A stretch of DNA of 64,000 bases from a virus. The notes beneath the pieces are model-generated. The model was given only the letters and a program-made list of their open reading frames with translations, was not told where the DNA came from and did no database searches. How positions within the stretch are numbered: position 1 is the stretch's first letter; every line of letters starts with the position of its first letter. The translations under genes and the position numbers were made by a program. Shown here piece by piece: positions 1 to 64,000 of this stretch. The stretch is taken from positions 1 to 64,000 of the IMG/VR virus record IMGVR_UViG_3300033146_000850; one strand, given 5' to 3'.

Positions 1-1360
1 TATTTAAAATAATTTGAAAACCCACCATAACGTGCCGTTCTTACGGCACATAATTGATAGGTTTGATTTGTTGAACGAAGTGAGACAATATCAACCTTGT
101 CAATTATTAGTCAGGTACATTTGTTACAGTGGATACATTTGTTACAATGTATATATTTTAAAAACGTCCAAATTTTAATTCTAAACAATGAAAATATATT
201 AACTTATAACATAGCATTCAAAATGTATTTTTATTCAATGGTGGGCATTTATGTTCCATTTAGACATACTTTATCCAATAGAAACTATTTTAAAATGTTG
301 TTGATATATTAATTACAATTAAAAACCCACCATAGCGTGCCGTTCTTACGGCACATAATTGATAGGTTTGATTTGTTGAACGAAGTGAGACAACATCAAT
401 CTTGTCAATTATTAGTCAGGTACATTTGTTACAATGGATATATTTTAAAAACGTCCAAATTTTAATTTTAAGCAATGAAAACATATCAACATATAACATA
501 GCATTCAAAATGTATTTTTATTCAATGGTGGGCATTTATGTTCCATTTAGGCATATTTTATCCAATGGGAATGATTTTAAAATGTTGTTGATGATTATAA
601 AATGTTGTTGATATATTAATTACAATTTGAAAACCCACCATAGCGTGCCGTTCTTACGGCACATAATTGATGGGTTTGATTTGTTGAACGAAGTGAGACA
701 ACATCAACCTTGTCAATTATTAGTCGGATATAATTGTTACAATTGATATAATTGTTACCAGTGGATATTTTTAAAACCGTTCAAAAGTTTGAGCCTCCGA
801 GATTTTTTCTTTTTTTTTACTTTTTTTTTCTTTTCTTTTCTTATTCTTCACTTTTTTTTCTTTTCTTTTCTTTTATATATTTTCTTTTCTTATTCTTTTC
901 TTTTATATATTTTCTTTTCTTATTCTTTTCTTTTATATATTTTCTTTTCTTATTCTTTCTTATTCTTTTCTTTTATATAATTTTCTTTTCTTATTCTTTC
1001 TTATTCTTTGTAAAATCGTGTATTACCAATAGTTGTTTTTTTATAAGTATAATTTTATTCCTCGCTTCGCTCGTCATAAAATCATTTTTTATAAAAAAAC
1101 AAGTGACACCTAACGGTGTCACGGGGGTAAACCCCCAGCATGAATATACCGGTATAAACGTGCGTGCGTGCGTGTGTGCGTGCGGGAGCGGGCGTGCGTG
1201 CGAAGATAGGATACGATATTTTTTGAAAACGTCCAAATTTTAATTCTAAGCAATGAAAACATATCAACATATAACATAGCATTCAAAATGTATTTTCATT
1301 CAATGGTGGGCATTTATGTTCCATTTAGACGTATTTTATCCAATAGAAATGATTTTAAAA
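1..1360. repeat. ~305-308 bp non-coding tandem repeat (3 copies; third interrupted by a ~430 bp insert); putative replication origin region
   Basis: Hairpin GTGCCGT-TCTT-ACGGCAC at 32, 337 and 645. The 3' half of the unit (aaaacgtccaaattttaatt...caatggtgggcatttatgttcc) recurs at ~160, ~447 and ~1226. The origin role is inference. Confidence 0.85.
803..1010 (+). repeat. T/C-rich low-complexity tract with ~31-bp repeats (ttttcttttcttattcttttcttttatatat)
   Basis: About 200 nt almost without G on the + strand. Confidence 0.85.
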
Positions 1361-1413
1361 ATAAAAATATAAATAATTAACAAAATTTTTAACTTTTTTA
1401 TTTGTGTGTGATA

Positions 1414-1421
1414 TATAAATA
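1414..1421 (+). promoter_or_regulatory. T4-type late promoter TATAAATA upstream of gp32
   Basis: Exact gp55 consensus in an intergenic position; may overlap a sigma70 extended -10. Confidence 0.55.
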
Positions 1422-1488
1422 ATGCAAGTCGGACGAACCAGTTGGTTCAAATGGATTTATTGATTTAATGATTTATGGAGAATTAATT

Positions 1489-2448
1489 ATGGCTAAATCA
1501 AGCAGAAGAAACAGAGATTACAGAGAGATTCATGGAAAAAAGTTTAAGGAAAGTTTTGACACAAAAAACAAGTACAAAGATGAACGTTTTTGGACATTAA
1601 CCAGAGATGATACTGGTGGTGGTAGTGCTATTATTCGGTTTTTACCAAATAAAAATGAAGTAGAATTACCTTACAAACAAAGTTTTAAACACGCTATTAA
1701 TATTAATGGGAAAATGTTTATTGACCATTGTCCTACTACTGTTGATGAAAATTGTCCTGTATGTGAGTGGAACAAGGAGCAAGACAGGGATTTTGTTATG
1801 GATAACAAAACATATAGAAAGAAATCTTATATATGCAATATTTTAGTTATTCAAGACAAGAAAAATAGAGACAATGAAGGTAAAGTATTTTTGTTTGAAT
1901 TTGGAAAACAAGTATATGATATTTTAGTTGAGACACTTAATCCTGATAAAGAATTAGGAATTGACCCAATGTATTATTATTGCTTGGACAATGGTGCTAA
2001 TTTTAGAGTGTTGGTTAAGAAAGATGGAAAATATCCAACTTGGACTTCTAGTAAGTTTTTACCAAAATCTCCAATTGATGGTGACCTTGAAACATTGAAT
2101 ATTGATGATGATTATATTTTTGATAATATTTACGATATTGGTGAAGTTATAAAATCAAAAAAATATAAAACTTATGATGAATTGAATGTTAAATTTAAAA
2201 AGTTTTTAAAGAGTATTGATGCTAATGGTATGATAGATGATGCTGAATATGATAACAAAGAAGAAAATGTTGTTCCTGAATTTTCAAGAAAAACTAGAAA
2301 AAGTAAGGAAATCATAGAAGAAAAAGAGAAATCTGTTGCAGTTTCAAATAGAACATCTAGAAAATCAAATAAGGTTGATGATGATATGGACAAAGTCAAC
2401 AGTGTTCAAAATTATTTCCATCAGTATGATGATGACGATGATGAATAA
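1489..2448 (+). CDS. 32: T4 gp32-like single-stranded DNA-binding protein
   Basis: DERFW, IIRFLP, CPTT...CPVC, NILVIQD..NEGKVFLFEFGK, GANFR motifs and acidic tail; GGAG before ATG 1489. Confidence 0.95.
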   Translation: MAKSSRRNRDYREIHGKKFKESFDTKNKYKDERFWTLTRDDTGGGSAIIRFLPNKNEVELPYKQSFKHAININGKMFIDHCPTTVDENCPVCEWNKEQDRDFVMDNKTYRKKSYICNILVIQDKKNRDNEGKVFLFEFGKQVYDILVETLNPDKELGIDPMYYYCLDNGANFRVLVKKDGKYPTWTSSKFLPKSPIDGDLETLNIDDDYIFDNIYDIGEVIKSKKYKTYDELNVKFKKFLKSIDANGMIDDAEYDNKEENVVPEFSRKTRKSKEIIEEKEKSVAVSNRTSRKSNKVDDDMDKVNSVQNYFHQYDDDDDE

Positions 2449-2468
2449 ATAATAATCAATGGTAATAT

Positions 2469-2505
2469 ATAATATTGAGGGGATATCACGTTCCCTCAAT
2501 ATTAT
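2469..2505. terminator. Hairpin after gp32 (probable terminator)
   Basis: ataatattgaggg...ccctcaatattat inverted repeat. Confidence 0.6.
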
Positions 2506-2534
2506 TGTGAATTTAATTATTATAGGTGGTTAAT

Positions 2535-2969
2535 ATGAAGTTCTTAGGTGTAGCGTGGAGGGATGCAGATAATATCCCTGAAAAATTACAAAATATTATT
2601 GATGAGATGATAACAACAAATATTCAAGATTTAAAAAGCGATTTAGTTAAAGCTATACACGACCAATCACAAATATTAAAAATCAAATATAGGTTGAGTA
2701 TAGCATTGGTTGAAATGGAGCACCTCATTAAAGAGAAAAGATTCAATGTAACTAAATATTACATTGAAAGATATCCTAGAGAGCTGGGTTCAACTCAATT
2801 GAAATTATATGTTGAAAATGATACAGGATTATCTGAACTAATAGCTAAATATGAGATGTTGAAAATAAAATTGAAATTTTTTGAAAGTGTTTTTGATATC
2901 TTGAAAAGTAAACCTACAAATATTCGTAGTATAATTATGTGGGAAGAATATACATCTGGTAATAAATAA
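2535..2969 (+). CDS. uvsY: UvsY-like recombination mediator
   Basis: ~145 aa helical protein ending IRSIIMWEEYTSG, typical of UvsY; lies next to uvsW. Confidence 0.75.
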   Translation: MKFLGVAWRDADNIPEKLQNIIDEMITTNIQDLKSDLVKAIHDQSQILKIKYRLSIALVEMEHLIKEKRFNVTKYYIERYPRELGSTQLKLYVENDTGLSELIAKYEMLKIKLKFFESVFDILKSKPTNIRSIIMWEEYTSGNK

Positions 2970-3027
2970 TTTATAAATTTTTCTACACTAAATAATAATT
3001 AGTTATTATATATTGTGAGAAAAAAAG

Positions 3028-5406
3028 ATGTTAATTTTTGAAAAAGTCGATGAGGTTTATTTTATAGTCAAATCAGATTCACCTGAAAATTTTACAGAGT
3101 TACAAGAATTATATTTTGCATTTATATTAGAACATCCTGATAAATATTTTATACCAGCGTATAAAAATGGTGGTTGGGATGGTAAAGTTAAATTTATAAA
3201 ATATTTAGATTCTTTTAGAGAAACAGCTCTTGCACCAATTGGGTTGTTTCATAAAATGTATAAATTTATGAAAAGTAATAATATTGAATTTGAAATTATA
3301 AATGATGATATTGGTATAAATAAAGTCGATTTGAGCGATTTTGATTCTTGGTTAAGCGAGATTGAAAAAGGTAAAACTAAAAAGATATCTAGTAGAGAAT
3401 ATCAATATAATGCTGTTAAAAATGCGTTAATTGTTAATAGAGGTATATTACAAAGTCCTACAGGTTGTCACGCTAAAGGTGATAAAGTTTTCACTAATGA
3501 TGGTGTATTGAAAAAAGTAGAAGATATTGTAGAGGGTGATTTTCTGTTTGGAATTGATGGTCAATATAAAGAAGTTTTGAGTTTATTTAATGGATATGAT
3601 GATTTATATGAAATTAAACCATTTGGAAGTGATATTGGGTTCACAGTTAATTCTGAACACGTTTTACCTTTATACTATGACAATAATATTATTGAGTTAA
3701 CAGTTCATGAGTTTTTAGCTAAGGATGATTCATTTAAAGAACATTGTCAAATATTTTATAATAAAGAAAAACTCAATTTTTCTTTACAGAATGATGAATA
3801 TATAATAGATTCCCCTTATCATATTGGTGAATATTTTGGTCAGATGTTTAATGATAACGCTATTAATGATGAAAATGATGAATATTTGTATTATTTGAAT
3901 GATATTTTATTTAAAACTAGTGTTAATTTTAGGTTGGAATTATTAGCTGGTATGTTAGATTCAGGTGGAGATTTAATTGATAACAATTCAAAGTTTTCAT
4001 TTTCATCATCCTCTAAGTCATTTATTGATAATATGCATATGATATCTATATCTTTGGGTTATATATGTTCAATAAATATAGACTATGATAATATTGATAA
4101 ACATATTATAACTATTAGTGGTAACATATCTAGTATTCCAACCAAAAATAAACAAATTAACCACGAGTATATTGACAATTATAAAAATGGTTTTGATATT
4201 ATAAAAAAAGGATATGGTGAATATTATGGTTTCACTGTTAAGGATTCATTATATTTGACTGAAAGTGGTATAATTACTAAAAATAGTGGTAAAAGTTTAA
4301 TAATATATACTTATATTTCTTGGATTTTAACACACGAGTTTAAACCTGGTGAAAAACTATTATTAGTTGTTCCATCAACATCTCTAGTTGAACAGATGAC
4401 TAATGATTTTGTGGAGTATGGGTTTAATGAAAAATATATATCTAAAATTTATTCAGGTCAAACAAAGAATTTTAATAATCCTATTATAATTTCAACGTGG
4501 CAAAGTTTATTTAGAAACGATATTGATTTTTTTGAACAATTCTCTTGTGTTATAATTGATGAAGCACATAAAGCAAAAGCAAAACAAATGATGTATATAT
4601 CTGAAAATTGCATCAATGCAAGATTTAGATTGGCTACAACTGGAACTCTTCATAAACAAAAATTTATGAAATGGTCTGTAATGGCGAACTTTGGTCCTGT
4701 ATTTAAAACTAGTACAACATCATCTCTAATTAAATCTGGATTTTTAACCGATTTCCATATACGAAACATTGTTATAAATTGGAAAAAAGTGAATTGTAAA
4801 AAAATTAAAAGGTTTGATATAGATGATTATCAAGATGAGTTTAAACATATTCTTAATAATGAAAATAGAATGGATATGGTGATTACTTTTTTGGTTAATT
4901 TATGGGACGATAGAGACATTGCAAAATCAACTTTATTAGTAATGGGTAGAAGAGTTGCGTATATTGAATTTTTATTTTCTAAAATAAAAGATAAAATTGA
5001 TGGTGATGTGTTTTTTATTCACGGTAAAGTTAAAACATCTGATAGACTTAAAATAATAGAACACGTTAAAAAATATGGTGGCATGATTATTGCAAATATA
5101 GATATTATGGGAACTGGTATTAATATTCCAAATGTTTCAACTATTGTATTTGCCAATCCAGTGAAGTCAGATATATTATTATTACAAACAATTGGAAGGT
5201 CTATTAGGTTGTCGGAAGGTAAAACTTTTGCTATGATATATGATTTAGTTGATAAGATACCTATTAAAAATAAATCTGAAAATACTGTATATAGTTGGTT
5301 AGGACGAAAAAATGAGATTTATCAAGAGCAAGGGTTTAAATATGACACTATAAATGTTGATTTGAATTGTGATTGTGAGACCAAATTTGATATTTTAAAA
5401 ATATAA
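3028..5406 (+). CDS. uvsW: UvsW-like SF2 DNA helicase, intein-containing
   Basis: WDGKVKF, REYQ, SPTG/SGKS Walker A split by the intein, LVVPSTSLVEQM, STWQS, DEAH, QTIGRSIR. Confidence 0.93.
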   Translation: MLIFEKVDEVYFIVKSDSPENFTELQELYFAFILEHPDKYFIPAYKNGGWDGKVKFIKYLDSFRETALAPIGLFHKMYKFMKSNNIEFEIINDDIGINKVDLSDFDSWLSEIEKGKTKKISSREYQYNAVKNALIVNRGILQSPTGCHAKGDKVFTNDGVLKKVEDIVEGDFLFGIDGQYKEVLSLFNGYDDLYEIKPFGSDIGFTVNSEHVLPLYYDNNIIELTVHEFLAKDDSFKEHCQIFYNKEKLNFSLQNDEYIIDSPYHIGEYFGQMFNDNAINDENDEYLYYLNDILFKTSVNFRLELLAGMLDSGGDLIDNNSKFSFSSSSKSFIDNMHMISISLGYICSINIDYDNIDKHIITISGNISSIPTKNKQINHEYIDNYKNGFDIIKKGYGEYYGFTVKDSLYLTESGIITKNSGKSLIIYTYISWILTHEFKPGEKLLLVVPSTSLVEQMTNDFVEYGFNEKYISKIYSGQTKNFNNPIIISTWQSLFRNDIDFFEQFSCVIIDEAHKAKAKQMMYISENCINARFRLATTGTLHKQKFMKWSVMANFGPVFKTSTTSSLIKSGFLTDFHIRNIVINWKKVNCKKIKRFDIDDYQDEFKHILNNENRMDMVITFLVNLWDDRDIAKSTLLVMGRRVAYIEFLFSKIKDKIDGDVFFIHGKVKTSDRLKIIEHVKKYGGMIIANIDIMGTGINIPNVSTIVFANPVKSDILLLQTIGRSIRLSEGKTFAMIYDLVDKIPIKNKSENTVYSWLGRKNEIYQEQGFKYDTINVDLNCDCETKFDILKI
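3466..4284 (+). mobile_element. Intein (273 aa) in the UvsW Walker A, with degenerate LAGLIDADG remnant
   Basis: Starts CHAKGDKV; block B FTVNSEHVL; LAGMLDSGG; ends YYGFTV...ITKN|S. Removal restores PTGSGKS. Confidence 0.92.
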
Positions 5407-5454
5407 TTTCATTTTTTGTTGATATTATGATATTTAATTATGATGGAGGTTGAT

Positions 5455-5673
5455 ATGCAGTATTTTAAAATCAAATATATATCGAATGAACAAAAATTAA
5501 TTAATAATATTATTGAATTTGAAAATAAGGAAATTGAACAAGATAATAATAATAATTTATTAAATTTAATTGTGAGACAAATAGATGATATTTTTTTACC
5601 TTTGGAATTTATGGAAGTTTCTAAAAAATATAGAGACGAATTTTTAAATATTGAGGAGCATTCATGGCTTTAA
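5455..5673 (+). CDS. Small hypothetical protein
   Basis: GGAGG RBS; overlaps the primase start. Confidence 0.6.
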   Translation: MQYFKIKYISNEQKLINNIIEFENKEIEQDNNNNLLNLIVRQIDDIFLPLEFMEVSKKYRDEFLNIEEHSWL

Positions 5674-6752
5674 GTAAAACAGATTCCAAAATATTGATTC
5701 AACAGTTAGGTTTGGAAGGTATTGAAATAAACGGTGATAATTATAATTTTAGATGTCCTATATGTGGCGATTCCAAAAAGAATAGTTCTAAAAAACGAGG
5801 ATATTTATTTTGGGATACTAAACATAATAGAGGATATAGATATAAATGTTTCAATTGTGGGGTTAGTTATACGCTTGAGTATTATTTGAAATTATATAAC
5901 CCTGATTTATATAAACAATATGTATTCGATGGGTTGAAATATAAATATACAAATAAATCAAAAATGAATATGGTAAAAGATGATTTATTAGAGAAAGTTG
6001 ATAATTCTTTGGTTAAAAAATTATTAAATGATAAAATAAAAGAAAAAATTATAATTCCAATTACTAAAATAAAAAAATATAATATTCGAGAGTATATATA
6101 TAACAGACGTATTCCTAAGCATAAATTGAAATACATATATTATATTGATAATTTTTATGAAACACTATATGAGCCTATTAAAAAATTATTAAATGATAAA
6201 AATATAAAAGATGGTTCTTTCGATACTGACCCTAGAATATTTTGGTTTATTAAAAATAGGAATAATGAAATTATAGGAATACAGGGTAGAAGTATATTAG
6301 AAGATGCAAAAATTAGATATTTGACTATAAAGATAACAGATGATGTAATGGTTGGAAATCTTGAAAACATTCAACTGAGCGAACGTGTGTACGTTACAGA
6401 GGGGTTTATTGATAGTTTATTTCTACCAAATGCTGTATCACTAAATGGAAGCTCGTTCAAATCAACATTAAACAAATTAAAACATATTGGAGTCGAGGAT
6501 ATTGTAATTATTTTTGATAATGAGCCTTATAATAAAGAAATAAGGAAAAAGGTAGTAGAAGTTGTTAATGAGAGTATTATGGTTAATGGTGTTAAATTAG
6601 GGGTTTGTTTGTTACCTGAAAGAATTAGAAATAAAGGAAAAGATGTTAATGATTATATTAAAAATGGTATTGATATTTCTAAATTGATAAATATAATTAA
6701 TGAAAATACTCATTATGGAAAAATTGCAAAAATAAAAATGTTAAGGTGGTGA
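5664..6752 (+). CDS. 61: T4 gp61-like DNA primase
   Basis: NFRCPICGDS..KKRG and CFNCG zinc ribbon; QGRS; TOPRIM VTEGFIDSLF, FDNEP, KDVND. Confidence 0.95.
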   Translation: MALSKTDSKILIQQLGLEGIEINGDNYNFRCPICGDSKKNSSKKRGYLFWDTKHNRGYRYKCFNCGVSYTLEYYLKLYNPDLYKQYVFDGLKYKYTNKSKMNMVKDDLLEKVDNSLVKKLLNDKIKEKIIIPITKIKKYNIREYIYNRRIPKHKLKYIYYIDNFYETLYEPIKKLLNDKNIKDGSFDTDPRIFWFIKNRNNEIIGIQGRSILEDAKIRYLTIKITDDVMVGNLENIQLSERVYVTEGFIDSLFLPNAVSLNGSSFKSTLNKLKHIGVEDIVIIFDNEPYNKEIRKKVVEVVNESIMVNGVKLGVCLLPERIRNKGKDVNDYIKNGIDISKLINIINENTHYGKIAKIKMLRW

Positions 6753-6753
6753 T

Positions 6754-8625
6754 ATGAGTGGATACAAAGGACAATTAAATGACTCAAAGAGTAAATTAAA
6801 AGTCATTCGATTAGGACATATGTACTCTGATATGATAACAGAGTTAAAAAAGGCTATATCTAGAGTACCTTTAAATAATGATTATGAGGTTCATTTTAGG
6901 TTCCCTGGTAATATATTTTTTAATAGTACTAAAGATATAAATGATTCCTCAAGGTCAATTAATGAATCACCATCAACTCCAACCGCAGTTAATCCTGTAA
7001 AGGATGATTCTATTAATCAGAAATATAATACTGAAACTATAAAATATATAGAGGAACGAATACCATTTTTAACAAAAAATGTTACGGGATTCGATGAGAG
7101 TATTGATGTTAAAACTGTTAAAATTTTAAATAGGGACTGGAATTTTGCAACTAATCAGAATTTTAGTGAATTAACTATAACGTTTTATGATATGTATGTT
7201 CAAAATAAAGATGGTATATCAGAGTGGGTGTCTATTAGTGAACTATTTAAGACCTGGATGGATAATATTTTTTATAATCCTGGGGATGAATTATATAAAA
7301 CATATTCGACTGTTAGTAATTATTTTGATAGCTATGTTATACCTGAATTGGATATTTTACAATTCAGTAGAAGGTTAGAGATTACCGATATTGACCATTT
7401 AATTTTAGATAATAAGATAACAGAAGATAATAGAATGAGTCAATTAGATGTTAAAAAGAAAAAAAATTATTATAAAGAATGGTTAGAAGATGAATATGGG
7501 GATAATATATATCTTGCAGGATATCTTAATGATTTACAAAAAAGAAGAAAGACTAAAACTGGTGTTATTGGTATTATTGGGGATATAGCTACACCTATTA
7601 ATAATATGATAAATGCTGTAGCATTAACATCTGACGTAGTTTCCAATTTCTCAAAAGGTGAATCTGAAAACATTGAAAAATATAAAGATGGGTTATCCAT
7701 AGCAGGTAAGAAATTGTATGAAGATTTTTTTAATGATTTTAGTAAAATAAAAGAAGGTATTCCTAAAGAAGATATTGGTAAATTGTTTGGTCAAGAGCAT
7801 CTAAAAGGATTGCGTGATAATATATCATCAGGTGGAACAACAACATCATCACCATTCGGTGTGAAATTAGAAAAGGCATCTTATCATTTATATGCTAACT
7901 TTTATAATCATTTTAAATCTATACAAGATAAATATTCTAATAATGGAAATTCAAAACTTAATTTAGCATCTCTATTAGACAAAGAAAATTTGAAAAAATG
8001 TAGTGGTAAAGCTATTAGTAAAGCAATAAAACAAGCACAAGATGATGCTGAACCTAAATTTTTTGGGTTCGATACACCAATAGATGAGATATTGTCTGTA
8101 ATGGGGTTTTTATCGACTGCATATTCTTTATATGATTTAGCGAAAGTGTTATTGTGGAGTATAAAACCAGATAGTCCGGTTAATCCTGATTGGGTTGCTG
8201 GAGGTAACGAGTCAATATTGAAAACAGATTCTGGCTTGCTTAAACAAGGTGCATCAGCCGTGGTTGGTGATAGATTTTTAACTACTGATTTTATAGATAA
8301 CTCCGTTAGTGCTATACTTGATTATTTAAAAAATAATGAAAATATACTTGATAAAAAGTATGAAAATCTTTTCGAGTTCCCTATAAATTGGGATAATTAT
8401 AGTTTTTTAAAAGATGATGAACGATATTCTAATGCTGGTATACTTAGTAAAAATAATGAAAGTAATTTGGAAGATGATTATATATATATAAACCCAATAA
8501 AAACTTTTAGGTTTTATGACCTTTATCCTGTGGGTGTGTTTTATAATAATCTGAGTTATGATAGTGAGAATGAATTAACAACATTTGATGTTAAATTCAA
8601 ATATACTCATTTTGAACAAAAATAA
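6754..8625 (+). CDS. Tail tube-fold baseplate protein (gp54/gp48-like) with large insertion
   Basis: N-part ELTITFYD..FKTWMDNI and C-terminal FYDLYPVGV..LSYDSENELTTFDVKFKY are tube-fold motifs; precedes gp26. Confidence 0.65.
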   Translation: MSGYKGQLNDSKSKLKVIRLGHMYSDMITELKKAISRVPLNNDYEVHFRFPGNIFFNSTKDINDSSRSINESPSTPTAVNPVKDDSINQKYNTETIKYIEERIPFLTKNVTGFDESIDVKTVKILNRDWNFATNQNFSELTITFYDMYVQNKDGISEWVSISELFKTWMDNIFYNPGDELYKTYSTVSNYFDSYVIPELDILQFSRRLEITDIDHLILDNKITEDNRMSQLDVKKKKNYYKEWLEDEYGDNIYLAGYLNDLQKRRKTKTGVIGIIGDIATPINNMINAVALTSDVVSNFSKGESENIEKYKDGLSIAGKKLYEDFFNDFSKIKEGIPKEDIGKLFGQEHLKGLRDNISSGGTTTSSPFGVKLEKASYHLYANFYNHFKSIQDKYSNNGNSKLNLASLLDKENLKKCSGKAISKAIKQAQDDAEPKFFGFDTPIDEILSVMGFLSTAYSLYDLAKVLLWSIKPDSPVNPDWVAGGNESILKTDSGLLKQGASAVVGDRFLTTDFIDNSVSAILDYLKNNENILDKKYENLFEFPINWDNYSFLKDDERYSNAGILSKNNESNLEDDYIYINPIKTFRFYDLYPVGVFYNNLSYDSENELTTFDVKFKYTHFEQK

Positions 8626-8684
8626 ATTTTTTAAAAATGAATAGTAATAAATAGATATGTGTTAATATAATATGGAGTAATATT

Positions 8685-9419
8685 ATGATAGATTTAAAGA
8701 GTATTAGTGATTCATTGAATGATTTTAATTTTTCTACGATTATACCTTCAACAGGTGAAGTTATAAATGGTAGACCTTATACGGTAAAAGATGAGTTTAA
8801 ACTTACACAACTACAAACAATAGATGATAAAAAAATAATATTAGATACATTGTTTAATATAGTCAAAGATAAATATTATTCATTAACAGAGAATCAAATA
8901 TCCCAGTTAACATTGGTTGATGTTCAATATCTATTAGCTCAATTGAAGAAAAATAGTGACGATGGAGAAATTCCAATAATCGTTACTTGTACAAAATGTG
9001 AAAAAGAATTTGAACATTCTTTAAATTTGACAAAAATAGATATTAATAATAATAATTTCAAAAAAAATATTAAAATAACTAGTGATAAATTACAACACGA
9101 TTTAACTATCACTATGAATACTATGAGATATATTGATGTTAGTGAAAAATATTTAAAAAATTCAAATAATACCGGAGATATTGAAAATATTTTAATAGAT
9201 TGTATTGAGAGTATTTCTTTTGGTGATGAAATGTCAACTGAATTTACAACTGAGGAATTGAAAATGTTATTAAGTAATATTCCTCATAAGTATTATAGTG
9301 AATTTACCACATTTTTATCTGAAACTCCTGAATTAATATATAAAGATAATGTTCAGTGTACGCACTGCGGTGAGAAGAACACCATTGGTATTGATGATTT
9401 TTTTTATTTAATTTTTTAA
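8685..9419 (+). CDS. 26: T4 gp26-like baseplate hub assembly protein
   Basis: IPSTGEVI.GRPYTVKDE, LTLVDVQYLLAQL, two CxxC pairs, C-terminal GIDDFF. Confidence 0.85.
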   Translation: MIDLKSISDSLNDFNFSTIIPSTGEVINGRPYTVKDEFKLTQLQTIDDKKIILDTLFNIVKDKYYSLTENQISQLTLVDVQYLLAQLKKNSDDGEIPIIVTCTKCEKEFEHSLNLTKIDINNNNFKKNIKITSDKLQHDLTITMNTMRYIDVSEKYLKNSNNTGDIENILIDCIESISFGDEMSTEFTTEELKMLLSNIPHKYYSEFTTFLSETPELIYKDNVQCTHCGEKNTIGIDDFFYLIF

Positions 9420-9598
9420 TATTCGGGAATGATATCCATTCATTATATCGAGAATTTTTTTATTTTGTATATTTCACCAAATGGTCTATTGAAAGCGTTA
9501 TGAAATTATATCCATTTGAAAAGGATATTTTTTATCAATTATATAATGAACAAATTGAATATGAAAACTCTGAAATAGAGAAAAATAACAAGAAGTGA
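9398..9598 (+). CDS. gp51-like baseplate hub assembly ORF (no proper start; probably reached by -1 frameshift from gp26)
   Basis: Frame open 9398-9598 encodes LYREFFYFVYFTKWSIESVMKLYPFEKDIFYQL, resembling gp51; absent from the ORF track. Confidence 0.7.
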   Translation, partial: FFLFNFLIFGNDIHSLYREFFYFVYFTKWSIESVMKLYPFEKDIFYQLYNEQIEYENSEIEKNNKK

Positions 9599-9610
9599 TT
9601 ATTGCTTTAA

Positions 9611-9618
9611 TATAAATA
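9611..9618 (+). promoter_or_regulatory. Late promoter TATAAATA
   Basis: Exact consensus upstream of the structural block. Confidence 0.7.
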
Positions 9619-9663
9619 ATAAATAAGATTATAATTAATAAAATCTATAATGAGGTTTTCAAT

Positions 9664-12600
9664 ATGTCTATTACAATAAATAATACAATAATTATCGACC
9701 AACCATCTCAATTTTTAAAACGAACACAGATGGAAATATTAAATTTTAAACATATACCTGATGTTCCTAGTGATACTGTTCAATGGAAAATATTAAAAGC
9801 TCCCATTAGTAATAATGATGCAAATTATGTTGAAAATTGGGGTATAAGCCACTCTAGTAATAGTGTTAATACCAATGAGATATTAGTGTTAAATTTATCA
9901 GGGACTTATAAAATAGAAATAGAAGAGACTATAAATGGTGTTAATAGAAAATATGTGCTAGCCATTCAATGTGAATCACTTAAAGAATCTATTTCGACAC
10001 CATTTCCAGGTGAAACAATTGAAGTAAATGATGTTGATGGTTGGGCAAGAAAGGTAGAGGATTCAATACAATCATTAGCTCAAAATGAGGGTTGTTTTAG
10101 TGTTATTGGGTCTAATAATTCACAATCTTATGTTGTTGGTGACCTTGTCGTGGTCGATTCTATTAATAATAAAATAGTGTCTGGGTTTATATATGGTTTA
10201 AATTCGTTAAATGATGCTTACAGTGTGGTCGGATATAATTCTACAATAGGTATAGTTGTGGATGTTATTGATGATTCTGGAGATGTTGTATATTCTGCTG
10301 GTCGTCCTTTTTATAGAGTGTTGATGGAGGGTGCTTATAAATTAAATAGTTCTATACCACCATTTAATTCAACATCTTGTAGTATTTTTTATGATACTGT
10401 AAATCACGAGTTGAGTTCTGATTATACTAAGGGTTATTATGTTGGTAAATATTTTTATAATAGTGGTGATGGTGCATTCATCATAATTGAAAATCAGATT
10501 TTAATGGATTATGAGAATGAGGTATCCCCTTTTGGTTTCTTTTATAATACTAAAAATTTTGAGGTTGCAAGTTGGATATCTGATTCAGGTATTATTAAAA
10601 TAGATTTTATACATAATTTAAATTCATCCAATATTATAGTAGAAATATGGAACGAATCTAATTCGGCTGATATATTTAGAGTTAATCCATTAAAAGTATT
10701 AAAAATAGATAATAATAATATTTCAATACATATGAATCCAGGTCAAGAGTTTGATGGTAGAATTAACATAATTAGAATCGATTCGGATACAGCTGTTCCT
10801 GTTAGTAATATTATCGATGTCCAATTAGATGGTATTAGCTCATCACAAAAGGATTCTCTTAATTTTATCACTGGAGATAATGTTTCATTGGTTATTACTG
10901 ATAATAATATAAACGGAAGAGCAGATATAACTATTAATGCTGAACAACCATTGAGATTAGAAGCTAATCACGATATTAGTCATAGTATGCAAGGTAGCAT
11001 TACATTTACATCATATGCACTGGGTACATTTGATAATCCATTTTATGTTAACGGTGAATATATTTACACCGCTAGTAGAGATATTAATGGTGGAACTCAC
11101 TTAATAATAAATAATATGACAATTGACCCTCCATATATTGGATTTATAAATCAATTGAATAGCCATAATAATACATATGATTTTGATTACTTCATAGGTT
11201 CGACTATTCATAATATATATGCTAAAGACGGCTATGTTTTTGTTACTAGTGATACTAGTAACTCTGATACTACACCAATTATTAGAGTGTATGATGAGTT
11301 GAGTAATAAACACATTATGAATATTCAAATTTTTAATTTGGGAGATTTTGTTAAAGATATGTTCTTATATGATGATTCATTATTCATATTAAAAACAAAC
11401 GGAACAGAGTCTTTAATTCGAAATTATAATTTAACAACTCAAAATTATACGGATATTGTTACATCTATATCCAATAATGCTTTTGGTCTAAAATGTGATG
11501 ACGGGATTATGTATCTTGGATATGATGATAGCATTGCTAATGATAGATATATAGTTGAAGAATATGATATGCTATCATCAGGTTTAGTCAATACTTATAA
11601 TTTACCAATACCATCAGGTTATATTATTTATAATTATCCTGATTTTGATGTATATAATGGAAATATATATATTGGATATTCTGAGGTGTCAAGCGATGAT
11701 TTTATTATTAGTGTTTTTAATATTTTAAGTTCGAATGTTGTTATTTTAAATACTAATGTGAGTTGTAAAACATACACTGGTCTATTTCAGGTTATAGATG
11801 ACACTACTATACAATTGTTAAATGATGAAAATAAGGTGGATGAATGGACTTATGATTTAACAACACCTACAATGACCATTAATATTGAGCGACCTTTAAA
11901 GTTTATAGAATCTATTCATTTATCTATGTTAGAGTATAATCAAGTATTATCATTAATTGCTAATGGTGAGTTGTTTATGACGGATTCTAATACAATATTT
12001 ACTTCTACCTCACATGTTGAAAAATCTTTTATAGTTGGCTCATATCAAATGGATAATGTTGCGAATCCATCGTGTTATAATCGAATGTTTTATGATAAAA
12101 CAAACGGTTCTTTTAGAGTTGGGAGAGCAATTTCAACCCAGTGGGATGATAGAGGTGATTATAGCTTCGTTGCAGGTAGAAATTGCTTATCTTCCGGTGA
12201 TTTTAATTTTGTCGGTGGGGACGAATCAAGTGTACATTCGAGTTCTAATTATAACTCCGTGTGGGGTGAGCGTTGTGATGTTACAGACTCCAGTTATAAT
12301 AGCATTGTTGGAACTACTCATAATGTGGATACATCAGCTTTTAATATTATAATTGGAGGTAGTATCCATCTTGAAGATTCTAATTATAGTAATATTACTG
12401 GTTTCAATATTAACCTACAGTGTTCTGCTTATAATAATATTACTGGAATAAGTAATAATATTATAGGTTTGGATGGGTTTAATTTAGCTAGGTATAATAA
12501 TGTTATAGGTCATGGAAATATAGTCAATACCTCTAGTTATAATATTATTAATGGGGAGGATAACAACGTTGATGATTCTGATTATAACATTGTTAGTGGT

Positions 12601-13713
12601 GATGGTCACGATGTTGTTGGTTCTATTGGTAACAGTATTAGTGGGTCTAATCATAATACTGATGATACTCATCGTAACGGTATTAGTGGGAATGGTCACA
12701 ATATTGATGGTTCCAATAATAACAGTATTAGTGGGGATGGTCACATAATTAATAATTCTATTGATAACAGTATTAGTGGGAAGGATAACAACGTTAATGG
12801 TTCCAATTATAACATTATTAGTGGGGTTAGTCACATAATTAATAATTCTACTGATAACAGTATTATTGGGTATAGTCACACTATTGATGATTCCTCTCAT
12901 AATAGTATTAGTGGGTATGGTCACGATATTGATGATTCCTATAATAACAGTATAAGTGGTGATACTCACGATATTGATGATTCCTCTCATAATAGTATTA
13001 GTGGGTATGGTCACGATATTGATGATTCCTCTCATAATAGTATTAGTGGGTATGGTAACGATATTGATGATTCCGATTCTAACAGTATAAGTGGAGATAT
13101 TCACAGTATTAATAATTCTAGTAATAATAGTATTAGTGGGTATGGTCACGATATTGATAATTCTGATTATAACATTATTAGTGGGTTTAATAATAAATGT
13201 AACGATTTTAATTCAAGTTTAATTGTTGGTAGTTATGGACTTATTACTAGTAATAATTCTATAACATTAAGTAATCAACTAGAAACTATTACTGGTGAGT
13301 ATGGATTGTCTCAAAATGTCAATATCGTTATGTCTAAAATAACAAATAATATGACCGAGCAACCTATGGAAATAAATGGATTGGATTATATATATATACC
13401 TGACAATGTTGCGTTTATTGTTGAAATATATGCTGTTGGGCAAACAACGACACCAGGGTCTAGTATACTTCCAGTTTCTACACATATGATTGCCAGTGGA
13501 TATACTGCACCTATAAACAATAGCGATGGTGGTAGTAATGGATTAGTTGCAACTTCTATTTCTGGGACTACAAGTGAATTTGATGTTAGAATGACAGCTA
13601 TGCATCAATTACAGATATTTGTTTCAGCACCACATAATATGGAGACTTATAGATGGTCTGCTAATGTTAATATAACTATGATTGGAGGGGTTAATGCCCA
13701 TATATCATCATAA
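9664..13713 (+). CDS. Large virion fibre/spike protein with propeller-like middle and 14-aa beta-helix repeats
   Basis: 1349 aa; HxIDDSxxNSISGxG repeats; RMFYDKTNGSFRVG adhesin-like motif. Confidence 0.7.
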   Translation: MSITINNTIIIDQPSQFLKRTQMEILNFKHIPDVPSDTVQWKILKAPISNNDANYVENWGISHSSNSVNTNEILVLNLSGTYKIEIEETINGVNRKYVLAIQCESLKESISTPFPGETIEVNDVDGWARKVEDSIQSLAQNEGCFSVIGSNNSQSYVVGDLVVVDSINNKIVSGFIYGLNSLNDAYSVVGYNSTIGIVVDVIDDSGDVVYSAGRPFYRVLMEGAYKLNSSIPPFNSTSCSIFYDTVNHELSSDYTKGYYVGKYFYNSGDGAFIIIENQILMDYENEVSPFGFFYNTKNFEVASWISDSGIIKIDFIHNLNSSNIIVEIWNESNSADIFRVNPLKVLKIDNNNISIHMNPGQEFDGRINIIRIDSDTAVPVSNIIDVQLDGISSSQKDSLNFITGDNVSLVITDNNINGRADITINAEQPLRLEANHDISHSMQGSITFTSYALGTFDNPFYVNGEYIYTASRDINGGTHLIINNMTIDPPYIGFINQLNSHNNTYDFDYFIGSTIHNIYAKDGYVFVTSDTSNSDTTPIIRVYDELSNKHIMNIQIFNLGDFVKDMFLYDDSLFILKTNGTESLIRNYNLTTQNYTDIVTSISNNAFGLKCDDGIMYLGYDDSIANDRYIVEEYDMLSSGLVNTYNLPIPSGYIIYNYPDFDVYNGNIYIGYSEVSSDDFIISVFNILSSNVVILNTNVSCKTYTGLFQVIDDTTIQLLNDENKVDEWTYDLTTPTMTINIERPLKFIESIHLSMLEYNQVLSLIANGELFMTDSNTIFTSTSHVEKSFIVGSYQMDNVANPSCYNRMFYDKTNGSFRVGRAISTQWDDRGDYSFVAGRNCLSSGDFNFVGGDESSVHSSSNYNSVWGERCDVTDSSYNSIVGTTHNVDTSAFNIIIGGSIHLEDSNYSNITGFNINLQCSAYNNITGISNNIIGLDGFNLARYNNVIGHGNIVNTSSYNIINGEDNNVDDSDYNIVSGDGHDVVGSIGNSISGSNHNTDDTHRNGISGNGHNIDGSNNNSISGDGHIINNSIDNSISGKDNNVNGSNYNIISGVSHIINNSTDNSIIGYSHTIDDSSHNSISGYGHDIDDSYNNSISGDTHDIDDSSHNSISGYGHDIDDSSHNSISGYGNDIDDSDSNSISGDIHSINNSSNNSISGYGHDIDNSDYNIISGFNNKCNDFNSSLIVGSYGLITSNNSITLSNQLETITGEYGLSQNVNIVMSKITNNMTEQPMEINGLDYIYIPDNVAFIVEIYAVGQTTTPGSSILPVSTHMIASGYTAPINNSDGGSNGLVATSISGTTSEFDVRMTAMHQLQIFVSAPHNMETYRWSANVNITMIGGVNAHISS
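12490..13190 (+). repeat. 42-nt coding tandem repeat (14-aa unit)
   Basis: aacagtattagtggg...ggtcac.atattgatgattc recurring at a 42-nt period. Confidence 0.9.
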
Positions 13714-13728
13714 GGATATAGTGTTATT

Positions 13729-14733
13729 ATGAAAAAAACCGAAGAATTAATAACAATAACAGCTGGTGGTGAACCAGGCACCGAAGAAATACGTAATGCT
13801 TATAGTGTTAATGTTGATGGGGATGTATGGTACGTATTTGTAGTTGGTGATGATATTTACACTAGGAGAAAAATATCAGGTACTTTGGAGACAACTAATT
13901 ATCGTATTTGTCAGGGTGATAATCCTATTTTAATGTATAATACCCCAAATTTATATTTATTTTTTGTCAGAGATGGTAAAGTTTTTAAAAAAACTTGGGA
14001 TAAAAATGTTGATATTACAACTTTGAGTGAATCTGAAAAACAAGATGATTATTTATCATCCCCTAAACAAAAACATGATTTTGATGCAAGTGCTTATTCG
14101 GTTGGTGAGAGACACGTGGATGAATATTCATCAACTTATTTTACAAATTATGGTTTTAGTGTTAGTGCTGATTATATATATACTAGATTATTACACGACT
14201 CCGTTGATTTAATTATTAGAATAAATAGTTTTAATAACAGTCCTTTTAATGGTGATACGATATATGGTATGATGTACGTTCGAACAGGTGATTCTTGGAC
14301 CCAGTTGTGGGGTGAAAAAAAACAGTATAAAATAGATATGTATATATATAAGAATATGAAAAGACGTATATATGGTATAAAATGGTTTAGTAGTATAGGT
14401 GAGGAAACTGGAATTATTACAATATATGTCCCTGTGTCTCAAGATTTAAATAATGTTTTAGATTATACTAAATATAGTGTAGGTGATTATAATGCTAGTC
14501 GTAATAATGGATATATAACTGCTAGTTATAGCCATATCAAGAGAGATTTTAAAGATTATACAATCAATGATGCTAAATATAGCGTTGGTGATTATGATAT
14601 TGGTCGTAATAATGGATATATAACTGCTAGTTATAGCCATATCAAGAGAGATTTTAAAGACTATACAATCAATGATGCTAAATATAGCGTTGGTGATTAT
14701 GATGTTGGTCGTAATAATTGTTATTTTGTATGA
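13729..14733 (+). CDS. Hypothetical virion-associated protein with C-terminal 35-aa tandem duplication
   Basis: Long ORF in the structural operon. Confidence 0.65.
   Translation: MKKTEELITITAGGEPGTEEIRNAYSVNVDGDVWYVFVVGDDIYTRRKISGTLETTNYRICQGDNPILMYNTPNLYLFFVRDGKVFKKTWDKNVDITTLSESEKQDDYLSSPKQKHDFDASAYSVGERHVDEYSSTYFTNYGFSVSADYIYTRLLHDSVDLIIRINSFNNSPFNGDTIYGMMYVRTGDSWTQLWGEKKQYKIDMYIYKNMKRRIYGIKWFSSIGEETGIITIYVPVSQDLNNVLDYTKYSVGDYNASRNNGYITASYSHIKRDFKDYTINDAKYSVGDYDIGRNNGYITASYSHIKRDFKDYTINDAKYSVGDYDVGRNNCYFV
14465..14720 (+). repeat. 105-nt near-perfect tandem repeat (~2.4 copies)
   Basis: cgtaataat at 14500, 14605 and 14710. Confidence 0.9.
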
Positions 14734-14745
14734 TAGGAGATATTG

Positions 14746-15294
14746 ATGATAAATAATACTGGTAAAATGATAACTGCTAAAGGTGTTGTCAGCCTTTCTG
14801 TTATTGGTGATGATGGTGATATTAAACAAGAGGTTGATAGACATAATACTTGGTCAAAACACGCAGATTGGGATTTTTTTCTTAATAAACATGACCTTCT
14901 ATCGGTTGCATTATTTGATGGTGGGGATGTTCAAAGACCATTTGCATCTAGTGATAGTGACAAATGGGTGTATGGGTTGAATTTTGCTAGTATGGGTTCG
15001 TTATGTATAATAGAAGATGGTAAATATGTATCCTCAGGTCATACCACCATTACTTTGAGTGGTACAGCTGGACCTAGTTCTATTGTTGCTGGTGAATATG
15101 ATGGTATAACTTTGATGTCATCTTTTAATTCCAGTTCATTTTGTAAAGATACAACTTCCAATAAAAATATTAATTCCTCGTATAATGATAATAAAATTTG
15201 GTCTATTATTAGATTCCCATCGAAATTAGCCATAACATCATCTGATTCGTTGATATGGACATATACAATATATTATAGTTTTGGTGGAATTTAA
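14746..15294 (+). CDS. Putative tail/baseplate-associated protein
   Basis: N-terminal KGVVSL..G.IKQE..HN and C-terminal ITSSDSLIWTYTI resemble small tail-fibre-attachment proteins; AGGAG RBS. Confidence 0.5.
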   Translation: MINNTGKMITAKGVVSLSVIGDDGDIKQEVDRHNTWSKHADWDFFLNKHDLLSVALFDGGDVQRPFASSDSDKWVYGLNFASMGSLCIIEDGKYVSSGHTTITLSGTAGPSSIVAGEYDGITLMSSFNSSSFCKDTTSNKNINSSYNDNKIWSIIRFPSKLAITSSDSLIWTYTIYYSFGGI

Positions 15295-15304
15295 GGAGGA
15301 AATA

Positions 15305-18300
15305 ATGGGGTTAATTAAACAAAAAGCGTATAGATGTTCTACTTATTTAAATGGTTCGGCATTTTTTAGACATAGCAGGATATATGCAACACACGTAGAT
15401 GCTAGTAATCTGTATTCCCTAGATGATTATATGGGTTATTATAGACGATTTAGTAGTGGTACTCAGGAAATGAGTGATAATTCTGTTTACCGTGGTTATC
15501 CATTTAGAGTTCGGGCTTATGAAAATGTATCACATACTTCTAATTATTCAGGAATAGTTCGGTCAATGTATGTTCCAGAATTATCAACAACTAAAGCTAT
15601 GAGTAATGGTTATAAATCATTTGGTAGATTTGAGGTTAAAACTCCCAATCACGATAGTGAATATTTCTATGATTCTAATAATCAAGGGTCAAGCGAGGGT
15701 AAAGTTATTTTATCCGAGACTGATTCAGGTTGGAATATTGATAAAAACAGTGGATTGTATGAATATGGAATGAAAGTTAAAATTTCTACAGGTGGAGATG
15801 AAACATCTGCATCATACAGTATAATGAAATCACATCATAATGATGGTATGCATTTAAGAATGTTCCAAATGCGTTTTAATACAGGTGGAGATGTTACAGA
15901 TAGAATACAAGTCATACTTAATAATAAACATAAAATAGAAGTTCATACAAATTTAAATGTTAATAATTCTAACTTTAGATTGAATTTTGTAACTATGCCA
16001 TATTTGACACATATTATTGATTATGATATTACTGAATTAGGCTCACCAACCGGTATTTTTGTGGATGCATATGAAATGGGTGATTATTATATATTATTTT
16101 TTACTGGTAGTATAGTTAAAATAGACAAAAACACATTAGAGCCAATAATAAGGGTTGATTATCCCGCAACTTACACGGTAAAAACTAATTCAACAGGGGA
16201 TGTTGGATATAAAGGTATATGTGAAGAAAAAGACGGAAATGCTTATTTTTCATTAATAATTTCCCCATCTGATTCTCAATATATTTTTAAATTTGATAGC
16301 TCCACGAATATTATCACACAAATATCAGGGGATTCTTGTTTACCACATGGACATCAATTAGTTGATTATGATGACACTTATAGTGATAACACTACAAGAA
16401 CTCAAAATGCCGCAAGGAAAGCTCATTTTATAGGTGATAAATTAGTCGTTAAAGAAACTGGGATTTTTTCTTACTATGATACATCTATCCCTTCCGTTAG
16501 TAAAGTCACACTAACCAATTCTGGAATATCTGGATATGTATTTCAAAATACTTATCGAAATGGGGTTAATTGGATTGGTAATGAATGTTTTTGTACTGGA
16601 TATAACGGACACACATATATGGATGTATATCGTATAACTATAGATGTTACATCAAATACTGCTACTCAACTAAATAACTATCATGTTCCTATTAAATGGA
16701 GTACTGGTAGCAATATAGGTCATCTCTTCAATGTTAGCGGAGGGTTGATGTTAATAATCAAGAGTTCTGAATATAATACAAATACTTTTGTAAAATTGAA
16801 TGGTTCCTCTAACGAATTAATAACATATTTCTATAATAGTGCAACTAATGTTTTTGTTCCGTGGAGGGCTGATGATAATTCATCTAACAATCTAGCAATA
16901 AATCGTATAAATTATGCATTTGGTTCATCACATACTAGATATGTTGATAATGTAGGTGTTCCACTAGCATTAAAACGAGAAAGTGGGAATTCTAACGATT
17001 CCAGGAATAGAGATTATGCAATTATAGTATCACCTGTTTATTACGGGTGGGATAATGACAATAAACGATGGCAACCTTGGTTATGGAATGGTTCAGCTGG
17101 CAATGATTATACTTGTATTGGTAGAATAATGGGTAAACAGGAAGGTTCAGTTGAAATAACAGGATATGATACAAATACGGATTATGAAATTAATATATGG
17201 GGTGTAAATTATACATCTGGAACAACACATAATAACATATCTGATGTTATTCAATTATTAATGGAGGATATCCATACAGGTATTAGGTCTGGGGTTATTT
17301 CTGATAGGTTAATTGCAACTGAAAATTCGAGTAGTATAATTTTAACAGCTATAGAAGGTGGTATTGATTATTATGTATCTGGGTCTCATGATATATTAAC
17401 AAGTGTTGTTGGTGGTAGTGGTACTATTGGGTCATTTGTTTTATCTGCATCAAGGGTTGCTGGTGGAAAACACTCTATTATTATTAATGAAACCAGTGGT
17501 GTACACGATGATGGATTAATGCTCGAATTTGAAAATAATGGTGTAGGTACCCAATTTGTTGCTAATGAAAGTATAGGTGCGGTTTTAGCGTATGAGGCTA
17601 TGGTTGTTGATAACTCTCAATCGTGGCGTATTAATAATTATTGGTATACTAAAGGTGCTAGATATTTTTATAATTTTTACACAACACCATATTTTGGGGT
17701 TGATAGGAGTGTTGGAACGGACCTCGAATCTATTGGTGGATTTAGAGAGGTTTTAAGCGATGACTGGTCTAATATTTCAGAGTTATATAGAAATAGAGAG
17801 ATTCCTTTGCTATACACATATATTGGGGATTATCCATTAGGTAATTATGATGAAGATTCTCATGGAATAGCTCCATCATATTCCCCAGCTCCTGGTTCAG
17901 ACTTGAAAAAGTGGGCTGTTGGGTATAAATCAATGGATATTGAAATGTTATTTATGAATCCTTCTTACAATGTTGTTCTACCTTTCGTTCCTGTAACTAC
18001 TAATATGGTTGGTATACATTATGTATTTGGTGGTGATGAATATTCAGAAATCGATGATGGGGTTGGTGGTTTTAATAATGTGAACGGACATATTGATAGT
18101 AGTTCTATTGATTATACTACAGGTATAATCAGTGTAACTTTTAATATATCTTTAAATGAGTTACCAAATATTAACTATTTTCCAGTTGCTAGAAAAAGTC
18201 CAAAAGAAAATGGATTATATAGTTCTATTACTAGAAATTTATTTAGTATTGGTTGGTATTTGAATGATTATATTGGAACTATGGATAGTGGAAGTATTGT

Positions 18301-20269
18301 TGATGATAGGTCACCATTTAGTCCTCATATTTTCGTTCCTGATTTTTATGCTACTCATTTTAAGGGGGCTATTAGTTTCAATAGAGTAGAAGATTTGGAG
18401 GGTAGATTTGATTCTAAAGATGGTTCAGAAATAACAGCTAGAGCCAGGTTGAGTTCAAGTCCGTATCCGTATGGGCAAACTAGGGGATTTTATAACGGTT
18501 GTAAAATTAGAATTGTTGATGCTTTACATGATAAACATTCATCTATTAAAATAAACCAAATACCATATAGAAATGAAATTCTTTCACAACTGTCAAGTGT
18601 TGTACCAAATGGTTATATGGAATATAGAGTTTTTTCAGGCTCATCCTCATTTTCTTCTGTTGATTCTGGTGATTTACTTCGAGCTATATCTTTACCGATT
18701 CAAAAAGATATATGGGATTTTCAACCTGTTAATAATACTGGAGGAACAAATTCATATTATACAGCTGGATTATCTAAAATATTTCACACCGAATTAAATA
18801 CTATACGTGCGTATCCAGGACATCTCCATTGGGAAACTTATTATAATGAAAATGGGGGTGCTATTTCCCAATATACTAGTGATTACCCCAATATGGTTAT
18901 TTATGATAAAGATAGTACTAATGAATTGATTCAATATGCTGGAGAGGAGTTATTGGTTAAAGATTATTATTGTGATAATAGAATATTAAGATTAGACCCT
19001 AATACCGATAATTGGGATTTTACAGGTAATAATGCTCAAAAAGTTAAAAACTCTAGACGTGATAATTATGAAAAAGGTAATATTTTAGAGCGTAAATTAG
19101 AGTGTTCAAATGTTACTGGTAGTTTTGTTGTTGGTGAGGATGTTACAGGTGTGCCATCTGGGGCTGTAGGAACTATATTATCGGTAGATTCTGATAATAT
19201 AGTGATAACCCTAGTATCAGGTGTTTTCACAACGTCTGATGTAATTTCAGCAACATCTTTGACTAGTGCTGAAATTGATAATATATATCAAGACCCTATT
19301 GAGATGGATGGTATTGATATATGGAGGTCATCAGATTTAAAAGGTATTGTTTTTACATTAGAGCAAAAAGATGGAAATGACGGTAGACCTGATGTACCTG
19401 AATCTATCACAAATAACTATGAGTGGAGATATAATGACTTATTAATGATAATGGATGACACCAGCACTTTTTCAGTAGGTGATTCAATAACAGGGGATAC
19501 ATCATCGGATACTGGTATTGTGAGTAGGATTGTAAATTCGACTAATATGTATATTAAAGATTTTTCGGGTAATTTTGAATCTGGAGGTGAATCAATAAAC
19601 ACATCACAGGCAAACATGATTTCGAGACATACTTCTGGTGCAATCGTTGGTCATTTTACATCATTTGAAAGTAATGTTTCGAGCCGTGGTTCTGGGTTTA
19701 GAGGTACTGGAATTTGGGGTAGCAGAAGTGTTAATAGATATGCTGGTAAATTATTAGTTGTAACTAGCGGAGTAGCCAAAGGTCAATGTTATATGCTTCA
19801 AAACACCACTGATAATTATATCAGGGTCAGACCTGATTTTGGTGCTATTGGAACTGGACCAGAAGTCGATGATGGATATAGAATAATAGATGCTATGCCT
19901 GTAATTTTTAGAATTGATGATATTGGTAAAACTCAAATTTTAGAATATACTATGAATCAAACGGTGGATAGTTCCATAGAAAATACAACAACAGGTTATT
20001 TGGTAGATATTAACCTATCAAAAAACGTTTTTAATAATATTATTGGGTGTTCCACTGCTAATTGGGTTGTAGATTCATTAATTGATTGTTATGTTGTGAT
20101 TACAGATGGTGTTAAAAAAGGGGAAGCTCAAAAAATCATATCTAATACTACTAATACTATAACTATTGAGAATGTCTGGAATACATCTTTAAGTAATTCT
20201 AATTATTTCAAAATATTAGATTCAGATACAACTATAATATCAATAAATAGACAAACCAACTTCTTTTAA
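15305..20269 (+). CDS. Very large virion structural protein (~1650 aa)
   Basis: AGGAGG before ATG 15305; SSIDYTTG and F.VGE.VTG modules typical of large-phage baseplate/tail proteins. Confidence 0.65.
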   Translation: MGLIKQKAYRCSTYLNGSAFFRHSRIYATHVDASNLYSLDDYMGYYRRFSSGTQEMSDNSVYRGYPFRVRAYENVSHTSNYSGIVRSMYVPELSTTKAMSNGYKSFGRFEVKTPNHDSEYFYDSNNQGSSEGKVILSETDSGWNIDKNSGLYEYGMKVKISTGGDETSASYSIMKSHHNDGMHLRMFQMRFNTGGDVTDRIQVILNNKHKIEVHTNLNVNNSNFRLNFVTMPYLTHIIDYDITELGSPTGIFVDAYEMGDYYILFFTGSIVKIDKNTLEPIIRVDYPATYTVKTNSTGDVGYKGICEEKDGNAYFSLIISPSDSQYIFKFDSSTNIITQISGDSCLPHGHQLVDYDDTYSDNTTRTQNAARKAHFIGDKLVVKETGIFSYYDTSIPSVSKVTLTNSGISGYVFQNTYRNGVNWIGNECFCTGYNGHTYMDVYRITIDVTSNTATQLNNYHVPIKWSTGSNIGHLFNVSGGLMLIIKSSEYNTNTFVKLNGSSNELITYFYNSATNVFVPWRADDNSSNNLAINRINYAFGSSHTRYVDNVGVPLALKRESGNSNDSRNRDYAIIVSPVYYGWDNDNKRWQPWLWNGSAGNDYTCIGRIMGKQEGSVEITGYDTNTDYEINIWGVNYTSGTTHNNISDVIQLLMEDIHTGIRSGVISDRLIATENSSSIILTAIEGGIDYYVSGSHDILTSVVGGSGTIGSFVLSASRVAGGKHSIIINETSGVHDDGLMLEFENNGVGTQFVANESIGAVLAYEAMVVDNSQSWRINNYWYTKGARYFYNFYTTPYFGVDRSVGTDLESIGGFREVLSDDWSNISELYRNREIPLLYTYIGDYPLGNYDEDSHGIAPSYSPAPGSDLKKWAVGYKSMDIEMLFMNPSYNVVLPFVPVTTNMVGIHYVFGGDEYSEIDDGVGGFNNVNGHIDSSSIDYTTGIISVTFNISLNELPNINYFPVARKSPKENGLYSSITRNLFSIGWYLNDYIGTMDSGSIVDDRSPFSPHIFVPDFYATHFKGAISFNRVEDLEGRFDSKDGSEITARARLSSSPYPYGQTRGFYNGCKIRIVDALHDKHSSIKINQIPYRNEILSQLSSVVPNGYMEYRVFSGSSSFSSVDSGDLLRAISLPIQKDIWDFQPVNNTGGTNSYYTAGLSKIFHTELNTIRAYPGHLHWETYYNENGGAISQYTSDYPNMVIYDKDSTNELIQYAGEELLVKDYYCDNRILRLDPNTDNWDFTGNNAQKVKNSRRDNYEKGNILERKLECSNVTGSFVVGEDVTGVPSGAVGTILSVDSDNIVITLVSGVFTTSDVISATSLTSAEIDNIYQDPIEMDGIDIWRSSDLKGIVFTLEQKDGNDGRPDVPESITNNYEWRYNDLLMIMDDTSTFSVGDSITGDTSSDTGIVSRIVNSTNMYIKDFSGNFESGGESINTSQANMISRHTSGAIVGHFTSFESNVSSRGSGFRGTGIWGSRSVNRYAGKLLVVTSGVAKGQCYMLQNTTDNYIRVRPDFGAIGTGPEVDDGYRIIDAMPVIFRIDDIGKTQILEYTMNQTVDSSIENTTTGYLVDINLSKNVFNNIIGCSTANWVVDSLIDCYVVITDGVKKGEAQKIISNTTNTITIENVWNTSLSNSNYFKILDSDTTIISINRQTNFF

Positions 20270-20277
20270 TTCTAAAT

Positions 20278-20285
20278 TATAAATA
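20278..20285 (+). promoter_or_regulatory. Late promoter TATAAATA
   Basis: Exact consensus, intergenic. Confidence 0.7.
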
Positions 20286-20366
20286 TATTACATAGCTTAT
20301 TTTTATTATGAGTATTTTTTATTATGAGTGTATTTTTATTATTTAATACCTTTATAGGAGGGTATC

Positions 20367-21428
20367 ATGGCTACAAGATTATTCAAAGAAATGTATCTAA
20401 GAGGTACAATCGAAGGACCAGAAGATTTTCCAAAATTTGAGAACAGAGTTGATGGACACGTTTACAAATTAGAACTTTCAGCAGACACTAGCGACCCTGA
20501 ATCTGGAGCATTAGTATCTCCAGTTTTAGCAACAGGAGATGTTGTTGTTAAGGATAGTGTTAATCATTTTGACCCATTACACGCTGACTATTGTGTTATA
20601 GATGGCTCTTTGGGTGTTGCTACTGATTTAACAACAGATGCTATTTTTGTTGGTTCACAGGTTATTATTGATGGTGATGTTAGATATATCAAATCAATTA
20701 CATCTGCCACAGAATTCACAATCAATTACCCACTTTCAGTTGACAACACAGCTGTAACAACTGCTACTACTTTTAATGTTATTAAGTCTAATGACAATGC
20801 TGTTGTTGGTGCTTATGTTGAACCATCACATAAAGAAAAAAGAGCACCTAAATATGGTGAAATCACAGGTGTTGGAACTTTATTTACTACTGAATTTATG
20901 GTTGGTGATGTTGTTGAAATTAATGGAGAAAAAAGAGCTATAAAGTCAATTGCTAGTGATACAGTAATGGTTTTAGAATCAGCACTCAATTCAGATGTTA
21001 CTATTGCTTCTTCTACTCCAATATATCTTGTTAAAGATGGTGGATTCAATGTTGAAGTTAAAACAGGAACAGTTGAAACTGAGACAGTAACTTATGCTAT
21101 TCATAGCACATATGTTAACACTGATTATAAAGTTGTTAAAGCTAATGTTGGAAGTGGAACAGGATTTATTACCGATTTAACACTTCAAGAGGGTGATAAG
21201 GTTATATTTTTTAAAGATTTTACTGCATATGAGCGGGTTATTATATCTTTAACTGAAACTGTTATGACACTCGATAGACCAATTTCTGGTAATATTGATA
21301 GTATTGACACACCAGCAGAGGCTATTTCTTTATTTAAATCATCTACAGGACAAGTATTTGCAGATAATTCTCCAGCGTTTATTATGTGGTTAAACGGTGA
21401 ATGGGTTAAATTTGGAGATATTGCATAG
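20367..21428 (+). CDS. Virion structural protein with repeated GxGT.F..-type beta domains
   Basis: Three internal repeats (RYIKSITSAT / RAIKSIASDT / RVIISLTET); has its own promoter and terminator. Confidence 0.65.
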   Translation: MATRLFKEMYLRGTIEGPEDFPKFENRVDGHVYKLELSADTSDPESGALVSPVLATGDVVVKDSVNHFDPLHADYCVIDGSLGVATDLTTDAIFVGSQVIIDGDVRYIKSITSATEFTINYPLSVDNTAVTTATTFNVIKSNDNAVVGAYVEPSHKEKRAPKYGEITGVGTLFTTEFMVGDVVEINGEKRAIKSIASDTVMVLESALNSDVTIASSTPIYLVKDGGFNVEVKTGTVETETVTYAIHSTYVNTDYKVVKANVGSGTGFITDLTLQEGDKVIFFKDFTAYERVIISLTETVMTLDRPISGNIDSIDTPAEAISLFKSSTGQVFADNSPAFIMWLNGEWVKFGDIA

Positions 21429-21447
21429 GTTATAATCTATGTCAACT

Positions 21448-21480
21448 ATAAATGCCCCTTTTATTGGGGCATTTATTTTT
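21448..21480 (+). terminator. Intrinsic terminator
   Basis: ataaatgcccc-ttttatt-ggggcatttat followed by T run. Confidence 0.85.
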
Positions 21481-21531
21481 AATTCAACAAAATAATAAAT
21501 AAAAATAGAAATAAATATAGAGGGTTTTTAC

Positions 21532-23076
21532 ATGGGATGGCAAACACATATATATTGCGGTGATACAATCACACCACCTGTAATTGACTATTTATCTCAT
21601 TTTAATACATCCGATGGAACGAATAATTGTAATGTATCCAATGTATCAACATCTAACAGATATGTTTCAAACCCTGGCACATTTGATATAGGGGATTGGT
21701 CACCAAATACTATACATCCAACAACTAGAACTGATAATTTAGTATTTGATACCGGTAATAATTGTTCTATATTAAATAATTCCACAACAACCTTAAATGT
21801 AAATGTTATTGGTGCTGATGGAACAACAATATTATCAAATAATATTGTAACAATAACAGGTAATATTGATGATACTTCTAATAATATTAGAATATTAATA
21901 ACTGGGTTTACGGCTGATTCTGATAAATTTTCAGCTAGAATAAGAGTATATATTAACATTGATAATATTATTAATGATAGTGGTCGTTTTAGTATTAATA
22001 TTACACACAACGATGGTGCAGATGGAACATATACTAAAAATCAATCTAATATTTTTTATGATGTAGAATCATTAGATGCTGATATTAATGGGGTATCAAT
22101 ATCCGAAACACCTAATAATGTAGTAACTACTCATATTTCTGGACTAGAATATTATACACTGGGGAGTCAATTTACTATTAATATTAATGATATTGATTAT
22201 TTAAATGGAGACTCGTATCCAAATATTCAAGTAAATATTAATGGAATAGAATATGCTTTACCTGATTTAAATTTATCAGGTAGTGATGGTGATATTACAG
22301 ATTGGACTTTTGATTGGGATGATGACAATGACTCTTATGAGAATACAGTGTGGACTGTTAGCATACCTAATATTACAACAATTTCAACAACAGCAAATGT
22401 ATCTGCTAGACCTATAGATTGGGTGTCAGGAGATTGGGAAAGGTCTCCTAATAGTTCAATATTAGTTGAAACACATACCAACGCATCAACGAGATTGATT
22501 GAGTATTTTTATGATGAAAATTGGAGATGTCATAGTACCGCTGATTTCAACTCACCTAACGCTAAATCGTGGGATTCAACATCATTTCTGTTAAGTAATG
22601 AGGCTTGTTATATTAATGGTGGGTGTGAGCATAATATTACAGATTTTACAACATATTTACCAAATGACACCAGTTCATTAAATGCATCTCAAACAATACA
22701 ACCAGATTATTCATCACAAGATGTTATAGTTGAATTATATAGAGAATTTAACCACGATGGTTCAGCTAGTTCAGGATTCACATTATATATAAATGGAACT
22801 TGGAATTCAATAGAATGGAAACTTGGAAAAGCATATGATGGAACTCCTAGTGGGGGGACTGATTGGATAAATGCTGAATTACCTTATAATAGTGGGACTT
22901 GGAATAATGGTTCTCCATCTAATGGTGGGGGTCAAATTGGTGTTAATACTGCTAATGAGATACATAATACATTTGGGACAAATAATGCTATAAATATTAC
23001 TAATGGAACATTATATTTAAAAATAACATTTACTGCTGGACAAAGAATTGATTTATTAAGAATAGAATATGATTAA
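21532..23076 (+). CDS. Virion structural protein, paralogous in part to 24086..26551
   Basis: THISGLEYY/KHISGISYY and EYFYDENWR/ERFVDENYR shared; AATAAATA upstream. Confidence 0.65.
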   Translation: MGWQTHIYCGDTITPPVIDYLSHFNTSDGTNNCNVSNVSTSNRYVSNPGTFDIGDWSPNTIHPTTRTDNLVFDTGNNCSILNNSTTTLNVNVIGADGTTILSNNIVTITGNIDDTSNNIRILITGFTADSDKFSARIRVYINIDNIINDSGRFSINITHNDGADGTYTKNQSNIFYDVESLDADINGVSISETPNNVVTTHISGLEYYTLGSQFTININDIDYLNGDSYPNIQVNINGIEYALPDLNLSGSDGDITDWTFDWDDDNDSYENTVWTVSIPNITTISTTANVSARPIDWVSGDWERSPNSSILVETHTNASTRLIEYFYDENWRCHSTADFNSPNAKSWDSTSFLLSNEACYINGGCEHNITDFTTYLPNDTSSLNASQTIQPDYSSQDVIVELYREFNHDGSASSGFTLYINGTWNSIEWKLGKAYDGTPSGGTDWINAELPYNSGTWNNGSPSNGGGQIGVNTANEIHNTFGTNNAINITNGTLYLKITFTAGQRIDLLRIEYD

Positions 23077-23088
23077 AGGAGATATTGT

Positions 23089-23253
23089 ATGAAGGTGTTT
23101 ACTAAGGATATAGAATTAAAAGAGTTAAAAAATGGTGATTTTACAGTATCTATGGCTATTAATGACTCATCTTTGGTTATAAAAACTATTAAAAAGAAAG
23201 ATATTAGAAAAATATATTTCTTATTGAAATCTATATTTGATAATGAGGGTTAA
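23089..23253 (+). CDS. 54-aa hypothetical protein (not in ORF track)
   Basis: AGGAG RBS; MKVFTKDIELKELKNGDFTVSMAIND...; resembles the C-terminal half of 26561..26866. Confidence 0.7.
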   Translation: MKVFTKDIELKELKNGDFTVSMAINDSSLVIKTIKKKDIRKIYFLLKSIFDNEG

Positions 23254-23254
23254 T

Positions 23255-24025
23255 ATGATAAAATTTAAAGATTTCTTATTAGAAACAAATAATGAAGAAT
23301 TAACCCTGAAAAGGTATCTATCATTATCTAAAGATGAACATATTAAATATTTAATTTATGATTTTGAGTATATGTTACAAGATTTTATAGACGATGTTGG
23401 TTTAGATATTGATGATTTAGATGTCAATGATTTAGATGTTGATGATTTAGATGATGATGTTAAAGATGATTTTTCAAAATGGATTTATTCAAAAATTGAG
23501 AATAACGAGGATATTCCAAATGCTGACATACCATCTTGGGTGTTTTTTGATGACAACCCAAAGATTCTAAAACCACAATGGTTGTTACATTTTTCAGATA
23601 ATGCATATTCTATTTCTAAAGATGGTTTTAAATATGGAATATCCGAGATGAGTAAATTAGGATTGACCACTCAACAATCTGAATATGATAAAAAATGGGG
23701 AGGTTATAATTTTGCATATCTCGTAGATGATTCTAATAAATATAGTAATAACCGTGACGGTTATAAATATGGAAAAGAGGCTATTTTATTCATTTCATCT
23801 GGTGTGTTGACTTATCATTATTCTGATGAAGAACCGCAAGTGATTTTTTGGGGTGAATTTGCTAGAAATATTATTTATATTGAAAAAATAAATTATGGTT
23901 ATGGGATTGCTAGTTTAAAAGATGGAAATATTATTTTTGAGGCTGACACAATAGAGGAAGTTGCTTATTGGGCTATTAATAATTTTAATCAATATAGAAA
24001 ATCTATAGTTTCAAAAGAAAAATAA
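23255..24025 (+). CDS. Hypothetical protein with T4 internal-protein-like N-terminal leader
   Basis: MIKFKDFLLE start after GAGGG. Confidence 0.6.
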   Translation: MIKFKDFLLETNNEELTLKRYLSLSKDEHIKYLIYDFEYMLQDFIDDVGLDIDDLDVNDLDVDDLDDDVKDDFSKWIYSKIENNEDIPNADIPSWVFFDDNPKILKPQWLLHFSDNAYSISKDGFKYGISEMSKLGLTTQQSEYDKKWGGYNFAYLVDDSNKYSNNRDGYKYGKEAILFISSGVLTYHYSDEEPQVIFWGEFARNIIYIEKINYGYGIASLKDGNIIFEADTIEEVAYWAINNFNQYRKSIVSKEK

Positions 24026-24085
24026 TCCCATCTTATCAAAAAACTAAATAATAATATTAATGTTAAATAATAGGATAATAATATC

Positions 24086-26551
24086 ATGCCTTTTTCACAA
24101 AATGAGAAATTAGCTATTGCTGAGAAATTAGCATTACAAATAACTAGTACTACAGATGATAAATTTTGGTATAATGAGTTATTTGGTAATTTACCCTTAG
24201 TTAATCCTAAAAATATACTTACAGATATATCTTTAATACCAGGGGCAAGTTCTTTAGCACAGGCACAAACTAATGTAATTAATAATCCAACGTTAATCGA
24301 AGAGATTAAAATTAGACTAACTGTAGATTTAACCAGTAACTATAGTGCATATATATCTACAGTTACGTATAATGATTTTACAAATTTATATGATAATTTC
24401 ATTAGTCCTGCTTTAATTAGATATTCTGGCTCACCATCGTATGGATATGGTGTTAGACTATATGACGGAGACCCTGATTCAGGAGGAACCGAATTATACA
24501 CATCATATCTTGCTGGATTGGGAGGGGAACCGAGCTGGTCGTTTAGTTATTCTAGTGGTATTCTATTTGTATCTTCGGATGTAGCATCTACTTTTCAAGG
24601 AATATATGATACAAACGGATTATATATTAAAGTATTCCATTATATTGGTGCTACTGGTGGAGGTGGTGGAGCATCAACAACATTAGTAGTTAAAGAAAAT
24701 GATAACATTCCAACAGGGTCTAATATAGATACTATATCTTTCAATGGAGATGTTGGTGTTGGGGGAGAAAGGGTTATGATTATAGGTAACACCGCATATA
24801 TAAACCCTCCACCACCTCCAGTACCATTAGGTGGTGATTTAATATTAAATGGAACTGTATTATATACTGGTCGTGAATCACAAAACAATATTAATTATGA
24901 GGGTGTTGCTGGTGACTCACATGATTATTTAACTACAGATGCAACATTTACCCTTTCGTGTGCAGAATTCAATAATGCTAGTATTGATAATTTAACAATA
25001 TATATTAATGGGACTGTTGTTGCTGATTTAGACCTTTTAGCTAATTTTAATGAATTAAATAGGAATGGTAGCCAAAACATATCCGATTATGATAATCAAG
25101 GGACCGGTGACACACCTATTAACGGAAATATAGCTTTTACTGGGGGTGATTTACAAATAGATTCTGTTAATTGGTTTAATAATATGTCAATTGATACTTA
25201 TCAGGCGGGTGCATTCACAATAAATATTACACCATCAGCATTAAGACAAGGGTATAACACTATTCACGCTGAACATAATGGGAATTCTACTAACATTTTT
25301 AAGATATTTTATGATACAGATGTTGGGGCTAATCCGAGTATTAACAATTTTGATTTAGATGTTGGCACCCCAGTTATTAAACATATATCTGGTATATCTT
25401 ATTATAACACAGGAACGGTTATTGATATTGATTTAGATGTTATGCGAGCGTTTGATAACGTATATCATCAATCTAACGCACCAGTTGTATTGTCAAACTT
25501 TCCAAATATATCTAATCAATATATTTCATATACCGATACTTGTGTTACAAATGTATCAACTCCTCCTGCTTTATTAGAAACAATGAATATTACTGATTAT
25601 CATATTACAGTGGTTAGTGGTACGGAAATTGACGATTTAATTTTGACTGCTACACCTAGAGACCCATATGGGTCATATACAACGGTTAATACTCCTAGTC
25701 ACGGTATAAGTATAATGAGTATTCCAGATTTATCAAATAATACAACTGAAAGATTTGTCGATGAAAATTATAGATTTCCAATAACCTCAAATTTTAATAT
25801 TGTACCGACATCAAAAACAGGTAATTGGGATTCAACAGATTCGTTATTGGTATTAAATGATGAATTACAAGTATATGATGAAAACAACACACAACCTAGA
25901 TGTTTAGCATTTCCTAGTTTTGATTATTCTATTAATAGAATGCCAGTCAGTTTAAATTATACATCACTAGCATCAGGTAATGATTATAAATATGTAAGAG
26001 TGTTTATTGGAACAATTGATAATTCTAATGGTATATTACAAGTCCCTGGGCTTAGTGATACAGATATATCCTCTGGAAATGTTAAAATAGAAATAAAAGT
26101 TCCTAGTAAAACAGATTGGTTGCTATTAAATAATGATTATAATATGGGGACATTTGAAGATAATGTGAAATATGTGAATAATACTTGGGTAGCATCCAAC
26201 AATTATAATTCAGGTGATTGGGTTATTCCTAATACATCAAATGGATATAAATATAAATGTACAACTGATAATGGTAATTCAGGTGCAAGTGAACCTGTTT
26301 GGGGAACTGTTGTTGGTGGAACAACTATCGATAATGGTTTAATTTGGACTTGTTATTTGATAGATAATGGTGAAGGGTGTAAAATTAATCCAACATCACA
26401 TTCACCTAATATAGATGGTTCTTTAGAATTCACATTGGGAACATATTCGAGTGATGCTAGTGTTGATAGATGTATATTCATCAGGGTTACATATGCCTCA
26501 AATATACAAAGTGGATTATTAATATCAGGTTTTGGGATTTCAAACTGGTAG
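24086..26551 (+). CDS. Virion structural protein
   Basis: ACTAAATA at 24043; N-terminus paralogous to 28030..31422; W.AS..Y..GD module near the C-terminus. Confidence 0.65.
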   Translation: MPFSQNEKLAIAEKLALQITSTTDDKFWYNELFGNLPLVNPKNILTDISLIPGASSLAQAQTNVINNPTLIEEIKIRLTVDLTSNYSAYISTVTYNDFTNLYDNFISPALIRYSGSPSYGYGVRLYDGDPDSGGTELYTSYLAGLGGEPSWSFSYSSGILFVSSDVASTFQGIYDTNGLYIKVFHYIGATGGGGGASTTLVVKENDNIPTGSNIDTISFNGDVGVGGERVMIIGNTAYINPPPPPVPLGGDLILNGTVLYTGRESQNNINYEGVAGDSHDYLTTDATFTLSCAEFNNASIDNLTIYINGTVVADLDLLANFNELNRNGSQNISDYDNQGTGDTPINGNIAFTGGDLQIDSVNWFNNMSIDTYQAGAFTINITPSALRQGYNTIHAEHNGNSTNIFKIFYDTDVGANPSINNFDLDVGTPVIKHISGISYYNTGTVIDIDLDVMRAFDNVYHQSNAPVVLSNFPNISNQYISYTDTCVTNVSTPPALLETMNITDYHITVVSGTEIDDLILTATPRDPYGSYTTVNTPSHGISIMSIPDLSNNTTERFVDENYRFPITSNFNIVPTSKTGNWDSTDSLLVLNDELQVYDENNTQPRCLAFPSFDYSINRMPVSLNYTSLASGNDYKYVRVFIGTIDNSNGILQVPGLSDTDISSGNVKIEIKVPSKTDWLLLNNDYNMGTFEDNVKYVNNTWVASNNYNSGDWVIPNTSNGYKYKCTTDNGNSGASEPVWGTVVGGTTIDNGLIWTCYLIDNGEGCKINPTSHSPNIDGSLEFTLGTYSSDASVDRCIFIRVTYASNIQSGLLISGFGISNW

Positions 26552-26560
26552 GGGGTATAT

Positions 26561-26866
26561 ATGGAAATAAAAATAATAACACATAATGATAAAATTGGTA
26601 TAATTTTCTTAAATAACGATAGTGATATTTTATATTTAAATAGATTAGAGGCAAAAATACTCGTAAAACAAGCAGAATTGGCTCTAGAGCAACAAAAAAG
26701 TGAAACTAGTGTGTTTGGTAAGGACGGGTTGTTTTCGTTCATTAAACAGGATAATAACAATTATTTGTTATCAATATATATAAACGAGAGATATTCTACA
26801 GGTAAAATATTAACATTTCAAAACGTTAAAGAAATTATATTTTTAGTAAATAACGAATTAATTTAA
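26561..26866 (+). CDS. Hypothetical protein
   Basis: 101-aa ORF with G-rich RBS. Confidence 0.65.
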   Translation: MEIKIITHNDKIGIIFLNNDSDILYLNRLEAKILVKQAELALEQQKSETSVFGKDGLFSFIKQDNNNYLLSIYINERYSTGKILTFQNVKEIIFLVNNELI

Positions 26867-26878
26867 AGAGGTGATTAT

Positions 26879-27970
26879 ATGAAATTGTTAGATTATAATA
26901 TTAATGATTCTGAATTAATTGAGGAGTTTGATAATGTTGATGATGCATTATTTATAAATAGTGTAATAGTTGATGATTTTGATAATATTATATATTATTG
27001 TAAATTTAAAGACGGTGTATTATCAATATTAACAGAAGCTTCAAATATAACTTTAAGTTTCAAAGAATCATTAATATCATCAATTTTAGAACAAGGTATT
27101 GAAATGCCTGATTATATACGTTTTGGTGAAAAAGTTATCAATGCCCCAAAACGGTTAATGGCAAACACACGTATAAATTTGTCAAAGAATGAAATTATTA
27201 AAAAATTATATAAATCAAAACAAAAATTTGAATTGGAACAGGGGATGTCCCCTGATTTAGTGTCTATTATGACGGAAGAAACCCAAAAAGGAAACCCTAA
27301 GGCATTATTAAATAACCAATGGTGTAGAAATTTATATGGTAAATTAAATGAAAAAATTCAAAATGTTAAAAATGATTTAGATTATGATTATGATTTTTCA
27401 AGTGTAGGGAGTTTACCATATAGTGCTATAGAAATATTAGAATTAAATGCTGAATATACCGATATTATGCATATAATATTGGTTGAGGTATTTTATGACC
27501 CTGATGGTATTGATGATAACAATGAATGGTTGGTTATGTATAACCCAACTAATGATGATATTGATATTACAGGATATACTATTGAAGTTGCAGGTGTATA
27601 TTTTAAACCTCAATGTGAGCTTCCTAAATTTATAATTCCACCAAATGAATATTTTATTATTGGAGGGAGTAACGTTATGAATGTTGACTATACTTACAAT
27701 CTATCTATGCAAAATGGTGGGAAGGAGACTGATGGTGTTAGAATATTAAATAGTAATGGAATGGTTTTAGATACTATATTATATAATTTAAATAATACCA
27801 ATTCATTACCCGATGATTTAAGAACACCATCTATTAGTTTTGCCCCTGATGTTAATGCTGGAGAATCCCTTATTCGTAGGAAAATCAATGATAAATATTT
27901 AGATACCAATTCATCAGCTAAAGATTTTGAGGTTAATTTAAATCCTGATTTGTCAATTTATAAAAAATAA
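26879..27970 (+). CDS. Protein with C-terminal lamin-tail (LTD)-like domain
   Basis: ILVEVFYDPDG..NEWLVMYNPT..IDITGYTI; LQNGG..DGVRI; DTNSSAKDF. Confidence 0.75.
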   Translation: MKLLDYNINDSELIEEFDNVDDALFINSVIVDDFDNIIYYCKFKDGVLSILTEASNITLSFKESLISSILEQGIEMPDYIRFGEKVINAPKRLMANTRINLSKNEIIKKLYKSKQKFELEQGMSPDLVSIMTEETQKGNPKALLNNQWCRNLYGKLNEKIQNVKNDLDYDYDFSSVGSLPYSAIEILELNAEYTDIMHIILVEVFYDPDGIDDNNEWLVMYNPTNDDIDITGYTIEVAGVYFKPQCELPKFIIPPNEYFIIGGSNVMNVDYTYNLSMQNGGKETDGVRILNSNGMVLDTILYNLNNTNSLPDDLRTPSISFAPDVNAGESLIRRKINDKYLDTNSSAKDFEVNLNPDLSIYKK

Positions 27971-28029
27971 AACTGGTTTTATTAAAAAACTAAATAAAAT
28001 TGTGAAATTCAACAAATGTGAGTAAAAAA

Positions 28030-31000
28030 ATGGCTAAATTATCAAACAATACAGTATTAGATGTTGTAGGGAAACAGGGACTTGGTGTATCTTCTACTAA
28101 TAATGATAAAAATTATTATGAAGAGTTATATAGTTGGAGACCCCAGCTTACTGGTGATGATATTTTTACAGATATTGTTCCTAATGCTGATAACCCATCT
28201 GAGGCAGATGATAATGTTATTAATAATCCAACCATTTTAGAAAAATTAACAGATTATACATTAACAGAGCTACCATCATCAAATGGTCAAGGATATGGTA
28301 TATTTACAACACCTGGAGATACATCGTCTGATAGATTATATGATTTTTTAACCCCACAAAAATTTGGAAATGGATATGCTTGTATATTGAAAAATAATAC
28401 AACAATTATTCCATTGTCAGCAGGTCAATTTACAGTTGATTACGCTAATGGTATTATTAGATTTGATGTTGCTAGTACTCCATCATTTATGGGGTGGAGT
28501 AATTTGAATATTACCATATATAGATATATTGGTGAGACTGGTGGAGGTACTTCTGGAGGTGAGGGTTTTAATATGACTTTTACCAATAGTAACCTTGTTA
28601 ATGGTGTATTATCAGTTCCACACGGATTGGGAGCTATATATAATGTTATACATATAGCAATTAGGGATAATTTGAATGATAATATATATCCTGATGGTGT
28701 TAATTTTATAGATAATGATAATGCATCTTTAGATTTTAGTTCATTTAGTCCAATATCTGGAACTTGGGCGTTAACTGTTGGTATTGGCGGTGGAAGTGGT
28801 GGGACACCACCTATTATTGACCCTTTACAGATAGATGGTGAAACAAAAACACCATTATCTGGTAGTTTTCAATGGTTGAATAACACTATATCTGGTTTAC
28901 CAACATCTCACGATATAGAAATTGGTGAAAAGGTTGTTGCTGGTTACACTCTACCGTCTGTATTGTGGGTAAACACTGAATTATCAGAAAATGGAGGTGT
29001 AGAGTTTATATTAATACCAGAAACTGGAAATATTACTGATTATATAGTGACTGGACAAGAATTTATTGTGACTGGTTCAACGGCTAATGGTAATATATAT
29101 TCTATAGGTTCAGGTATATATTTAAATGGTAGTGCGATTGCAAATTATCACGTTGCAGAGATAGTTTTTGTATCTGGAACACCTGTTTCGTTACCAACAT
29201 ATCCAACAATTGAGGTTCCAACATCTGTGGATAGGGTTGGTGGTGCACAGAATGTTGAAATAGAATGTTTAGTTGAAAGTGTAATGCCAACATCGATTGA
29301 TATTGATGAGTCAACTCAAACAACTATAAATATAACATCTATTAATATATATTGTAAACACTATATTAAACACGGTAATTTTGGGATAGGTAAAGATAAC
29401 CCTGATTATTTATTGGATGTTGATGGAACATGTAAATTAAAAAATATAATATCTGATAATATTATTGTTGAATTTCCTGAAAGTGAACCTATAGATAATG
29501 GTGAGCTTGTGTTTTTTGGTTCAGATAAAGATAAAAATTTAATAACTAGTAAAGATTATTACAAGGGATTTGATGAAACATCCTTAAATTTTGATGATTT
29601 ATCAACAAATAGTGTATTAACAGGTGGAACCGTCCTTTACGGTTCAGATATTGTTGTTGAGTTTTTACAGTATCCATCCGCTGTAGATTCATTAAGGGCT
29701 TATACGATAGATATTGATGGTACTAATCTAGGAACACCTTTTGAGATAGGAAATTCTACTGGGGCAAAAGTATTCCCCTTACGATACAATTCAAATGATG
29801 ATAACCGAACTATAGAGGATGGTGACAAAGAATTTGGTGTGGTAAATGTGATGAGTGCGAGTAGTGGTCAATTATATTTAGGATATTATAGATGTAATAC
29901 AGACTTAACAATAACACAATTGAAAATATATGATTATTCTATAAGTCTAGGTGCAAACTGGGAATTACAGACTGTTATACCGATAACACATAAAATATTA
30001 ACTAATACAACAATAAGATATTTTGTTATAGTTGTTAAAGACCCATCAAACAATTCTTGGATTAAATTTTGTAGTTACGACCCAGCAACAGATACAGAAA
30101 TAATAGGTGATAATATAGATATAGGCATTCAATATGACCCTAATAACAATATATTTGCACATTATAGGGTTAGTCCAAACACCTTTAGACTTATGTTTCA
30201 AACATCTTCGGGTATAATGTTGATGAATATAGATATTAACCCAACAACTTATAATATGATTAATCCACCTGTAATTGAATACGTATTTGGACAACCTACT
30301 GGAAAATTAATGTATGTTGATTTTGACGATACTTATATTGGAACTGATTCTTTTGATATTATTGCTGTGCAGTATAATGTTGGAAGTGTGTCTATATTTG
30401 ATATTCATTGGAAGGGTGGTTTAGTATCAGCTTTGGAATATAATATGTTGGATAAAAGTTGTTATTATCACGGTGTTAATTATTTTAATTGCAGACGAAT
30501 GGGTTTAACTAATAAAATAGTGTTATATGGACATCACACAGATAGAGCGGTTGGTATTGTTGATGTTAAAGATAAGACTTATAAAGTAGTTGGATTATTT
30601 GGCAACTGGGATTATATGAATGAGACAGAATCTCAAAATTGTGTAAGGGTATTGTCAGATAAAATTTTATATATTGAGTCATATGATAGTTATAAATTTG
30701 TGAAATTTTATGATAATGCAGTGGGTCTTTGTGTGAGCAATATTAATAATCAAATACAAGTCATATTTGGGGGAAAATATACATCGACAACCCCAAGGTA
30801 TGATGTTGGGTCTAATATCTCATTAGGACCAGTTCCTTTGTTAGGAATGGGTGGCTCAACATTAGGGTTCTCAAATAAATATAGTTGTGGGATAAATTTA
30901 GCAACCCCAATATCATCAACCGAGATATTATTTAATCCTAGTATTAATACAATATCTAGTTCAAATACTCTTAAATTGGATAAACATTCAACATTTAGAG

Positions 31001-31422
31001 AACAACAATCTTCTGGTGTTGATGGTGGTACTTTTACATCAGGGTCTTGGGTAACAAGAACTCTGAATAATATGGATTCAAATATTGGGGCTGTATTATC
31101 TGGCAATCAATTTACACTACCTAAAGGTAAATATTCAATTAATGCATCCGCACCTGCATATATGGTTGATAAACATCAAATACAATTATTTAATGTAGAT
31201 TCTGGTGTAGTTAGTATATTGGGAACAACTGAAACATCTGTAAATGGTGCATATGCTCAAAATAGAAGTTTTATAAGTGGTGTTATTGACATTATTAACC
31301 CAACTACATTTGAGATACAACATAGATGTGAAACCACAGTTGCTAATAATGGATTGGGTATTGGTGTTTCGTGGGGTGATAATGTTTTTACAATTGTTGA
31401 AATTGAAAGGTTAGGAGATTAA
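28030..31422 (+). CDS. Large tail-fibre-like protein
   Basis: ACTAAATA at 27989; GNFGIGKDNPDYLLDVDG fibre motif; C-terminal GGTFTSGSWVTRTLN..FTLPKGKY domain. Confidence 0.7.
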   Translation: MAKLSNNTVLDVVGKQGLGVSSTNNDKNYYEELYSWRPQLTGDDIFTDIVPNADNPSEADDNVINNPTILEKLTDYTLTELPSSNGQGYGIFTTPGDTSSDRLYDFLTPQKFGNGYACILKNNTTIIPLSAGQFTVDYANGIIRFDVASTPSFMGWSNLNITIYRYIGETGGGTSGGEGFNMTFTNSNLVNGVLSVPHGLGAIYNVIHIAIRDNLNDNIYPDGVNFIDNDNASLDFSSFSPISGTWALTVGIGGGSGGTPPIIDPLQIDGETKTPLSGSFQWLNNTISGLPTSHDIEIGEKVVAGYTLPSVLWVNTELSENGGVEFILIPETGNITDYIVTGQEFIVTGSTANGNIYSIGSGIYLNGSAIANYHVAEIVFVSGTPVSLPTYPTIEVPTSVDRVGGAQNVEIECLVESVMPTSIDIDESTQTTINITSINIYCKHYIKHGNFGIGKDNPDYLLDVDGTCKLKNIISDNIIVEFPESEPIDNGELVFFGSDKDKNLITSKDYYKGFDETSLNFDDLSTNSVLTGGTVLYGSDIVVEFLQYPSAVDSLRAYTIDIDGTNLGTPFEIGNSTGAKVFPLRYNSNDDNRTIEDGDKEFGVVNVMSASSGQLYLGYYRCNTDLTITQLKIYDYSISLGANWELQTVIPITHKILTNTTIRYFVIVVKDPSNNSWIKFCSYDPATDTEIIGDNIDIGIQYDPNNNIFAHYRVSPNTFRLMFQTSSGIMLMNIDINPTTYNMINPPVIEYVFGQPTGKLMYVDFDDTYIGTDSFDIIAVQYNVGSVSIFDIHWKGGLVSALEYNMLDKSCYYHGVNYFNCRRMGLTNKIVLYGHHTDRAVGIVDVKDKTYKVVGLFGNWDYMNETESQNCVRVLSDKILYIESYDSYKFVKFYDNAVGLCVSNINNQIQVIFGGKYTSTTPRYDVGSNISLGPVPLLGMGGSTLGFSNKYSCGINLATPISSTEILFNPSINTISSSNTLKLDKHSTFREQQSSGVDGGTFTSGSWVTRTLNNMDSNIGAVLSGNQFTLPKGKYSINASAPAYMVDKHQIQLFNVDSGVVSILGTTETSVNGAYAQNRSFISGVIDIINPTTFEIQHRCETTVANNGLGIGVSWGDNVFTIVEIERLGD

Positions 31423-31425
31423 TAT

Positions 31426-33774
31426 ATGAAAAGCGGTGTTATTGATTTAAAAAATACACAGAGTGATAATTCCCCAGATATAGGATATGTTAGAATTAGA
31501 GCTACTGACTCTGGTGTTGTTCAACTAATATTGGATGATGGAACTATAAAAAATATTTCTTCACCGTGGGAATTACCAGTTGAAAACAATACAGTAACTG
31601 ACCCTTCGGCATTATCACCATCACTATGGAATAGATATATTGTGGCTGAGGATGCTATAGGTGATTGGACAGGTCAAGATGATAATATTGCACAATGGAA
31701 TGGTGCTGGTTGGGAGTTTATAACCCCTGAACACGGTTGGATTGTGTATGTTAAAAGTGATAATCTATTATGGAGTTTTGATGGTGTTGATTGGGTTATT
31801 TCTAGTGGTGGTGGAAGTACTGGTGGGGTATATACCGAGGAATTTATTATTGGTGGTAGTAATCCAACATATACTGTTAATCACGAATTAGAAAGTAAAA
31901 ATTTAAACATTACTGCATATGAGGTTCCATCTTATAATAAAATATCTTTAGAATCAACTAATGACTCAATGAATACCACTACATTTTATGGAGATGGTGA
32001 GGCATTATTAGTTAGAGTTATTTTGGATGTTGGTGGAGGGTCAATGGAAGGAATAACTCCATTTGATGCTATAGAAGTTACATATTCAGACTTAACAACC
32101 ATTATAGGTAATATGGCTTTAAAAATAGGAAATTATTATAAAATAACAGATTTTAGAACTGTAAATGATGCTGGATTAGGAATGGTTAATACCGCACAAA
32201 TTGAAGAAATAATAGTTCAAGCTATTTCTGAAAACGTACTTGACCAACGAGCTTATTCAGCTGAGTTTATGTATGAGATTTTATATTATAATATTAATAA
32301 TACTGGTGAATCTACCCACGGGGTCATTACATATAGAGAAAATTTAGAACAAAATATAAAAACAGTGTTTGACTTTCGAGGTTGTCAATTTGCTAGGGTG
32401 AAATTAGACCCGTCAAGTCTTGTTAGTTGGAGTTCAGGGACAACATATACAACCTCTGATATTGTATTATATAATGATACATTGTGGAAGCCGATTCATA
32501 ACACTGGAAACGTAACAACAGAGGCTCCAGGAACTAATAGATATTGGGTTAAATTATTTGAAGAGGTATCACATAATTATACTTTATTTGAAACTACAAG
32601 TGGCTGGGCTAGTAGTTTAACTTTAGATGTTGGGAGTTATAAATTATTCCCAGTATTTGGGCAACCAAATATATCTGGGGAAACTTCGACTTTTAATATT
32701 AATCAATTTACAAATATTACTTGTAATTCAAATAATGTTATATTTATGTCAACATCAGGGACACACGATAATATCACGGTGGAAAGATATTGTGATGGTT
32801 TAACAATAGCCTCTAAGAATATTAGCAAGGCATATTTTGGGAGTGGGTCTAATAATACATCTACATCATATAGTGGATATATTTACAACGGTATTTTTAG
32901 TGATGGGATTAAAAATAGCTCTATTGATAAGATAGATGGTGTTAATATTAGAAAAGCTAGAAATTCAGTATTAGGGTCAGTATTTTCATCTGACCTTGAT
33001 GATATAAATACCTGTTATCTACAAAATATAAATAGATGTCAGTTTGGAGCATTTACTAGACAATTTTATGGAGGGGATATCTCTAATACAATAGTAGGAA
33101 TTGAATCATATAACAATGAAGTTGTATATTCTAGCTACAATACATTTGGAATGCGTTTTGAAAATAATAAAATCGAGACTGTTGAATTTAGAAATAATGT
33201 TATGGGGAATTATTTTAGGAGATTTATAATTCCTGAAACGATATCCTTTTTTAGTAATACTTTTGGTAATGAGGTAGGACATCATAGTATTGATTTTATT
33301 GTTAATTCACACTGGTATAGAAATAAGTTTGGAGATATGTGTTTTAGTCATGGTGGTTCATCAATAGGTGGTATGTGCACATACGTAACGGTGGGAAGCA
33401 ATCTTTACAATTTAAATGTAGGTGGTGATTTCCAAAACTCTAGTTTTGGTTCTGGTTGTAGAGATATTAATGTTACAAATGGGATAAATGGTGTTAATAT
33501 TGGAAGTAGTTGTGGACTCTTCAATTTAGGTGGACATTTTAGTCGATGTAATATTGCAGATGGTTGTTTAAATATTACAGTGCCAAGTGGGGTAAATCTA
33601 AATATGGTTGATTTTGGTGTTGGGTCAACTAATATAGATTTCACAGGAGCAACATCATCTTCACACATTGCTCAAAGTTACAATAAAGAGATTATAACTA
33701 GGGTTGATACATCCAAAGTTCTAAGATATACCGATAACTTAAACACTTTAATTTATGATTCAATTATAGGATAA
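31426..33774 (+). CDS. Fibre-like protein with DUF2793-like N-terminal module and beta-solenoid C-terminus
   Basis: RYIVAEDAIGDWTGQDDNIAQWNGAGWEF; N.FG/S.FG repeats. Confidence 0.7.
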   Translation: MKSGVIDLKNTQSDNSPDIGYVRIRATDSGVVQLILDDGTIKNISSPWELPVENNTVTDPSALSPSLWNRYIVAEDAIGDWTGQDDNIAQWNGAGWEFITPEHGWIVYVKSDNLLWSFDGVDWVISSGGGSTGGVYTEEFIIGGSNPTYTVNHELESKNLNITAYEVPSYNKISLESTNDSMNTTTFYGDGEALLVRVILDVGGGSMEGITPFDAIEVTYSDLTTIIGNMALKIGNYYKITDFRTVNDAGLGMVNTAQIEEIIVQAISENVLDQRAYSAEFMYEILYYNINNTGESTHGVITYRENLEQNIKTVFDFRGCQFARVKLDPSSLVSWSSGTTYTTSDIVLYNDTLWKPIHNTGNVTTEAPGTNRYWVKLFEEVSHNYTLFETTSGWASSLTLDVGSYKLFPVFGQPNISGETSTFNINQFTNITCNSNNVIFMSTSGTHDNITVERYCDGLTIASKNISKAYFGSGSNNTSTSYSGYIYNGIFSDGIKNSSIDKIDGVNIRKARNSVLGSVFSSDLDDINTCYLQNINRCQFGAFTRQFYGGDISNTIVGIESYNNEVVYSSYNTFGMRFENNKIETVEFRNNVMGNYFRRFIIPETISFFSNTFGNEVGHHSIDFIVNSHWYRNKFGDMCFSHGGSSIGGMCTYVTVGSNLYNLNVGGDFQNSSFGSGCRDINVTNGINGVNIGSSCGLFNLGGHFSRCNIADGCLNITVPSGVNLNMVDFGVGSTNIDFTGATSSSHIAQSYNKEIITRVDTSKVLRYTDNLNTLIYDSIIG

Positions 33775-33778
33775 TAAT

Positions 33779-34285
33779 ATGAAAATTAAAAATCAGATAA
33801 AACCATTACATAATTTACCACCGATACAATATCAAATATTACCTAGTATTATTAGTAGGGATTCAATACCTAATAGTGTTAGACATCTAGGTATGATTTG
33901 TTATGTAATCAGTGAAAATACAACTTATAGATTAGTTGGGGGGTTGACCAACTCTGATTGGGAGGAAGTTAAAACAGGTGGTGGAGGATATACTACTACA
34001 TTTGTTGATTCTGATTTGACAAGTGGATATATTGTATTTGAACATAATCTAAATGCGGAGAATAGTGTATGTAATGTTACTATTAGAAATAATATAAATA
34101 GACATATTATACCGGATGATATTATAGAGGTTGATTCTAACCATATAAGGGTTGATTTATCTATGATGCAACCCTTAATTGGTGAGTGGGCTGTTATAAT
34201 TAACTGTGTTGAATATGATGATATAGTAGTTAATAAAGAGCGATTAATAAATAGTTTTATAATAAATGATAATAATTTAGGTTAA
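33779..34285 (+). CDS. Small virion-associated protein
   Basis: RDSIP..RHLGMICYV module plus the HNL module shared with neighbours. Confidence 0.65.
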   Translation: MKIKNQIKPLHNLPPIQYQILPSIISRDSIPNSVRHLGMICYVISENTTYRLVGGLTNSDWEEVKTGGGGYTTTFVDSDLTSGYIVFEHNLNAENSVCNVTIRNNINRHIIPDDIIEVDSNHIRVDLSMMQPLIGEWAVIINCVEYDDIVVNKERLINSFIINDNNLG

Positions 34286-34297
34286 GGAGAATTTAAT

Positions 34298-35848
34298 ATG
34301 TCTATTGTTTTACAAAATAAATCAAAATCGAGGTTAGCTGTTGATATCAATAGTTCGGCAATGTCTTTGACCGTTGATAGTGGAACAGGTGATAATTTTG
34401 CAACTTGTGATTCGGAATCACATATGTGGATTACTATAATTGACCAGACAACATATGGTGGTGAGTCTGAAATACTAGAAATTGTAAAAGTTTCACCTAG
34501 AAGTGGAGACACTTTTACAATAGTTGAACGTGGTGCAGAGGGAACCACTGCTAGAGCCTTTGTTATTGGGGACATTGTAGAGCAAAGAATTACAGCACAA
34601 ACATTATTTGATTTGGGTGTATCAACAAATAAAAATCGAAAGTATGTAGATGAAATATATATTACTTTGAAACGACATGAGGAATTTTCAAATTCATTTG
34701 AAATGGAAAGATTTAATGATAAATATGCACCTCAACTAATTAGTAATTGGGATTCATATTGGGGTTCACGTTTAAAAGTTCAAGTTGAGGATATTACCAC
34801 ACACGTGATATATGATAATTTGAGTTTTGACACCACTGATGATATGTATAATTGGGGTTCGGCACATTGTACTCTTGATGCATTGTCTACATATAATGAG
34901 ACATTGATTGCTAGACCTTACGAGGTTATTGATTCATCTATTCCAACACCTAGTAAAATATATGGATTGAATAGATTTTATTCCTCCATCAAAGGTAGAA
35001 AAAATTATAATAATAATTTGATATGCACTGCTAATAATTCAAATCTGTTATCCGCTTGTACTACTATTTTTAATTCAGTATGGGGTACTAGTTTAACTGA
35101 TATGGATATGGATATTCATAGCATATGGTTAGGCAGACCTAAAAAAAATAAATATTCTAACCCACCATTTTTAAAAGATGGTCAATATGTTGTAAATTTT
35201 GATACGGCTAATGCCCCAACAAGACGTGAATATAATATTAATGATGGTGTTTTTTATGATAACTCGTTTGACCAATATAGTAATGTTAGTAGCACCGTTA
35301 GATATGCTTTTATTGAAACTGGTAATTATAATGTTAATATTACTGGGGTTGATGAATGGACTAGTATCAATTCTAGTATCAAGGATAGTGGTTCATCATA
35401 TATAATAGCTTGTGGTGTTCAAAATAATAATGCAAATGAACGAAAAGCAGTTGTGATTAAACCATTAGGAATAGACCAGGTTGTAATGATGATGCCAGAC
35501 TTTGAAATATATGATTTTGAGATTGTATTTTATAATAATGATATGCAAAATCATATATATGTAAAATCTTTTACCGATGATACAGATTTTATAGATACAT
35601 TTATTGATATTGACGGTGGTAAAATGTTAATGAATAGCTCCGAGTGGTTATCTGTAGATATTAATAGTCAGACTTATGTTTCACATAATTCTACTGGATA
35701 TAATGATTTACCTTGGTCAACTGTTAGGTTTAGGTTGAGGAATAAAATTACTAAAGAAATTTCAGAATTAAGTGAATCAGGTATAGTAACGGAGAAAAAA
35801 CATAACCTAAAACAATTACAAATGAAAATAAAATCTTTTAATTCCTAA
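34298..35848 (+). CDS. Virion-associated protein; C-terminal region paralogous to 40080..41483
   Basis: N-terminal EIVKV..RSGDTFTIVERGAEGT anchor-type motif; KIYGLNR..SIKG and IKPLGID. Confidence 0.7.
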   Translation: MSIVLQNKSKSRLAVDINSSAMSLTVDSGTGDNFATCDSESHMWITIIDQTTYGGESEILEIVKVSPRSGDTFTIVERGAEGTTARAFVIGDIVEQRITAQTLFDLGVSTNKNRKYVDEIYITLKRHEEFSNSFEMERFNDKYAPQLISNWDSYWGSRLKVQVEDITTHVIYDNLSFDTTDDMYNWGSAHCTLDALSTYNETLIARPYEVIDSSIPTPSKIYGLNRFYSSIKGRKNYNNNLICTANNSNLLSACTTIFNSVWGTSLTDMDMDIHSIWLGRPKKNKYSNPPFLKDGQYVVNFDTANAPTRREYNINDGVFYDNSFDQYSNVSSTVRYAFIETGNYNVNITGVDEWTSINSSIKDSGSSYIIACGVQNNNANERKAVVIKPLGIDQVVMMMPDFEIYDFEIVFYNNDMQNHIYVKSFTDDTDFIDTFIDIDGGKMLMNSSEWLSVDINSQTYVSHNSTGYNDLPWSTVRFRLRNKITKEISELSESGIVTEKKHNLKQLQMKIKSFNS

Positions 35849-35868
35849 ATTAAAATAATAAATATAAT

Positions 35869-36003
35869 AAAATAATGAATGGGAATGTTTAAAATACCCT
35901 TGTTCAGTAAAGAGGTCCGATTAAAATCCCTTTGTTCAGTAAGGTGGTCCGTTTAAAATCCCCTTGTTCAGTAAGGTGTTATTTTCCATTCATTATTTTT
36001 CTT
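35869..36003 (+). ncRNA. Candidate structured RNA: three 32-nt hairpin repeats enclosed by a 17-bp closing stem
   Basis: Units at 35889, 35921 and 35953 with invariant TTGTTCAGTAA. Closing stem 35869-35885 pairs with 35983-35999. AATAAATA at 35857. Transcription is inferred. Confidence 0.55.
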
Positions 36004-36014
36004 TAAATATAAAT

Positions 36015-36022
36015 CATAAATA
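36015..36022 (+). promoter_or_regulatory. Late promoter-like CATAAATA
   Basis: Lies between the hairpin array and the next gene. Confidence 0.55.
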
Positions 36023-36053
36023 TAATTAAAAGATATAAAACTTAGAGGGTATT

Positions 36054-38603
36054 ATGGGTAAACATTCTAGTGTTGATATTTATAAAAGTAATAATTCATT
36101 TGCACCTGAATCCGATTTTATAAGGATTAAAGGTGGTAGAGATAATAAAATATATTTCATTTTGGATAATGGGGATGAATATTTCATAAGTAGTCCGTGG
36201 GAGTTACCTGTGATATCTCAAACGGTAATTGACCCGTCAACGATAACCCCTGTAATAAATGACAAATATATAATACCTATAAACGCAACAGGCGATTGGG
36301 TAGGTCAGGATTCAAATATTGCTAATTGGAATGGTACTGTTTGGGAATTTATCACACCCGAAAAAAGTTGGGTGACGTATATTCAAGATACTAATTTATT
36401 AGCTGGATTTGATGGTAATGAATGGAAATTAATGTCCGTTCCAACTGATGAGATGACATTAGAGGTTTTGAATGATGAGATTACAATATTAGGTATTGAT
36501 ACTATTATAAACAGTAACGGTGTGAGTTTAGACCCCTCACACACACCAATGTCAAACCCAGATGCCGAATTAGTGACAAGAGGTTTTGTTGATTCTATCT
36601 CTACATCTGTTGATTATGCAACTATTGATTTAATACCAGCATTACCTAAAATGGGTGTTTGTAATTCAGAGAGAGATTTATATCATGAGGCTTGGAACCC
36701 TAAAATATTCACTAATATGACTGGGGTTGGTATGCACGATGACCCATTAAACGGTGTTGTATATATTCCTAAAAATATGACTACTTTATTGTATTGCTAT
36801 ACCTCTCCACCATCTCCTGTGCCAGCGGTTGATAATACACCAATATTAGACCCTGGAACATATCGGTTATATTCAAATATAGATTTAGTTCCATATGGTT
36901 TGAATATGACCGAGAATGTGTTATATTCAGGAGCAAGAAGTATAAATTTCACATCTAGATTTGAACAAGGAAGATGGCTACACGAGGCAGTTGTACCGTG
37001 GTCTGATTTTAGACTAAGTAGAGTATTAGTTAATACAGGACATCCAATGTTCTTTTATCAATTAATTTTATACGATGGATACCCTGGGACAAATACTGAT
37101 ATAACTATTACTGGAATTGATAGGATAATTAATGCTGATAAATGGAGTGTTGATGGGTTTATAACTAAAGCTATTCCTGAAAATGCCAATAATGAACTTG
37201 CTACTAGAAAATATATCGACAATACTAAAAACAATCCTGACAATATAACATTAGAGGTTAATACTGATAATAATATAATATGTTCTAATGAAAATGATAT
37301 ACAACTTGTATTAAATGATGCTTATGGACACAATATAGCCACTCACGGGTATCATTGGGTAACAACTACACCTGGGGTACCTACTCTTACAAATGGCACC
37401 TTAGAACTAAATTTACCAGATGATGGAAGTGGATTTTGTCAAGCATATCAGGGACAGGTGTTTATTGGTGATTCTAATAATGCTGGTATAAACGAGGAAA
37501 CTTGGAATGCATATGTTCATACAAATATGGATGTTAGAATTGATGGTATAAATTTTTGGTTATATACTAATAATTATGAGTTGGAGGTTGATGAAGTAAT
37601 TGAACTTAGTGATGGTAGTTTTTTACTTAGGTCAATGGTTCCAAAAGGAGAGTATAAGGAAATACTTGGATGTTGGGCAAGAATTGAAAGTAGCACCGTT
37701 AATATTACTAATCAACCGTGGTATCGTTTTGTTGATTGTAACCACTACCCTCCAAAGCAAATTATAAAGGTTAAAGAAATTGACCTTATAATTGACGATG
37801 ACGATGAATCGATTGATGGTTCAGATACACCAATGTCAGATGCTCATCATGAGCTTGTCACTAGAGCAAAAGTCGAAAGTCTTGTAAATAATAATACACA
37901 CTGGAACAAATCTGGCACAGAATTAAATCCGTCTGATGCTTTAGTGGATGTAATAAATCTGGAAATGACCCAGAATGGGTATACACAGATAAAAATTCGT
38001 AATAATAATGACACTGGAAATGGAGCAGGAGCTTTATTGGAGCTGAAAGGTTCTGGAGCAGATTATACAAATAATGCTTACTTCGGAATTTATAGTCCAG
38101 CCTTCTGGCTTTCACAATTAGCTGGAAAAGCCGTATTAATGTCAGATAGAGATGTTGTAATTGGAACAGTTGACTCAACAGGAGATATTAACTTTCTTAT
38201 TGGAAATTCTTACAGCTCACCAGTTGTAGTTGGACATCTAAATCAAGACGGATTCCATTTAGATGCACTTCAAACAACATCTGTGCATCCAGCAAGCTAT
38301 TATAACCTTTTTGTTGATGCAAGTACTGGTTTAATATATGCCAGTAACACAGGAGCAACTGGTAATACTCCAGCCACGGAAACTTTCACAATAGATGCTA
38401 CTATTGTTACAAATGGATATATAGACCTTTCAAACGCACCTAATCCAGACAATCATAATAGTGTTAACTGGAATGGTACGATATTATTTGAAGGAGCTAC
38501 CGAAGATTATACAATTACAGGAAATAGAGTGACTTTTCATACTAGTAATGGTGGAGTAGAACTCATTACTGGAATGAAAATACAAATTAAATATAAATAT
38601 TAG
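36054..38603 (+). CDS. Fibre-like protein with DUF2793-like module; N-terminus paralogous to 31426..33774
   Basis: ISSPWELPV shared; KYIIP.NATGDWVGQDSNIANWNG; three internal ID.II...EL.TR repeats. Confidence 0.7.
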   Translation: MGKHSSVDIYKSNNSFAPESDFIRIKGGRDNKIYFILDNGDEYFISSPWELPVISQTVIDPSTITPVINDKYIIPINATGDWVGQDSNIANWNGTVWEFITPEKSWVTYIQDTNLLAGFDGNEWKLMSVPTDEMTLEVLNDEITILGIDTIINSNGVSLDPSHTPMSNPDAELVTRGFVDSISTSVDYATIDLIPALPKMGVCNSERDLYHEAWNPKIFTNMTGVGMHDDPLNGVVYIPKNMTTLLYCYTSPPSPVPAVDNTPILDPGTYRLYSNIDLVPYGLNMTENVLYSGARSINFTSRFEQGRWLHEAVVPWSDFRLSRVLVNTGHPMFFYQLILYDGYPGTNTDITITGIDRIINADKWSVDGFITKAIPENANNELATRKYIDNTKNNPDNITLEVNTDNNIICSNENDIQLVLNDAYGHNIATHGYHWVTTTPGVPTLTNGTLELNLPDDGSGFCQAYQGQVFIGDSNNAGINEETWNAYVHTNMDVRIDGINFWLYTNNYELEVDEVIELSDGSFLLRSMVPKGEYKEILGCWARIESSTVNITNQPWYRFVDCNHYPPKQIIKVKEIDLIIDDDDESIDGSDTPMSDAHHELVTRAKVESLVNNNTHWNKSGTELNPSDALVDVINLEMTQNGYTQIKIRNNNDTGNGAGALLELKGSGADYTNNAYFGIYSPAFWLSQLAGKAVLMSDRDVVIGTVDSTGDINFLIGNSYSSPVVVGHLNQDGFHLDALQTTSVHPASYYNLFVDASTGLIYASNTGATGNTPATETFTIDATIVTNGYIDLSNAPNPDNHNSVNWNGTILFEGATEDYTITGNRVTFHTSNGGVELITGMKIQIKYKY

Positions 38604-38606
38604 AGG

Positions 38607-38840
38607 TTGTTAGTTATTATGATTATTGATACAGATGAGCGAGAAATTAAAATTAAAGATTTGAGTTTAGCAGCATTTATAAGGATGAAAAATAATATAC
38701 TTATAGATGTTAGGGATGGTTTTTTTATATTCCATTCTAAATTAACAGAGCGAGAGTGGAAAATAGAATTTTTAAAAAGTGAGAGTAGTAAGTTTGATAG
38801 GGAGGTTAGAGATTTAAGATGGTGTATAAAAAATAATTAA
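38607..38840 (+). CDS. Small DUF5659-like protein
   Basis: IKDLSLAAFI motif; TATAAATA at 38592. Confidence 0.55.
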   Translation: MLVIMIIDTDEREIKIKDLSLAAFIRMKNNILIDVRDGFFIFHSKLTEREWKIEFLKSESSKFDREVRDLRWCIKNN

Positions 38841-38851
38841 AGGAGGTCAAA

Positions 38852-40024
38852 ATGGCTTTATTAAGAGGTTCTTCACAAATTTTAGATTTAAGTATCCCGA
38901 TTGGTAAACTAGAATCTGATTTTTTAAATGGTGTAAATTGGGACATTACAGACGGAAACAACAATGCTACTATTACAGGGCTACAAGCAGGAACTAGTGC
39001 TAATGATGCTGTGAATTATCAACAGCTTATGGATTTAATTAACGGTCAGAGAGTCAGAGAAGTAAGAGTTTTCGCAACATCTAACGTTACTCTAAATGGT
39101 GCACACACGGAAGACGGCATAGCACTTAATACTGGAGACAGAATTGCGTGTTTTAATCAGACTACTTCTACCGAGGACGGTATTTATGTCGTTGACACAA
39201 CAGGAGCTTGGGCAAGAGCTACTAATTTTGATACTAATTTTGAAGCAAGAAGTTGTAAAATTCTTGTTTCAGAAGGAACTGCAAGGGAAAACACTCAATG
39301 GTTTATTACTAATGACAAAGGAAACGATGTTGTAGGAACAGCTGATTTAGTAGCTGTACAAACTGGTAGTTCAGGAATGATGACTGCTGATAATGGTTTA
39401 ACAATGACTGGAAGCAATATTCAGTTAGGTGGAGCATTAAATCAGAATACTACCATCACGACTGCGACTAATTCCTTTACTTTTTCTGGTACAGGGGTAG
39501 GCGGTACTTTTAATGTTCATGCAAATGATGCTGTAACCATTTGGGGAAACCAGGCTCAAATTATATTCAACAATCATTTAGATTTAGATGCCAATTTGAC
39601 TATCCGTTTTAATGACGATGAAATTAAATCATCATCAGTTCTGAGTGCAATTCCATTTTCAATGACAGCAACGACTGATTATGGTAATGGTAATGGTACA
39701 TCAGCAGGAGATGTTATTGACCAATTCAGAGCCGATTTTACAGATGATGCTATTGTTAATGCTTTAGTTGAGCTTAAAGCTATAGTTGATAATCCAGAAG
39801 TGATAATAGAGGAAAGTATTACTGTAGCCAACGGAACATCAATCACTCTTACAAATGGAACTACTACATCTGTAATTAAAGATGTATTTCTTAATGGTAA
39901 TAGACTTGTTCCAACAACCGAATTTACAGTCGGAGATAATGGAACATACAGAACAATCACAGAAGTAATCGCAAATCAGGATTTTACAGATGGCGATGTT
40001 GTTACAGTTAAGTATGTAGCTTAA
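38852..40024 (+). CDS. Virion fibre/decoration protein
   Basis: ITGLQAGT.ANDAVNYQQL; VRVFATSNVTLNG..DG..L..GDRI..NQ....DGIYVV module; AGGAGG RBS. Confidence 0.75.
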   Translation: MALLRGSSQILDLSIPIGKLESDFLNGVNWDITDGNNNATITGLQAGTSANDAVNYQQLMDLINGQRVREVRVFATSNVTLNGAHTEDGIALNTGDRIACFNQTTSTEDGIYVVDTTGAWARATNFDTNFEARSCKILVSEGTARENTQWFITNDKGNDVVGTADLVAVQTGSSGMMTADNGLTMTGSNIQLGGALNQNTTITTATNSFTFSGTGVGGTFNVHANDAVTIWGNQAQIIFNNHLDLDANLTIRFNDDEIKSSSVLSAIPFSMTATTDYGNGNGTSAGDVIDQFRADFTDDAIVNALVELKAIVDNPEVIIEESITVANGTSITLTNGTTTSVIKDVFLNGNRLVPTTEFTVGDNGTYRTITEVIANQDFTDGDVVTVKYVA

Positions 40025-40038
40025 TGTTTAATAGGTTT

Positions 40039-40064
40039 AGCTCCTACCTAAAAGGAGCTTTTTT
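40039..40064 (+). terminator. Intrinsic terminator
   Basis: agctcct-acctaaa-aggagct followed by T run. Confidence 0.85.
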
Positions 40065-40079
40065 ATATAGGAGGATATA

Positions 40080-41483
40080 GTGGGACAAATAAGAAATTCA
40101 CAAATTATAAATAATGACCTAACAGGGGCTAGTATCAATAGAAACTTTAGGTTTTTTGATGAAAGAGAAATACCTATCAGTGCAGGTGAAATTAGATTTT
40201 GGCAAGGTGTGTTCTGGAGGGTTATATCAGATATAACTATAACTGAAACTGGAGGCTCAATTCCTAAAGAGGGTGATATGACATATTCCCCTGATTCTCA
40301 ACCTATTTATTGGCAAAAAATACCTAATTATGGGGTTGATAGGATTGTTTTTGAAAGTATGGATATACCTGGATATAATATAACAACTAACATCTTGAAT
40401 GGTGATTGTATTCAACCAATGGCTAGTAGAATGCATAATAATTGGGAAGTATATGGTGAAAATTTATTATTTGATGTTACTGATGAAGGTGGTAATTCGT
40501 GGTATGGTTTAACTTTTCCAACTATTACAGATTATATCACGTGGCATAATAGTCAAACATTTATATCTATGGTTCACGTTGAAATATATGGGTTGTTAAA
40601 TAGTAAAAAAAATAATTATCATAAGATTTATGGTAGAAATGAGGGTTTATCTATAATTAAGGGGTGTGATATTAACGGTAGAAGTAATTATCATAAAAAT
40701 ATATGTTTATTTCAATCGAATTGGGATGAAAGAAGCACATTTGCAATGGATATATTAAATAGATTAACAGGAACAACACCATCCAGTTCGACCGATGCCC
40801 AAAGATGCATACATTCACCAGGAAATCAATCAATTTATACATTATACCAAACACTAAACACACCTAATACTATACATTTTAATGGTGGATTAAATTCAAA
40901 TAAAAGATGTTATAATCCATCAACTTTAGGGTTTAACTCTATTAATTCGGGGGATGTTTTTCTACCAATGCTTGGTGGTAATGGATTTTATGCTATTACA
41001 CAAAATACAGGTGGGTGGTCATTTATAGGTGTTCAAAATCTTGTTGATAATAGATATATTGACAGTGTAAGTCTTGTTAAAGTATATGGATTTCAAAGAA
41101 ATGACGGTTGTGTTATTGCTATAGTTAAACCAGTAGGTCAAGATTCATGGAGAATATCTTGGAAAGAACCTGTAAATAATAAAAAAATAATAATAGGATT
41201 TTATAATAGGGATGATAAAATGATATTAAAAGATGTTACATCTTTAGTTGATTCGTTTTCCAATGGTGGAACATCATTTTTAATACCTAAAAGTGTATTG
41301 AGTGCTGGTAATAAATCATCAACTAATTATAATTTATCAAAAATGACCGTTAGGAATATGGAAATTTTTATATCTGATGGTGATGGATTTATTTCAAAAG
41401 TACCACATTCTATAGATTGGATATTGAAAGCAAATGGTGCAAAGGCATATTTATTACTCAATAATAATCATTCATATAATTAA
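40080..41483 (+). CDS. Virion-associated protein; paralogue of 34298..35848
   Basis: GTG start with AGGAGG; KIYGRNE..IIKG and VKPVGQD. Confidence 0.7.
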   Translation: MGQIRNSQIINNDLTGASINRNFRFFDEREIPISAGEIRFWQGVFWRVISDITITETGGSIPKEGDMTYSPDSQPIYWQKIPNYGVDRIVFESMDIPGYNITTNILNGDCIQPMASRMHNNWEVYGENLLFDVTDEGGNSWYGLTFPTITDYITWHNSQTFISMVHVEIYGLLNSKKNNYHKIYGRNEGLSIIKGCDINGRSNYHKNICLFQSNWDERSTFAMDILNRLTGTTPSSSTDAQRCIHSPGNQSIYTLYQTLNTPNTIHFNGGLNSNKRCYNPSTLGFNSINSGDVFLPMLGGNGFYAITQNTGGWSFIGVQNLVDNRYIDSVSLVKVYGFQRNDGCVIAIVKPVGQDSWRISWKEPVNNKKIIIGFYNRDDKMILKDVTSLVDSFSNGGTSFLIPKSVLSAGNKSSTNYNLSKMTVRNMEIFISDGDGFISKVPHSIDWILKANGAKAYLLLNNNHSYN

Positions 41484-41496
41484 AAACATAAATAAT

Positions 41497-41600
41497 ATTG
41501 ATTAGGGTTGTAATACTAAGATACCCTAACTATAAAGGTATGATACTAAAAAACCTTAACTAAAAGGATTTAATACTAAAAAATCCTAACTAATTTTTAT
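41497..41600 (+). ncRNA. Candidate structured RNA or leader: three 30-nt hairpin repeats with covarying stems and ATACTAA loop
   Basis: Units at 41501, 41531 and 41561; stems AGGGT/ACCCT, AAGGT/ACCTT, AGGAT/ATCCT; CATAAATA at 41487. Confidence 0.6.
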
Positions 41601-41627
41601 TTAAATATTAAAAGGGGGTGACCACAT

Positions 41628-43658
41628 ATGATAACGTATAAACTTTGGAGTGAGGTTGACGCTGTAACATCAGGTGATATTGTAGTATATGGTAATGAAT
41701 TATGGGAGGCTACTTCTAATATTTCACCTGCTTATTATGGAGATAAAAGTAATACTCCAACATTCAGTCCAAATTGGAAAAAATCAAATAATACTCAATA
41801 TATTAATGTAAAATATATTAATCATTTTATAGAAGTTAAAATTGACACATCTGTTGATGATGTTACATTCATATTACCTGACCCATCTCTTAATAATAGA
41901 AAAGATATACACGTAGCTTTAAATACATCTGGCAATACATTGACAATTGAGACAAATACACCAACTGTCAAGATTAATAATAGTATAACTAGTATGGATT
42001 TTAATGTATCCGCTGATAGTATAGTACTTCATCCATCTAGTGATATAAATTATCAAATACGCTCGGAGGTTGCCGATAAACCACCTTTAGTTTTTTGTTG
42101 TAGACCAGGGTCAACGCAATCTTTTACAACTACATTAACCAATATTAATTATGATACAATATTATTAGATAAAGGTTCATTTGCTCATCTATCATCTGGG
42201 GAAATATATTTCGATATAGGTGGTATTTATAATATATCTGTATCATATGGTGGAAGAGTTACAAATAATAGTAGAACAGAGGTTAATGGATATTTACAAA
42301 TAAATAAAGGTAGTGGTTTTGTAAATGTTCCTGATTTACAACTTAATGCGTATCATAGACATATTAGTCAAGGTGCTGATGGTGACAGTCAAACAATATC
42401 ATTAGAAATAGAAGCTGGTGATATTATTCGTGTTCAAGTTGTTGGTGATGGTGGTTCTATTGAGACTATCCCTGCTAGTTGTACTATAAATATCACGGTA
42501 TCTAAAGGGTTGCGAGGTGAAAAAGGGGAAAAAGGTGAGCAAGGTTTTGATGGAGCAGATGGTGACATTACCTGGGAAGGTGGTTGGACAGCTGGAACAT
42601 ATCAAGAAAATATGGCAGTTGAATATAATGGGTCATCTTTTGTTTGTATTCAAAATGGAACGAATATTAATCCTGGCACACCAGACACCCCAAATTCTGG
42701 GTGGGAATTGCTTGCAAAAAAGGGGTCTGATGGTTCAGGGGCTACCATTAACGTATCCGAAGATGGAACTATGGCTACCAATACCCCACACGGAACTCTT
42801 AATTTCAAAAAAGGAGTTATTATTAGTGATGCTGGCGGAGGCGTTGCTGATATAAATATAGTGAATGTTCAACCTTATATTGGTAATAATGATGATGTTT
42901 TATTATTTATAAATGTAACTGGGGATATTTTTATCGCTGGGGATAATTTTGATAATAATATGTCTGTTGATTTAGGAAGTGATGTTACTGTAAATTATAT
43001 TGAGGCGTTGACACCAAATAATTTAAAAATTAACTATACTACAAGTTCAAGCATTCAATCCGCTGTTAATATTGAATTTACAAGAAACGGTATTCCATCA
43101 TTTGGTCACACTATTACTTGTACGGTCACTGATGTTATAATTGGAAATGGTGTTGCTGGAACGTGGGTTGAAAATTTCAACACATCATCCTGGAGTACAC
43201 CAAGATGGAATGTTGTAGAAGGTAGTAGTTTAACTAATTTTTTCCATACAGGAGTATCTACACCATCAGGTAATACTGGAGCAACTAGTGCATATGATGG
43301 TAATTTCTTATACGGTGAGAGGTCTAACCCTAATAATGGAGTTGGTAGCTCATACAATGCATATGCAGAAACTTCTGATTTTCATGATTTGACACAAGTT
43401 AGCTTTATGCTTCATAAATGGTCAAGTACACCATCAAATATGGGTGACCTAGTAATATATTCACAAAATTCTAATAACACGTGGACGGAAAGATGGAGAC
43501 ATACTGGAAATGAACAGACAGCACAAGGTGACGCTTTTGTTCAAATTACTCTTAATGCAATTCCCTGGGATTGTAAAGGAATTAGAATAATGTTCGAGGC
43601 GGTTTCTAGTTATATGTCTGATATTTGTATCGATGATGTCGAAATTATTTCAATTTAA
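41628..43658 (+). CDS. Multi-domain fibre protein: short collagen-like segment, carbohydrate-binding-like modules, C-terminal MAM-like domain
   Basis: GLRGEKGEKGEQGFDGADG; W.AGTY....VEYNGSSFVC; FLYGERS...SDICIDDVEI. Confidence 0.7.
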   Translation: MITYKLWSEVDAVTSGDIVVYGNELWEATSNISPAYYGDKSNTPTFSPNWKKSNNTQYINVKYINHFIEVKIDTSVDDVTFILPDPSLNNRKDIHVALNTSGNTLTIETNTPTVKINNSITSMDFNVSADSIVLHPSSDINYQIRSEVADKPPLVFCCRPGSTQSFTTTLTNINYDTILLDKGSFAHLSSGEIYFDIGGIYNISVSYGGRVTNNSRTEVNGYLQINKGSGFVNVPDLQLNAYHRHISQGADGDSQTISLEIEAGDIIRVQVVGDGGSIETIPASCTINITVSKGLRGEKGEKGEQGFDGADGDITWEGGWTAGTYQENMAVEYNGSSFVCIQNGTNINPGTPDTPNSGWELLAKKGSDGSGATINVSEDGTMATNTPHGTLNFKKGVIISDAGGGVADINIVNVQPYIGNNDDVLLFINVTGDIFIAGDNFDNNMSVDLGSDVTVNYIEALTPNNLKINYTTSSSIQSAVNIEFTRNGIPSFGHTITCTVTDVIIGNGVAGTWVENFNTSSWSTPRWNVVEGSSLTNFFHTGVSTPSGNTGATSAYDGNFLYGERSNPNNGVGSSYNAYAETSDFHDLTQVSFMLHKWSSTPSNMGDLVIYSQNSNNTWTERWRHTGNEQTAQGDAFVQITLNAIPWDCKGIRIMFEAVSSYMSDICIDDVEIISI

Positions 43659-43660
43659 AC

Positions 43661-43689
43661 TTGACAAATCATAAATTATAATGTAATAT
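43661..43689 (+). promoter_or_regulatory. sigma70-type promoter
   Basis: TTGACA-17 nt-TAATAT. Confidence 0.55.
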
Positions 43690-43722
43690 GTTTTTGTTGT
43701 TATTTATTTTAGAGGTTTAATT

Positions 43723-44706
43723 ATGAAGTTAGAAAATATTGGATTCTATAGTTTATATGATGAACGTGTTAAAAATGTTAGTCCAAAATCTCAAATGAAA
43801 AGATGTGAAATGATTATTACTGAATATTGTAATTTCAAATGTCCATATTGTAGAGGTTTGGATAATGGGATATATGGTGATAGGAAAAAGAAAGAATTAT
43901 CTTTTGATGAAATTAAAAGAAATATTGATTTGTGGTGTTTAAATGAACCTCTTGAAAATATTAGATTTTCAGGTGGTGAGCCAACTTTACATTCAGACAT
44001 AGTCAACATTGTTAAATATGCTAAATCTAAAAAAATTAAAAGAATAGCAATATCAACTAATGGGTCTAATAACATTGATTTATATAAAGAACTTATTGAT
44101 GCTGGTGTTAATGATTTTTCTATATCTTTGGATGCTAATTGTTCATCAGATGGCGATATGCTGGCTGGTTACATTGAGGGTTCTTGGAATATAGTTGTTG
44201 AAAATATTAAAATATTATCAAAATTGACATATGTAACGGTTGGTGTGGTGTTATCACCTGATAATATATCCAACACTGTATCAACCATTAATTTTGCACA
44301 CGACTTAGGAGTTGATGATATTAGAATTATATCATCCGCACAATGGAATAAACCTATTCCTGGATTAAAAAAGGTTAGTAAAGAGGTTCGGGATGCTCAT
44401 CCAATCTTAAATTATAGAATAGAACATTTTGCAAATGGTAGAAATGTTAGAGGAATAAAAGCAACTGATTCTAATAAATGTTCATTGGTTTTAGATGATA
44501 GTGTTATTGCTGGTGATTATCATTTTCCTTGTGTAATATATATGAGAGAGAAGGGTGCTCCTATTGGTAAAATAAATACTAATATGAGAAATGATAGAGT
44601 TAAATGGTTTGAAACCCATAACACTTATTTAGATGATATTTGTAGAAATAATTGTTTAGACGTTTGTATAGACTATAATAACAAATATAATTGTTATAAA
44701 CATTAA
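43723..44706 (+). CDS. Radical SAM protein with C-terminal Cys cluster (SPASM/twitch-like)
   Basis: CNFKCPYC, FSGGEP, ISTNGS, SISLD; C-terminal PC..C..CLDVC. Confidence 0.9.
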   Translation: MKLENIGFYSLYDERVKNVSPKSQMKRCEMIITEYCNFKCPYCRGLDNGIYGDRKKKELSFDEIKRNIDLWCLNEPLENIRFSGGEPTLHSDIVNIVKYAKSKKIKRIAISTNGSNNIDLYKELIDAGVNDFSISLDANCSSDGDMLAGYIEGSWNIVVENIKILSKLTYVTVGVVLSPDNISNTVSTINFAHDLGVDDIRIISSAQWNKPIPGLKKVSKEVRDAHPILNYRIEHFANGRNVRGIKATDSNKCSLVLDDSVIAGDYHFPCVIYMREKGAPIGKINTNMRNDRVKWFETHNTYLDDICRNNCLDVCIDYNNKYNCYKH

Positions 44707-45174
44707 TTAATCAGTGATAATAATATCACATAGAGAATCCATTGTTTTTTGATTTATAGTTTCAGGAAAATTTTCAATTTTTATCTTGTAAATATCAATA
44801 TCAACCTCTTCTTCCATAAAATTAGAATACTCTGTCGATTCCTGTTCATATTTTTCAATTACATTTTTATATCTTTCTTTTAATTCTTCAAAATCAGAGT
44901 TTAATTGTTCCATATCTTTAATTTTAGGGGTTTGGGTTTGCACATTCTCCCAATCAATACTCCCATCTTCATTTTTAACTGCATTTTTAACAAGCATTTC
45001 AACTCTTTCTTTTTCATAAGCCTCATCTATTTTTGGTTTATGCTCTTCAACCATTTTAAGCTCTTCTAGTATTATCTTCTTATTTCTAGATATTGCATAT
45101 GCAAATTTCACTGGATACACACCTGTTAATCCATTAAGTGTCGAATAAATGTTAGCTAAATCATTTCTGTTCAT
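44707..45174 (-). CDS. Hypothetical phage protein (possibly DUF1617-like)
   Basis: PVKFAYAISRN motif; GAGG RBS. Confidence 0.6.
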   Translation of the reverse strand: MNRNDLANIYSTLNGLTGVYPVKFAYAISRNKKIILEELKMVEEHKPKIDEAYEKERVEMLVKNAVKNEDGSIDWENVQTQTPKIKDMEQLNSDFEELKERYKNVIEKYEQESTEYSNFMEEEVDIDIYKIKIENFPETINQKTMDSLCDIIITD

Positions 45175-45191
45175 TGTCTTACCTCTTTTTA

Positions 45192-46559
45192 TTATAATTG
45201 TTTAACTGCTAAGTCCGCAAGTTCAGACCGTTCACCTTTTTCCAATACTATATGTCCTGTTAATGGGGAATTCTTCAATCTATCCATTGTATAAATTAAT
45301 CCATTATTTTCTTTTGTTAAATATGGATTATCTATTTGATATGGGTCACCGGTTAAAATTATTTTTGTACCCTCCCCAGCTCTTGAAATAATAGTTTTAA
45401 TTTCAAACGCATTTAAATTTTGTGATTCATCTATAATTATAAATTGATTGGGTATGCTTCTACCTCTAATATATGTTAAAGCCTCTACTTGTAAAAATTC
45501 ACTTTCTAACAGCTCGGATACATTTTTAAAATCATATTTTCCAACCCCTGATAAATAATTATTGTTTTCAACCAATATATATTCAAGATTATCAATAATT
45601 GGTTGTGTCCAAGGTGTTAATTTTTCTTCAATAGTACCTGGTAAATATCCTATATCATTACCCATTGGAAAAATTGGTCTAGCCACTGTTAATTTATTAT
45701 ATTTACCATCTTCAATAACCTCTCTTATTCCTGATGCGATTGCCAATAATGTTTTACCAGTACCAGCGGCACCTATTAAACTGACTAATTGGATTGAAGG
45801 GTTTAATAACATATCTACAGCAATAGTTTGTTCTATATTTCTAGCATTAATACCAGCAACTTTATTTTTTTTACCTTTATATTCTTTTATTCTAACAAAA
45901 GTAGGTTGTTGATTTTTAGGTTCTGAGTATCTAACAATAACCTGATTTTGATTATCCCCTTTATTTTTAAATAGAAAATATTCATTGGGATATTTATCCT
46001 CAAGGTCTTCGATTCTATCGATATCAACGTATCCATTATTATAAATTTCAGAAATAATATCTCCATTTACTAACAATGTTCTAAATCCTTTAGATAAATT
46101 AGAAAAATTAACAGAATCTGTAGTATACGTTTCAGTATTCAATCCCATTATATCCCCTTTTATCCTAACATTAACATCCCTACTCACAAGAGTGACATTA
46201 TTTGTGCTATTATTTTCATCATCTCTTATTTTGCAAGCTGTAGCTAGTATTATGTTATCATTTATAGATAAATCTAATTCATAACACATTAATTGTTTAG
46301 TCTTAAATTGTACGATTTGTATAATACCACCATTCTCGGTTGCCACACCATCTATAAGACTACCTTTTGTTCTTAATTTATCAATTTCTCTGGAAAAGTT
46401 TCGTGCGGAATACCCTAATTGACCTGTATCTTTTTTAAATTTGTCAATTTCTTCAATTACAACCATTGGAATAATGACAATATTGTCTTGAAAATTCAAT
46501 AAAGCCTTTGGTTCCGATAGAATCACGTTTGTGTCTAAGATAAATATTTTCTTATCCAT
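45192..46559 (-). CDS. phoH: PIN-domain + PhoH ATPase (PhoH2-type)
   Basis: ILDTNV, VIEEID, NDNIIL, SRDVNVR (PIN); GAAGTGKT, GYLPG, RGRS, DESQN, GDPYQID. Minus-strand TATAAATA at 46598-46605. Confidence 0.95.
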   Translation of the reverse strand: MDKKIFILDTNVILSEPKALLNFQDNIVIIPMVVIEEIDKFKKDTGQLGYSARNFSREIDKLRTKGSLIDGVATENGGIIQIVQFKTKQLMCYELDLSINDNIILATACKIRDDENNSTNNVTLVSRDVNVRIKGDIMGLNTETYTTDSVNFSNLSKGFRTLLVNGDIISEIYNNGYVDIDRIEDLEDKYPNEYFLFKNKGDNQNQVIVRYSEPKNQQPTFVRIKEYKGKKNKVAGINARNIEQTIAVDMLLNPSIQLVSLIGAAGTGKTLLAIASGIREVIEDGKYNKLTVARPIFPMGNDIGYLPGTIEEKLTPWTQPIIDNLEYILVENNNYLSGVGKYDFKNVSELLESEFLQVEALTYIRGRSIPNQFIIIDESQNLNAFEIKTIISRAGEGTKIILTGDPYQIDNPYLTKENNGLIYTMDRLKNSPLTGHIVLEKGERSELADLAVKQL

Positions 46560-46699
46560 ATTACCACCTAAAATCAAGTTAATAACGTCTCATATCTTAT
46601 TTATATCTATAAGATTTAAAAGAAAATTTAAAATTTATTTTGTTTATGGTCAATATTATGATAAATAATATAGTGGAATGATTATTATTGAGGATTATT

Positions 46700-47005
46700 A
46701 TGAAAATAGATGTAACTTATGCTTTTATATCTGGAGCATTATTTGTTTATACTGATTCTACAGCTGAAAATAGTATTGAAAAACAATTAGTTAAAAATTT
46801 TGGTGATGCAGTTCAGTTTATGATTAGAGATAAGTTAAAAGGTTTGGATACTGATGATGGCAATTTTTTAGGTATTAATTTTAATGAGGAAAAACAAAAA
46901 AATGTTGAAATTATAATAAAAAGAGTTGTTAATACAGTATCTATTGAGTTTAAATGTCCTTTTAAATTAAATATCAAATATGTGAGGGATGAATATGACA
47001 AATAA
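46700..47005 (+). CDS. Hypothetical protein
   Basis: GAGG RBS; GATAAATA at 46660. Confidence 0.6.
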   Translation: MKIDVTYAFISGALFVYTDSTAENSIEKQLVKNFGDAVQFMIRDKLKGLDTDDGNFLGINFNEEKQKNVEIIIKRVVNTVSIEFKCPFKLNIKYVRDEYDK

Positions 47006-47630
47006 ATTTACAATCATTAGTGATATAGATGATGTTGTCCGTGATTTAAAAAATAAAATAAAGGAATCAATGAATCTTTTTTATAAAACTGATAAATGGG
47101 GTGATTATTTTTTAAAAAATGAAAAAATAACGGATTTATTCAACTGGTACAGGGTTCAACCCTTTTATCATAATCTTTTTAAAAATTGCGATATGAATGA
47201 TGATTTAATTATTAGATATATTGAAATATGTAAGAAATATGGCTGTGAATTACATTTTTTATCATCAAATGATAATGAAAAAGCTATAAACAACACTAAA
47301 AATGAGTTTTTATTGAATTATGGGATTAAATTTGACAATATGCATTTTGTTAATAACTGGTTTGAAAAATTAGACAAAGTTATTAATAATCCTGATATTT
47401 TTGGTGGTGATTTGACTAAAATTATATATATCGATGATAGGGCTGACACTTGTCAATTATTTATCGATAATGGAATCACTTCTTTTTGGTTTACAGGTTA
47501 TGGTGATGATAATAATAGAGATAATTGGATTCGATTGGATGAAAAATATGAAAATTTGAATTATGGTGGAAATGATGAATTATTATTATTTATTGAAAAT
47601 ATAATCCATCATAAATATAGTAGTATGTAG
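46989..47630 (+). CDS. HAD-superfamily (5'-nucleotidase-like) protein
   Basis: SDIDDVV motif I, LSS motif II, YIDDR motif IV. Confidence 0.7.
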   Translation: MNMTNKFTIISDIDDVVRDLKNKIKESMNLFYKTDKWGDYFLKNEKITDLFNWYRVQPFYHNLFKNCDMNDDLIIRYIEICKKYGCELHFLSSNDNEKAINNTKNEFLLNYGIKFDNMHFVNNWFEKLDKVINNPDIFGGDLTKIIYIDDRADTCQLFIDNGITSFWFTGYGDDNNRDNWIRLDEKYENLNYGGNDELLLFIENIIHHKYSSM

Positions 47631-47651
47631 TAACTTTTTAGGAGTAATAAG

Positions 47652-49277
47652 ATGTCAAAAACTATTTTATTAGGTGATGAGGGGAAAACAAAGATTATGA
47701 ACGGTGTTAACACGTTAGCTAATGCTGTAAAAATAACACTAGGACCGAGTGGGCGTAATGTTATCATTGGTAGAGGTTATGGTGGGGCACACGTAACAAA
47801 GGATGGGGTAACGGTAGCTACAAATATTGAATTAGAGGATACTGTAGAGAATGAAGGTGCTAAATTTATTAGAGAAGTAGCATCTAGAACTAATGATGTT
47901 GCTGGTGATGGAACAACAACAGCCACAGTTTTAGCACAGAGCATACTTAGTAATGGATATTCTCTTTCTCGTGATAAAAATTATAATTATATTGGTATTA
48001 AAAGAGGTATAGACTTCGCTATTGATACGGTTATCTCAAAAATAAATAAAATGGCTAGAAAAATCGAAACATCTAAAGAAATTGAAAATATTGGAACAAT
48101 ATCTGCAAATAATGATAGAGAAATTGGTAAAATTTTAGCAGATGCAATGGATGAGGTTGGTAGAGATGGTGTTATAACCATAGAAAGTGGAACTGGTATG
48201 GACACATCATTAGAAATAGTTGAGGGTATGCAATTTGATAGAGGATATGTGTCACCATATTTCTCAACAAATGAAGATTTGAGTTGTACATTAGAGAATC
48301 CATATATACTAATATATGATAAACCTATTAGTAATTTGAAAGATATCGTTCCAATTCTTGATATTATCATTAAAGAGAGTCGTCCATTATTAATAATATC
48401 TGATGGTGTTACTGCGGATGCATTGCAAGGTCTCATTATTAATAAAATGAATAATATTTTAAAGGTATGTGCAGTCAATGCCCCTGAATTTGGGAAAGCA
48501 AAGTATGATGCACTTCAAGATATTTCTATCTTGACTGGTGGAACATTCATATCAGATGAATTAGGTATTAAATTACCAAATGTGAATATTGATATGTTGG
48601 GAAAAGCCAAGAAAGTTGTTGTCACTGCAAATAATACTATGATTATTGATGGATTAGGCTCGGATGATGAAATCGAGAAACGAGCTAGAAATATAAAAAC
48701 ACTTATTGATAATACTAATATAGATAGTGAAAAAGAACAACACCAAAGAAGATTAGCTAAACTTATTGGTGGTGTTGCAATTGTTAAAATTGGAGCAACA
48801 ACTGAAACAGAAATGAAAGAAAAGAAGGATAGAGCAATTGATGCTCTAAACGCCACAAAATCAGCCGTAGAAGAAGGAATCGTAGCTGGGGGTGGCGTAG
48901 CATTAGTTAAGGCACAAAAGAGCTTAGAAGCGATTATTGACAACAATAAAGATTTAGATGATTCTGAATTATTGGGAGTGTCTATTGTTAAAATGGCGAT
49001 AGAGTCACCTTTCAATCAAATTTTAAGTAATTTAGGATATTCTAGTGAAAAAATATCAGATATTAAGAGATATATTGATTCGACCCATATTAATTATGGA
49101 TACGATGCAAAAAATGAAAAATTTGTTGATATGATTGAGAGCGGAATAATTGACCCAGCTAAAGTAACTAAAAATGCGTTAAAAAATGCGGGGTCTATTG
49201 CTGGTACAGTATTAACAACGGAAGTTGTAATAGTTGAAAATTTAGAACCTGGTGTAGATATGCATTTACCAAAATAA
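47652..49277 (+). CDS. groEL: Chaperonin GroEL
   Basis: TLGPSGRNV, TKDGVTVA, GDGTTTATVLA, GMQFDRGY, GIVAGGG, GIIDPAKV. Confidence 0.98.
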   Translation: MSKTILLGDEGKTKIMNGVNTLANAVKITLGPSGRNVIIGRGYGGAHVTKDGVTVATNIELEDTVENEGAKFIREVASRTNDVAGDGTTTATVLAQSILSNGYSLSRDKNYNYIGIKRGIDFAIDTVISKINKMARKIETSKEIENIGTISANNDREIGKILADAMDEVGRDGVITIESGTGMDTSLEIVEGMQFDRGYVSPYFSTNEDLSCTLENPYILIYDKPISNLKDIVPILDIIIKESRPLLIISDGVTADALQGLIINKMNNILKVCAVNAPEFGKAKYDALQDISILTGGTFISDELGIKLPNVNIDMLGKAKKVVVTANNTMIIDGLGSDDEIEKRARNIKTLIDNTNIDSEKEQHQRRLAKLIGGVAIVKIGATTETEMKEKKDRAIDALNATKSAVEEGIVAGGGVALVKAQKSLEAIIDNNKDLDDSELLGVSIVKMAIESPFNQILSNLGYSSEKISDIKRYIDSTHINYGYDAKNEKFVDMIESGIIDPAKVTKNALKNAGSIAGTVLTTEVVIVENLEPGVDMHLPK

Positions 49278-49290
49278 AATTAAAAATTTG

Positions 49291-49331
49291 ACTTAGTCAT
49301 CAATTTGTGATATTATTATTGATGACTAAGT
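49291..49331. terminator. Long hairpin between convergent genes (bidirectional terminator candidate)
   Basis: acttagtcatcaat...attgatgactaagt. Confidence 0.65.
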
Positions 49332-49335
49332 TATT

Positions 49336-49614
49336 TTATAATGATAATTTTATTTTAACAGGTCGTTTTGAGAAACTTTTAAAATCGGGTCTAGATTTGA
49401 TATCTTTGATTGCTTCGGATGCGTTTTTGGCAAACGAATACACGGTCATACTAGCACCACCGTGTATGGTGTAAATATCCGCAATGAATGCTGGTTGTGA
49501 TTTAGTTTTTTGTTTCTTCATTAAGCCAGATATTGTTTTTTTAACTTCTCTATCTGCACGCTCTTGTTCGATTGATTTTTTAGTTTCTGTTATTAATAGG
49601 TCTTTAAAATTCAT
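49336..49614 (-). CDS. Small basic protein with internal-protein-like leader
   Basis: GGAG RBS then MNFKDLLITE. Confidence 0.65.
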   Translation of the reverse strand: MNFKDLLITETKKSIEQERADREVKKTISGLMKKQKTKSQPAFIADIYTIHGGASMTVYSFAKNASEAIKDIKSRPDFKSFSKRPVKIKLSL

Positions 49615-49674
49615 AATACGCTCCATTAAATAATATTGGGGTTTATTTTATTTATTATTTTATTGAGGGATTAT

Positions 49675-49956
49675 ATGACAAATAAATATGATAAAGTTAT
49701 TAAACAAGCTACTTATTGTTTAGATAGTTTGGAGAATGGTAAACATTCTAATCAAATTATGGAAATGTCTTTTATTATAAGGGGGATATTATCCCATTTT
49801 AAACGTAAAAAAACATTGTCTGATAGACAGATAGACACTGTTTATAAATTTAATAGTATGCTAATAACAGATAGATACAATAACAAAGTTATTGAATTAT
49901 ATAATGAATATCAAAAAGAAATTCATAATTATTGGGAGAATATTCAAGAATTATAG
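49675..49956 (+). CDS. Hypothetical protein
   Basis: GAGGG RBS before ATG 49675. Confidence 0.6.
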   Translation: MTNKYDKVIKQATYCLDSLENGKHSNQIMEMSFIIRGILSHFKRKKTLSDRQIDTVYKFNSMLITDRYNNKVIELYNEYQKEIHNYWENIQEL

Positions 49957-49965
49957 GAGGTTGGT

Positions 49966-50376
49966 ATGAATAATAATGAGTTTTTAAATGTTTTTGATGG
50001 AATATTTAATAATAAGAATAACAAATATCAAAATGATTATGATTACCAAGATGATGAAAAACCAACAGCTTTAAAAACTAATATATATAAAGATAAAGTG
50101 TCTAATAGATATATTGTAATTGCTGAAATAAAAGATTGTAAAAAAACAGATATATGTATTTCTTATGATTCAAATGAACGCATATTATCAATTAAAGCAA
50201 AAATAGGAAAACATTTAAATTTTCCACTTACAAATATATCAACTCTTAATGAACAAATAAAATACGAAGAGCGTGAAACTACTATTCATTTTAAATATGC
50301 AAACATATTATTTGATGAAATATATCAAAACATTGAAAATTCATATTTATATTTATATATTCCAACAATAAAATAA
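49966..50376 (+). CDS. Divergent Hsp20/alpha-crystallin small heat-shock protein
   Basis: NIYKD...YIVIAEI...KKTDICIS...ILSIKA and ENSYLYLYIP follow the Hsp20 pattern. Confidence 0.6.
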   Translation: MNNNEFLNVFDGIFNNKNNKYQNDYDYQDDEKPTALKTNIYKDKVSNRYIVIAEIKDCKKTDICISYDSNERILSIKAKIGKHLNFPLTNISTLNEQIKYEERETTIHFKYANILFDEIYQNIENSYLYLYIPTIK

Positions 50377-50390
50377 AAATCAAAATAAAC

Positions 50391-50419
50391 TTGACAAACA
50401 TATTTTTATGTGATATATT
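50391..50419 (+). promoter_or_regulatory. sigma70-type promoter with extended -10
   Basis: TTGACA-17 nt-TATATT, preceded by TG. Confidence 0.7.
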
Positions 50420-50454
50420 ACATTTGACTATTTTTTACTTTTAAGGAGATTGAC

Positions 50455-51066
50455 ATGACAAAAAATGCAAACAATGAGTTTAGTTTGAATGATTTATTAA
50501 TGAGTATGTTTAACCCATCGGAATATATGTCTGATAGTATTCTAAATGGATTGGATGAAGAAGTTGATATGTTTAAAAAAACTAAAGACGGATATTCCAT
50601 AGAGGATATCCTTGTAGAATTATCCAATAAGATGGTAGAAAGAAAAAAACCAACAAAAACAAGACCTAAAAGAACAAACACAAATAAAGAGTATGATAAT
50701 CAATCCAATGATTTAAAGTTTAAAATTACTAGAGGAATTGATTCTAACAAAAAAGAAATGATATATGTTACATTAGAATTAGTTAAAGCTATTTGTAACG
50801 ATATATATGTTGAGTTTATATCTAGTATGAATATTATAGAGGTGCAATGGAGTGATTCAATTAGAGCATCCAAAAAAGATGAAGAGGTTTTATATTATAA
50901 CACAGATAAAAAAACTAATAATAAAACAATTGCGTTAGATATTCCTGATAATTATATTGTTGATAAACATAACATTACAGTAAATCAAAAACAGGATTGC
51001 GTAATACTATATTTACCAATTGAACCAAAAGTTAAAAGTGAAGAAAACTTTAGTATAAAATTATAA
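50455..51066 (+). CDS. Second, more divergent Hsp20-like protein
   Basis: IYVTLEL...DI.V; LDIPDNYIVDKHNITV...VILYLP; C-terminal FSIKL. Confidence 0.45.
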   Translation: MTKNANNEFSLNDLLMSMFNPSEYMSDSILNGLDEEVDMFKKTKDGYSIEDILVELSNKMVERKKPTKTRPKRTNTNKEYDNQSNDLKFKITRGIDSNKKEMIYVTLELVKAICNDIYVEFISSMNIIEVQWSDSIRASKKDEEVLYYNTDKKTNNKTIALDIPDNYIVDKHNITVNQKQDCVILYLPIEPKVKSEENFSIKL

Positions 51067-51078
51067 AAGAGGTTAGCT

Positions 51079-52140
51079 ATGAATCCAATAGAAATATATA
51101 ACGAATTATGTGAACACGTTGTGGAGCAGGATATTGCAAAAAAGAAATTATCAGTATCCATATATAACCATTATAAAAGAATAAATCATGTAGACCAAAC
51201 GGATGATGTCGTCATTAAAAAATCTAATATTCTATTATTAGGTAAAACAGGAACTGGGAAAACTCTATTAGCTGAAACATTAGCAAATATATTAGATATC
51301 CCTTTTACAATAGCTAATGCTGTTGAATTTTCTGAAAGCGGATATGTTGGTTCTGATGTTGATGATATAATTAGAGGGTTGATTCACAGTGCACAAGGCG
51401 ATATTGAACTTGCACAATATGGAATAGTATATATTGATGAAGTTGATAAAATAGCATCTTTAGGGTCTAATTTTTCAACTGGTGCGGATGTTGGTCACGA
51501 GGGTGTTCAACAAGCACTATTAAAAATGGTAGAGGGTACGGACATAAATGTTCAAATAGTTGGTGGACGAAAAAACCCATCAAACCAAACCTTACATTTT
51601 AATACTAATAAGGTTTTATTTATTGCTGGAGGTGCGTTTGTTGGGATAGAAGATATTATTACTAAACGGATTAATGGTAAATCTAATGGTAATATTATTG
51701 GTTTTGGTGATACTGGTGGTAATAGTTCATCTGATGAAAATAATGAAATATATAATGAAGTTATTAGTGATGATATAATAGAATATGGTTTAATTCCTGA
51801 GTTTGTAGGTAGATTTCCAGTAGTTGCACCATTACACGAGTTAAGTGATTCATCAATGTTAAAAATTTTAACAGAACCTAAAAATTCTTTAATAAAACAA
51901 TATCAAAAACTTTTTAAATTAGATAACGTCAAATTATCTTTTACAAAAAAAGGATTAGAAGCAATTGTTAAAAAAACAAAAAATGAAAATTTAGGGGCAA
52001 GAGGTCTTCGTAAAATATTAGAGGATGTTATGCTAGATATTATGTTTAATTATCCATCTAGTAATATTAAATCAATTAAGATAACAGAAAATGTTGTAAA
52101 TAATGGGTTTGATTTAAAAATATTTAAAAAATCAGCATAA
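51079..52140 (+). CDS. clpX: ClpX AAA+ unfoldase lacking the N-terminal zinc-binding domain
   Basis: KSNILLLGKTGTGKTLLA, GYVG, IDEVDKI, EGVQQALLK, IGF loop, PEFVGRFP, GARGLR. Confidence 0.95.
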   Translation: MNPIEIYNELCEHVVEQDIAKKKLSVSIYNHYKRINHVDQTDDVVIKKSNILLLGKTGTGKTLLAETLANILDIPFTIANAVEFSESGYVGSDVDDIIRGLIHSAQGDIELAQYGIVYIDEVDKIASLGSNFSTGADVGHEGVQQALLKMVEGTDINVQIVGGRKNPSNQTLHFNTNKVLFIAGGAFVGIEDIITKRINGKSNGNIIGFGDTGGNSSSDENNEIYNEVISDDIIEYGLIPEFVGRFPVVAPLHELSDSSMLKILTEPKNSLIKQYQKLFKLDNVKLSFTKKGLEAIVKKTKNENLGARGLRKILEDVMLDIMFNYPSSNIKSIKITENVVNNGFDLKIFKKSA

Positions 52141-52197
52141 TTTTAAAATCATTTAATGATAAAAAATTAAATGTTGTTGACCTTTTAGGAGATTGTA

Positions 52198-52767
52198 ATG
52201 GTAACTAAAAAAATAGATGAACAAACATTATTTAACGGTGTTGTTTTTGATGTTGTAAAAAAGAAATATGATGATGATGGTGAGATTTTTACTAGAGAAA
52301 TTGTAAAAACACCGGATGTTGTTCACATATTACCATTCGATAAAAATGGTAATATTTATGCAATTAGGGAGTTTAGAGGTGCAATAGATGATATGATTAT
52401 AGGTTTCCCAGCTGGTAAAATTGAGAATGGTGAATTACCTGAACTATCTGCATCAAGAGAAGTCGAGGAAGAAATTGGAATGCGTGTTGTTGATTTATAT
52501 AGTGTAAGTCCATCAATTATAACATCATCTGGGGTAATTACAGAAAAAGGGTATTATTATTTTGCATTAGTTGAGGATATAAAAGATGAAGATAGGGAAC
52601 ATTTTCCTGATGTTGATGAGAAAATAGAGGTATTAAAAATGTCAGATTATGAATTTGGAGAGTTAATACACGAAAAAATTAAAAATCAGGAATCTATTGA
52701 GTTAAAAACTATGTTTTTATGGACGGTATATATTGTAAAACAACAAAATAATAATCTTACTAAATAA
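52198..52767 (+). CDS. Nudix hydrolase (ADP-ribose pyrophosphatase-like)
   Basis: Nudix box GKIENGELPELSASREVEEEIG. Confidence 0.9.
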   Translation: MVTKKIDEQTLFNGVVFDVVKKKYDDDGEIFTREIVKTPDVVHILPFDKNGNIYAIREFRGAIDDMIIGFPAGKIENGELPELSASREVEEEIGMRVVDLYSVSPSIITSSGVITEKGYYYFALVEDIKDEDREHFPDVDEKIEVLKMSDYEFGELIHEKIKNQESIELKTMFLWTVYIVKQQNNNLTK

Positions 52768-52779
52768 GGAGGTATTAAG

Positions 52780-53286
52780 TTGAAGAAACATACTATATTT
52801 ATATATGGGAATTGTTTGAGAGGGATGGATAATAATGTTATGTTAGGTGAAACATCTAAATATCTTGGTAATGACATTATAATAGGATGGGGATTAATTG
52901 ATATTCAGAATTATCCTTTAGCCATAGAGGCTAGATTTCCTAGACATAAAACGCATATTAGGGTTGAAACATATGAGATTGATTCAAAAGTGTTAAAAAA
53001 ATTAGAAAAATATTTCAATTTTCCTAAAATGTATGATAAAAAAATTGTTGTTAGTAAGAAGAATATTAAAGGGTTGATTTTTTATGGGAATGATAGGAAA
53101 TCAACATTACAAGGTACAGGGATACCAGTTCCTGATGGTGATTGGAGAACGTACTCGAAAGTTAAAAATAATAGGCTTGAATTGAAGGAAAAAAGAAAGA
53201 AAAGAAGACAGGATACAGATGAAAATGAGCAACAAGCTCAAAATAATAATAATATAATTAATGGAGAAAAAAATGAAAAACGGTAA
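52780..53286 (+). CDS. Gamma-glutamylcyclotransferase/AIG2-like protein
   Basis: IFIYGNCLRG, YP, ETYEID, GDWR; TTG start with AGGAGG. Confidence 0.7.
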   Translation: MKKHTIFIYGNCLRGMDNNVMLGETSKYLGNDIIIGWGLIDIQNYPLAIEARFPRHKTHIRVETYEIDSKVLKKLEKYFNFPKMYDKKIVVSKKNIKGLIFYGNDRKSTLQGTGIPVPDGDWRTYSKVKNNRLELKEKRKKRRQDTDENEQQAQNNNNIINGEKNEKR

Positions 53287-53671
53287 AATTTACATTGGAA
53301 CTACTTTGAATGCTAATTACATTGGAGTTTATAACTCTAAAAATAAAAGTTTAGATGAAGTATGGAGTATTAATACTAAGGGGCATCAAATTCAAATCGC
53401 ACCAGGTAACCATCCAGTATTTCTACAAAAAAAATTCGAGGATACTCTAATTGATATTTCTATTAAAGTTGATAGTTTTTTATACACAACCGACCCTGAT
53501 AAACTAAAATTAGGTGATGAATTTATTAAAATATATAAAGAAGCTAAGACTGGATTATTACTAACTAATCCAGACGAATCACTTGAAAATAAAGAATTAG
53601 CCGACAAACTTAGGAAGAAAATAGAAAAAGCTGAAAATAATTCAAAATCAAAATTAATAATTCAAAACTAG
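53273..53671 (+). CDS. Hypothetical protein
   Basis: GGAG RBS, in operon. Confidence 0.65.
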   Translation: MKNGKIYIGTTLNANYIGVYNSKNKSLDEVWSINTKGHQIQIAPGNHPVFLQKKFEDTLIDISIKVDSFLYTTDPDKLKLGDEFIKIYKEAKTGLLLTNPDESLENKELADKLRKKIEKAENNSKSKLIIQN

Positions 53672-53689
53672 AAAAACGGAGTTTAAAAA

Positions 53690-54634
53690 ATGTCAGAATT
53701 TAATTTTAATCACGAATTTAAAGGTGTATGGGCTGAAAAATATAGACCTGATAGTATATCTGAAACTATTTTACCAAATAGATTAAAGAGACAATTTCAG
53801 AAATATATTGATGATGGCTCAATTCCAAATTTGTTATTAATATCACCATCCCCAGGGACTGGAAAAACAACTATTGCAAAAATAATTATAAAAGAATTAA
53901 ATGCTTGCGAATTAGGTTTAAATGGTTCTCAAGATAATGGTATCGATATTGTTAGAGGTCCTATAACTAGATTTGTACGAAATGATTCTATGACAGGTAG
54001 TAAAATTGTTTTTATAGATGAAGCCGATGGATTAACACTCAAGGCTCAACAATCATTAAAATCATTTATTGAGGATAATATTGAGAGAGTTAGATTTATA
54101 ATGACTGCAAATGATGAGTATGAATTTATCGATGCGATAATGTCTAGATTTCAAAAAATACACTTCAATATTGATAATGATGAATATCAAGAAATGGTTA
54201 ATTTATTTACGAACCGAGTTTTAAATATATTAAAAAAAGAAAGTATTAAACACGACCCCAAAGCAGTATTTCAAACTGTGAAAAATTCATTTCCTGATTA
54301 TAGAGAAGTTTGGCAAAACCTTGAATCGACATATAATTCATATGGAGAAATAACCAAAGGTAATACTGTATCTAAAAAGGCAATTTTAAAAATGATAGAA
54401 GCTATAAACACCAAAGATTTGTCAAAAATTAGAAGTGCTATGACCACAACCAAGAATATCAACTATAATAATATATATAGTAAATTATTAGAGCACGTTG
54501 ATTCATTTGACGGATATAGTATGGATAATATTCTATTTACAATTGCTGATTGGAATTATAAAAATAAATTTGTTGCTGATAAATTTTTAAATTTTTTAGG
54601 AATGTGTGCTGATATGATACAGCATTCTGATTGA
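53690..54634 (+). CDS. 44: T4 gp44 clamp-loader ATPase subunit
   Basis: WAEKYRP, SPSPGTGKTT, GIDIVR, IDEAD, FIMTAN, SRF, FPDYR. Confidence 0.95.
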   Translation: MSEFNFNHEFKGVWAEKYRPDSISETILPNRLKRQFQKYIDDGSIPNLLLISPSPGTGKTTIAKIIIKELNACELGLNGSQDNGIDIVRGPITRFVRNDSMTGSKIVFIDEADGLTLKAQQSLKSFIEDNIERVRFIMTANDEYEFIDAIMSRFQKIHFNIDNDEYQEMVNLFTNRVLNILKKESIKHDPKAVFQTVKNSFPDYREVWQNLESTYNSYGEITKGNTVSKKAILKMIEAINTKDLSKIRSAMTTTKNINYNNIYSKLLEHVDSFDGYSMDNILFTIADWNYKNKFVADKFLNFLGMCADMIQHSD

Positions 54635-54644
54635 GGAGAATAAA

Positions 54645-55151
54645 TTGTTTAATATTGATGATAATGGAAAAATTATTATTTCAGATAATAATAATGATGA
54701 CAAAAATGAAATAGATGATGTATCCGATGTGAAACCAAAAATGAATTTATTTACAGATATCCTAAATAATATCTCTAATGGTGAAAGTAAATTATCCTGG
54801 GATGAAATGGAAAAATCATATAATCCATATGTTATTAATAGATGTCTAGTTCGTAATGATGCCTTTGTTAATATTGCGTGTAAGTTAAATATATTTGCAT
54901 CTAAAATTGAGGATAAGCAACATTATGATATTTTGTTTGATTATATCAAACCAAAAAAATATAGATATTTAAAATATTTATCACAAAATGAATTTGAGAA
55001 AGATATTGTTAAAATATCTAAATTTTTTAAAATTAATAAATATCATATTGAAGAGTATTTAAAGCTTATGGATAAAAATGATATTAAGGGTATTATAAAA
55101 AAAATTGATAGTTTAACTAAATCCCCTACTAAAAAAATCCTAAAGCGATAA
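54645..55151 (+). CDS. 62: T4 gp62 clamp-loader small subunit
   Basis: YNPYVINRCL, QHYDIL; directly after gp44. Confidence 0.85.
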   Translation: MFNIDDNGKIIISDNNNDDKNEIDDVSDVKPKMNLFTDILNNISNGESKLSWDEMEKSYNPYVINRCLVRNDAFVNIACKLNIFASKIEDKQHYDILFDYIKPKKYRYLKYLSQNEFEKDIVKISKFFKINKYHIEEYLKLMDKNDIKGIIKKIDSLTKSPTKKILKR

Positions 55152-55184
55152 ATAATTATATATTATTAGTTTAAGGGGATTATT

Positions 55185-55616
55185 ATGGACGATTCACACA
55201 GTAAATTTTTTAAAACTATACCAGCTCATATGTTAAAAGAATTAATATATGAATTTATTGAGGTCGATTTGAAATTATCATTTAATATAATTCGGGAAAC
55301 TTTGGCTAGAATTGGTGATGTTGAAGGTGATACACTATATCAATTATCTCATATTTTATTTAAAAAAAACAAATATTATATAGTTCATTATAAACAGTTG
55401 TATAAGTTAGATGGTCAAGATATTAATATCGAAACATCGGATATTAATAAGCTATATAAAATTGTTTCATTACTATATAAATGGGGATTTATAGATATTA
55501 AAAACGATAGAGATTTATTAAATGCAAATAAAAATGAATCAATATATGTCAATATAGCAAAGATGTCTAACGTTAAAAATGGTTCAATCAAACTTCAAAA
55601 AAAATATAATTTATAA
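55185..55616 (+). CDS. regA: RegA translational repressor
   Basis: FNIIRETLARIG, LYQLSHIL, YYIVHYKQLYKLDG, LLYKWG; follows gp62. Confidence 0.92.
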   Translation: MDDSHSKFFKTIPAHMLKELIYEFIEVDLKLSFNIIRETLARIGDVEGDTLYQLSHILFKKNKYYIVHYKQLYKLDGQDINIETSDINKLYKIVSLLYKWGFIDIKNDRDLLNANKNESIYVNIAKMSNVKNGSIKLQKKYNL

Positions 55617-55684
55617 AAAAAACTTGATTTTTAAATAAAAATAGCTATAATTAAACTGATTGATAATTGAACTGGGGTTTTATT

Positions 55685-56098
55685 ATGAAGAGAAGTCGAT
55701 ATGGAGTTTATAAAGTGTTTAATTATAAAAACACTTTAAATAAAAACTTTTACAAAAAAGATACCAAAAATGGAACTCATCCTTGGTTTTTTGAGCCAGA
55801 TAATTATAAGAAAAAAGAACCGTGTTCATATGGATATGCAACAATTGATGATGCATTACAAGAGGCTAACGTTTGGGAATGTGAGTTCCTATTAAAATAT
55901 AATAGATTAAAATTAAAAAAAACATTATCGATGTATGATGAGATACGTAGAAAAGATAAAGATAAACTTATAAGTAAAGATTCGTTATATGATAGAGAAA
56001 TGTTGAATAATTTCTATATAACATTATCTCAATTGATAAAATTCTATGATGAGAAAATTATAGAATTACTAGAATGGAAAGATACATTAGAATGTTAA
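55685..56098 (+). CDS. Hypothetical protein
   Basis: ORF downstream of a TTGATT..TATAAT promoter-like sequence at 55624-55651. Confidence 0.6.
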   Translation: MKRSRYGVYKVFNYKNTLNKNFYKKDTKNGTHPWFFEPDNYKKKEPCSYGYATIDDALQEANVWECEFLLKYNRLKLKKTLSMYDEIRRKDKDKLISKDSLYDREMLNNFYITLSQLIKFYDEKIIELLEWKDTLEC

Positions 56099-56163
56099 TT
56101 ATGAAGTTTAAATATAATCCTACTAAATATATATGTGATATTATATATTTAATGGAGAATTTA

Positions 56164-56742
56164 ATGAGTTATAATTACATTGTTAGTATAGATGCTAGTA
56201 TTCAATCAAGCGGTGTTAGTATATACAACACTAAAACTAAAACTACTATATTATACACGTATAGTAATAAAGTAAAAGAAGATTTTGAATTTGAAGTTGC
56301 GGAGTTTAAATTAATAGCCGAGGCACAACCTAAAAAGTTTAAGACTTTGGATTATTTTATTAGGTATACTAAGATAGCAGATAGAATATATGAGTTTATA
56401 AGCAACAATATAGACGATAGTGCGATTTTTTTTATGGAGGGGTATGCATTTGCTGCTAAAGGTAAAATGTTTAATATAGGCGAATTTGGAGGGTTAATTA
56501 AACGTCATATATATGATGATAATTATCCATTAAAAGAGATTGCTCCATCCGAGTGGAAAAAACGTATTATAGGGTCAGGGTCAGCAAAAAAAGAGGTGAT
56601 TTATAATTCAATGTTAAGGGAGAGTGTTGGTGAGGTACTTGCTGAATTGGTAGCTAGAGGTTATCCGTGGAAAAAACATAGTTGGGTTGAAGATATTGCT
56701 GATGTATATGCAATTCAAAAATGTGCAATGTTTTTAACTTGA
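56164..56742 (+). CDS. RuvC-like Holliday junction resolvase
   Basis: SIDASIQSSG, FMEGYAF, IGEFGG.IK, APSEWKK..GSGSAKK, DIADVYAI. Confidence 0.85.
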   Translation: MSYNYIVSIDASIQSSGVSIYNTKTKTTILYTYSNKVKEDFEFEVAEFKLIAEAQPKKFKTLDYFIRYTKIADRIYEFISNNIDDSAIFFMEGYAFAAKGKMFNIGEFGGLIKRHIYDDNYPLKEIAPSEWKKRIIGSGSAKKEVIYNSMLRESVGEVLAELVARGYPWKKHSWVEDIADVYAIQKCAMFLT

Positions 56743-56791
56743 TGATTGTTCATATTATAAAGTTTTATTGATTACTTACTGGAGGGTTATT

Positions 56792-56893
56792 ATGTCAGAT
56801 GTTAAATGTGTCGATTGTAGTTTTTTTGTTGGTTCGGTATGTATAGCCAGCAGTTGTCCGTATGGTAAATTTATAAAAAAAAGAGGTGAATGA
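56792..56893 (+). CDS. 33-aa Cys-rich peptide (not in ORF track)
   Basis: GGAGGG RBS; MSDVKCVDCSFFVGSVCIASSCPYGKFIKKRGE; stop abuts the next ATG. Confidence 0.6.
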   Translation: MSDVKCVDCSFFVGSVCIASSCPYGKFIKKRGE

Positions 56894-57784
56894 ATGACAA
56901 AATTGAATAATCATGAACGTAAATTATTGAATGATAATATGCACATTATTAAAATTTTCATAAATACAAACTATAAAAAAATACCACGAGAATTTAAGAC
57001 TGAACTATATTCACAAGGGTATCTAGAGGTATGCTCTAAGATACATAGCTATGACCCTGAAAAAAGTGCATTTAACACCTTTGTATACGCAATATTAACT
57101 CCAGCAATTAGAAATTATTATAATAGAGTATTATTGGGGTCAGTTTCAACGACAAGAGTAGATAAGATGACTGATGAGCAATTGGAAAATAAAAAGAAAA
57201 AAGAACAATTATATGCTGAACAATATTCTAAATATTTAAGTGATTTGAACAAATGGGAATCTGATAAAAACAATCAAAAAAATAATGATAAACCTACACC
57301 ACCAAAAAAACAATCATATAATATAACATTTATACCTAATAATGTTGAGTATAATGATGAATATTTATCTAAAACAAACAATATCAACCCTCAAGATTAC
57401 ATTAAGAGTGATATGTTAAATTCTATAAATAATATCATTAATACTTATAATCCAGTAAAAAAAATATTCTGTAAAAAGGTATTACTTCAAGGTGAAAGTT
57501 CAGGACAAGTTACTACAATGATAAATAATAAGATACAAAAAATAGCATCAACAATTGAACATACTTTAAAAATTATAGATTCTATTGACGTTGATAGAGA
57601 GTATATTGTAAAAAAATATGCAAATTCTAATTGTGAAATAACTAAAGAGTTTTGTCGTAGGATTGCATCTGATAAAAATAAAACAATACAATCTGTAAAA
57701 CAAGAATTACACGCTAGAGTTGGAAAATATTATAAAGATATAATTATTAACGATATTAAATTTAAATTACGTGAAAAAAAATAA
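56894..57784 (+). CDS. Sigma70-family-like protein (region 2 recognisable)
   Basis: ELYSQGYLEV...YDPEKSAFNTFVY..I..AIRNY. Confidence 0.7.
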   Translation: MTKLNNHERKLLNDNMHIIKIFINTNYKKIPREFKTELYSQGYLEVCSKIHSYDPEKSAFNTFVYAILTPAIRNYYNRVLLGSVSTTRVDKMTDEQLENKKKKEQLYAEQYSKYLSDLNKWESDKNNQKNNDKPTPPKKQSYNITFIPNNVEYNDEYLSKTNNINPQDYIKSDMLNSINNIINTYNPVKKIFCKKVLLQGESSGQVTTMINNKIQKIASTIEHTLKIIDSIDVDREYIVKKYANSNCEITKEFCRRIASDKNKTIQSVKQELHARVGKYYKDIIINDIKFKLREKK

Positions 57785-57794
57785 AATTATTTTT

Positions 57795-58301
57795 TTATAT
57801 TAAAGACTCGGTAGCAATTATATCACCATCAGTAGCAATTACATCAACATCAGTAGCAATTACATCGCTATCAGTAACCACAGCATCAACATCAGTAATT
57901 ACTGCATCACTATCTGTAACTACTGCATCACTATCTGTAACTACGGCATCACTATCTGTAACTACGGCATCACTATCAGTAACCACAGCATCAACATCAG
58001 TAATTACTGCATCACTATCAGTAACCACTGCATCACTATCAGTAACTATAACATCACCGTCAGTAACTATAGCATCACCATCAGTAACCACAGCATCAAT
58101 ATCAGTAACCACGGCATCACCATCGGTAGCCATAACATCACCGTCAGTAACTATAACATCACCATCGGTAACCACAGCATCACCATCGGTAGCCATAACA
58201 TCACAATCACATTTTTTGGAAACATCACTATTTTTTTTAATGCAACCAATAATAGCAAATTGAATAATCATAACGAATAACATTGTTTTAAAAATTTTCA
58301 T
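57795..58301 (-). CDS. Predicted lipoprotein made of 7-aa TD[G/S/V]DAVV repeats
   Basis: Signal peptide MKIFK...AIIGC; about 18 repeats; minus-strand TATAAATA at 58336-58343. Confidence 0.75.
   Translation of the reverse strand: MKIFKTMLFVMIIQFAIIGCIKKNSDVSKKCDCDVMATDGDAVVTDGDVIVTDGDVMATDGDAVVTDIDAVVTDGDAIVTDGDVIVTDSDAVVTDSDAVITDVDAVVTDSDAVVTDSDAVVTDSDAVVTDSDAVITDVDAVVTDSDVIATDVDVIATDGDIIATESLI
57810..58205. repeat. 21-nt coding tandem repeat
   Basis: catcac/aatcagtaacc units at a 21-nt period. Confidence 0.9.
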
Positions 58302-58396
58302 AATCAACCTCTTATAATTTTATTAATAACAAATATATTTATAACTTTATAAATTATATGAAAAATATGATATGTTTTGATGATAGATATGATAGT

Positions 58397-58588
58397 TTAA
58401 AAAATAATATATTTTCCTAAACTTGTTCTGAATAACATTTTATATTCTTTATTAAATTTTTCTGGATTAAATTTTAATCTAGTTTGATTACAACAATATC
58501 TTCTAGCCTCATTGATATCATCAAATTCTTTAATTAATCTAATCTTCATAATCTTATTATCCCAATATTTTTTAACAACGTAAAACAT
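58397..58588 (-). CDS. Small hypothetical protein
   Basis: 63-aa ORF co-oriented after rnh. Confidence 0.55.
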   Translation of the reverse strand: MFYVVKKYWDNKIMKIRLIKEFDDINEARRYCCNQTRLKFNPEKFNKEYKMLFRTSLGKYIIF

Positions 58589-58592
58589 ATAA

Positions 58593-59600
58593 TTACCTAT
58601 TTTTTAAAAAACTCATAATTCCACCATCTTCAATATTATCATCAAATTTGAAAAATTTATTGAAGTCCTCAATCCTACTAGTTAATGTTCTCATATCTCT
58701 ACTTATAAAGTATTGTAATAATTGTAATTCCCCCTTTTTAGATATTTCTTTTCTATTACGTTCATATAATTCTAAAATATCTACTTTAATTTGTTTGGGT
58801 GTTTTACGTAAATCGACTAGTTGTCTATTTCTATCAAAATTTTTAAGTAAATCTTCTTTTGATATTACTAAATCCATTTTTTTAGTTTCTTTATTTTTAC
58901 GATATAAATCTACTAATAACTCATCTTTAACACTATTATTAGTGATATGCTCCCATATTTTATCACTTCTCCACATTGTTATTTGTTTCTTGTCTGGGTT
59001 AATAAAGGTATCTAAATCAGTAGTTTTAACATTTAATACATCATCCCCATCATCACCTTTGAGTATTAGCCACATTAATTCATTTTTATAATTCAATGTT
59101 TTTATTTCTTTTTTATCTTTATGATTATACAATTTAACACGGCTATCAAACTGTAATTGTTTAAAGTCTTTATCATTGGATGCTATTATAATATCTTCAT
59201 TTGGTCTAGTTCTATAAAAATAATACGTTAATGTCCCAATAACATCATCACCCTCGGCTCTATCTATTTTGATAAAATTAAATGGGAATAAATCCATCAA
59301 CTCTTTTTCAAATTCATCCATATATCCCCAAAATTCATTCCACGGAAATCCATCATCCTTCCTACGCAATTTACGTCTAGCTTTATAATAGGGGTGAATA
59401 TCTTTTCTCCAATTATTTTTAGAATCAGCACATAATATAATTTCACGATGTTTTTTATATTTTTTTGCAACGAATAATATATGTGTTAATATTCTATGTT
59501 TTAAAAAATTAATATTTTTATCTATACCATCTTTTATAATATCTTGTTTTAGTGTATAGATATTATTATGTATTATTTGTGAAAAATCAAATAGTATCAT
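58593..59600 (-). CDS. rnh: T4 RNase H (5'-3' exonuclease/flap nuclease)
   Basis: ILFDFSQI, NWRKDIHPYYKARR, EGDDVIG, SNDKDFKQLQ, KGDDGD, RNRQLVDL. Confidence 0.93.
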   Translation of the reverse strand: MILFDFSQIIHNNIYTLKQDIIKDGIDKNINFLKHRILTHILFVAKKYKKHREIILCADSKNNWRKDIHPYYKARRKLRRKDDGFPWNEFWGYMDEFEKELMDLFPFNFIKIDRAEGDDVIGTLTYYFYRTRPNEDIIIASNDKDFKQLQFDSRVKLYNHKDKKEIKTLNYKNELMWLILKGDDGDDVLNVKTTDLDTFINPDKKQITMWRSDKIWEHITNNSVKDELLVDLYRKNKETKKMDLVISKEDLLKNFDRNRQLVDLRKTPKQIKVDILELYERNRKEISKKGELQLLQYFISRDMRTLTSRIEDFNKFFKFDDNIEDGGIMSFLKNR

Positions 59601-59615
59601 TATTACCTCTTTTAT

Positions 59616-60770
59616 TTAAATTAATCGTTCATCTATCCAATTATGAGATTTTGTGATTAAATCCTCAAATTTTTCAATTAAAAGTTGAGGAAACAAACTA
59701 CGATGCTCCTTTAAAAATGATTCAAGAATATTAACAGGTAATAATTCTAGTTTCTTATCAATCATTGTTTCATAATGCTCTTGATATTTATTAGATTTTG
59801 AAAGTATTGAAAATAAATGCTCATCATTAATAAAAACTTGATTTGATGCATCCATATCATATAAAATGACCTTTGGTGTATTAGAAGACACTGGTATGCT
59901 ATCTTTACCGTATTGGTCTTTAAATATATCATAAACTTTATTATATATGTGTGTACCATTAACCGTAGAATTATTTTCATAATACCTAAAATCATTAATT
60001 TTATTATATATACCATTAGATATTATTTCATGATATTCTTCGATATCATCAAAACAATTTGATGCATTATTCCACATTTTCCCAGCAACCCATTGTAAAT
60101 CAAACGTTTTAACTGACCGTCTATCCCTATCTAATGCTATTTCACTGGGGATTATATTATATCCATATTGAAAATTGTTTTTGGACTCATCCGATACAAA
60201 TAACCCATTAATATATATTTTACTCTTATATTTTTCATCTAATAAAATTTCACCATATATAGTCTTATAACTATTCTTATCAGTATCACTTATATATCTA
60301 TCTTGGAATATTGCATATTCTTGTTCTGTAATTCCTTCTATAACAAATTGTAAATCATTATTCATAGGTTCTTTATAATTATCAATATCTATAACTAATA
60401 TATCACAACCATATTTTTTTGATTTTTTTATTCTTGGAATCCATTGCTCTGAATTATTAATTATAGTAACTTTTTTACCGAGTCTAGTCAATATTAATAA
60501 TGATAACTTATATCCCTCTCCATATTGACCTATTAAATTTTCATCATTAGCCTTACTTGTTTCACCTAATAATAACGTTTTTATTGGTAGAGTAGTGTTC
60601 ATATTTCCAATATATAAAATACCATCTTCATATTTGTGAATTATTTTATATTTTTGACTATCCTCCTGACATCTATCTATTACATTTTGTTGTAACTCTC
60701 GTAATGCTTCCCATACCCCCCAAGTTGGAACATAACTTGGGGACATTGTAATTTCAAATTCCCTACTCAT
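59616..60770 (-). CDS. GHKL/HATPase_c-type ATP-binding phage protein
   Basis: EALRELQQNVID, LLLGETSK, IGQYGEGYKL. Confidence 0.75.
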   Translation of the reverse strand: MSREFEITMSPSYVPTWGVWEALRELQQNVIDRCQEDSQKYKIIHKYEDGILYIGNMNTTLPIKTLLLGETSKANDENLIGQYGEGYKLSLLILTRLGKKVTIINNSEQWIPRIKKSKKYGCDILVIDIDNYKEPMNNDLQFVIEGITEQEYAIFQDRYISDTDKNSYKTIYGEILLDEKYKSKIYINGLFVSDESKNNFQYGYNIIPSEIALDRDRRSVKTFDLQWVAGKMWNNASNCFDDIEEYHEIISNGIYNKINDFRYYENNSTVNGTHIYNKVYDIFKDQYGKDSIPVSSNTPKVILYDMDASNQVFINDEHLFSILSKSNKYQEHYETMIDKKLELLPVNILESFLKEHRSLFPQLLIEKFEDLITKSHNWIDERLI

Positions 60771-60854
60771 AACTTACTCTCCTTTTTTATTTGTTGAGTT
60801 ACCTTTAATTTCAAAACTCATAATATCCTCCAAACATAAACATCTAACGAAAAC

Positions 60855-60883
60855 ATAATATCATAATTAAACATATATGTCAA
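60855..60883 (-). promoter_or_regulatory. sigma70-type promoter
   Basis: TTGACA-17 nt-TATTAT with TG extension on the minus strand. Confidence 0.7.
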
Positions 60884-60896
60884 GTTTTATTTAATT

Positions 60897-62585
60897 TTAT
60901 TTAGAACGAACATATTGCTTGAACTCATTTTTCCATAAATTATGTTTAGATTTAAACAGTCGTTTTAAATTGCCATCTAATAAAAATGTATCACACCAAT
61001 CATCTTCATTTCTCACCGCACGTCCAACACCTTGTATCAATTTATACACGGTTGTTTTTTCATATATTTCAGGGTAATTATTTATGATATACTTATTTCT
61101 AGTATCCCCTAATGATGGGTATGGTGCTTTGAAAAATATAATATATCTAGCAAGGTCATCGTCTAGGGATACCCCCTCAAATATACTAGGACTAATTAAT
61201 ACACTGGGATTTTTATATTTTTGAAATTCTTGTAAAACATTATTTAATCCTTTTCTTTTTTGTTGTGCAAATATTTTGACTCCAATATTATTCACAGAAA
61301 TATAATCATTAAGATGTTTCTCCACAAATTCCAATTGAGCAAAACTGGTGACTAATATCAACCCTTTACAATCATTATATTCATCGACAATATCATTAAC
61401 AACATCACCTATATCATTCATAAAATCTGTATTTTGCATTTTAGTATAATTAAAACCCTCTAAACTACAATCTATTATTTTTTTATTATCAGGGTCAAAA
61501 ATACTCCCACCATTAACAAACCCAATAGATTCCAAATTTAATGTTTCGTGAATTAATTCCTCATCTATAGTTGCTGACATAAATAAATTATATTCAGAAT
61601 TATTAACCCTATCAAATAAATCATGCATAAAAATTGGAGATATTGTAATTGAATCATATTTAAAATCAATAACGTGTTCATATCCAAGTTCAAAAAAATC
61701 ATCAATCTTTTGTTTTAAATTTTTAAATTTTTTATATATTTTACTACATCTTTTAAATTCTGGAAAATTTTCATCTGCACGCTCAATATCAGCTTTATTC
61801 ATCATATCACTGCTAATAATACCATATATCTCACATAAATCTTCAAGATAATCCATATAATTATCATTATCTATTTCTTTATTTTTTATTTTTTCAATAA
61901 TTGGGGGAAATTTATCAGCAACGGTTAATTGTTCAGATTTACATTCGTCATAATATTTATTCAATAGTTTAACATTAATCTCAATCTTTAAAAAATTAAC
62001 ATATATATCATTTTTACCGTGAGCTTCATCCCATATAGTAATCAATCTCTCGTTTAAATGATTAGAATATAAATTAGATGTATATATATAAGCATAGTTA
62101 CTTATAACGTGATTAGATGTGTTTATTAATTTTTTCATATTATAATATTTACAACTAGGACAATATTTCTTCATTTTGTCAGTGAGGTCACCTTTAATAT
62201 TAACACATTCCTCTGCTGTTGCACTATACGATTTAGATGATAATAATTTACATTCATAATTAACAGCCCCATTTACTTTTAACATATTAAATTTGTCAGA
62301 ATATGAATCTTCATATTGTTGTAATAGAGTATTTGTATGAGCAACTATAAATGAAGTTTTTCTATTGTTTTTTGTATTTTCATTTGTTAGATTATATAGT
62401 AATTCTGATGTTAATATTGCAATTAAACTTTTACCAATACCTGTAGATGCAGACAAAACAACATTCTTCTTTTTCTCATCAATAAAAAGTGTTAATATAT
62501 CATTAATAATATCCACCTGTCTTTCTCTAGGTGTTAAATTATAATAATCAAAAATATCCTCAATGTTTTGTCTGTAATCACTCAT
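60897..62585 (-). CDS. DinG/Rad3-family helicase
   Basis: ASTGIGKS, LLQQY, Cys cluster, DEAH, MSAT, EGVSLDDD, K.PYP, QGVGRAVR..DD, LLD. Confidence 0.9.
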   Translation of the reverse strand: MSDYRQNIEDIFDYYNLTPRERQVDIINDILTLFIDEKKKNVVLSASTGIGKSLIAILTSELLYNLTNENTKNNRKTSFIVAHTNTLLQQYEDSYSDKFNMLKVNGAVNYECKLLSSKSYSATAEECVNIKGDLTDKMKKYCPSCKYYNMKKLINTSNHVISNYAYIYTSNLYSNHLNERLITIWDEAHGKNDIYVNFLKIEINVKLLNKYYDECKSEQLTVADKFPPIIEKIKNKEIDNDNYMDYLEDLCEIYGIISSDMMNKADIERADENFPEFKRCSKIYKKFKNLKQKIDDFFELGYEHVIDFKYDSITISPIFMHDLFDRVNNSEYNLFMSATIDEELIHETLNLESIGFVNGGSIFDPDNKKIIDCSLEGFNYTKMQNTDFMNDIGDVVNDIVDEYNDCKGLILVTSFAQLEFVEKHLNDYISVNNIGVKIFAQQKRKGLNNVLQEFQKYKNPSVLISPSIFEGVSLDDDLARYIIFFKAPYPSLGDTRNKYIINNYPEIYEKTTVYKLIQGVGRAVRNEDDWCDTFLLDGNLKRLFKSKHNLWKNEFKQYVRSK

Positions 62586-62644
62586 TTATTCCTCCAATAA
62601 ATCCAACAACATAATAATTATATCATAATAATTATAACATAGTA

Positions 62645-62673
62645 ATTATATCACAATATAATATCAAAGTCAA
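62645..62673 (-). promoter_or_regulatory. sigma70-type promoter for the DinG-like gene
   Basis: TTGACT-17 nt-TATAAT with TG extension on the minus strand. Confidence 0.7.
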
Positions 62674-62720
62674 ATAAATAAATAAATAAACATATGTATT
62701 ATATAATAGGAGAAATAATT

Positions 62721-63581
62721 ATGAAAAAACAACACATTAAAGAGACTTTACTTTCAGATTTGGAAAAGGCTATGGAAGAACCCAAAAAAAATATTCCAGC
62801 TGATGATGTTGAAGAGCTTACAATTAAGCCTGGTTCAAATACTGATTATGATTTATATGTAAAAAAACTTATGGATGATGAATATTGCTTCAAAAAAGAT
62901 AATATATCTAATTTGAAACAAGGTAATAGACGTGATGCAATTAAAGAGCTTGGAGATGATATATCTAATGAGCAATCACCTGGAAACCCCAATGTAAATC
63001 GAATGTATCGGTTTAGAAATAATGATAATACACCTACAAAAATCGATATTAAAAACAATATATTACAAGGTGATGAGATTAGCAATAATCCTGTTGAATT
63101 ACAAGCTGGCAAGTATCGTTTTAAAAATAATGATATGTCAGGTAATTGGAATGTTGGTGATGAGATTACTATTCCACAAAGATTATCATTTAAAAAAAAT
63201 ATACTTGGTAAATTAGTTTTTGAAATAGATGTTAATGATACAAAAGCATATATAACTAAAGATTTCTTAGAGAAAATAGAAAATATAACAGAAGACGAAG
63301 GTGGTGGAGGAGATGTTGGTGGTGGTGAATCAACTGATGGTGGAATAATGACCTCAACAAATAATATTTCAACATATGCAACACCTTTTACTAAAAATTC
63401 AGTTCAAAAAAGAAAAAATCCTAATATGTTTTTAACAGATGACGAAGAAGTTGTTGAAGAAGATGGTAGTGATTTTTCCTGGACTTGGAGCAAAGTTAAA
63501 AATCCACAGACAAAACATGAACAACCCGCTATTGATGATGATTTAATAAAAAAATTAAAAATTCATACACATAACAGTTAA
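62721..63581 (+). CDS. Hypothetical late protein (possibly head-associated)
   Basis: AGGAG RBS; AATAAATA run upstream; acidic, Gly-rich ITEDEGGGG segment. Confidence 0.6.
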   Translation: MKKQHIKETLLSDLEKAMEEPKKNIPADDVEELTIKPGSNTDYDLYVKKLMDDEYCFKKDNISNLKQGNRRDAIKELGDDISNEQSPGNPNVNRMYRFRNNDNTPTKIDIKNNILQGDEISNNPVELQAGKYRFKNNDMSGNWNVGDEITIPQRLSFKKNILGKLVFEIDVNDTKAYITKDFLEKIENITEDEGGGGDVGGGESTDGGIMTSTNNISTYATPFTKNSVQKRKNPNMFLTDDEEVVEEDGSDFSWTWSKVKNPQTKHEQPAIDDDLIKKLKIHTHNS

Positions 63582-63655
63582 AACAATAGAAATCAAGTTA
63601 TATTAATATTTAAATCATAAATATTAATATAAATTGAACCTAAAGAGGGATTAAA

Positions 63656-64000
63656 ATGTCAAATATAAATTTAATTGCAACAAATTTTGAAGATATTAAA
63701 AAGACAATTATAAATAAATATAAAAATGACCCAGATAGTCCATTTTTAGACTATGATTTTCAAGGTAGTGCTTTAAATTATCTAATAGATATACTATCTT
63801 ATGCTACAATGTATAATAACTATTATAGTTCAGTTGCTATTAATGAATTATATTTACCATATGCTCAAAAAAATAAAAACATATACGCACTTGCAAACTC
63901 TTTGGGTTATTTACCTAGAAGACCATCAAGTTCAATCGCATATATTAGACCAGAATTACCAGAAATATATAATCCTGATTTAACTAAAGATATTGTTATA
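63656..64000 (+). CDS. 6: T4 gp6-like baseplate wedge protein (5' part; runs off window)
   Basis: NFEDIK, FLDYDFQGSALNYLIDILSY, NELYL..AQ, A.SLGY.P; CATAAATA at 63616. Confidence 0.9.
   Translation, partial: MSNINLIATNFEDIKKTIINKYKNDPDSPFLDYDFQGSALNYLIDILSYATMYNNYYSSVAINELYLPYAQKNKNIYALANSLGYLPRRPSSSIAYIRPELPEIYNPDLTKDIVI

Follow-up and report, generated by a model that had tools for sequence, protein, structure and literature searches.

Between two tail-fibre genes of an uncultured, marine, T4-like phage lies a 131-nt element in which a 17-bp closing stem encloses three tandem 32-nt repeats. The closing stem is non-random. The repeats differ from one another in a compensatory way only when the purine-rich strand of each unit pairs with the pyrimidine-rich strand of the next unit, cyclically. 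This neighbour-unit pairing, which would give a three-way junction of three 6-bp helices, is a modelled arrangement that goes beyond the preliminary description of the locus. Tentatively, and with confidence just short of an even chance, we read the element as a structured RNA module with clamped ends and a junction, which would be transcribed late from the + strand and would act on the fibre transcripts, possibly being released as a small RNA.

The window analysed here, a stretch of 64,000 nt (64 kb), is the first part of a 126,063-nt IMG/VR record with 28% G+C and an estimated completeness of 56%. The 126-kb record encodes T4-type core genes (a gp32-like SSB, primase, helicases, clamp loader, a RegA-like repressor, a gp46/47-like exonuclease, PhoH, and GroEL). 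The clamp loader is at most 36% identical to those of cultured phages, the top matches being marine Methylophilales and Synechococcus myoviruses. PhoH shares 35–44% identity with eight IMG/VR loci, and the closest relatives are thus distant. The element sits in a 205-nt gap (35849–36053) between the two tail-fibre genes (Table 1), and the genes around it lie on the + strand throughout. A coding reading of the element was rejected: its ORFs are merely 21–25 aa, and a Shine-Dalgarno-like sequence was not seen upstream. A check of the phage record for DGRs and retrons found no reverse transcriptase, and a reading of the element as part of either was rejected for want of that gene and of a second copy of the element.

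Table 1. Positions of the three-repeat element, its modelled parts, the neighbouring genes, and the second hairpin array.
Feature	Position	Strand	Description
Upstream tail-fibre gene	34298–35848	+	516 aa; PHROG tail-fibre N-terminus
Promoter P1, late-promoter-like	35857–35868	+	AATAAATATAAT; 9 nt beyond the upstream fibre gene's stop codon
Closing stem, 5′ arm	35869–35885	+	AAAATAATGAATGGGAA; mean pair probability 0.94 at 37 °C
Internal-loop strand	35886–35895	+	TGTTTAAAAT; putative counterpart of the two hairpin loops, from register II
Three tandem 32-nt units	35889–35984	+	Repeat search, TRF; U3 extends into the 3′ arm
Helix a, pyrimidine strand (unit 1)	35896–35901	+	ACCCTT; pairs with 35973–35979
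Junction linkers GTTCAGT	35902–35908, 35934–35940, 35966–35972	+	Register II model
Hairpin b	35909–35933	+	AAAGAGG / loop TCCGATTAAAAT / CCCTTT
Hairpin c	35941–35965	+	AAGGTGG / loop TCCGTTTAAAAT / CCCCTT
Helix a, purine strand R3	35973–35979	+	AAGGTGT
Closing stem, 3′ arm	35983–35999	+	TTTCCATTCATTATTTT; inverted-repeat search
T-rich tail	36000–36007	+	TCTTTAAA; U-rich tract together with TTATTTT of the arm
Promoter P2, late-promoter-like	36015–36026	+	CATAAATATAAT; 31 nt before the ATG at 36054
Ribosome-binding site and ATG, downstream fibre gene	36044–36056	+	AGAGGGTATT
Downstream tail-fibre gene	36054–38603	+	849 aa; DUF2793
Second array	41487–41587	+	CATAAATA (41487–41494), then hairpins 41502–41529, 41535–41557, and 41565–41587

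The three units begin at 35889 (U1), 35921 (U2), and 35953 (U3), a spacing of 32 + 32 nt, and are 100, 84, and 75% identical to the reference copy. TRF delimits the array as 35887–35978 (period 32, 2.9 copies, 88% matches, score 149). All three units carry the motif UUAAAAU, and the core GTTCAGTAA occurs three times in the 126-kb record, every time inside this array. (GTTCAGT repeats at 88390–88498 belong to a coding 9-aa acidic repeat.) The closing stem comprises 16 Watson-Crick pairs and G35883·T35985, which is G·U on the + strand and C·A on the − strand. When the 205-nt gap was shuffled 500 times with dinucleotides preserved, no inverted repeat of at least 17 arose (maximum 16), and the longest across the 23 other intergenic gaps is 15. 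The element is single copy in the 126-kb record, and the arm sequence AATGAATGGGAA is present once. The preliminary description had already recognized the 3 × 32-nt repeats at these starting points, the 17-bp enclosing stem, and the single G-U pair favouring the + strand, all of which the repeat searches and shuffles bear out; its size of about 135 nt is corrected here to 131 nt. That one G·U pair, together with the direction of the genes and promoters, favours the + strand.

Within each unit, positions 8–13 form a pyrimidine strand (P) and positions 21–27 a purine strand (R), with position 25 bulged. In what we term register II, the R strand of each unit pairs with the P strand of the next, cyclically: R1×P2, R2×P3, and R3×P1. 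Five substitutions separate the units from their consensus over positions 1–28 (U1-8, U1-23, U1-25, U2-11, and U3-27). Register II turns four of the five into two exactly compensated pairs (23-11: A-T, G-C, G-C; 27-8: G-C, G-C, T-A), the fifth being the bulge, and the three resulting 6-bp helices are Watson-Crick at 18 of 18 pairs. Pairing within units gives 14 Watson-Crick pairs, one G·U, and three mismatches in a rigid scheme; allowing shifts and a bulge leaves its count of Watson-Crick pairs at 14. The nested matchings apart from register II, four with the intra-unit scheme included, reach 14–16. The CCTT/AAGG hairpin around GTTCAGT that was first proposed for each repeat is thus the less well supported register, at 14 against 18 Watson-Crick pairs. 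The bases left without a partner are identical in the two registers.

When five random substitutions were placed anywhere, two compensated positions together with perfect helices arose in 25 of 200,000 cases. With four random stem substitutions, and with shifts and one bulge allowed, 18 pairs were reached by any nested matching in 757 of 100,000 cases and by register II itself in 205; the intra-unit register attained its observed 14 in 26,955. The register II picture places, above the 17-bp clamp, an asymmetric internal loop (TGTTTAAAAT opposite TAT), then helix a, and then the junction with hairpins b and c. Helix a has six Watson-Crick pairs, with T35977 bulged and A35896-T35979 compensated; in hairpin b, A35911-T35931 is compensated against the G-C of hairpin c. 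The (A/T)TTAAAAT copies would then occupy two 12-nt hairpin loops and the internal loop.

Nearest-neighbour energies fail to single out the junction. The whole element folds only moderately better than its shuffles, with the closing stem supplying most of the signal: −29.1 kcal/mol on the + strand (z −2.9; 3 of 200 shuffles as good), and −26.5 kcal/mol on the − strand (z −2.3; 5 of 200). Register II stands at −24.1 kcal/mol, compared with −28.6 for the MFE structure and −14.4 for the rigid intra-unit model. The MFE structure keeps hairpin c, nested in P2×R3, as the only one of helices a, b, and c that it shares, and has unit 1 fold on itself as a perfect hairpin in a shifted register. At 37 °C, the clamp pairs with a probability of 0.94, helices a, b, and c with 0.28, 0.06, and 0.31, and the intra-unit helices with 0.00, 0.19, and 0.07. 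Summed helix energies are not significant in either register, 808 of 3000 simulations doing as well as register II and 1678 of 3000 as well as the intra-unit register; replacements of G-C by A-U retain pairing yet cost energy. The compensation is also partly open to a second reading because unit 1, with shifts allowed, forms a perfect 6-bp intra-unit hairpin; two changes in unit 1 can equally be read as creating that shifted hairpin. All of this evidence comes from one genome, since no homologue to test for covariation was found. Genome-wide, pairs of neighbouring hairpins occur at the chance level (7 observed, 1–9 across 20 shuffles).

Late-promoter-like motifs bracket the element. P1 and P2 carry an identical 11-mer, ATAAATATAAT (at 35858 and 36016), which has seven copies in the 126 kb, all seven on the + strand. 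Four of the seven, P1 among them, lie at most 200 nt upstream of a start codon; genes follow the copies at 6687 and 78792, and the 11-mer stands upstream of the genes at 6754, 36054, and 78829. The shorter motif ATAAATA occurs overall at chance frequency across this A+T-rich genome, and, in the interval 15–44 nt before start codons, is about 10-fold enriched, the 15-nt bins there having 12 and 14 against an expected 1.3. Sixty ATAAATA motifs lie at most 200 nt upstream of 109 genes, mostly 15–45 nt before the ATG and with little structure between, so that the 31 nt from P2 to its ATG is the usual spacing in this genome. Long structured leaders are exceptional in this genome. The late promoter is given as TATAAATA for T4 and NATAAATA for cyanophages in the relevant sections of PMC2984593 and PMC3014915; the motifs flanking the element match it, and show the expected enrichment by position, as judged from sequence. 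Matches to σ70-like promoters in the region are near chance (13 vs 8.4, sd 2.7).

The 3′ end is less conventional. No canonical terminator was called in 35300–36500. An intrinsic terminator is a short, G+C-rich hairpin whose loop is small and after which a U-run comes at once; the closing stem is A+U-rich and encloses 97 nt, with a U-rich tract behind it. Ordinary G+C-rich terminators are found by eye elsewhere in the phage, in the gaps at 21429 and 90953. Among the sequencing runs listed as sharing words with the record, none is from RNA, and the contigs of one marine-sediment DNA run (short contigs, with 16% of the record's words) include none that spans the element. The late-promoter motifs on both flanks and the T-rich tail that had been described earlier thus hold, the former through the shared 11-mer and the ATAAATA enrichment. 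Two further suggestions, that the downstream gene has its own promoter and that the element is a self-contained unit, find support at sequence level: the first in the P2 motif, and the second in the P1 motif, the clamped ends, and the U-rich run.

From this layout we infer transcription, its start and end, and an effect on the fibre transcripts, as follows. Late RNA polymerase would start at P1 (35857–35868), at about 35870 and the base of the closing stem; T4 late-promoter spacing, which we take to apply here, puts the start at the second base of that stem. The first 17 nt would pair with 35983–35999, locking the ends of the 131-nt domain together. Neighbouring repeats would then pair (R1×P2, R2×P3, and R3×P1) into a three-way junction of pseudo-threefold symmetry, its helices joined by three GUUCAGU linkers left single-stranded, and three UUAAAAU loops, two hairpin and one internal, would be displayed. 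The most likely job would be in cis, the stem and U-run ending or insulating the transcript of the upstream fibre gene. Transcripts started at P1 would gain a base-paired, nuclease-resistant 5′ domain, and P2 would supply a short-leader mRNA of the downstream fibre gene. Were termination at the U-run efficient, the module would accumulate as a discrete RNA of about 131–135 nt.

Such a role has precedents in outline. Stem-loops at the 5′ terminus and hairpins at the 3′ end stabilise bacterial and phage mRNAs, and hairpins of the T7 type are processed by RNase III. The element resembles these in its long terminal helix at a transcript end or between cistrons, and its 17-bp stem would be stacked on helix a across the asymmetric internal loop. 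Stabilising and processing hairpins are simple; to our knowledge, none is built of three repeats forming a junction. The T4 genes with leader structures (e, soc, 49, and I-TevI) offer a second likeness: positions 36046–36053, in the downstream ribosome-binding site, are complementary to 35893–35900 in U1, although a complement of 8 nt is reached by 31 of 1000 shuffles. Unlike the T4 arrangements, the predicted fold does not sequester the downstream ribosome-binding site, and in the predicted fold of the P1 transcript the 8-nt complement is unused.

The same genome contains a second array of three hairpins (41502–41587; period about 30 nt), upstream of the tail-fibre gene 41628–43658. It starts 7 nt after the late-promoter motif CATAAATA; no other ATAAATA lies within 200 nt of that gene's start, and the array is therefore probably its 5′ leader, as far as sequence can tell. 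Its stems (AGGGT/ACCCT, AAGGT/ACCTT, and AGGAT/ATCCT) are perfect, with two compensated positions, and its loops of 13–14 nt contain TAATACTAA(A/G)A. It is the only run of at least three perfect hairpins in the genome. The fold of this array is no better than that of shuffles (z 0.06 and −0.09), and an Rfam search over it gave chance-level matches only. Both arrays have a purine strand 5′, an A/U-rich loop of 12–14 nt ending in TAAAA(T/A), a pyrimidine strand 3′, and a spacer of 5–7 nt. They thus look alike in build, a likeness of layout rather than demonstrated homology.

The second array weighs on the question of whether the element has any function. It may be functionless repeat DNA, left by slippage that copied a terminator-like hairpin in tandem, with arms kept complementary by templated correction of quasi-palindromes during replication rather than by selection; we give this a minor but appreciable chance. 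Templated correction in DNA could yield compensated arms without RNA function, and the low divergence of the units would fit a recent duplication. The element exists in one copy and lacks relatives, and the thermodynamic signal is weak outside the closing stem. Slippage and correction account poorly for four compensated positions in two independent arrays whose stems show no change without compensation, or for end strands (P of unit 1 and R3) that pair together and close the junction. Nor would it be expected to put a 17-bp clamp exactly at the expected transcript start, or to produce the same layout twice, each time before a fibre gene.

The element belongs to no known RNA family and is an orphan with no detected homologue. 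Rfam 15 gave no match at gathering score in the whole 64-kb window, and over 35840–36060 only chance-level matches (E 3–9). No DNA match to the element was found in the phages collection. A scan for the unit pattern returned no stretches in viral contigs, seven matches in the metagenome set, and one in 185,579 species genomes, all of them single and attributable to chance; neither of the latter two sets holds a host repeat array resembling the unit. A two-core pattern found five viral-contig stretches, all unrelated repeats with shorter units. A triple-GTTCAGT pattern found 112 stretches; among those read by script, none has a 32/32 period or the loop or stem motifs, and most have a period of 30 or 33, multiples of 3, and are probably coding repeats. 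The flanking fibre proteins have no relatives among the viral contigs, and cultured phages match just the N-terminal 7–19% of the downstream one. TRF found no similar array in eight PhoH-related loci, where the sole 30-nt repeat lies inside an ORF. A covariance search in related phages, suggested in the preliminary description, was run with a model built from five hairpins and gave nothing significant: three matches in the eight related loci (E 0.26–4.7), and six in five whole relative records (E 0.28–4.7), none in tandem. In the phage's own genome, only three of the training hairpins scored well, the other four matches having E > 2.

The preliminary description had compared the element with the ToxI antitoxins of type III toxin systems. 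This comparison leads to a different reading, in which an RNA of about 131 nt with three identical motifs would act in trans as a decoy or sponge, titrating a factor that binds or cuts RNA, for which a host type III toxin, a host anticodon nuclease, and the phage's own RegA repressor are candidates. Such an RNA would fit the stand-alone build: a promoter of its own, ends that are clamped, a U-run, and another promoter serving the next gene. In the systems described in PMC5086642, the repeats number 34 nt × 2.9 in ToxI_Bt and 35 nt × 2.8 in antiQ, with 34–36 nt across the ToxIN family. The element, at 32 nt × 2.9 copies, comes close to ToxI_Bt and antiQ; it agrees with the antitoxin repeat criterion (34–45 nt, about 2–5.5 copies), slightly under ToxIN lengths. 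Element and antitoxin alike consist of non-coding direct repeats in tandem, about 32–36 nt long and about three in number, with an A-rich motif per unit, and both have an upstream promoter and a downstream hairpin with a U-run, as far as that source describes them (PMC5086642). The AAAAU in every unit includes AA/AU and A/AAA, reported there as cut sites of type III toxins (PMC5086642), and phage-borne ToxI mimics are on record (PMC5086642; PMC3475682).

Several observations tell against this antitoxin likeness. ToxI monomers fold independently, each as a pseudoknot; the units of the element would pair mutually in a closed junction with a 17-bp clamp. The compensated pairs span the A-rich would-be cut site, so that the partners of a pair would end up in different monomers, and cleavage there would split them, which argues against independent monomers. 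The gene downstream encodes a DUF2793 tail-fibre protein and not a toxin, and ToxN (PF13958) has no match in the 126-kb record, itself 56% complete; a phage mimic does not require a ToxN/AbiQ-type gene after its array. Rfam revealed no likeness to a known antitoxin at E ≤ 10. Pseudoknots lie outside what the folding programs predict; by eye, no loop-tail complementarity indicative of one was seen. With no Rfam match, no ToxN in 126 kb, and no pseudoknot found, the ToxI analogy is unsupported. A ToxI-like identity was rejected, the likeness being limited to unit length, copy number, and A-rich motif, and no host array matching the unit was found in the species genomes or the metagenome set.

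Two other likenesses might be taken to name a target. An 11-nt stretch of U2 (TTAAAATCCCT) recurs in the phage tRNA-Leu(UAA) (105984–106070 in the genome), where it lies in the anticodon loop and 3′ stem strand, a match equalled in 3 of 1000 shuffles and in 8 of 1989 random genome segments; the loops of the element have 12 nt, not 7. The core UUGUUCAGUAA agrees at 9 of 11 positions with the T4 RegA SELEX consensus as given in PMC3014915, and the phage encodes a RegA homologue at 55185–55616. Matches of that quality number 134 genome-wide, with about 0.03 expected per unit, and a RegA-site reading of the core was rejected as weak; RegA, moreover, also binds unstructured RNA. These two likenesses, and that to the ribosome-binding site, were all found post hoc and carry low weight. 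All told, we regard a trans-acting decoy as unlikely.

A related comparison is with Racrs (RNA anti-CRISPRs, or solitary repeat units), decoys that mimic CRISPR repeats, which by the definition in PMC10651486 are solitary and resemble the CRISPR repeat of the host. Like a Racr, the element is a candidate phage intergenic small RNA directly 3′ of a promoter, and its 32-nt unit falls in the length range of CRISPR repeats as given there (PMC10651486). Unlike a Racr, it consists of three abutting units without spacers. Since there was no Rfam match at E ≤ 10, none of the CRISPR-DR families that this library may include matched.

The repeats might instead work as DNA, either as 32-bp iterons of three helical turns or as an extruded cruciform, bound by protein, for example for replication or recombination or to load the clamp for late transcription. 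In favour are a period of exactly 32 bp, A+T-rich flanks, and inverted repeats capable of extrusion; in T4, origins lie within late regions. Compensated changes are unexpected in protein half-sites and make this reading less likely, and the G·T in the long stem, although tolerated in RNA, would not be tolerated on both strands of a cruciform. Genes for an initiator or a recombinase are absent nearby, and the core motif is nowhere else in the genome. We leave a DNA site only a small chance.

More ambitious is the proposal of a new class of phage non-coding RNA: a late, multivalent decoy with a clamped pseudo-threefold junction, in which UUAAAAU(C)CC would copy tRNA-Leu(UAA) and to which the second array would be a sister. 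Copying the anticodon loop and 3′ stem strand in this way could titrate a host tRNA-targeting nuclease, or an RNA-binding defence or repressor. The chance of this is slim.

The element also invites comparison with the PeSLs, promoter/stem-loop cassettes of T4-type phages, which according to PMC2839356 have σ70-type early promoters and a simple G/C-rich stem-loop, in about 50 copies per genome. The two share an intergenic promoter and stem-loop in a T4-like phage, and bracketing promoter repeats that could mediate module exchange (PMC2839356, PMC4122927). Unlike a PeSL, the element carries late motifs, occurs once, and is modelled with a junction made of repeats, and PeSL identity was rejected because its motifs are late-type and it is unique. 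Identity with a MITE or Correia-like element was rejected likewise: terminal repeats are present, but in single copy and with no abutting target-site duplication. A mobile or shuffled cassette, whether a MITE-like element ending in 17-bp inverted repeats or a module flanked by promoters and inserted by recombination between late promoters, as PeSLs are, could draw on those inverted repeats, on the 158-nt block bracketed by the direct repeat ATAAATATAAT, and on the normal promoter-to-ATG spacing that would remain without the block, but is hardly probable for an element that is single in this phage and found nowhere else, whose arms adjoin no target-site duplication, and whose promoters are not the σ70-type early ones, at about 50 per genome, of the PeSLs described in PMC2839356.

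The structured RNA module acting on fibre transcripts remains our preferred reading. At present it is a well-formed candidate, a predicted 131-nt transcript from a single uncultured genome, rather than an established finding. Few structured RNAs are known in T4-like phages, and most are unexplained; the roles of T4 RNAC and RNAD, for example, are described as unknown in PMC3014915. Should the fold prove real, an RNA junction made of repeats and clamped at its ends would represent a new architecture, and tandem duplication would be seen to make a closed multi-helix RNA in one step. Moreover, it would point to control or protection, at the RNA level, of the expression of tail fibres, the genes that set host range.

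A second tandem array lies before a tail-fibre gene (41628–43658). It comprises three hairpins, whose stems are compensated and whose loops share the conserved sequence TAATACTAA(A/G)A, and a late-promoter motif (ATAAATA-type) is found immediately 5' of it. The array is probably the 5' leader of this gene.

The tail-fibre cluster (24086–43658) is unusually large, and the N-termini of its products are paralogous. Fibre genes 31426 and 36054 share DUF2793; genes 24086 and 28018 share phrog_9417.

Features and their positions, in window coordinates or in those of the whole 126,063-nt record (genome)
Feature	Position	Remarks
Late-promoter motif, second tandem array and gap to gene	window 41487–41627	3 x ~30 nt
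Radical-SAM gene	window 43723–44706	after tail-fibre cluster
PhoH	window 45192–46577	phage-encoded
GroEL-type chaperonin	window 47652–49277	phage-encoded
RegA-type translational repressor	window 55185–55616	phage-encoded
Phage tRNA-Leu(UAA)	genome 105984–106070	ARAGORN

Other tandem repeats are present. Between a late-promoter motif and gene 20367 lies an intergenic 16-nt repeat (TATTTTTATTATGAGTA x 2.7; 20298–20342). Long ORFs contain in-frame repeats (12537–13186, 14468–14718, and 57811–58209; periods 45/135, 105, and 21/42/63/84), and a 27-nt repeat at genome 88390–88520, read in frame, encodes acidic EMGSVEGDV-type units.

An inverted duplication of 1.1–1.4 kb relates window positions 1–1419 to genome positions 98714–99824, the latter outside the window. 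The copies are 87–94% identical and ~97 kb apart; either the genome truly has a long inverted repeat here, or the duplication is a product of assembly. Within the duplication are T-rich 30–40-nt repeats (805–1009) and a (CGTG)n tract (1159–1202), the latter odd for a genome of 28% G+C.

Finally, the phage tRNA-Leu(UAA) has 11 nt in common with unit 2, the middle repeat of the 131-nt element: the shared residues lie in the anticodon loop and the 3' strand of its stem.

What the first reader, a model, noticed from the sequence alone, without database searches (positions are those of the whole stretch)
41497..41600. 3x30-nt array with compensatory stem changes and invariant ATACTAA loop
Seen: units attAGGGTtgtaATACTAAgatACCCTaac, tataAAGGTatgATACTAAaaaACCTTaac and taaaAGGATttaATACTAAaaaATCCTaac. 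The stem sequences differ between copies but pairing is always preserved, while the loop and the TAACTA linker are constant. Covariation between copies argues for single-stranded structure rather than a dsDNA operator. The array lies between CATAAATA (41487) and the RBS of the collagen/MAM fibre gene, so it may be a regulatory 5' leader or a free RNA.
Basis: partly seen in the sequence, partly recalled or inferred. Interest (0 to 1): 0.8.

Follow-up and report, generated by a model that had tools for sequence, protein, structure and literature searches.

The report
Conserved triple-hairpin RNA element in phage
Three tandem 30-base hairpins between two tail-fibre-cluster genes of an uncultured AT-rich phage are real and recur at the same spot in two related phages with different stems but preserved pairing, so they are most likely a new structured RNA element whose job is still unknown.

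Summary
Window 41500-41592 carries three 30-nt units, each a 5-7 bp hairpin with ATACTAA in the loop and a TAACTA linker. The two homologous loci I could fetch (L002, L003; upstream protein 58% and 44% identical) carry the same 30-nt hairpin array at the same place, with different stem sequences. Across 8 units, 94.6% of 56 stem cells pair against 75% in shuffles (0 of 500), and 5 of 7 pairs change on both sides.

The unit occurs nowhere else in either phage. It matches no Rfam family. One IMG/VR pattern scan returned only the known relative.

It starts 7-10 nt after a T4-late-promoter-like motif, C(A)TAAATA. That motif and its variants head the list of 7-mers enriched in non-coding DNA here.

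The array tracks the upstream gene family, not the fibre gene. A paralog of the upstream gene (34298-35848) is followed by a different three-repeat RNA-like element.

Best reading: a transcribed, structured, probably protein-binding RNA module, which here forms the 5' leader of the fibre mRNA. Leader versus free small RNA is unresolved, there are no expression data, and the fold energy in the window is unremarkable.

The parts
40080..41483 (+). Upstream gene X1 (467 aa, no Pfam or PHROG family); the array follows its stop codon
   Evidence: ORF. No family. Six homologs at 44-65% identity. An array follows the ortholog in both loci that could be fetched.
41487..41494 (+). Promoter-like motif CATAAATA, preceded by an A-tract (41482-41486); resembles the T4 late promoter TATAAATA
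   Evidence: C[AT]?TAAATA: 77 sites, 17 in the 5.8% non-coding DNA against 4.5 expected. 12 of the 15 listed non-coding sites lie 22-52 nt before a start; this one lies 134 nt before. The same motif is enriched in relative G001: 18 non-coding against 4.4 expected.
41502..41529 (+). Hairpin 1: TTAGGGT / ACCCTAA, loop tgtaATACTAAgat
   Evidence: model hit 41503-41532, 35.6 bits.
41535..41557 (+). Hairpin 2: AAGGT / ACCTT, loop atgATACTAAaaa
   Evidence: model hit 41533-41562, 37.0 bits.
41565..41587 (+). Hairpin 3: AGGATTT / AAATCCT, 9-nt loop AATACTAAA
   Evidence: model hit 41563-41592, 42.8 bits.
41527..41532 (+). Linker TAACTA, copy 1
   Evidence: The CT of the linker is invariant in all 8 units of three genomes.
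41557..41562 (+). Linker TAACTA, copy 2
41587..41592 (+). Linker TAACTA, copy 3
41594..41602 (+). T-rich tract TTTTTATTT, 6 nt after hairpin 3; not a canonical terminator
   Evidence: The terminator scan finds 0 sites in 41300-41750.
41612..41621 (+). Shine-Dalgarno region AAGGGGGTGA of the fibre gene
   Evidence: Read.
41628..43658 (+). Downstream fibre-like gene (676 aa, collagen-like repeats, PHROG tail fibre)
   Evidence: 49% identical over full length to the gene after the array in L003.
34298..35848 (+). Gene X2, paralog of X1 over about 250 aa
   Evidence: BLASTP E 2e-5. hhalign of the X1 family profile against X2: 91.9% probability, E 7e-7, 246 columns.
35869..36003 (+). Second, unrelated three-repeat element (32 nt x 2.9) inside a 17-bp closing stem followed by a U-run; sits after X2 and before a CATAAATA motif at 36015
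55185..55616 (+). RegA-family translational repressor gene. It is a candidate binder only, not shown to be part of the element.
   Evidence: PF01818 at 61.7 bits, over the cut-off; phrog_242 at E 3.9e-26.

Best explanation
The array is a transcribed, structured RNA module on the + strand. A phage-specific, T4-late-like promoter motif (CATAAATA, 41487-41494) starts an RNA whose first roughly 90 nt fold into three stem-loops. Each has a covarying stem of about 7 bp and a 9-14 nt A/U-rich loop (consensus NAUAYWAAA), and the units are joined by a conserved pyrimidine-CU linker (YYUNWCU).

The stems serve as scaffolds. The three identical loops and three identical linkers are the parts that are read, most likely by a sequence-specific RNA-binding protein that binds several sites at once. 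In this phage no terminator follows, so the module is the 5' end of the fibre-gene mRNA. There it would set the stability or translation of that late message.

Shown: the repeats, the conserved pairing in three genomes, uniqueness of the unit, the position after the promoter-like motif, and synteny.

Inferred: transcription, the transcription start, protein binding, and any effect on the fibre gene.
For: - **Anatomy:** described.
- **Conserved fold:** across 8 units from 3 genomes, 94.6% of 56 stem cells pair against 75.0 +/- 3.6% in shuffles (0 of 500). 5 of 7 pairs change on both sides. Slid controls give 34-66%.
- **Synteny:** the upstream gene ortholog, then the array, then (in L003) a fibre ortholog 49% identical. 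The 30-31 nt period is kept.
- **Relative's fold energy:** L003 6400-6580 folds better than 199 of 200 shuffles, z -3.07.
- **Strand:** 6 G-U cells and no A-C cell, on the same strand as all neighbouring genes.
- **Promoter-like motif:** it ends 7, 8 and 10 nt before hairpin 1 in the window, L002 and L003. It is enriched in non-coding DNA in both phages. L002 also scores 10 of 12 as a sigma-70-type promoter at that spot.
- **No terminator** is called in the window.
- **Long leader:** 134 nt here, against 22-52 nt for 12 of the 15 listed non-coding motif sites.
- **No conserved ORF** runs through the units.
- **Constrained loops and linkers:** they are identical within a genome while the stems vary.
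Against: - There are no expression data; no sequencing run could be listed.
- Fold energy in the window is ordinary (z -0.02 and -1.2).
- Only three genomes are available, and one array is cut by a contig end.
- In L003 a 9-bp fourth hairpin and a second CTAAATA motif 29 nt before the fibre start lie between array and gene. There the array looks more like its own small RNA than a leader.
- The array type follows the upstream gene family. The paralog X2 has a different three-repeat element, and the two downstream genes are unrelated (hhalign probability 0.08%).
- Between-unit pairing is not excluded: 85.7% of 35 cells, reached by 25 of 500 shuffles.
- The invariant loop letters are mostly A or T in a 28% GC genome, so loop conservation alone is weak evidence.
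- The motif also precedes a helicase gene and a GroEL gene, so 'late' is not shown.
Confidence: 0.45

Rival explanations
1. The array is a stand-alone small RNA gene that is the cognate partner of the upstream protein family X. Each X paralog carries its own three-repeat RNA just downstream, under its own promoter. The RNA acts in trans on or with X, for example as a ribonucleoprotein partner, regulator or assembly helper, not as a leader of the next gene.
For: - X1 and X2 are paralogs, and each is followed by one of the only two non-coding tandem repeats of period 25 or more in 126 kb.
- The genes downstream of the two arrays are unrelated.
- All orthologous loci that could be fetched (2 of 2) keep the array after X.
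- Array 2 ends in a 17-bp stem plus a U-run, followed by a fresh CATAAATA motif before the next gene.
- L003 has a strong fourth hairpin and a second promoter motif before the fibre gene.
Against: - The window's array 1 has no terminator.
- X has no known RNA-binding domain or any other family, and its model is poor (pLDDT 53).
- The shared domain of X2 is acidic, pI 4.6.
- The paralog was not found in the relative G001, which is about 60% complete.
Confidence: 0.22
2. The array is an anti-defence decoy RNA. It would be an orphan array resembling a type III antitoxin (ToxI-like), or another nuclease or RNA-binding-protein sponge, expressed by the phage to neutralise a host abortive-infection toxin, as pseudo-ToxI does in phage PhiTE.
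For: - The architecture is promoter, then about 3 tandem repeats of about 30 nt, then (in L003 and array 2) a hairpin or terminator.
- In PMC3401426 (passages read), toxIN repeats are 31-62 nt, with 1.9-5.6 copies, preceded by a promoter and followed by a terminator, and the families are dominated by Firmicutes and Fusobacteria.
- PhiTE encodes such a mimic (PMC3475682, passages read).
Against: - No ToxN-like gene is present (although that search rang in no control genome). The next gene is a 676-aa fibre protein.
- The units are simple hairpins with covarying stems, not near-identical pseudoknot repeats.
- At 30 nt the unit lies just below the published range.
- The position is fixed between the same two structural-cluster genes in phages as far apart as 44% protein identity.
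- A scan of 185,579 species' genomes for the two-unit motif gave 32 loci, and none had stems of 5 bp or more at both sites.
Confidence: 0.07
3. The element acts at the DNA level: three phased protein-binding sites (ATACTAA and TAACTA boxes every 30 bp, about three helical turns), or a recombination site in the fibre-gene cluster.
For: - The boxes are exactly spaced and identical.
- The site lies beside host-range genes.
Against: - A duplex operator predicts conserved half-sites, not compensatory changes. Yet 5 of 7 stem pairs change on both sides while pairing is kept.
- The boxes themselves differ between the three genomes.
- G-U pairs occur on one strand only.
- The unit has no other copy in the genome for any recombination partner.
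Confidence: 0.05
4. The array has little or no function of its own. It would be a tandemly duplicated weak hairpin left between genes, for example a decayed terminator or mRNA 3'-end protector of gene X.
For: - The hairpins are weak and the fold energy is ordinary in the window.
- Tandem repeats arise easily by slippage.
- The L002 units are nearly identical, which suggests recent homogenisation.
Against: - Copy number (3 and 3), the 30-nt period, hairpin geometry and position persist at 44-58% protein identity, where neutral intergenic DNA would be scrambled.
- No U-run follows the stems, whereas real terminators in this phage are canonical (seen upstream of 40080 and 21532).
Confidence: 0.12

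Closest known systems
Type III toxin-antitoxin antitoxin arrays (ToxI, CptI, TenpI) and the phage PhiTE pseudo-ToxI mimic (PMC3401426 and PMC3475682, passages read)
   Same: Both are non-coding tandem repeats of about 30-60 nt in about 2-5 copies, behind a promoter. Here a hairpin follows the repeats in the relative L003, and array 2 ends in a stem plus a U-run. A phage can carry such an array without the toxin.
   Different: No endoribonuclease toxin gene is adjacent. The units are covarying simple hairpins, not near-identical pseudoknots. The 30-nt unit is below the reported 31-62 nt range. The locus is fixed inside a structural gene cluster, and no bacterial counterpart was found.
T4-family translational operators: RegA sites and the gene 43 hairpin operator (review PMC3014915, passages read)
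   Same: The phage encodes a RegA homolog. The displayed loops and linkers are A+U-rich with UAA-type words, like the RB69 RegA SELEX consensus AAUAAUAAUAAnA. The gene 43 operator is a short hairpin with a UAAC-type loop upstream of a ribosome-binding site.
   Different: RegA sites are described as unstructured and overlapping or abutting the AUG. This array ends about 20 nt before the Shine-Dalgarno sequence, is triplicated, and follows the upstream gene family.
Promoter-proximal RNA elements of phage late or antiterminated operons: lambda nut boxB, HK022 put, and the lambda 6S / StxS short late RNA. The first three are recalled; StxS was seen only as a listing and the start of an abstract, PMC7547250.
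   Same: They are small stem-loops placed directly after a promoter and, in L003, before a terminator-like hairpin and the gene.
   Different: There is no sequence or loop similarity. There are three repeated units. No terminator is present in the window, and no antiterminator has been identified.
Multi-hairpin protein-sponge small RNAs such as CsrB and RsmZ (recalled)
   Same: They have repeated hairpins that display one short motif many times to a protein.
   Different: The motif here is AUAYWAA, not GGA. The element is phage-encoded, has three units, and sits in a fibre-gene cluster.
PeSL promoter-stem-loop cassettes of T4-type phages (recalled; named in earlier scan notes)
   Same: They combine a promoter with a stem-loop in intergenic DNA of a T4-like regulatory background.
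   Different: PeSLs are dispersed, repeated, early-promoter cassettes. This unit has no other copy in either genome.

Membership tests
Type III TA antitoxin array (ToxI-like) | Tandem non-coding repeats, about 31-62 nt, 1.9-5.6 copies (PMC3401426 Table 2) | tested here: inconclusive
   3 copies fit the range. The 30-nt unit is one base below the toxIN range.
Type III TA antitoxin array (ToxI-like) | A terminator after the repeats, then an endoribonuclease toxin gene (ToxN, CptN or TenpN, about 150-170 aa) | tested here: not met
   No terminator in the window. The next gene is a 676-aa fibre-like protein. PF13958 was not found in G000 or G001, but that search rang in no control genome.
Type III TA antitoxin array (ToxI-like) | Near-identical repeats folding into pseudoknots | tested here: not met
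   The units are 74-81% identical, with compensatory stem changes typical of plain hairpins. No pseudoknot pairing was seen by eye; no pseudoknot predictor was run.
RegA translational operator | The phage encodes RegA | tested here: met
   PF01818 is over its cut-off in G000 (61.7 bits) and G001 (67.1 bits). phrog_242 matches.
RegA translational operator | An unstructured A+U-rich site overlapping or just 5' of the AUG (PMC3014915) | tested here: not met
   The array is A+U-rich, but it is built of hairpins and ends at 41592, 36 nt before the ATG at 41628.
Intrinsic terminator | A G+C-rich stem directly followed by a U-run | tested here: not met
   0 terminator-like sites in 41300-41750. The T-run starts 6 nt after hairpin 3.
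Any Rfam family | A score at or above the family's gathering threshold | tested here: not met
   0 hits in the whole window at gathering thresholds. The best sub-threshold hits are 13-20 bits against thresholds of 38-141.
PeSL-type dispersed promoter-stem-loop cassette | Many dispersed copies in the genome | tested here: not met
   The covariance model finds only the array copies in both genomes.
CRISPR array or solitary-repeat RNA anti-CRISPR | Identical repeats separated by spacers, or one repeat matching a host CRISPR repeat | tested here: not met
   The units abut without spacers and differ in their stems. There is no bacterial array with the motif among 32 pattern hits. The host is unknown, so mimicry of a host repeat could not be tested directly.
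T4-type late promoter | A TATAAATA-like box at -10, used by a gp55-type sigma factor, in front of late genes | tested here: inconclusive
   The motif is enriched in non-coding DNA and placed 22-52 nt before starts. It also precedes a helicase gene and a GroEL gene. The presence of gp55 was not tested.

The most novel reading that the evidence does not exclude
The fibre cluster of this phage lineage holds cognate protein-RNA pairs. Each member of an uncharacterised protein family (X1, X2) is followed, in the slot where tailed phages usually keep a fibre-assembly chaperone gene, by its own promoter-driven RNA built of exactly three repeats. That pseudo-three-fold RNA would bind or template a trimeric fibre-cluster protein, as an RNA partner or chaperone of a virion protein, instead of acting as an ordinary mRNA leader.
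Probability: 0.08. Interest if true: 0.9.

Novelty: new variant of a known kind. Interest (0 to 1): 0.6.

Why it matters
Structured RNAs of phages are poorly catalogued. This is an uncatalogued motif with real comparative support, in a lineage far from cultured phages (best PhoH identity 38%).

It lies among the genes that set host range. The pairing of a protein family with two different three-repeat RNAs hints at RNA-level control, or RNA partnership, of tail-fibre-cluster proteins. I found no paper describing this in two full-text searches (titles and abstract starts only).

If the loops are read by a dedicated protein, the hairpin-and-binder pair would also be a compact orthogonal RNA-protein tool. 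If the element turns out to be only an mRNA stabiliser, it is a modest addition to known 5' stem-loop biology.

Tried and rejected
**Coding reading.** Rejected. The frame that opens at the ATG after the motif runs through the repeats in L002, stops after 6 codons in L003, and the TTG frame stops after 21 in the window.

**Genome-wide regulatory signal.** Rejected, because the unit is unique. Of the ATACTAA sites in the 126-kb contig, 12 have a flanking stem of 4 bp or more and 6 have a stem of 5 bp or more. Three of those six are the array.

**Antisense or kissing target.** blastn-short of both arrays against G000 and G001 gave only AT-rich matches of 17 nt or less, so no target was found.

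**Bacterial counterpart.** The genome contigs pattern scan gave 32 loci. These were chance matches or TAATACTAAC-type short repeats. None had stems of 5 bp or more at both ATACTAA sites, and one locus had a 5-bp stem at one site.

**L001.** The giant-virus MAG hit is a 10-nt microsatellite and is irrelevant.

**More relatives.**
- Scans of viral contigs with X1, the fibre protein, X2, and the A1 and A2 alignments found only one contig.
- Genome contigs with A1 found none.
- tblastn against the phages collection found none.
- The degenerate two-unit pattern in viral contigs found only the same contig.
- The search of earlier findings for relatives returned nothing.

**RegB.** PF10715 was not found, but the search rang in no control genome, so this says little.

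**Structure of X1.** pLDDT was 53, too poor to search with. The protein atlas gave no usable hit.

**Sequestration of the Shine-Dalgarno sequence by the last 3' arm.** I considered a register-shift switch. The MFE folds leave the Shine-Dalgarno sequence unpaired with the array, so this stays an idea only.

**Sequencing runs.** None was listed and no RNA holder was listed.

**Supplements.** Supplementary files of papers were not consulted. Table S1 and S2 of PMC3401426 might list phage-borne or orphan antitoxin arrays that bear on the decoy rival.

Full report
**What is there.**
The window is the first 64 kb of a 126,063-bp virus contig with 28.0% G+C. Its genes are phage-like: tail-fibre families, PhoH, a radical SAM enzyme, GroEL, a helicase and a RegA-type repressor. 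It is far from cultured phages; PhoH is at most 38% identical to anything in the phage collection.

A 144-nt gap lies between gene X1 (40080-41483, 467 aa, no known family) and a fibre-like gene (41628-43658). In that gap are three head-to-tail 30-nt units:
- The repeat finder gives three copies spaced 30 and 30 nt, at 74-81% identity.
- TRF gives period 30, 2.8 copies.
- The hairpins are TTAGGGT/ACCCTAA, AAGGT/ACCTT and AGGATTT/AAATCCT.
- ATACTAA is in each loop and TAACTA is after each 3' arm.
- The two stem-core differences between units are both G-C to A-T double changes.

**Is it more than chance?**
ATACTAA itself is not enriched (30 sites against 29.0 expected), and fold energy in the window is ordinary (z -0.02 and -1.2). 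The case rests on comparison with relatives.

X1 has six homologs at 44-65% identity.
- **L002** is a 1,580-bp metagenome contig whose protein is 58% identical. It shows, after the stop codon, a promoter-like box and at least two 30-nt units, AGGAAGT-tatacaaaa-ACTTCCT-cactaat, before the contig ends.
- **L003** is part of a 134-kb IMG/VR contig whose protein is 44% identical. It shows three units: GGAGTCT-catataaaa-AGACTCT, GAGTTTT-atattaa-AAAATTC and GGGCTCT-catataaaa-AGACCCT. These are followed by a fibre gene 49% identical to the window's.

I aligned the eight units and counted a 7-bp stem:
- 94.6% of 56 cells pair, against 75.0 +/- 3.6% in shuffles (0 of 500 reach it).
- 5 of 7 pairs change on both sides.
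- Sliding the partner by 1-3 columns drops pairing to 34-66%.

A covariance model of the unit finds only the 3+3 array copies in the two phage records (35.5-42.8 bits); the next hit is 14 bits. A degenerate two-unit pattern finds only the same relative in 2.9 million viral contigs. The L003 region folds better than 199 of 200 shuffles.

**Which fold and which strand.**
Because the units are tandem, the 3' arm of one unit can also pair with the 5' arm of the next. Counted over the five junctions, that alternative gives 85.7% of 35 cells, with 25 of 500 shuffles reaching it.

The positions that differ between units of one genome pair within units and mismatch between units. The within-unit hairpins are therefore better supported, but a register shift is not excluded.

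Six stem cells are G-U on the + strand, and none of the three unpaired cells is A-C. Two of the six G-U cells belong to window unit 1 in the model's register, which has an all-Watson-Crick alternative. This favours an RNA read from the + strand, the strand of all neighbouring genes.

**Transcription context.**
The 7-mers most enriched in non-coding DNA of this contig are led by CATAAAT and include ATCATAA, AAACTAA and CTAAATA.
- The motif C(A)TAAATA, usually behind an A-run, has 77 sites. 17 of them are in the 5.8% non-coding DNA, against 4.5 expected.
- 12 of the 15 non-coding sites listed lie 22-52 nt before a start codon.
- The relative shows the same enrichment: 18 non-coding against 4.4 expected.
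- The motif resembles the T4 late promoter TATAAATA (PMC3014915, passages read).

One copy (41487-41494) ends 7 nt before hairpin 1. L002 has CTATAATA 8 nt before its first hairpin, and L003 has CTAAATA 10 nt before. The array would therefore sit at the very 5' end of an RNA.

'Late' is only inferred, because the motif also precedes a helicase gene and a GroEL gene, and gp55 was not sought.

In the window no terminator follows, and the start codon lies 134 nt from the motif, an exceptional distance. Here the array would be the leader of the fibre mRNA. In L003, a 9-bp fourth hairpin in 30-nt phase, followed by TTT, and a second CTAAATA 29 nt before the fibre start, lie in between. There the array looks like a separate short RNA.

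**The array follows the upstream gene.**
I tested this.
- The X1-family profile matches gene 34298-35848 (X2) with 91.9% probability, E 7e-7, over 246 columns (BLASTP E 2e-5).
- X2 is followed by a 32-nt x 2.9 array inside a 17-bp closing stem with a U-run, and then by a CATAAATA motif before the next gene.
- These two arrays are the only non-coding tandem repeats of period 25 or more in the contig.
- The genes downstream of the two arrays are unrelated (probability 0.08%).

Whatever the RNA does, it is tied to family X at least as much as to the fibre gene.

**How it most likely works.**
The stems vary freely provided they pair. The loops and linkers are identical within a genome and similar between genomes (NAUAYWAAA and YYUNWCU). 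That is the pattern of a scaffold displaying single-stranded motifs to a sequence-specific reader, three (or six) times over.

I therefore favour a multivalent protein-binding RNA at the 5' end of a phage transcript, acting on stability or translation of fibre-cluster messages.

A RegA homolog is encoded in both phages, and the loops resemble the A/U-rich, UAA-type RegA ligands. However, published RegA sites are unstructured and sit on the start region (PMC3014915), so this is a candidate binder, not a match.

The rivals are:
- a free small RNA partnered with X;
- a type III antitoxin-like decoy;
- DNA-level sites;
- a functionless duplicated hairpin.

The decoy idea fits the repeat number and the promoter-repeat-hairpin order (PMC3401426; PMC3475682). 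It fails on the missing toxin gene, the hairpin rather than pseudoknot units, the fixed structural-cluster position, and the absence of any bacterial counterpart among 32 pattern hits.

**Comparison and novelty.**
No Rfam family matches. Two full-text searches listed no paper on such an element, judged from titles and abstract starts only.

It works like known promoter-proximal or protein-binding stem-loop elements, but it meets the defining features of none of the families tested. I rate it a new variant of a known kind. It would rank higher only if the protein-RNA pairing with family X proves real.

**Limits.**
There are three genomes, one of them truncated. There are no RNA data and the host is unknown. 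Gene calls for the motif statistics came from a crude longest-ORF script. Supplementary files of the papers were not consulted.

Noticed in passing
window 35869-36003: A second non-coding element of three 32-nt repeats (TRF 35887-35978) sits inside a 17-bp closing stem followed by a U-run. It lies right after the X1 paralog 34298-35848 and before a CATAAATA motif at 36015. It looks like a separate promoter-to-terminator small RNA gene.
   Followed up: partly
window 55185-55616; G001 42261-42614: A RegA-family translational repressor gene (PF01818 over its cut-off, phrog_242) is present in this phage and in the relative. Together with the TATAAATA-like motif, this points to T4-style regulation in an AT-rich, otherwise distant lineage.
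   Followed up: partly
whole contig, e.g. window 43680-43722, 50380-50454: A second promoter class has near-consensus TTGACA, about 17 nt, then TGnTATATT/TATAAT boxes. It precedes other genes (radical SAM 43723, 50455, and others beyond the window). It looks like the host-type early class.
   Followed up: no
L003 6498-6524 (G001 98087-98113): A 9-bp hairpin GAGAGAAGA/TCTTCTCTC followed by TTT lies in 30-nt phase with the three units, as a fourth, different unit. A second CTAAATA motif follows at 6540-6546.
   Followed up: partly
L002 1518-1580: An ATG 3 nt after the promoter-like box opens a frame that reads through the 30-nt repeats (10 codons per unit) to the contig end. The equivalent frames stop early in L003 and in the window, so this is probably chance.
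   Followed up: yes
G001 (relative), non-coding DNA: The 7-mer GGATAGG/CCTATCC is 78-fold enriched in non-coding DNA (12 against 2 in coding). It is an unexamined repeated intergenic signal.
   Followed up: no
window 12537-13186, 14468-14718, 57811-58209: Long in-frame tandem repeats (45/135 nt, 105 nt, 21-84 nt) lie inside large genes, probably repeat-built fibre or surface proteins.
   Followed up: no
window 43789-43992: The only DNA-level similarity of 40000-44000 to the phage collection is a 204-nt stretch of the radical SAM gene, 73.7% identical to two 735-kb uncultured phage records.
   Followed up: no
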